A DNA stretch of 23,676 nt from positions 1-23,676 of the forward strand of contig JBIIGV010000039.1 of the NCBI GenBank assembly GCA_044236265.1, read 5' to 3'. Below the pieces are notes generated by a model. The model was not told the DNA's origin. It saw nothing but the letters and a program-made list of their open reading frames with translations, and made no database searches. The stretch comes from Oligoflexales bacterium (GTDB lineage Bacteria; Bdellovibrionota_B; Oligoflexia; Oligoflexales; RGVZ01). The translations under genes and the position numbers were made by a program. Position 1 is the stretch's first letter, and every line of letters starts with the position of its first letter. This document shows, piece by piece, positions 1-23,676 of the stretch.

Positions 1-444
1 ACGAGCGCCAAAGCGAATACCTTGAGTGGATACAATTGTGGTGCCTAGGCCAACGTGAGTTATGGACGTTGTGGATTCAGTTTCAAAGTTGTCGCCTGAC
101 TTTATGTTTGAGGCGTACGAACCAAGACCAAGATCAAATTGCGCGTTAGATTTGTTTTGACGTAGCGATATTATCGGGTGTGCACTTTGCTGACCCAGGG
201 TGTCTGTAGGCATATATTTGGCCGCCATGACCATCCCTGATGCGATTGATGTTGAATTTGTCATGAGTGACGCAGTAGTTCCACGCGAAGCACCTGGCGT
301 TGGGTTTTGATCGGGATTGGCGGCGCCTGCTTTTGCAAGCTTAGCTGGATTGCTCTTTCCTCCTTTTTGAGCTGCAAATGCAATCGACTCTAGACATGAA
401 TAAATGCACATTAAACCAATGAATCCTGAAACAAGAACGCGCAT
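1..444 (-). CDS. Secreted hypothetical protein, partial (runs off window start); possibly an outer-membrane beta-barrel
   Basis: Not in the ORF track. Manual translation from ATG 444 is open for 148 codons: MRVLVSGFIGLMCIYSCLESIAFAAQKGG...FDLGLGSYAS...THVGLGTTIVSTQGIRFGAR. Signal-peptide-like N-terminus, GAGGGGG SD upstream, alternating beta-strand-like segments. Confidence 0.75.
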   Translation of the reverse strand, partial: MRVLVSGFIGLMCIYSCLESIAFAAQKGGKSNPAKLAKAGAANPDQNPTPGASRGTTASLMTNSTSIASGMVMAAKYMPTDTLGQQSAHPIISLRQNKSNAQFDLGLGSYASNIKSGDNFETESTTSITHVGLGTTIVSTQGIRFGAR

Positions 445-726
445 AAATAAAACCCCCTCAAATCGTCTGTCATTATTTGGAAAATAATTCGCCGCGATTT
501 TAAGTGTCAGAATAGTTAGGGGTCAATTATTAAAGAATGTGAAAATCTAGTTTTGTAATTTCTGAATTCTTGCTGTCACAGTTTTCATCACTCACGAAAT
601 CAGACAAGATGTCCAATCACGTCACACCGCCGTTCTGTATCATGGCTTTTACGTGCCGTAGACATGCGAACATGCCTGATAATGATGCAATCTAACCGTC
701 TTGCCGTTTATCTTTTTTAAATGCTG

Positions 727-2889
727 TCAGGCAACCTTCTTGATCATCACCATCGCCTTATCGTCAGGCAGTACGGACTCTTTTCCGACCTCAATGATGG
801 TTTCAAACAGTTTATCCGAAGTCATGGCGCTGCGATCAAGGCGGCCCATGGCGTCAACTAGTTTGCGCATGGGGCGTGCGCCCTCAAGACAGCCATCAGA
901 AAAGCATACTAGTAGATCTCCAGGAGCTAGCTGGAGGTCAATGAATGATGTTTTGACCTCTTGCTGAGATCCCAAGGTGCCGCCTCGTGAGCTAATCAAT
1001 TTGATTTTATCTGCAGAGATATGGAGCCATCCTGCCATGCCATGAACCGCGATGCGGGCCTTTCCATCAGTTGAAACATCGGCGAGGCAAAACGATGTTC
1101 CGGCTTTGCCGCGGAATAAATTGAATAAATGATAGTTCAAATCGCGGATTGTTTCTTCGATTCCTTTATCCTGTGAGTCTTTCTGTCTAAGTGAGCCAAT
1201 GGTGGCAGCGACAGCTAAAGCTGCTGCCGGCCCCTTTCCAGTGACGTCACCTAGAATGAAGCGTTTGCTGCCGTTGGCACCGCTTCCTTTGAAAATCCAA
1301 TCTCCAGCCATACGTTCAGCAGGGATATAGTGGAAGCTGAAGTCCAAGGACTCCTCTCGTCCTTGCATTGGTTCTGGTAAAAGGGTGCTTTGTACCGTCG
1401 AGGCAAGCTCTAGACGGTCATTCAGGTTCTGGAGCTGGAATTGTAATTGACGTTGCTGAGCATGTTGCAGTGCACTCTCTACGCCCGTGATGGCGGCCAT
1501 AAAAATAAAGAGAATAAGATCAAAGACCCAGGTTAGATTGACAATGGTCAGATTGAATTGAAGACTTTTGGTATTGGCTATGAGTTTTGCAAGGTCGACA
1601 AAAGCCAGTGCGGTACCAATAAATAGTATCACTGCAAACGCGAAGGCAATCCTTGATCGCATGCGGGAACGTTCTGATTCAGAGAGCAGGCCAGCCATAA
1701 CGACAGCAAGGACAGTGGAAGATACGTAGACAAGAGGTTTAAGAACGATGGCTGTAATGTCCAAAGAGCGGGTAGCTAAGCTGTAGCTGACGCCGAATAG
1801 ACAGACTGCGCTTTGAATGCCCATCAACACAAAGCCTGCGACGATCAATCTCTCAACGAGTTTAATGTCCAAGCGGAAGAAGGAGTATATAAATCTAGCT
1901 AACACCAACAACGAAACGTTTCTTGCCATTAACGCAAGCAGAGCTGCAGTTTGGCCCTTGACCCCCAAATCGAGCGCATAATCCGATCTGAAAAAAAGTT
2001 CGAAGCTAGACGTAAGACCAAAGAGAAGAAACCAGCCAATCTCCCGGTTGTTTCTTGCAAATACAAACAGTAAAGAGAACACAACACAGAACGCAAGCTT
2101 TGGTAGCAGGTAAAGAAGTTGTAAGCTCGTCGCGTTATCATGACTAAAGAAGGTGAGAGGCGAAAGCAGTGCTCGAGGGCCAATCACTAGATCTCCGCGA
2201 TTCGCGATGCCTTGATAGGGAAGTGTACCAATATTGGCCTTGATAGCGATATCAACAGACCCATCAGATCTTATAAACTCAGCAGGTAGAGGGGCTAGCA
2301 TGGTTTCTTGGGTGCCTTGAAAAACGAGCTGCTGGTTTAAGTAAAGATCCCACGACTCTGCAAACATTAGTATCGTGTGAAGGCTGTACGGCTCTCTAGC
2401 GGCAGCTTCTTGAATGTTTTGCGGTAGAGTTATGCGAGCTCTGTAATAAACGGCATCACCCGATTGCCAATCTTTGATGGGGAACTCTCTTAGTGGGAGA
2501 ACCGATTGACGCTTGAAAAAGGAGGACGGAGTAGAAGGGTCGCGGTAACAGTCTTCGCGCTCGCAGCCCAAGCTTTTGCCGTAGTGCAGATCCCAGCGGA
2601 CACCTTGTTGCGTCAGATTGTAAACATTTGGTGCACTATATGCGGTCGGTGGCCAATTTCCGTAATCAAGAAGTCTCGTTACAAAAAACATTGACGATAA
2701 AACCATGGTCCCAATCGCAAGGACGATGGCAATCGTTTCCTGGTATTTACTAGTTGGTGATCGGCTTGTGGAGTCACGGGCAATCATGTGGTCCCGCAGC
2801 TTGCGGGTGAGCGACAATTTAATGAGTAACCGATCGATCCCTGCGGCGATCTTGTCTACTCTTAATTGTAACGCTTCCCTGCGTTTCAT
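727..2889 (-). CDS. Membrane sensor PP2C/SpoIIE (RsbU-like) Ser/Thr phosphatase with an extracytoplasmic domain and about 7 TM helices
   Basis: C-terminal PP2C motifs ELASTVQSTLLP, AGDW, GDVTGKG, FSDG, DDKA; preceded by a coiled coil, several hydrophobic helices and a Cys-containing periplasmic domain. Start may be further downstream. Confidence 0.88.
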   Translation of the reverse strand: MKRREALQLRVDKIAAGIDRLLIKLSLTRKLRDHMIARDSTSRSPTSKYQETIAIVLAIGTMVLSSMFFVTRLLDYGNWPPTAYSAPNVYNLTQQGVRWDLHYGKSLGCEREDCYRDPSTPSSFFKRQSVLPLREFPIKDWQSGDAVYYRARITLPQNIQEAAAREPYSLHTILMFAESWDLYLNQQLVFQGTQETMLAPLPAEFIRSDGSVDIAIKANIGTLPYQGIANRGDLVIGPRALLSPLTFFSHDNATSLQLLYLLPKLAFCVVFSLLFVFARNNREIGWFLLFGLTSSFELFFRSDYALDLGVKGQTAALLALMARNVSLLVLARFIYSFFRLDIKLVERLIVAGFVLMGIQSAVCLFGVSYSLATRSLDITAIVLKPLVYVSSTVLAVVMAGLLSESERSRMRSRIAFAFAVILFIGTALAFVDLAKLIANTKSLQFNLTIVNLTWVFDLILFIFMAAITGVESALQHAQQRQLQFQLQNLNDRLELASTVQSTLLPEPMQGREESLDFSFHYIPAERMAGDWIFKGSGANGSKRFILGDVTGKGPAAALAVAATIGSLRQKDSQDKGIEETIRDLNYHLFNLFRGKAGTSFCLADVSTDGKARIAVHGMAGWLHISADKIKLISSRGGTLGSQQEVKTSFIDLQLAPGDLLVCFSDGCLEGARPMRKLVDAMGRLDRSAMTSDKLFETIIEVGKESVLPDDKAMVMIKKVA

Positions 2890-2908
2890 TCAGTGACCTT
2901 TCAGTCCG

Positions 2909-4192
2909 TTATTTTTTCGCAGCTACAGACTTGGCAGCTGTGGCGTTGAGTTCTTGCATTAGCCAGTCTCTCAGCGATGCGGATCCAGATCGACCAAGCT
3001 TGGACCAGTCAAGTGTGCTGTAGCTTAGGCCCTTTTCATCAGAGCTATACAGCATGCCGATAGTCGGTGATGTGACGTCTGCCAAATCAAGTATAAGATT
3101 GCCGATGTCTGAGCGACATGACTCCATGAAAACAACGTTGAAGAAGAGGTCCCGCTCTTGATCTAGAAGGGCGCTAAGAAGTTGGAACTTAGTAATTCCG
3201 GCAGCAATGGCCCCTTCTGGAGAACTGCCGCGGATGAGACCGGCTGCGTCTAGTCCCTCTTTGTCTAGACCATCTTTTTCCAGTCCGATTTTATCTAGTC
3301 CCTCCTTGTCGAGACCATTCTTATCGAGACCATCTTTCTCCAATCCGATTTTATCTAGCCCATTCTTATCCAGGCCATCTTTGTCGAGACCGTCTTTCTC
3401 GAGACCATCCTTGTCGAGTCGAGTTCCTGAGCCCATCACCATAAGCGGTGACGCTTTCTTCTTCACAAAGCGGTCGCGAAGGAACGGCTTGGTGATGATT
3501 CGAGACTCATAGGCAATTTTTGGTGTAATCGCCAATTGGTCATTACCGTGAGATTTGAACACGACGGAATATTCAAATTTTTGTGTCGGAAATAGGCTGC
3601 GTACAATCTCCAACGAGGCATTGAGCATATCTGGATGCGACAATGGGCTATGCTCATGGATGGGATTACTTTTAATGCGAGCATAAATATCGGCTAAGCG
3701 CTTCATCTCGGCAGCTGGGATTGGCTTGGCCTGATTTTTGGGTAAGCAATATAAAACGTTATTTTGTACAATTCCCTCGTTGGATATTATGACTGCGCCA
3801 GCACTGATGGAGGCTTTTTCGGAGCAAATTGAGTTTTTAATTCCGAAAATATCCGTATAAACGGCATCAGCAAAGTTATTGAAATCGTTCTCTAAGCTTT
3901 CTGCAGCCTTTTCGAGGCTTGTGGCAGAAATTTCGGGATCCGACTTTGCATCGCTGAGGGTGGCGAGGATATTGTTGCGCTCGGATCTGTATGCAGCAGT
4001 ATCCATCGGATTGTTAGCGTAGTAGACAAGAACTTGAGGTTTGTTGGGATCGCGCGAAAGATTATTGCTAATCTGCAATCCTGGTTTCAGATCCTTAAAT
4101 GCCGCGAAATCGCTACCGAACTTACATCCGGTGATTGCTAAAAAAGCTGCAAAAATTGAAATGGCTTTTGCATGGCAGACAAATTGTTTCAT
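2909..4192 (-). CDS. Clostripain (peptidase C11, clan CD)-like lipoprotein with an internal pentapeptide repeat
   Basis: Lipobox LAITGC; VLVYYANN resembles the C11 N-terminal strand; HPDMLNASLEIVRSLFP...VVFKSHG (His215) and VVFMESC (Cys359) match C11 dyad contexts; LYSSDE follows. Confidence 0.72.
   Translation of the reverse strand: MKQFVCHAKAISIFAAFLAITGCKFGSDFAAFKDLKPGLQISNNLSRDPNKPQVLVYYANNPMDTAAYRSERNNILATLSDAKSDPEISATSLEKAAESLENDFNNFADAVYTDIFGIKNSICSEKASISAGAVIISNEGIVQNNVLYCLPKNQAKPIPAAEMKRLADIYARIKSNPIHEHSPLSHPDMLNASLEIVRSLFPTQKFEYSVVFKSHGNDQLAITPKIAYESRIITKPFLRDRFVKKKASPLMVMGSGTRLDKDGLEKDGLDKDGLDKNGLDKIGLEKDGLDKNGLDKEGLDKIGLEKDGLDKEGLDAAGLIRGSSPEGAIAAGITKFQLLSALLDQERDLFFNVVFMESCRSDIGNLILDLADVTSPTIGMLYSSDEKGLSYSTLDWSKLGRSGSASLRDWLMQELNATAAKSVAAKK
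3242..3421 (-). repeat. Twelve tandem 15-bp units encoding GL[DE]Kx pentapeptides
   Basis: RLDKD GLEKD GLDKD GLDKN GLDKI GLEKD GLDKN GLDKE GLDKI GLEKD GLDKE GLDAA, read directly. Codons differ synonymously between units. Confidence 0.97.
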
Positions 4193-4238
4193 GTCTAGAT
4201 CCTTCCCTTAAACTGCGTTGCGCGGATGCTTGGAAGAG

Positions 4239-4266
4239 GTATCGGACTCTTCTGGGAAAATGTTGA
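4239..4266 (-). promoter_or_regulatory. Possible sigma28/FliA-type promoter for the C11-PP2C operon
   Basis: Minus strand TCAA-N16-TCCGATAC versus consensus TAAA-N15-GCCGATAA; spacing is 1 nt long. Confidence 0.35.
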
Positions 4267-4453
4267 GCAATTGTAGAAAAAGGCTGTGATTATGGGTGCT
4301 TATTTGAGTCATATCCAGCTCGGAGATCGCCTTGGAACAGTGACTTCCTCATATCGTGCCTTGTGGCGACGTTTGGTTGGCGCGCAGATGTGCGCTAGAA
4401 TATTGAGATTAAGTTTGTTTATTGGAAATAAATCAATGCGAGGGGGTCCAGGG

Positions 4454-7408
4454 ATGAGGCGTTCCATGTTTGCGCTTCTGGCTGCGGTTGGCATGATGTC
4501 GGCTGCGCCAGCGATGGGAAAAGTATCAATATCTAAAAACGGCAATCAGACAGTTTACGACATCGAGATCGAAGGCGTGGATATGACGCCGGTGAGCATT
4601 GGTGGAAAAGAGTTTGTGTCGGCTAAGTTTAAGGGTGTTGAGCGTTTCCATGCTGTGAAATACGAACTTGGAAAACCAGAAATTCCGGTAGTTCGACTCA
4701 TGGTCGATGGGGACGTTGTGGTGCAGGCCGTTGGTTCTAATTTATCCGGTGTATCGGATCCGACTAAGGCACTGAAGCCAGCGCAGCCGTCGTGGAGCAA
4801 ATCTCTTAAATTCCCCCCACCAGTCGCTTACGATGCTCCGACCTACGAGACTGACATTATGAATGTTGAGCCTCTTTACGGAGTTGAAAAAGTCGCCTCT
4901 TACCGTGGATTGCCGCGGCAGATGGTGACCCTCAACGCGATGCGTTACAACCCGGTCAGTGGTTTTTACCAGTATCACAATCACTATCGCGTAACGGTGA
5001 CCAGCAGTTTCAAAGAAGCTCAGACGCAGCCGACGCTTGCATTGGTTGTTGGCGCACAGTTTGCGTCAAGCCCATCGGTTGATAATCTTGTACGTTCAAA
5101 AGAGTCGCAAGGTTTTAGAGTTAGGAAGATCATTGTTGGTCAGAATGGTGTGACAACAGATGAGCACATTCGCGCTGCGCTAAAATCCATTTACAATGAA
5201 AATGTAAATTTACGTTTCGCGCTGATTGTTGGCGATGCTGAAGACGTACCAGGACATGACTCAACACACATTAGCGGTGTTACAGATCATTTTTATCGCG
5301 CTATTGACACTGATAATTACGAGTCAGACATTAATGGCCCAGACATCGGCGTTGGTCGCTTGTCTGTGAACTCTGAGGCCCAATTATCAACCGTGGTAAC
5401 AAAAATTGTACGCTACACAGACGGACGCTTTGCCGCCGATCGCTGGATGCAGCATCCTGCCTTCATCACAACTCACGATCGCTGGCAAACCGCAGAGGGG
5501 ACTCACAATGCTGTGATTGCAAAGCATTTTGCTCCGCGCGGCTATGACCGTGTATTTCCCGATGCATCGGAAAAGGGTGGAGACAAACTTTATCCAATTT
5601 CTCTCAACGCGACAGATCAGCAAATTGTTGATCACATGAAGCAAGGCCGTTTCATTATCAATTTCAGTGGGCATGGATCCCATACGGGCTGGGAGGATGT
5701 CACGACGCAGGATGTTTTATCCATGAATGATCCCAACGCTCTGCCGTGGGTTATTTCCAACGCGTGTATCACCGGAGACTTCAGAGAAGAGCCGGTATTT
5801 GCAGAAACATGGCAGCGTCACCCAAATGGTGCGATTACGTTTTGGGGATCCATGGATAGCTCTTACTGGGATGAAGACGATATTCTTGAGAAGGCGATGT
5901 ACGATGCAGTGTTTGATCGCGGTACTCGATCCTTTGATTTGATTCATCAATATGCTCTTGGAGAGGTGTGGCGCCACTACGGCGGACAAGCGAAGAGCGC
6001 ATACTATTGGGAAACTTATGTGACATTTGGTGATCCGTCTCTTGAAGTGCGGACACGTAAATCGACGGATGCGACGGTGGAAGGTCCTGATGCGCTGATC
6101 ATTGGAGCTGAAGACGCATCTTGGCGTGTGACGACTGAAGACGCTCCTGTTGTTGGTGCGCGCGTCACTCTGCACCGTGCATCTGATGGTAAAACTGTGA
6201 CCGGAGTCACAGGTCAACAAGGAGAGGTGACTCTGCCATTGTCCGCATTCGGCGCAACAGCAGAACCTGTCACACTTATCGTCGCCGGCGGCGATTTACG
6301 CCGTGTCTCTAAAGAGCTTGCATTGATTGCACCGAATCAGCCACATCTTGGATTTTCTGGTTGGACACTCAATGGCCGCACGGGTGGCGGTGTTCACGTC
6401 GGTGAACAGATAAATCTTGGCGGTGTCGTTGAAAACTTCGGCATGGTAGCTACAAGTGGTGGTCGTCTGATCATTGAGAGTGTTGTTGGTCCTGGTGCTG
6501 TCACTAGGTCAGAAGTGACTGTTCCGCCGATGGGGAGCAGAGAGCGTATTTCGTTGGCTGCAGGATTGGCGTTTACCGTAAATGCCGAGGCGCGTCGCGG
6601 TGAGGTCGTTCGTCTTCAGCTACGATGGGAGACCAATGAAGGTCAGACCGGAACAGTAGTTTTAAGCTGGCCGGTGCTGCGTGCAGATATTGAAGTCACA
6701 GCTGTGGACTACGGAGCTGAGGGTGTCGAAGGAGTCGGAGCTGAGGGTTATTTATATTTAACCATCAAAAATATCGGCACTGAGACCATTCGTTCCCTTG
6801 AGCTTACTCCTCAGAGTGGTACCTGTACCGCTGGAGCTGATGGCAAACTTACGATTGCTGAATTGGCGCCGGGAGCAACGGCTCGCGTTCCCCAGAGCAT
6901 CCATGTCACGACCGATGGTCAGTGTAGCAGCGGTTCTGCAGGGAGCATTTCACTTGCAGGCCATTATCAGAGCGTTTCGCGTCAGTTATCTCTTGCAGCT
7001 GGTGTCAATTATTTAGTGGGTGTTTTGGAAACTGATGTTGAGCGCATGGAGGGACTTGGTCTCGCGATTCCTGATCGTGGCGAAGCATTGAGTCAATCCA
7101 TTCAGGTGAATGGCAGCGGACCGATCAAGGATATTTCGGTCTTTGTGAAGATCAACCACACTTACATCGGCGATCTTGAGGTTCACTTGGTATCACCTAC
7201 CGGTAAATCTGTACTGCTCCACAACCACACTGGCAGCGGAAACGACAATATCGAGCAGCGTTATGGTCGCGGCGGAGTCAATATCGGAGAGCTTGATACT
7301 CTGATCGGTGACGAGGCCCGGGGTGAGTGGAAGTTACAGGTTCGGGACACTATGGCCTCCGACACTGGGACTTTGGAGGCTGTCGAGCTGTCCATTAGGC
7401 ACTGGTAA
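4454..7408 (+). CDS. Gingipain-like peptidase C25 with propeptide, Ig-like domains and a C-terminal proprotein-convertase P domain
   Basis: Likely start ATG 4454 (GAGGGGG SD; signal peptide MRRSMFALLAAVGMMSAAPAMG) rather than 4286. Motifs: GKPEIPVV (propeptide), LIVGD, TDHFY, DIGVGRL, FSGHGS (His), SNACITG (Cys), FGDPSL; P domain INHTYIGDLEVHLVSPTG...GEWKLQVRD...DTGTL. Confidence 0.9.
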   Translation: MRRSMFALLAAVGMMSAAPAMGKVSISKNGNQTVYDIEIEGVDMTPVSIGGKEFVSAKFKGVERFHAVKYELGKPEIPVVRLMVDGDVVVQAVGSNLSGVSDPTKALKPAQPSWSKSLKFPPPVAYDAPTYETDIMNVEPLYGVEKVASYRGLPRQMVTLNAMRYNPVSGFYQYHNHYRVTVTSSFKEAQTQPTLALVVGAQFASSPSVDNLVRSKESQGFRVRKIIVGQNGVTTDEHIRAALKSIYNENVNLRFALIVGDAEDVPGHDSTHISGVTDHFYRAIDTDNYESDINGPDIGVGRLSVNSEAQLSTVVTKIVRYTDGRFAADRWMQHPAFITTHDRWQTAEGTHNAVIAKHFAPRGYDRVFPDASEKGGDKLYPISLNATDQQIVDHMKQGRFIINFSGHGSHTGWEDVTTQDVLSMNDPNALPWVISNACITGDFREEPVFAETWQRHPNGAITFWGSMDSSYWDEDDILEKAMYDAVFDRGTRSFDLIHQYALGEVWRHYGGQAKSAYYWETYVTFGDPSLEVRTRKSTDATVEGPDALIIGAEDASWRVTTEDAPVVGARVTLHRASDGKTVTGVTGQQGEVTLPLSAFGATAEPVTLIVAGGDLRRVSKELALIAPNQPHLGFSGWTLNGRTGGGVHVGEQINLGGVVENFGMVATSGGRLIIESVVGPGAVTRSEVTVPPMGSRERISLAAGLAFTVNAEARRGEVVRLQLRWETNEGQTGTVVLSWPVLRADIEVTAVDYGAEGVEGVGAEGYLYLTIKNIGTETIRSLELTPQSGTCTAGADGKLTIAELAPGATARVPQSIHVTTDGQCSSGSAGSISLAGHYQSVSRQLSLAAGVNYLVGVLETDVERMEGLGLAIPDRGEALSQSIQVNGSGPIKDISVFVKINHTYIGDLEVHLVSPTGKSVLLHNHTGSGNDNIEQRYGRGGVNIGELDTLIGDEARGEWKLQVRDTMASDTGTLEAVELSIRHW

Positions 7409-7430
7409 CGATAGATATCTTGTGTGAGCA

Positions 7431-7460
7431 AAAAGGACCCTTTCGGGTCCTTTTGTGTTT
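7431..7460 (+). terminator. Rho-independent terminator, probably bidirectional
   Basis: AAAAGGACCC-TTTC-GGGTCCTTTT perfect hairpin starting 23 nt after the C25 stop, with an A tract before and T tract after. Confidence 0.9.
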
Positions 7461-7801
7461 CCACTAATTGGCGCCATCGGATGAATTCTCTAATCAGTCG
7501 GGTGGCACCAAATATACCATGGCGCGCTTTACGCTTTGTTTGAAAACCTTAAGCTCATTGAGTGGGATTATAGTTTCCCGGGATCTGGGTCCATAGGTTG
7601 TAAGCAACAGTGCTTGCCGTGGTAGTGCTTAGAAGAGGTTATGAATCATATCGAGATCAATAACTCTTATATTTGGAAGTCGGTAGACGTCCGAAGTTTT
7701 AGTGTAATTGATAACTTCCGGATTGGGCTTAGTTCTCGGTTCAATGACCAGTGGGTCCGACATAACGTGAGACCATTCCGTCACCGATAGCTAGCAACAA
7801 G

Positions 7802-8470
7802 TCAATATGCGCTAAGCTCGCCTAAGTATTTTTCATAATCGGATTTGGATAGTGTAGTTATTTCCTTTGAAATCAAAAGTCCTGCTAGGGATCTAGATTT
7901 TTCAGCTGTTACTCCGGGTGTCCAGTGTTGTTTGATCGTAAGCTCAGTCAGCAGTGCGGCTATTTCTGTGGTGCCAGTGACATCCCATAATTCTTGCGAG
8001 AACAAGACTGCTCCATTGCTTTCCTCGTAAATTCGCTCCAAATTACATCCAGTTGGAATCGATGCGCCAGGAACTGGCGTGACTGTTGATAAAGCGTTGG
8101 CCGCAAAAACGATATTTTCCAATCGCGACGTCATGGCCGTTTTAAGTGTCGAAGCACGGTTTCCATCAAGGCGTGTGAGCTTATCCACTATGGACAAGCT
8201 GGCTTCCGATAAATTGCCACTAGGTTGCAAAATAGAAAGATTTTGTTTGGAAAGTTCTTTTGTCACTAGCGACATCACGGATCTGATCTTTGCGTCCGAT
8301 CTGCAAACTATGGCAATTCCTTGCTCAGAATCTTGCACATACGTATCGCCAGCTGGATAGAAGCCTGGTCCAACAGTGCTGCCGCCGTCTTCTAGATTGT
8401 TTGTCCCACCACAAGAGACAAAACACAGTAGGTAAAAAAATACTGGTAACAAATAAAGACGCTGCGTCAT
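7802..8470 (-). CDS. Hypothetical lipoprotein
   Basis: 222-aa ORF with lipobox CFVSC, 10 nt downstream of the TIGR02147 gene; IVC...IPTGCNLE...ELW...AALL pattern. Confidence 0.8.
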   Translation of the reverse strand: MTQRLYLLPVFFYLLCFVSCGGTNNLEDGGSTVGPGFYPAGDTYVQDSEQGIAIVCRSDAKIRSVMSLVTKELSKQNLSILQPSGNLSEASLSIVDKLTRLDGNRASTLKTAMTSRLENIVFAANALSTVTPVPGASIPTGCNLERIYEESNGAVLFSQELWDVTGTTEIAALLTELTIKQHWTPGVTAEKSRSLAGLLISKEITTLSKSDYEKYLGELSAY

Positions 8471-8480
8471 GTTTCTAACC

Positions 8481-9335
8481 CTACCTTATTTGAGGTTTGG
8501 TGGTGGATTCCGTTAGTGGGAATACTTGAAGATTCACATGGTAAACGTCCTCACCATTATTTTCGACATGAAATTGGTGAAGATCTTCATGGAACTTTTT
8601 CACTAACGCTTTAATTCGAGGTAAATCAGACTGTCTTACCGCGATATTAGTCCCGTATCCAGTTCGACGCTCAAGGGGAGTATGATCGATTGCGTCTTTT
8701 GCTAAGTCAAGAAATCCTTTGTGGTGAGCTCTAAGAGCCGCATTTGGAATGCCTGAAAGTCCAACAAAGATTTCTCTATTTGTCTTTGCAATTTTATTTC
8801 TCCCAACTCGTTTGATCAGGCCCAGTCTAAAAAGACGATCGATTGCAAGTGATGCTTGAACGGGAGTGATTTTCCCTCCAAGCTTTTTTGAGATCCAAAA
8901 GGAATCATCCTTGAACTCCTCAAGGTCTATCATCTCTAGGATAGCTAGGTGATGCCAGTCAGCAATGATTCGAAACTGGTCTAAACTCATAGTCTCTTTT
9001 TCATTGCTTTGCAAACCTGCACCCTTGGCGGCGGCCACGATATCTTGAAGATCTTTGGGATCAGAACCTGCAACCCTAGAGGCGAGCATCAGTGATAGCC
9101 ATTGCATCTCTCGGCTGTCCAAACCAAGTACTCGCCCCAATCTGTCAGCTAGGTCCTGGCGAAAGGATCTGGTTCCTCTGATGACCTCAGACAGAAGAGA
9201 TGGATTTTGATATCCAAGCTCTCTTGAAAATGACCGCAAAGAAAACTTTGGATCCTCGACTTTCCGCGCGGTCATCACGCCTGCGAGCCATTCCCTTGGA
9301 TCAGAGAAAGAAAAAATATTTGATGGCGGTTTCAT
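8481..9335 (-). CDS. TIGR02147 / DUF4423 family protein with N-terminal HTH
   Basis: NIFSFSDPREWL...PKFSLRSFSRELGYQNPSLLSEVIRGTR (HTH), DWHHLAILEM, LFRLGLI, LRAHHKGFL...A, VYHVNLQVFPLT: typical family signature. Confidence 0.88.
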   Translation of the reverse strand: MKPPSNIFSFSDPREWLAGVMTARKVEDPKFSLRSFSRELGYQNPSLLSEVIRGTRSFRQDLADRLGRVLGLDSREMQWLSLMLASRVAGSDPKDLQDIVAAAKGAGLQSNEKETMSLDQFRIIADWHHLAILEMIDLEEFKDDSFWISKKLGGKITPVQASLAIDRLFRLGLIKRVGRNKIAKTNREIFVGLSGIPNAALRAHHKGFLDLAKDAIDHTPLERRTGYGTNIAVRQSDLPRIKALVKKFHEDLHQFHVENNGEDVYHVNLQVFPLTESTTKPQIR

Positions 9336-9354
9336 GAAGGAAGTTTACCATGTT

Positions 9355-10089
9355 TTAGTCGGTGATAACGATAGGAATTTCCTTTGAGTACCAAGAGCTT
9401 GATTTCTGTCCTCCGACATCGGGATTGCAGCTTTCAAGGTGGCCAGTAATCGATCGTCTAACGTAAATTTTGGCTCTACCTAACGGAAATTCTTTTAACT
9501 CTTCTCTCGTGAAAGTTACGGAGGGCGGGTTGATGACAGTTTTTTGAAAGGTAACGGGATTGGATGCTGAGTCGCTTGTAATGTGAACAGTTACCGTGGT
9601 GCGTGTGTCTAAATCGTCTCCAGAAAGTTCAACTGTGATGCCAGCATCTAGCGAGTTTTCGGAGTCGGGTTGCGGGGCTTTTACAAATAGTGCTTTAGGT
9701 GTTTCTAGGATATTTGTGAGCACTTCGCCGGAACTAGTCGTCCAGGCAAATGTGTAGTGTTCGGCAGGGGTTTTCGTGGTTGTTTCCAGTTTGTAGTAGC
9801 TACCTGTTGTGTCAATCACGGCTTCACTGCCATCGTGGTATACCATCTGCTTGTTATCAACGCTCACATTGCTAGGTGAAATCAGTCTTACGGTGGTGCC
9901 TGTTCGACCAGCTACTCTATATTGTGCGTGCATGAATAGTTTTGCTGAGCTCTCGAAATATCTCAGCTCATAGGATTGATAGATTTTATCGTTATTGACA
10001 TCTGTTGAATCAATGGTGTCTGTAGATGCGCCGCAGGAGCTTAACATCTTACCTACCAACACGAATGCAAAAGCAAACTTAGTTTTCAT
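9355..10089 (-). CDS. Hypothetical beta-rich lipoprotein
   Basis: 244-aa ORF with lipobox MLSSC and GAGGGAG SD; first gene of a three-gene minus-strand operon. Confidence 0.82.
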   Translation of the reverse strand: MKTKFAFAFVLVGKMLSSCGASTDTIDSTDVNNDKIYQSYELRYFESSAKLFMHAQYRVAGRTGTTVRLISPSNVSVDNKQMVYHDGSEAVIDTTGSYYKLETTTKTPAEHYTFAWTTSSGEVLTNILETPKALFVKAPQPDSENSLDAGITVELSGDDLDTRTTVTVHITSDSASNPVTFQKTVINPPSVTFTREELKEFPLGRAKIYVRRSITGHLESCNPDVGGQKSSSWYSKEIPIVITD

Positions 10090-10187
10090 TGGTTACTCCC
10101 TCTAGTGTTATTCCGGACCAGCTCAAGCCTTCTTTAACTGCCCACATGTGTATTGTCGGCGCCTTAAGGGGCAGGTGTGAGGGTATA

Positions 10188-10204
10188 GCGTACACAGTGT
10201 ACGC
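10188..10204. promoter_or_regulatory. Perfect 17-bp palindrome, candidate operator
   Basis: GCGTACAC-A-GTGTACGC in the divergent intergenic region upstream of the first TIGR02147 operon. Confidence 0.5.
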
Positions 10205-10511
10205 ATAATGAGTACGATATTTAAAAAAAAGAAATCGTATTAGTGGTTTAAGACGAAATAGTCATAGCCCCAAGTTTTATGGAGGCACAGCGACCGTAGA
10301 AAAGGATTAAGTTGGGGCTTAGTCTGTTTTCCCCAAATGACTGTATGACTAAGGTGTTTGATCAACATGGCCTTTTGGGTTCTTTTTGAGTTTCTGTCAA
10401 AGCAAGGGGAGGGGATGTTATTCCAGTCCACTTGATTCAACGTGCATTGTCTCATTATGATAAGAGAGCTGAAGAACGAGACGGTTTATACAAAAATAGC
10501 GGGGCCTAATC

Positions 10512-10979
10512 ATGAGCAATCCAGGTGTAAAGACAGAAACCCTAAAAAACTTTCAGCTATTTGCCGGATTGTCAGCCAACGATCTTGAACACATCGCCAA
10601 CGTTTTGAAGCATCACGTGGCGCCTCAGGGCACTCAGTTGATTAAGCAAGAGCGTAATGATGGTGAAGTTTTCTTTATCGTCGAGGGTCGTATTCGCGTA
10701 GAGATGATTGGTGTCGATGGCAAGGCCATGGAAATTCTGACGACTTTAAATGCTGGCGACACGGTCGGGGAGTTGGCCCTGGCGCGCGTTGGTCGCCGCA
10801 CAGCGTCAGCGGTCGCTCAGATGGATGCGCAGCTCTATACGGCCGAGGCATCCGCGCTGAATGCATTGTTTGAAAAACATCCAGAAATCGGACTGCAGGT
10901 ATTTAGAAATTTATCCAAAGTTTTGGCCAGTCGACTAGTAGACACAAACTTTCTTGTTCGCAACGCGGCAGCACGCTAA
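10512..10979 (+). CDS. Stand-alone cyclic nucleotide-binding domain protein
   Basis: LFAGLS...LIKQ...FFIVEGRIRV...GDTVGELAL...RRTASAVA phosphate-binding cassette; no C-terminal HTH. Confidence 0.9.
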   Translation: MSNPGVKTETLKNFQLFAGLSANDLEHIANVLKHHVAPQGTQLIKQERNDGEVFFIVEGRIRVEMIGVDGKAMEILTTLNAGDTVGELALARVGRRTASAVAQMDAQLYTAEASALNALFEKHPEIGLQVFRNLSKVLASRLVDTNFLVRNAAAR

Positions 10980-10989
10980 TTATTTTGAC

Positions 10990-12453
10990 TTAATCCAATA
11001 ATGCATCCAGTCCTTGCCGGGTTTTAATGGATGGTACATTCGTCTTTCCAGCAGCTCCTGTGAATACAGGGCGGTACATGTCATTGCCGCGGATAATGCT
11101 TTTCCTTTTCGGTAAGCAGGCAGATCCTCTCTTTAAGCAGGTGATAGCCCTTTGGTAGCCTAGATTCATTTCGTAATTGTATCGTTGCGCCATTGTGTTT
11201 CCAGTCAGGTCGTCTGGACGATCCAATAGTAGTTTTTTCTCTGCCTCGGTGGGTAACATCTCCAGGTCTGTCCACCAGCGCGAGACTTCCTGTAGATCAT
11301 TAATTTCAACATCATACCAAGTCTTCATCACGGTCGACTCTGTGGTGCCATACTCCCATCGACCTGAGGAAAGAGCGCGAGCCGCAGGAAATAGACGCTT
11401 TGCATCTTGCATAACGCCTGGCATGGAAAATCCACCGTTATAGACCCGGGTTTTTCTCTGGAGGCCGTTTACAGAATAGCGCACTAATTTCGCATCTGTG
11501 GTTTCAGAGATTGGAAGAAAGTAGGTGGGTTCAGCAATGCTGGCAAGCACGGCTAACTTAACGTCCTCACCGTTTTCCATTAGCCTGACGTCACACAGGC
11601 GTTCTTCTTGGCTGATATTTTCAGTTAAATATTTAAACATCACAGGATCTGCAAAATAGGTGCAAATCTTCCCGATTTTCACCAGTCGAGAGGAAGGCGC
11701 ATAGCCGGATTCCCAATAAGAAAAATCTCCCATATCAAAGCGCCTCGTTTGTGCGCTCGGAGTAGCCAGCCAGGCGCGCCTATCGTTGATATCCTGGTTG
11801 GAGGTGGTGATGATTGTTGGTAGCTGCGGCACACAAGACCCTTTACCCGTGATGTGGTCGACCAGCGGGATCATAGGGTTAATCGGTGCTCCAAATTCCC
11901 GGCCTTGTTTGATTGCAGAAAGAATTTCCAGAATTTTTTCAGAGGTACTCTCTTTTACGAGTGAGGCGGGAAATTGTGTCATGATGGTTTGAGCTTCGCG
12001 GATTGAATCAGCCGTAAATCCACGACAGGTAAACCACGCAGCGAGAACTGAGCCGCTGCTATTACCCGTGATGACAATATCGCCGCCGGTTTGAGCGGCC
12101 GGGTTTGTCTCTCGTCTAAGAAGCCCCATGCGTTCGTATGCTGCTTTCGTGCCGCCAATATCCCAGGTCAGGGCTGTGCCTTTGCCTTGGTAGGCGTAAA
12201 TGAGTTTCGGGTTAATAGTCTCCGCGCGATTAGCTGCGATTTTCATTTGCATGCCAGAGCGAGTCGTTATGATTTTAGTTCCGCCCTGAAGAACCGGAGT
12301 TGCCACTTCATTTTGCGGCTGTGTCTGATCGGTTATTTTTTCTGGTTTCTTTGACGAAATGGACTCTTTGCCGGTACCGCAGGCTGCGACCACGAAGAGA
12401 CTTGCGATCAAAACACTCTGCTCTCGAAATCTCTTGTTCGGTGTAAGGCTCAT
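10990..12453 (-). CDS. Patatin-like phospholipase lipoprotein (atypical)
   Basis: Lipobox VAAC; oxyanion loop-like DIGGTKAAY; GNSSG nucleophile elbow; ASIAEPTYF; YNGGF at the DGG position. Confidence 0.72.
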   Translation of the reverse strand: MSLTPNKRFREQSVLIASLFVVAACGTGKESISSKKPEKITDQTQPQNEVATPVLQGGTKIITTRSGMQMKIAANRAETINPKLIYAYQGKGTALTWDIGGTKAAYERMGLLRRETNPAAQTGGDIVITGNSSGSVLAAWFTCRGFTADSIREAQTIMTQFPASLVKESTSEKILEILSAIKQGREFGAPINPMIPLVDHITGKGSCVPQLPTIITTSNQDINDRRAWLATPSAQTRRFDMGDFSYWESGYAPSSRLVKIGKICTYFADPVMFKYLTENISQEERLCDVRLMENGEDVKLAVLASIAEPTYFLPISETTDAKLVRYSVNGLQRKTRVYNGGFSMPGVMQDAKRLFPAARALSSGRWEYGTTESTVMKTWYDVEINDLQEVSRWWTDLEMLPTEAEKKLLLDRPDDLTGNTMAQRYNYEMNLGYQRAITCLKRGSACLPKRKSIIRGNDMYRPVFTGAAGKTNVPSIKTRQGLDALLD

Positions 12454-12697
12454 GACATTCGTCCTTGGGGGCGCTGTGCGTCAGCTCTTTCGCACGGGGA
12501 GGCCAAGATTGGCCAGTGATGATTTTATTAACAAATTTATTAAAATAGTCAAGTTATTTTAATAGAATCATTTAGAAATGCTGACTGTCTCGAAAATAGG
12601 TCGCAGGAGTGCCTGCATTCAATCTTATAAGGTCCCGAATTAATTGGAGCTACGAGTTGGAGGTGTCCGCTGGTACCAGTTTTATTAATAGGTTATA

Positions 12698-12714
12698 TTT
12701 TTACAATGTAAAAA
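12698..12714. promoter_or_regulatory. Perfect 17-bp palindrome, candidate operator
   Basis: TTTTTACA-A-TGTAAAAA ending 19 nt upstream of the sigma28-like -35 of the second TIGR02147 operon. AT-rich, so chance occurrence is possible. Confidence 0.4.
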
Positions 12715-12733
12715 CTAAAAGTCTTTAATTTGC

Positions 12734-12760
12734 TAAATTTTTTAGATAAATTACCGATAA
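12734..12760 (+). promoter_or_regulatory. sigma28/FliA-type promoter
   Basis: TAAA-N15-ACCGATAA, one mismatch to TAAA-N15-GCCGATAA, ending 22 nt before GTG 12783; GAGGTG SD follows. Confidence 0.65.
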
Positions 12761-12782
12761 GTGATTAAGAGGTGCATGAATC

Positions 12783-13601
12783 GTGGATCGTCCTGTCATT
12801 ACAACTTACAAAGACCCCGTTCGCTTCCTGGCGGATATGTTGGCTTTTCGTAAAGCGCAGGATCCCAGTTTTTCGGTTCTGGCTATGACGCGTTCCCTGC
12901 GAAGAATCTCGCCAACGCTCGTCTCTTTAATTCTGAGAGGGCAGCGCAAAGTTACGTTGGACCGCGTCGATGAGCTGAGTAAGTTGCTTGGTCTCATGCC
13001 TGCCGAAAAACAGTACTTCAGAGATTGGATCGCTCGCGCAGAGGATCCCAAGGCTGAGCAAGCGGTCCAGAAGTTTGCTGAAACACCAGCCACGCGTCGT
13101 AAGTTAACCTCAAGTCACATTCTCAACGATTGGGTTAACGTCTTTGTCAAAGATGCCTTTGACCTTGAGCATATCCGGTCTAATCCAGATGAAATCTATG
13201 CGCTATTGGGTGGTGTTGCATCCAAGAAACGTATTGATCAGTCGATTAAGTTTTTACTGCAGCATGGGTATTTGAGGCGAAATGCTCAGGGTCATTTCGT
13301 TCCGGAAGTTCCTTTGCATTCTGTGGATCAAAAGATCCCTAATGATAAGGTACGAAAATTTCACAAGGCTCTTCTTCACAACGCCAAAGAGGCTATAGAC
13401 CAATACTCTTCAGATCAAAGATACGCTAACGCCTTGGTTCTTTCGCTGAACCAAGAGACATACCAAAAACTTTTAGCCTTGATTGCAGAGCAAGCTGAGT
13501 CATTGCAGTCATTTGCTGAAAATTTGCAGGAGGGATCAATGCTTTATCAGGTTACCATCAACGTCAGTCCTACGGGAGGCCACCTTGAAAAAAATAAATA
13601 A
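12783..13601 (+). CDS. TIGR02147 / DUF4423 family protein with N-terminal HTH
   Basis: RPVITTYKDPVRFLADML...DPSFS...SPTLVSLILRGQRKVT, YFRDW, DWVNVFVKD, LLQHGYL, VRKFHKALL...A, LYQVTINVSP. Confidence 0.88.
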   Translation: MDRPVITTYKDPVRFLADMLAFRKAQDPSFSVLAMTRSLRRISPTLVSLILRGQRKVTLDRVDELSKLLGLMPAEKQYFRDWIARAEDPKAEQAVQKFAETPATRRKLTSSHILNDWVNVFVKDAFDLEHIRSNPDEIYALLGGVASKKRIDQSIKFLLQHGYLRRNAQGHFVPEVPLHSVDQKIPNDKVRKFHKALLHNAKEAIDQYSSDQRYANALVLSLNQETYQKLLALIAEQAESLQSFAENLQEGSMLYQVTINVSPTGGHLEKNK

Positions 13602-14811
13602 AAACAAAATCTATTCTTGGACACTTTTGCTGGCCGGTGGGCTGAACTTGTTCTGCTCTGAAATTCTCATGGCCAAGGCGGTTCCGTCTTCTACATTCGT
13701 TGGAAACGGCGGCGACGCGCAAGATTTGGATCTTGGCGTTACGCTTGCAGTCATATCGAATGTAAGTCAGAGTCTCGACGCCGGATCCAAAGATACGCTT
13801 TGTAAGTGTTCTGATGAGTGGCAGGAAAACGATATCTGCAGAGTGCTACGGCAGCTTTCATCCCAAGAAGTAAAAGCGTGTCAGCAAATTCTTCTAACTT
13901 ACGGCCAGCAGTTGTCCGAACTCGCCGGTCGAAAATCTCCAGTTGTTTATGACTGGTCTTACTCTGATATGTCGGTGCGGTCTCAAGCCCAGTCACAGAG
14001 GGGGCGTCCAGTTGATGCCGTTACGCAGCCACAAAAAAAGCGCATCATCATAAATAGGTCAAGGTTCCAGGCGATGCCGCCTTCCTATCGCGTGGCTCTT
14101 ATCACGCACGAGTTGTTTCATTTGATACCGTTTGAAAAGGGTCTTTTGACCGATGAGGAGCCTGCCCCTCCATTTGCGTCAGGTCGCGCCATGCTGAATG
14201 CGTTAGGTGCTGCTATTGCAATGGAAGCTAATGAGCGTCAGGTTTTTAAGGACTTTAATGAGCTTCGTGACGTCTCACGTGCAGGTAAGGTGCACCGTCT
14301 TTATCTAGAGGGTCGAAATATTCGACATCCAGAGAAAAGCGCCAACTCGCTTCTCAAAAGTACTAACAGTGGAGGAACTGCATTAGGTTACATCTATCAG
14401 CCAGGTAGTCTCGGATTAAACATTTCAGTTGAAACCACTGGATATTCAGGCTCGGCATTTGGTATCGGGATTTCAGAGAAGCAAGCCATCTATCAACTGG
14501 GAGTCCAATACCGATTTTTCCCATGGAATGGCTACCTTTCGCGATGGAATGAATTGTATGTCACGACTGGTTTTAATGCTGGATTTGGAACGTCATATTA
14601 CAAGGCTTCAAGTAAGTACGTTGATAAAAGCGACAAGGGGTCCCTTCTGAGCATTGGGGGAGCGGCAAAAATGTTTATTCCACTTAATAGGGATTTGTGG
14701 ATCACAGTCGGCAGCGAGTTTCGACAGTTGCGTTACGAGTATAAAACGCTAAGGATAAAGACGATTGAAAATCAAGTTGTGAATACGATTGGGGGTGCTT
14801 ATGGATTCTAA
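13585..14811 (+). CDS. Secreted protein with GNGG motif, HExxH (zincin-like) domain and C-terminal outer-membrane beta-barrel
   Basis: Likely TTG start at 13585 (GGGAGG SD at 13574-13579, overlapping the end of the upstream gene). Signal peptide, VGNGGD, ALITHELFH, amphipathic beta strands, terminal GGAYGF (BAM-type C-terminal Phe). Confidence 0.75.
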   Translation: MKKINKNKIYSWTLLLAGGLNLFCSEILMAKAVPSSTFVGNGGDAQDLDLGVTLAVISNVSQSLDAGSKDTLCKCSDEWQENDICRVLRQLSSQEVKACQQILLTYGQQLSELAGRKSPVVYDWSYSDMSVRSQAQSQRGRPVDAVTQPQKKRIIINRSRFQAMPPSYRVALITHELFHLIPFEKGLLTDEEPAPPFASGRAMLNALGAAIAMEANERQVFKDFNELRDVSRAGKVHRLYLEGRNIRHPEKSANSLLKSTNSGGTALGYIYQPGSLGLNISVETTGYSGSAFGIGISEKQAIYQLGVQYRFFPWNGYLSRWNELYVTTGFNAGFGTSYYKASSKYVDKSDKGSLLSIGGAAKMFIPLNRDLWITVGSEFRQLRYEYKTLRIKTIENQVVNTIGGAYGF

Positions 14812-15979
14812 AATTTTCACCATGCTTCTGGCAGCATTTATATTAGTTTCTTGTGGAGCCGATGGTAACTCGAGCAAGGGAATAATCGGTAGTCCATTGC
14901 AACAAGAGTCGGGAATATTCAACTCATACGGTATTGAGACTTCGAAGGTATTTGTCGTTGATGAGACGACCGATAGGCTATTGGGTATTGGTCTCTCTGA
15001 CTTTGCGATCAAGCATCAGTTTGAGCTGAAGAAGAAAGAGGATGAGCACGTCACAATTATGGACATCAACGAAAAGTTTGTGATCGACTTTTCCAAGAAA
15101 CATCTGAATATTTATGGCCTTGATGGCGGTGTTTATGATCGTCCGTTTAATTTTCAAGGCACGCCGACGTCTGCTGCTTACAATCCTTTTACGCGGACGA
15201 TGATTATACAAGATAACCTACAAAGCGTCGGCATGATGCAACTGGCAGAAAACGGGTCGATCACCAGCTCTTGGCTTGGTGGCCCCCAACTTGCTAGCGG
15301 CACGTCGATCGTGGCGGGTGACTTGGATAAGACTGGCCGCCTGGTACTTGCGATGAGTGACGAGACGATGGCGGTCGTTGATGTTACTCAATCCATTGCG
15401 CAACAGTCTTGGCAGCAAACTGCATTCAGTCCAGGCCTCGGTAAAGTGACGTGGGTTGCTCCTGATAGCCGTAATCCAGATTTGCTGTTAGTTTCGTCCA
15501 GTACCAAAATTGCTATTATAAACTCGGCCACAAAGGTTGTCGTGGACCAGAAGACGCTTGATAGTTCCTCGAGTATTAGATTTTCATCCAAAGCTGGTCT
15601 TGGGCATGTTTTCACTGAAAAAGCTGGCGTAGTCAGTCTTTATTTTATCAATAGTCAGGGTGCCATAGGTGTAGAAAGTTTGGCGCAGGCGAGTTTGACA
15701 GGGCTGAAACAGTCGTTCCTTAGTGCAGATGCCGCTTCAATAACCCTGCTGTTTGAAGTTGGATATCGGGAGCGCTCCGTTCTGAAGATGCGCCTTTCTG
15801 ACGCGCTAGTGGAAGTTGAAAAGAGTATCGATACGACTGGTGAGACAAGCATCAATGGCTCAACGGTTTTTGTCAATTTTAAGGATCCTTTAGGTGCTCT
15901 GGAACTTCACAGTTTGACGAGTGATGATGTAAAGCGCTTAGAAGGTTATAATTTTGACTATCTTAGAGCCCATAACTGA
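14801..15979 (+). CDS. Lipoprotein, probable beta-propeller
   Basis: Likely ATG 14801 (GGGGG SD); lipobox ILVSC; repeated blade-like segments (VFVVDE, AAYNP, MAVVDV, WVAPDS, IAIINS); overlaps the upstream stop. Confidence 0.78.
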   Translation: MDSKIFTMLLAAFILVSCGADGNSSKGIIGSPLQQESGIFNSYGIETSKVFVVDETTDRLLGIGLSDFAIKHQFELKKKEDEHVTIMDINEKFVIDFSKKHLNIYGLDGGVYDRPFNFQGTPTSAAYNPFTRTMIIQDNLQSVGMMQLAENGSITSSWLGGPQLASGTSIVAGDLDKTGRLVLAMSDETMAVVDVTQSIAQQSWQQTAFSPGLGKVTWVAPDSRNPDLLLVSSSTKIAIINSATKVVVDQKTLDSSSSIRFSSKAGLGHVFTEKAGVVSLYFINSQGAIGVESLAQASLTGLKQSFLSADAASITLLFEVGYRERSVLKMRLSDALVEVEKSIDTTGETSINGSTVFVNFKDPLGALELHSLTSDDVKRLEGYNFDYLRAHN

Positions 15980-15992
15980 GCTCTGACATCTC

Positions 15993-16060
15993 TGTTTACG
16001 CCTCCTCGTCCATTAAGTTAATCTCCAGCAGGAGATATGACACACGAGGGGGCGTAAACA
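15993..16060 (+). promoter_or_regulatory. Predicted RNA stem sequestering the SD and first start-codon base of the type III PKS
   Basis: TGTTTACGCCTCCTCGT (15993-16009) pairs with ACGAGGGGGCGTAAACA (16044-16060): 16 Watson-Crick pairs plus one G-U. Inner hairpin ATCTCC-AGCA-GGAGAT at 16021-16036. Confidence 0.65.
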
Positions 16061-17136
16061 TGTATATTTTATCCGTTGGAATGGCCTTTCCTGGCCCGCT
16101 GCATAAACAAGATGATTTATTACCAGAGCTCAGTCGAGCCTGGGGTGACAGAGTCACCGATCGGGAAAGAAGCCTTCTCGAACGACTGTCTAAATCTGCT
16201 GGTGTCCAATCAAAGCATCTGGCTATGGATCCTGGTGATTACTCGGTGAAGACGAGCTTTACTGAGCGGAATCGAGTGTTTCAATCGGTTGGGCTTGAGC
16301 TTGGAAATCAGGCGGTGTCGTCAGCTCTAAATGCAGTGGATGCGCTTGCGTCAGATATTGATGCAATTTTCTTTACGACAGTTACCGGTTTGTCGGTTCC
16401 AAGTGTCGACTCGTTGGTGGCAGGCTCGCTTGGAATGCGAGAAAATATCAAACGCGTTCCACTTTTTGGTTTGGGCTGCGTTGCTGGTGTCGCTGGCTTG
16501 GCGCGTGTTCATGACTACTTGTTGGCATGGCCGACCCATGCGGTTGTTCTTTTGGCTGTCGAGCTTTGTTCTTTGACGCTTCAAATTGATGACTTAAGCC
16601 CCGAGAGCATCGTCGCTTCGACGCTGTTTGGTGATGGTGCCGCTGCCGTATTGTGTGTCGGTGAGAATCATCCGCTAGTGGGCCGTGCGGCTCTGGAGTC
16701 CTTGGCGTCGACGTCAAGGCTTTACCCGAACACCAAGCACATCATGGGTTGGGATGTGGGTAGCCATGGTTTTAAGATTTTGTTGGACCCAGGTGTGCCG
16801 CAGTTGGTTAAGGATTTCTTTGCTGACGATGTTCGGCGATTTCTTTCTCAACATAATTTGGAAACAAGCGACATTCGTTCATGGATCAGTCATCCTGGTG
16901 GACCAAAGGTTCTGCAAGCGTTGACGTCATCTCTTGATCTGACAGATGACGCGCTTTCAGTGTCACGGCGGCAGTTGGCGCAGGTTGGCAATTTAAGTAG
17001 TGCTAGCGTCTTAGGAATTCTCAAGCAAACGATCATTGAGCATGGAGATAAGATGGTGAAACCAAGTGATCATGCTTTGATGATGGCGATGGGGCCAGGA
17101 TTTTGTTCGGAGCAGCTACTATGTCGCTGGACTTGA
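16060..17136 (+). CDS. Type III polyketide synthase (SrsA/BpsA-like)
   Basis: Cys-His-Asn triad in GLGCVAG, SHPGG, GNLSSAS; also VELCSL, LFGDGAAA, MGPGF. Confidence 0.95.
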   Translation: MYILSVGMAFPGPLHKQDDLLPELSRAWGDRVTDRERSLLERLSKSAGVQSKHLAMDPGDYSVKTSFTERNRVFQSVGLELGNQAVSSALNAVDALASDIDAIFFTTVTGLSVPSVDSLVAGSLGMRENIKRVPLFGLGCVAGVAGLARVHDYLLAWPTHAVVLLAVELCSLTLQIDDLSPESIVASTLFGDGAAAVLCVGENHPLVGRAALESLASTSRLYPNTKHIMGWDVGSHGFKILLDPGVPQLVKDFFADDVRRFLSQHNLETSDIRSWISHPGGPKVLQALTSSLDLTDDALSVSRRQLAQVGNLSSASVLGILKQTIIEHGDKMVKPSDHALMMAMGPGFCSEQLLCRWT

Positions 17137-17639
17137 TAGCTGTTATTCTATTTTTAGGAACCATCGTCGAGCGATTGTTTGAACTGGTGGTGTCAGGGCG
17201 CAATGCCCAATGGAGCCTGAGTCGTGGGGGGGTTGAGTATGGTGCTAACCATTACCGGTGGATGGTGGTGATGCACAGTGCGTTTCTCGTCGCGATGATC
17301 CTTGAGTTTCTTATATTTAATCCTGACGTGTCTCATGGTGTTCGTTTCGCGGCGATCGTGGTTGCCATGCTCTGCCAGATTATGCGCTGGTGGATCATTC
17401 ATACGCTCGGTCATCAGTGGAACACGCGCGTGATCGTAGTTGCTGGAATGGAGCGTGTCAGGCGTGGTCCTTACCGATTTCTGAATCATCCCAATTATGT
17501 TGTAGTCGCTCTTGAAACTGTTGCTTTGCCGCTGGCTTTTGGTGCATGGCGCACGGCATTTGTTTTTTCCTTCTTGAATGCATTGATGATGCGTGTGCGA
17601 ATTGGGGTTGAAAACCAAGCGCTGAAGGAGTTGCGATGA
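17121..17639 (+). CDS. ICMT-family membrane methyltransferase (SrsB/BpsB-like)
   Basis: ERLFELVVSGRN...GGVEYG..HY, RWWIIHTLGHQWNTRV, GPYRFLNHPNY, RIGVENQAL. Start ATG 17121 with GGAG SD, overlapping the PKS end. Confidence 0.92.
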   Translation: MSLDLIAVILFLGTIVERLFELVVSGRNAQWSLSRGGVEYGANHYRWMVVMHSAFLVAMILEFLIFNPDVSHGVRFAAIVVAMLCQIMRWWIIHTLGHQWNTRVIVVAGMERVRRGPYRFLNHPNYVVVALETVALPLAFGAWRTAFVFSFLNALMMRVRIGVENQALKELR

Positions 17640-18706
17640 TGTCGCAGCAGCATAATTTTTATGATCTTATAGTGGTCGGCGGCGGTAGCGCTGGAATGGC
17701 CGCAGCGATTCACGCGGCCCAGAGCGGTAAGCGTGTTAAGGTTTTTGATGCCGCGGGGCCCGATTTTGATAAACCGTGTGGTGAGGGTTTGATGCCGCCT
17801 GCGATTCAAGCGCTGCGCCAACTCGGTGTGAGAATGCCGGATGCAAGTCCCCTGTCTGGGGTGAGATATTTTGTTGATAGTGGTCGGTCCGCGTATGCGC
17901 CGTTCTCGAAATCACAGGCTGCCATGGGGATTCGGCGCCGACTATTACGGCAAGCGATGTGGCAGAGGGCGTCAGAACTTGGTGTGGTCATCGTTCAAGA
18001 AACCGCCGACCAAGTTTCTGTTTCCCCGGAGTCAGTCGTCGTCAATCATGATACGGCGGACTACCTATGCATAGCATCTGGAGCGCATTCTCGACTACTC
18101 AAGGATCTGGGGCTGCGCTCATCAAGACGTAAAAGACCAACAGGGCAAAGATCTGGACTAAGGCGCCACGTGAATGTGAAGCCTTGGAGTGATTGTGTTG
18201 AGGTCTATTGGCGTGATCATTGTGAGCTGTACGTCACTCCGGTGTCCGAGTCGTGCGTAAATATTGCAATCCTCAGCTGGAACCCATTCCAGTTCGACAA
18301 TATGTTGAAACTGTTTCCGGAGGTTTTGGCGAAAATTGAAGGAGCAACCTGGGGTGATGAAGCGTCGGGACGAGCGCCGCTTCTGCATCGGGCATCAAGA
18401 GTTCAATCTGGTCGGATTTTTGTAGCAGGTGATGCGGCGTTATTTCTTGATGCTATGACTGGGGAGGGAAATACGCTAGCAATCCGCAGTGGAATGGCGG
18501 TTGCCCGGGCGATAATGGATGGTCGTCCTTCTATTTATCGATGGTATTGGCTGCAAGTTGTATGGCGTTACTGGTTGTTGACTACGCCAGTTCTATTAGC
18601 AAGTCGACAGTTATGGATGCGTAACAGACTTTTGAATCTGGTGGTTGGGTTTCCCTGGCTACTGAGGATTGGAGTTGCATTTCTCAGTACGACATCAAAG
18701 CGGTGA
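17636..18706 (+). CDS. FAD-dependent oxidoreductase/monooxygenase (SrsC-like)
   Basis: DLIVVGGGSAG Rossmann motif, DKPCGEGLMP, GDAA...DAMTGEG; ATGA overlap with the methyltransferase. Confidence 0.9.
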   Translation: MMSQQHNFYDLIVVGGGSAGMAAAIHAAQSGKRVKVFDAAGPDFDKPCGEGLMPPAIQALRQLGVRMPDASPLSGVRYFVDSGRSAYAPFSKSQAAMGIRRRLLRQAMWQRASELGVVIVQETADQVSVSPESVVVNHDTADYLCIASGAHSRLLKDLGLRSSRRKRPTGQRSGLRRHVNVKPWSDCVEVYWRDHCELYVTPVSESCVNIAILSWNPFQFDNMLKLFPEVLAKIEGATWGDEASGRAPLLHRASRVQSGRIFVAGDAALFLDAMTGEGNTLAIRSGMAVARAIMDGRPSIYRWYWLQVVWRYWLLTTPVLLASRQLWMRNRLLNLVVGFPWLLRIGVAFLSTTSKR

Positions 18707-18709
18707 CAT

Positions 18710-18940
18710 CTATTGGTCTTCGAATTTGCGATCGATGAATTGTCGTAGCACGCTTACAGCCCGGTTACTGTTTTGAAGTAACTCTCTGGATTTCAATGAT
18801 GGTTGCTGGGACTCTATGCGCGTGTTGAGCTCCTTGACAACTGAGTCCAGCGTTTGTATCGCCTGAATAAGATCCTGTTTTTGCTTTCTCTCTGCGGGCG
18901 AGAGTCGGTACTCATTCAGTTGCGTCTGTAAAAACGGCAT
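18710..18940 (-). CDS. Small helical/coiled-coil hypothetical protein
   Basis: 76-aa ORF with GAGGA SD and heptad-like pattern; occupies otherwise empty space convergent with the PKS operon. Confidence 0.65.
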   Translation of the reverse strand: MPFLQTQLNEYRLSPAERKQKQDLIQAIQTLDSVVKELNTRIESQQPSLKSRELLQNSNRAVSVLRQFIDRKFEDQ

Positions 18941-19145
18941 GGATCAGATCCTCATTGTGGGTGATCGCTTTTTAATAGTTTTAATGAATAAGTCAAGAAT
19001 TTTTAAGCCTCCGAATATTTTGGGAAAATCATAATATCCCAAATATTACGATAAGTTATGGGGATTCATTCCGCGCTGGGTAGGAGCTACCCACTCCTTG
19101 TCACAGTCACAAAGTTTAAAATAAGAGCAGACGGGGGGCTCTAGG

Positions 19146-20114
19146 ATGCAGGTGGATCAGGTCATAGATATTGGCTCAGGACCAAATAGATCCTTTTGGG
19201 TTGATATTGAAAATCCAAGTAAGGCGGAGCTTGAGGCCATTGCGGCAAAATACCGTCTGCCGTATTCCGCTGTGCAGGACTGTTTGGATGCAGAGCATTT
19301 ACCGAAGTTTGAACGCTTTGGTGATTTGAATTTTATTATTGTTCGATCTTATGATGAGACGGCGGCAGCGGACTCTGACACCGTACAAGAGTTAACCCGT
19401 AAAGTTGCGCTTTTTGAATCTGAAGGATTTCTCATCACGATCCACCGGGTGAAGCAGAACTTTCTTGAGGCTTTGAAGGCCGAGTGGCGAGCGAAGTCGG
19501 CTGCAGGCGATCTATGTAAATCCAATATCGTTATGTTGAGTGTCCTTAGCGACGCGATCAAGACCTTTGAGGGCCCCATTATCAGAAATCGTAATTTGCT
19601 CGAGGATTTTGAATCGAAAGTTTTTCGCCATGCAGGTGAAACTTTGGAGGACGGATACTATTTGAAGCGTCGTGCGAGTACCTTTAAACGAATGCTCCGT
19701 ATGACGCTTGATATTCTTCCGGGGGTCACTGCCGAATACAAGGATGAGGCCAGCACACTGCAAGACGTTAAAGAGATGGGCGAGCGATTATATTTTTACG
19801 CAGATGAGTTTTTCGACAACATAACGAACTTGCTGTCGCTCTATTTGTCTTTGTCATCTCATCGTATGTCGGCGGCGAGTCACAAGACCAACGAAGTTAT
19901 GCGAATTCTGACGGTCTTCAGCGTCTTTTTCATGCCACTTAATCTGATCACCGGTATCTATGGTATGAATTTTGAGTTTATGCCTGAGTTGAAGTGGCGC
20001 CGCGGTTATCCTATGGCTATTTTTATCATGATATTGGTGACCTTTTGTATCTGGGCTTACTTTAATCGTAAGGGTGTGCTCGAGGCTAATGGCGACGAGC
20101 ACAAACTTGGCTAG
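19146..20114 (+). CDS. corA: CorA-family Mg2+/Co2+ transporter
   Basis: WVDIENP, HLPKFE, NEVMRILT, GIYGMNF, MPELKW...GY; two C-terminal TM helices. Confidence 0.93.
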   Translation: MQVDQVIDIGSGPNRSFWVDIENPSKAELEAIAAKYRLPYSAVQDCLDAEHLPKFERFGDLNFIIVRSYDETAAADSDTVQELTRKVALFESEGFLITIHRVKQNFLEALKAEWRAKSAAGDLCKSNIVMLSVLSDAIKTFEGPIIRNRNLLEDFESKVFRHAGETLEDGYYLKRRASTFKRMLRMTLDILPGVTAEYKDEASTLQDVKEMGERLYFYADEFFDNITNLLSLYLSLSSHRMSAASHKTNEVMRILTVFSVFFMPLNLITGIYGMNFEFMPELKWRRGYPMAIFIMILVTFCIWAYFNRKGVLEANGDEHKLG

Positions 20115-20118
20115 TTTA

Positions 20119-20922
20119 TTATTTTGGTGTGGCGCGCAATTTTGTGGCGACCGAAATGGCTAAGACGATCATCCCTAAACAAAGCCATTGACCCATCGTC
20201 AGTCCCAATATCAGGCCGATCTGCGGGTCTGGCTCACGCGTAAATTCAACGACGAATCTAGCTGCCGCGTAATATGCTGTGAAAGCTAAAGACATGGCCC
20301 CTGGGCGTGATAGAAGTTTCCTTCGGGAGAGCCAAAGCACAGATCCCACCGCGATGCCTTCCAACATGGCTTCGTATAACTGCGAGGGGTGTCTTGGTGC
20401 TCCATCAAATGGAGCGGGAAAAACAACAGCCCACGGCACGGTTGAAATGCGCCCAGGGAGTTCGCCGTTTACGAAGTTTGCCAATCGTCCGAGTGCAAGA
20501 ATCCAGGGAATGCAAAATGCCACGGGATCGGTTAGCGAGAAAAAATCAACGTCCCGTTTTTTAGATACATAGATCGCAGCAGCTATAATTCCAAGAAATC
20601 CACCGTGAAAACTCATACCGCCGTTCCATAAAGCGATCACCTGATTGGGGTGCTCGAGGTAGTGTAGCGGATTATAGATGAGTACGTACATCAAACGGGA
20701 TCCGATGATGATCCCGAGCCAACCCCATAGAAGGAAGTCTTGTTGGGCGGACTGATCTGCTGGTTTGGTCATAAATGGTTTTGTGTAGCGAAGCGAAACG
20801 TATACAGCAAACCATCCAAATAGATAAACCAGCCAGTACCAAGGCAGGGCCGCGTCGCCTACCTGCAGGGCGATGGGGTCGAGTTGATGGTGATACCATT
20901 GTTCAAGGCCGGCTTCTGGCAT
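20119..20922 (-). CDS. lgt: Prolipoprotein diacylglyceryl transferase
   Basis: GSRLMYV, WNGGMSFHGG, GRLANFVNGE, RHPSQLYE, RFVVEFTREPD, TMGQWL. Confidence 0.96.
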   Translation of the reverse strand: MPEAGLEQWYHHQLDPIALQVGDAALPWYWLVYLFGWFAVYVSLRYTKPFMTKPADQSAQQDFLLWGWLGIIIGSRLMYVLIYNPLHYLEHPNQVIALWNGGMSFHGGFLGIIAAAIYVSKKRDVDFFSLTDPVAFCIPWILALGRLANFVNGELPGRISTVPWAVVFPAPFDGAPRHPSQLYEAMLEGIAVGSVLWLSRRKLLSRPGAMSLAFTAYYAAARFVVEFTREPDPQIGLILGLTMGQWLCLGMIVLAISVATKLRATPK

Positions 20923-21043
20923 GGCGTCCGATGTTCTCCTTGATCGTCAATCTGGCGGGACCAATTTATTGTACCATAGGCTTTAACAGTCAAAAATCTT
21001 TTGAAAAAGTCGGAAAGTTTGTCTCTTTTAGAATAGACGTCTC

Positions 21044-21070
21044 TCACTGGTTGTCAAATCGGGCCGATCA
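21044..21070 (+). promoter_or_regulatory. Possible sigma28/FliA-type promoter
   Basis: TCAC-N15-GCCGATCA upstream of the cyclase gene. Confidence 0.4.
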
Positions 21071-21104
21071 GTAGGAATCTGTTGTTGGTCATGAGCTTCA
21101 TAGG

Positions 21105-23261
21105 TTGATATTTGATTCCATGAAAACCGGAAACGTTCGTTCAAGTCATAATCTGCCGCTCTATCGCTGGGGACTTTCTCTGGTTGCGTTGTGCTTTTGT
21201 TGGGCTATCACGCCATTTTCAATCTTTGAACGAAGCATATCTGTCGTTGATTTTGGTATGAAAGACGCAGACTCCTACATGAGCCTTGAGCAGCTCAAGT
21301 ACCGTTATGATTATGTAGGCCAAGATGAGGCGGGTTACATCTGCCCAGGGCCGGCATGTCCACTTGATCCTGGAGTCAATCCGGCTGTTTTAAAACATGA
21401 GACACTGATTCAGCGATTCTTCTCTAAAACAGTCAGTGCTGAAGGTTGGCGCGGCAAGATGTATCTTCGATGGGACACCAGTGTACCTGGTTTTGTTCGC
21501 GCCCCAGGGGAGCCGATTGCATTTGATTTTTATGGGCTTGCGGCAAAAAAATGGCGATTTTTTGTTAACGGACAGGAGATCAGCTCCGGGCAGGGGGCGC
21601 CGTCGATTGATGCCATCAATTTTCCTGCGCCGGGTCCCGCTGATTCGCGCCTGATACTAGGTTTTGAGCTTGAGGCCGGACGCAGTTTGTCACCTGGTAT
21701 TGTTGTGCTTGCGCAGCCTTTTTTAAGTCGACCACATGTTGCCAAGTATTTGCGAGCTGCATATTTGGGCCTAGACAAAGAGCACCTCATACCAATCAGC
21801 ATACCGCCGACGGTATTGGCACTTCTCGCAGCGATCAGTTGCTTTCTCACGCCTTTTTACAAAGAGATCTTGGCCTTCTCGTTTTGGGTCACGTTTATTA
21901 ATTGGCGATTTTTACTCATCAATAATTTGGTGCCGTTTCCGGGATTTCTCAATGTTGATTTCGTCACCTTCAGCTCGATGCTGATGTCGGCAACATTGGC
22001 TTGCCAGTGGGCGTTTTTAAGCTTTTTTTTCCGAGTAAAATCTAGAATTAAGTGGTTACCGGTCGCGGTCTATGGGGCGATTGTCCCTGTTCTATGGGGC
22101 GCAGGACTTACGGGAATCGGTCTCGATTTCATTGTGGGTCTTTATCGAAACTTCGAATGGCAGACAGCCTTATGCTATGCAGCGGGAGCTGTGATGGGCT
22201 TTCGCGTTTGGATGACTACTAAAAAGCTCGCGTGGGCCAAATATCGTCGGTTGGTGGCTTTCGCGGTTGCAGCGTATAGCACAGTTCTAACTGTTGCGTA
22301 TTTGCTGATGTCGTCATTTTTGTTTGGGATGCTGTCCGCTGATGGTCTGATTCCGCAAGATATTGTGTATAAATTTATGGCCTATGGTCCTCGCGGTTAT
22401 ATTCTACTTGTCGGATTTGTAATTGCTCTTGAGTGGGCGATGATCGTTCGGGATCGCCAGCGTGTTTTACAGCGGTTTGGTAAGGTCGTTGATCCCCGTT
22501 TGGTCAACGATATCATCCGTGGCCCCGAAAAAGAGTCAAAGCTAATTCCAAATGCAGTGGTTCTGTTTGTAGACATACGCATGTTCACAACTATCTGCGA
22601 AGTGATGGGTCCAGAGCGTGTCGTTAAGGTTCTGAATGAATATCTCGACGTTGTGACGACGGCGATTCAAAATCATGGTGGAGTGGTGGATAAATTCGTT
22701 GGTGATGCCGTTATGGCTATTTGGGGCGTACCAGAAAAGGGAGAGCAGGATGCTATGGCTGCAGTGAAAGCGGCCCTTGACATTAGAACGGGTATTCAGT
22801 CTCTGAATGAAAGACGCATAGCGACTGGCGAGTTTCCCATTGATGTGGGTATTGGTATCCATGCGGGACCGACTATTTTTGGAGCTATGGGTAACGGTGT
22901 GCGCGTTGACCATACGGTGATTGGACCAACTATTAATATCGCTTCCCGTTTGGAGTCGATGACCAAAGATTTTGGCTGCGATATTGTTATCTCATACAGC
23001 GTACTTGCGGATGTTGAGGGTAACGTTCTTATAGAGGATGTCGGACTAGTCGATATCCGCGGTATGGCTGCTCAGGTTGGTGCTGCAAAGCTCATCGGTG
23101 TTCAAGTGAGTGATGATGACTTTGTGATTGGTCATGACATCTTAGAGCAAGTGGTAACATTGCGCCGCCCAGGTAGAATTGTAGGGACACCAAATACCTA
23201 TGTAGATCGTAATTACCGCGGATTAACCGTTGTCGAAACCAGCACCCACTCTGCTGCCTGA
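21105..23261 (+). CDS. Membrane class III adenylate/guanylate cyclase with an extracytoplasmic sensor and about 7 TM helices; probably ATP-specific
   Basis: LFVDIRMFT, DKFVGDAVMA, GIGIHAG, DHTVIGPTINIASRLE; Lys and Thr at the substrate-specifying positions. Start may be ATG 21120. Confidence 0.92.
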   Translation: MIFDSMKTGNVRSSHNLPLYRWGLSLVALCFCWAITPFSIFERSISVVDFGMKDADSYMSLEQLKYRYDYVGQDEAGYICPGPACPLDPGVNPAVLKHETLIQRFFSKTVSAEGWRGKMYLRWDTSVPGFVRAPGEPIAFDFYGLAAKKWRFFVNGQEISSGQGAPSIDAINFPAPGPADSRLILGFELEAGRSLSPGIVVLAQPFLSRPHVAKYLRAAYLGLDKEHLIPISIPPTVLALLAAISCFLTPFYKEILAFSFWVTFINWRFLLINNLVPFPGFLNVDFVTFSSMLMSATLACQWAFLSFFFRVKSRIKWLPVAVYGAIVPVLWGAGLTGIGLDFIVGLYRNFEWQTALCYAAGAVMGFRVWMTTKKLAWAKYRRLVAFAVAAYSTVLTVAYLLMSSFLFGMLSADGLIPQDIVYKFMAYGPRGYILLVGFVIALEWAMIVRDRQRVLQRFGKVVDPRLVNDIIRGPEKESKLIPNAVVLFVDIRMFTTICEVMGPERVVKVLNEYLDVVTTAIQNHGGVVDKFVGDAVMAIWGVPEKGEQDAMAAVKAALDIRTGIQSLNERRIATGEFPIDVGIGIHAGPTIFGAMGNGVRVDHTVIGPTINIASRLESMTKDFGCDIVISYSVLADVEGNVLIEDVGLVDIRGMAAQVGAAKLIGVQVSDDDFVIGHDILEQVVTLRRPGRIVGTPNTYVDRNYRGLTVVETSTHSAA

Positions 23262-23323
23262 CTTTAAGCCATTATCAAAAAACTTAGTGATCTTCTTGTC
23301 CTGGTCGTAGCATAATAGACCCC

Positions 23324-23676
23324 ATGACTAGTGAAAAATTCTCTTTATATCCGCAGTTTGAAACAGTCGGCGATCGTACAATAGTGTGTCTCGACAGTTC
23401 GCTGCAGCCAGCTTTGGATCTACTCCGCAAGATGAATTCGGCGGAGATTATAGCGAAAGCTGACGAAATAAGGCACCCCGAACGCCAACGGGAGTGGATT
23501 CTTAGCCGAATGCTCATGCGCGAAATTGCAGGATACATTCCCGATAAGGGTGAGCACGGCGAGCTTATTTGGCGCGATGAACACGCAGGAAGTCTGACGC
23601 ATAAAAAAGGCCATGTGGCTCTTGCATGGCGAGCTGTCGCATCTAAGTCAGATGATCCCGGTATTGACTTAGAGTC
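23324..23676 (+). CDS. 4'-phosphopantetheinyl transferase (Sfp/EntD type), partial (runs off window end)
   Basis: Not in the ORF track. Manual translation MTSEKFSLY...HPERQREWILSRMLMR...KGEHGELIW...GSLTHKKG...PGIDLE, open to the window end. Confidence 0.85.
   Translation, partial: MTSEKFSLYPQFETVGDRTIVCLDSSLQPALDLLRKMNSAEIIAKADEIRHPERQREWILSRMLMREIAGYIPDKGEHGELIWRDEHAGSLTHKKGHVALAWRAVASKSDDPGIDLE

Follow-up and report, generated by a model that had tools for sequence, protein, structure and literature searches.

A candidate peptide-signalling cassette of a clan CD protease with an internal repeat array and an adjoining 7TMR-DISM-like receptor in Oligoflexales

The protease gene and its relation to C11 peptidases

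On the reverse strand of the 23,676-nucleotide stretch of DNA analysed here (the window), a gene for a putative cysteine protease is followed 19 bases downstream by a gene for a membrane receptor. Related loci were found in freshwater Oligoflexales-type genomes. The protease gene comprises the following features:

2909..4192, minus strand: clan CD (caspase-hemoglobinase fold) cysteine protease of 427 aa, a predicted lipoprotein of an unnamed family nearest to C11
4124..4192, minus strand: probable signal peptide with a lipobox-like end at Cys23, from the sequence and its conservation in homologues
3548..3556, minus strand: Lys213-Ser-His215, the catalytic His with an invariant Lys two positions before it
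3242..3421, minus strand: array of 12 five-residue units (residues 258-317) in a low-confidence segment (residues 246-328)
3116..3124, minus strand: Glu357-Ser-Cys359, the catalytic Cys with an acidic residue that corresponds in position to PmC11 Asp177
3038..3043, minus strand: Ser384-Asp385, near the position of PmC11 Asp207 (presumed equivalent) and lost in one deep clade

The hydrophobic signal ends at Cys23, which at least 90% of 23 close homologues share; the protease is probably a lipoprotein. Translation of the open reading frame bore out the spacing given in the initial annotation, with His215 (in KSHG) and Cys359 (in MESC) 144 residues apart. The same annotation had counted 12 GL[DE]Kx units. 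Twelve contiguous units are indeed present, but only 10 (residues 263-312) fit the pattern strictly and the count was slightly overstated: Gly is missing from the first unit and Lys from the last. In 20,000 shuffles of the protein, at most two matches to GL[DE]Kx arose, compared with the 10 observed. The synonymous Gly and Leu codons claimed for the units are all there, and at the DNA level all 11 units counted differ from one another (pS 0.84, pN 0.158, pN/pS 0.19) and a higher-order period of 60 nt is present. The array is not an assembly artefact, since contigs from two other studies (X2 and X3) cover it entirely with 0 differences; among the four runs compared, the X4 contig ends inside the array and X6 has no coverage of it. 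A promoter scan gave 5 sites where 5.7 were expected, none of them between the protease and receptor genes.

Further genes were recorded in the window. Divergent from the protease gene lies a C25 gingipain-like peptidase with a C-terminal proprotein-convertase P domain (4286-7408, plus strand), and shorter C25 forms without the C-terminal part occur at four homologous loci (L047, L076, L077, L078). Two DUF4423 helix-turn-helix genes (7802-10089, minus strand, and 12783-15979, plus strand) both have neighbours that encode lipoproteins or secreted proteins of unknown family. A lipoprotein of 487 aa (10990-12453, minus strand) has no Pfam hit and contains a Gly-x-Ser-x-Gly motif, which we take to suggest a patatin-like hydrolase. 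Three overlapping genes (16060-18706, plus strand) presumably resemble a type III polyketide synthase, an isoprenylcysteine methyltransferase-like protein and an FAD oxidoreductase.

The AlphaFold model of the protease has an overall pLDDT of 73.7, with values below 50 at residues 1-32 and 246-328. Compared with known structures by VIA, it was closest to clostripain (Z 13.3, rmsd 3.5, 213 residues aligned). The four best C11 chains, from a family that includes clostripain, PmC11, iotapain and globupain, scored Z 13.3, 12.0, 11.7 and 11.0, legumain and caspases came next, and the best 15 matches were C11, legumain, caspase, metacaspase, CHAT and MALT1 chains. A Foldseek search with the same model returned nothing at E 0.001. 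As modelled, the protein has the alpha/beta/alpha caspase-hemoglobinase fold of clan CD, with His215 at the end of core strand 207-213 and Cys359 at the end of core strand 351-357. This dyad is invariant in 37 of 37 aligned homologues, as are Lys213, Gly216 and Ser384, although most of these homologues are only 21-48% identical.

The protein had been called clostripain-like. This holds for the predicted clan CD fold and for C11 as the structurally closest family, but neither a C11 profile match nor the C11 C-terminal domain was found. The proposed profile check against Peptidase_C11 (PF03415) gave no match, and hhalign of the protease family to C11 profiles reached probabilities of 3.7% and 0.1%. 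PF03415 matched 0 of 23 close homologues and no protein of this genome, and does not figure among the 25 families listed for 37 members. Searches of Pfam and NCBIfam with the protease returned no named family, PDB sequence searches gave chance matches only (E >0.05), and an ESM Atlas search offered C11 clusters as leads below the significance bar. The protease resembles a C11 enzyme in outline, yet it is not a C11 member. Common to both are His-Gly and Cys at strand ends, an acidic residue two positions before the Cys and a secreted or lipid-anchored location, and the likeness would extend to the short peptides that are excised from the His-Cys segment in C11 enzymes, as the consulted parts of three papers describe (PMC4850288, PMC10315481, PMC11296011). 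In C11, however, a Trp precedes the His where Lys213 stands here, and the residue two before the Cys is Asp, whereas it is Glu (Glu357) in at least 90% of the 37 homologues and Asp in few. The C-terminal domain of PmC11 starts at Cys+71, while the present protein ends 68 residues after Cys359 and lacks that domain. Unlike C11, the family described here has a tandem array, a dedicated receptor gene and a His-Cys distance of 72 to more than 300 residues.

The array had been placed in the activation loop. C11 enzymes are cut shortly after the catalytic His: the portions of the literature consulted give His+14 for PmC11 (PMC4850288), His+5 and +14 for clostripain (PMC11296011) and His+5 and +12 for globupain (PMC10315481), the peptide excised having 9 residues in clostripain (PMC11296011) and 7 in globupain (PMC10315481). 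In the secondary structure of our model, His215 is followed after about four residues, none of them basic, by a strand (220-223), and the array starts only at His+43, between this strand and the helix preceding the Cys strand. The array is therefore not in the C11 activation loop; judging from the modelled secondary structure and a weak hhalign alignment, it probably lies in the His-Cys segment one element downstream of it.

The array across the protease family

The GL[DE]Kx-type unit is shared by 22 of 22 close homologues in about 5-15 copies, counts that may be low because assemblies often break within the array, and it is retained between proteins just 36-40% identical. Distant homologues carry different units at the same site between His and Cys. 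In a survey of 52 proteins, picked by eye to span the unit types, 36 had a tandem array between His and Cys, none had one before the His and 16 were without a tandem array. The period of the unit ranged from 4 to 10 residues across the 36 arrays (one scored as 12 is a doubled 6), and copy numbers across the family ran from 1-2 to about 30. No one fold would tolerate periods from 4 to 10.

Between units, pN/pS was 0.00-0.42 in 27 of 28 arrays, values in which pN is biased down by the choice of units by amino-acid pattern; several of these arrays combine saturated synonymous sites with identical peptides. In the 28th (L072) the units are identical in DNA. Repeat number, whose comparison among homologues the initial annotation had proposed, varies, and differs by one unit even between proteins 92-97% identical. 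The contrast drawn there between protein-level maintenance and slippage was thus a false choice: maintenance agrees with the pN/pS of 0.19, but copy number changes as well and the 60-nt period is visible. Selection on the protein sequence of the units and copy-number change both act on the array.

Lys is not a general feature of the units across the family. It occurs in 18 of the 36 units and Lys or Arg in 21, while 15 contain neither. By raw counts, not set against background, Asp or Asn occurs in 30 units and Asp, Asn, Glu or Gln in all 36; raw counts of Leu, Ile, Phe or Met and of Gly were 31 and 29. A single cut rule valid for all units was sought and not found, and no residue was established as a common P1. 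C11 enzymes prefer Arg or Lys at P1 and some depend on Ca2+; in the present family the sequence signals bearing on such a specificity conflict. Candidate cut positions would be after Lys, after Asp, Asn, Glu or Gln, or at the recurring hydrophobic residue. Glu357 and Asp385 stand at what are presumably the positions of the acids that, according to the consulted parts of two papers, bind a basic P1 in C11 and MALT1 (PMC4850288, PMC4357240). The position of the invariant Lys213, however, is among those that form the wall of the S1 pocket in other enzymes of clan CD (PMC4357240). By position, Lys213 could form a legumain-like mixed pocket with Glu357 and Asp385. The loss of Asp385 tracks Lys-free units just partly: L066 and the deep clade without Lys have lost it, but so have several members with Lys or Arg, and the Lys-free L060 has kept it.

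Some homologues carry the automatic name of the pentapeptide MXKDX repeat protein (TIGR02953), with which they share a similar five-residue period. Against a cut-off of 41 bits, the profile scored 17.1 bits with the present protein and at most 27.3 bits in 8 tested (range 17-27), and the match covers the repeat only; this naming is a mis-annotation. Three family members matched Pfam Decapeptide (E down to 2e-6), and many unrelated proteins share similar aromatic five-residue repeats. Most of the 150 matches listed in the homologue search consisted of the repeat only and were left out of the family, and L082 and L083 were dropped from it as false matches. Outside the phylum, a homologue occurs in the cultured Planctomycete Lignipirellula cremea (WP_145051747.1). 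The Planctomycete-type homologues P0149, P0159 and P0165 have an extra domain-sized insertion ahead of the repeat region, and P0154 has a fused C-terminal extension.

The partner receptor and its linkage to the protease

The receptor gene of the window and the second protease-receptor pair of the same genome have the following features:

727..2889, minus strand: partner receptor of 720 aa, with membrane anchor, beta-sandwich, seven-helix bundle and SpoIIE/PP2C phosphatase
2134..2634, minus strand: predicted receptor ectodomain, a GH2-type sugar-binding beta-sandwich (residues ~86-252; VIA, Foldseek)
1441..2130, minus strand: predicted seven-helix membrane bundle in GPCR-like arrangement (residues ~254-483; VIA)
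739..1266, minus strand: SpoIIE (PP2C) output domain (residues 542-717; Pfam PF07228, E 1.4e-17)
G000:C225:3441-7052 (locus L010): second pair, with about 5 copies of a unit of eight residues and a tail-to-tail receptor with adenylate/guanylate cyclase

The ectodomain model gave a VIA Z of 13.3 (rmsd 2.7 over 138 residues) and a Foldseek E of 6e-5. For the bundle, VIA Z was 13-15, values that are common for helical bundles. The 7TMR-DISM_7TM profile (PF07695) had no hit in the receptor of the window and gave weak hits in three homologues (16.5-20.3 bits, cut-off 29). From its model the partner appears to be a 7TMR-DISM-like receptor, in which a beta-sandwich, a seven-helix bundle and a signalling output are combined. 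It shares with 7TMR-DISM proteins this architecture and the interchange of PP2C, cyclase or kinase outputs, but it falls below the Pfam cut-off and constitutes a distinct subfamily tied to a protease gene. To our knowledge, the ligands of 7TMR-DISM receptors are mostly unknown; in the literature searched we found no peptide ligand and no protease partner for them. Because the ectodomain fold is of a carbohydrate-binding type in known structures, the ligand could also be a glycan or an ion. Complex prediction of the receptor (sensor and membrane part) with the full protease scored 0.00, which is evidence neither way. Elsewhere in the window, a membrane cyclase (21105-23261, plus strand) shows a distant relationship to the partner receptor (E 1.5e-5), and its neighbours there include no protease of this kind.

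Protease searches yielded 43 protease genes, all gene-context counts being confined to this phylum. After setting aside five at contig edges, two without the Cys and one without a unit, 35 were assessable. By hand count, a membrane receptor abuts the protease in 31 of these 35 intact genes (27 receptors of the same family, two of another membrane PP2C type and two CHASE2 kinases), the four without one being L045, L060, L065/L072 and L114. No p-value is attached to this pairing because the loci are kin and not independent. The pairs are arranged in tandem or tail-to-tail, with PP2C, cyclase or kinase outputs. The genome of the window contains exactly two proteases and two close receptors; each pair abuts, and repeats and outputs differ between the pairs. 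The contig of the second pair also holds the last part of a very large surface protein of Ig/fibronectin type, which contains glycine-rich domains (G000:C225:3-3359, plus strand). At L048:1056-4762 and L058:6265-10055, a CHASE2 histidine-kinase gene pair abuts the protease in place of the 7TM receptor.

Among 130 genomes, 28 matched the first protease profile and 6 more the second, to which 3 of these 6 had themselves contributed. Twenty-nine genomes were receptor-positive and all 29 were also protease-positive, although in G040 the genes are not adjacent. Of the five protease-only genomes, two hold the dead copies, one has the CHASE2 arrangement and the remaining two have the PP2C receptor of the other type. 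Two loci, L004 and L006, are labelled Polynucleobacter and Bdellovibrio, while their gene content is that of Oligoflexales loci; the labels are probably unreliable, and these contigs also occur among the same-genus genomes. In the reverse test, 5 of 12 unlinked receptor loci had an adjacent protease that had been missed, each with its own array. Three of the remaining receptors begin at contig ends (L089, L093, L094), and beside the four most distant ones (L090, L091, L092, L095) no protease was found.

Trees of the protease core and of the receptor sensor, built from 23 pairs with the array columns removed, have a deep 7/16 split in common and agree in most sub-clades. Some nodes with poor support conflict, and there were warnings of long branches. 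Where a genome has more than one pair, these belong to different clades. Both homologues without the Cys (L067 and L068) are also without array and receptor, and at L067 the gene order is as in the intact L056 and L063 with the receptor gene alone missing. Gain and loss of the dyad, the array and the receptor go hand in hand. The protease gene L055, with at most a single unit, abuts a receptor, and L061, in which no unit is evident, is still only 2.5 kb away from a close receptor. Altogether, we regard a functional coupling of the protease and receptor genes as very probable. The two homologues without the Cys (L067:4878-5942 and L068:4174-5556) are intact open reading frames, catalytically dead by sequence and free of an array, and may be called pseudo-proteases.

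A candidate signalling cassette and its alternatives

In the reading that we favour, Oligoflexia-like bacteria have a signalling cassette of two genes, of which the protease gene is one. A disordered loop in the catalytic domain of the exported clan CD protease would hold many copies of a short peptide specific to the lineage, and the enzyme would cut this array, either in cis or between molecules, so that some ten near-identical peptides might be freed per enzyme. The neighbouring 7TMR-DISM-like receptor would sense these peptides and signal through its PP2C phosphatase or, in other copies, through an adenylate cyclase or a histidine kinase. A ligand precursor is favoured because dyad, array and receptor co-occur, and because the unit is free in length, with a sequence that is conserved within lineages but differs between lineages and paralogues. 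The initial annotation had already suggested a self-processing peptide source. The adjoining receptor lends this idea strong genomic support, whereas we infer the protease activity, the cleavage of the array and the role of the peptide as ligand. We give a self-processing multi-copy precursor with its cognate receptor close to an even chance.

The array might instead inhibit the enzyme at many sites or serve as a tether. It would then act as a pseudo-substrate in many copies that controls access to the active site, or remain attached as a multivalent ligand or new N-terminus, and the signal would come from the activated protease, which acts on or binds to the receptor, instead of from a free peptide. 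In C11 enzymes the linker controls access to the pocket until it is cleaved, according to the consulted parts of two papers (PMC4850288, PMC11296011), the members with one or no unit (L055, L061) keep their receptor, and the joint loss of dyad, array and receptor is predicted equally well. Yet a single site would be enough for inhibition, so that the repeated independent amplification to 10-30 copies is left unexplained, as is the conservation of the whole unit, and the array does not lie on the C11 gating loop. We consider this explanation unlikely, although by no means negligible. An array cut by a foreign protease, be it from prey, from a competitor or the adjoining C25 gingipain-like peptidase, would act as a bait in a protease alarm, in which the cut activates the protease or frees peptides. 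The C25 gene is divergent from the protease in the window and at L047, L076, L077 and L078 and one gene off at L044, and C25 is described as cleaving after Arg or Lys (PMC4357240). This link is limited to part of one clade, however, and the absence of the C25 gene at L042, L043, L079 and L080 led us to reject it as an obligate partner. A bait region would also be expected to diversify and not to homogenise, and the protease's own dyad is lost along with the array, which makes this explanation improbable.

Two readings dispense with cleavage or with function. Perhaps with the help of bound Ca2+, the array could fold into a rod such as a beta-solenoid, which would serve the enzyme as a spacer or docking element and would escape cleavage altogether. 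In favour of this one could adduce Gly in 29 and Asp or Asn in 30 of the 36 units, the recurring hydrophobic residue, the Decapeptide matches of three members and the similar aromatic repeats of many unrelated proteins. Against this stand a pLDDT below 50 across residues 246-328 and the occurrence of periods from 4 to 10 and of 1-2 to about 30 copies at one site, and we give it a slim chance. Neutral expansion by slippage in a tolerant surface loop would account for copy numbers that vary among close relatives and for the DNA-identical units of L072. It has very little probability indeed, as pN is far under pS in 27 of 28 arrays, the unit type is kept at 36-40% protein identity, arrays recur at the His-Cys site alone and both dead homologues have none.

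Most of the dedicated peptide-receptor cassettes known are from Gram-positive bacteria. ComCDE, Agr and the Rap-Phr cassettes are examples, and the yeast alpha-factor has a multi-copy precursor. The self-processing precursor proposed here would resemble such pheromone cassettes in its lineage-specific peptide, the adjoining cognate receptor and the multi-copy precursor with concerted change, and it has the trait of linked, co-evolving signal and receptor genes, with the signal as a candidate. In the pheromone cassettes, however, a small gene of its own encodes the precursor and a different protease cuts it, whereas here the copies lie within the catalytic domain of a protease and the host is Gram-negative. 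A clan CD protease also frees a receptor-sensed peptide in plants, where metacaspase MC4 acts on PROPEP1 and PEPR is the receptor, but that precursor is separate and single-copy, the genes are unlinked and the receptor is an LRR receptor kinase. Autocatalytic BURP cyclases and borosins are enzymes fused to their own repeated core peptides, as part of PMC10107690 describes. These differ in chemistry and kingdom, their cores are terminal extensions and they have no linked receptor. We found no description of the protease family or of the cassette in the literature, where supplementary tables could hold mention.

Even without peptide release, the locus would represent an unnamed family within clan CD whose catalytic domain holds a hypervariable array and whose obligate partner is a receptor; we did not encounter such a family in the literature searched. 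It is possible, if somewhat short of an even chance, that a new class of bacterial peptide signalling is at hand, in which a caspase-fold enzyme is its own multi-copy pheromone precursor and a GPCR-like 7TMR-DISM protein the reader. Gram-negative bacteria of a predatory lineage would then have dozens of peptide types, each specific to its own lineage, and a genome would hold several pairs insulated from one another. If this is true, a candidate ligand could be read from the adjoining gene, so that many receptor-peptide pairs would become testable with synthetic peptides, and cognate and non-cognate peptides could be crossed within one genome. The design of a precursor inside its own protease would be added to clan CD biology, and there would be a handle on the cell-cell communication of uncultured Oligoflexia.
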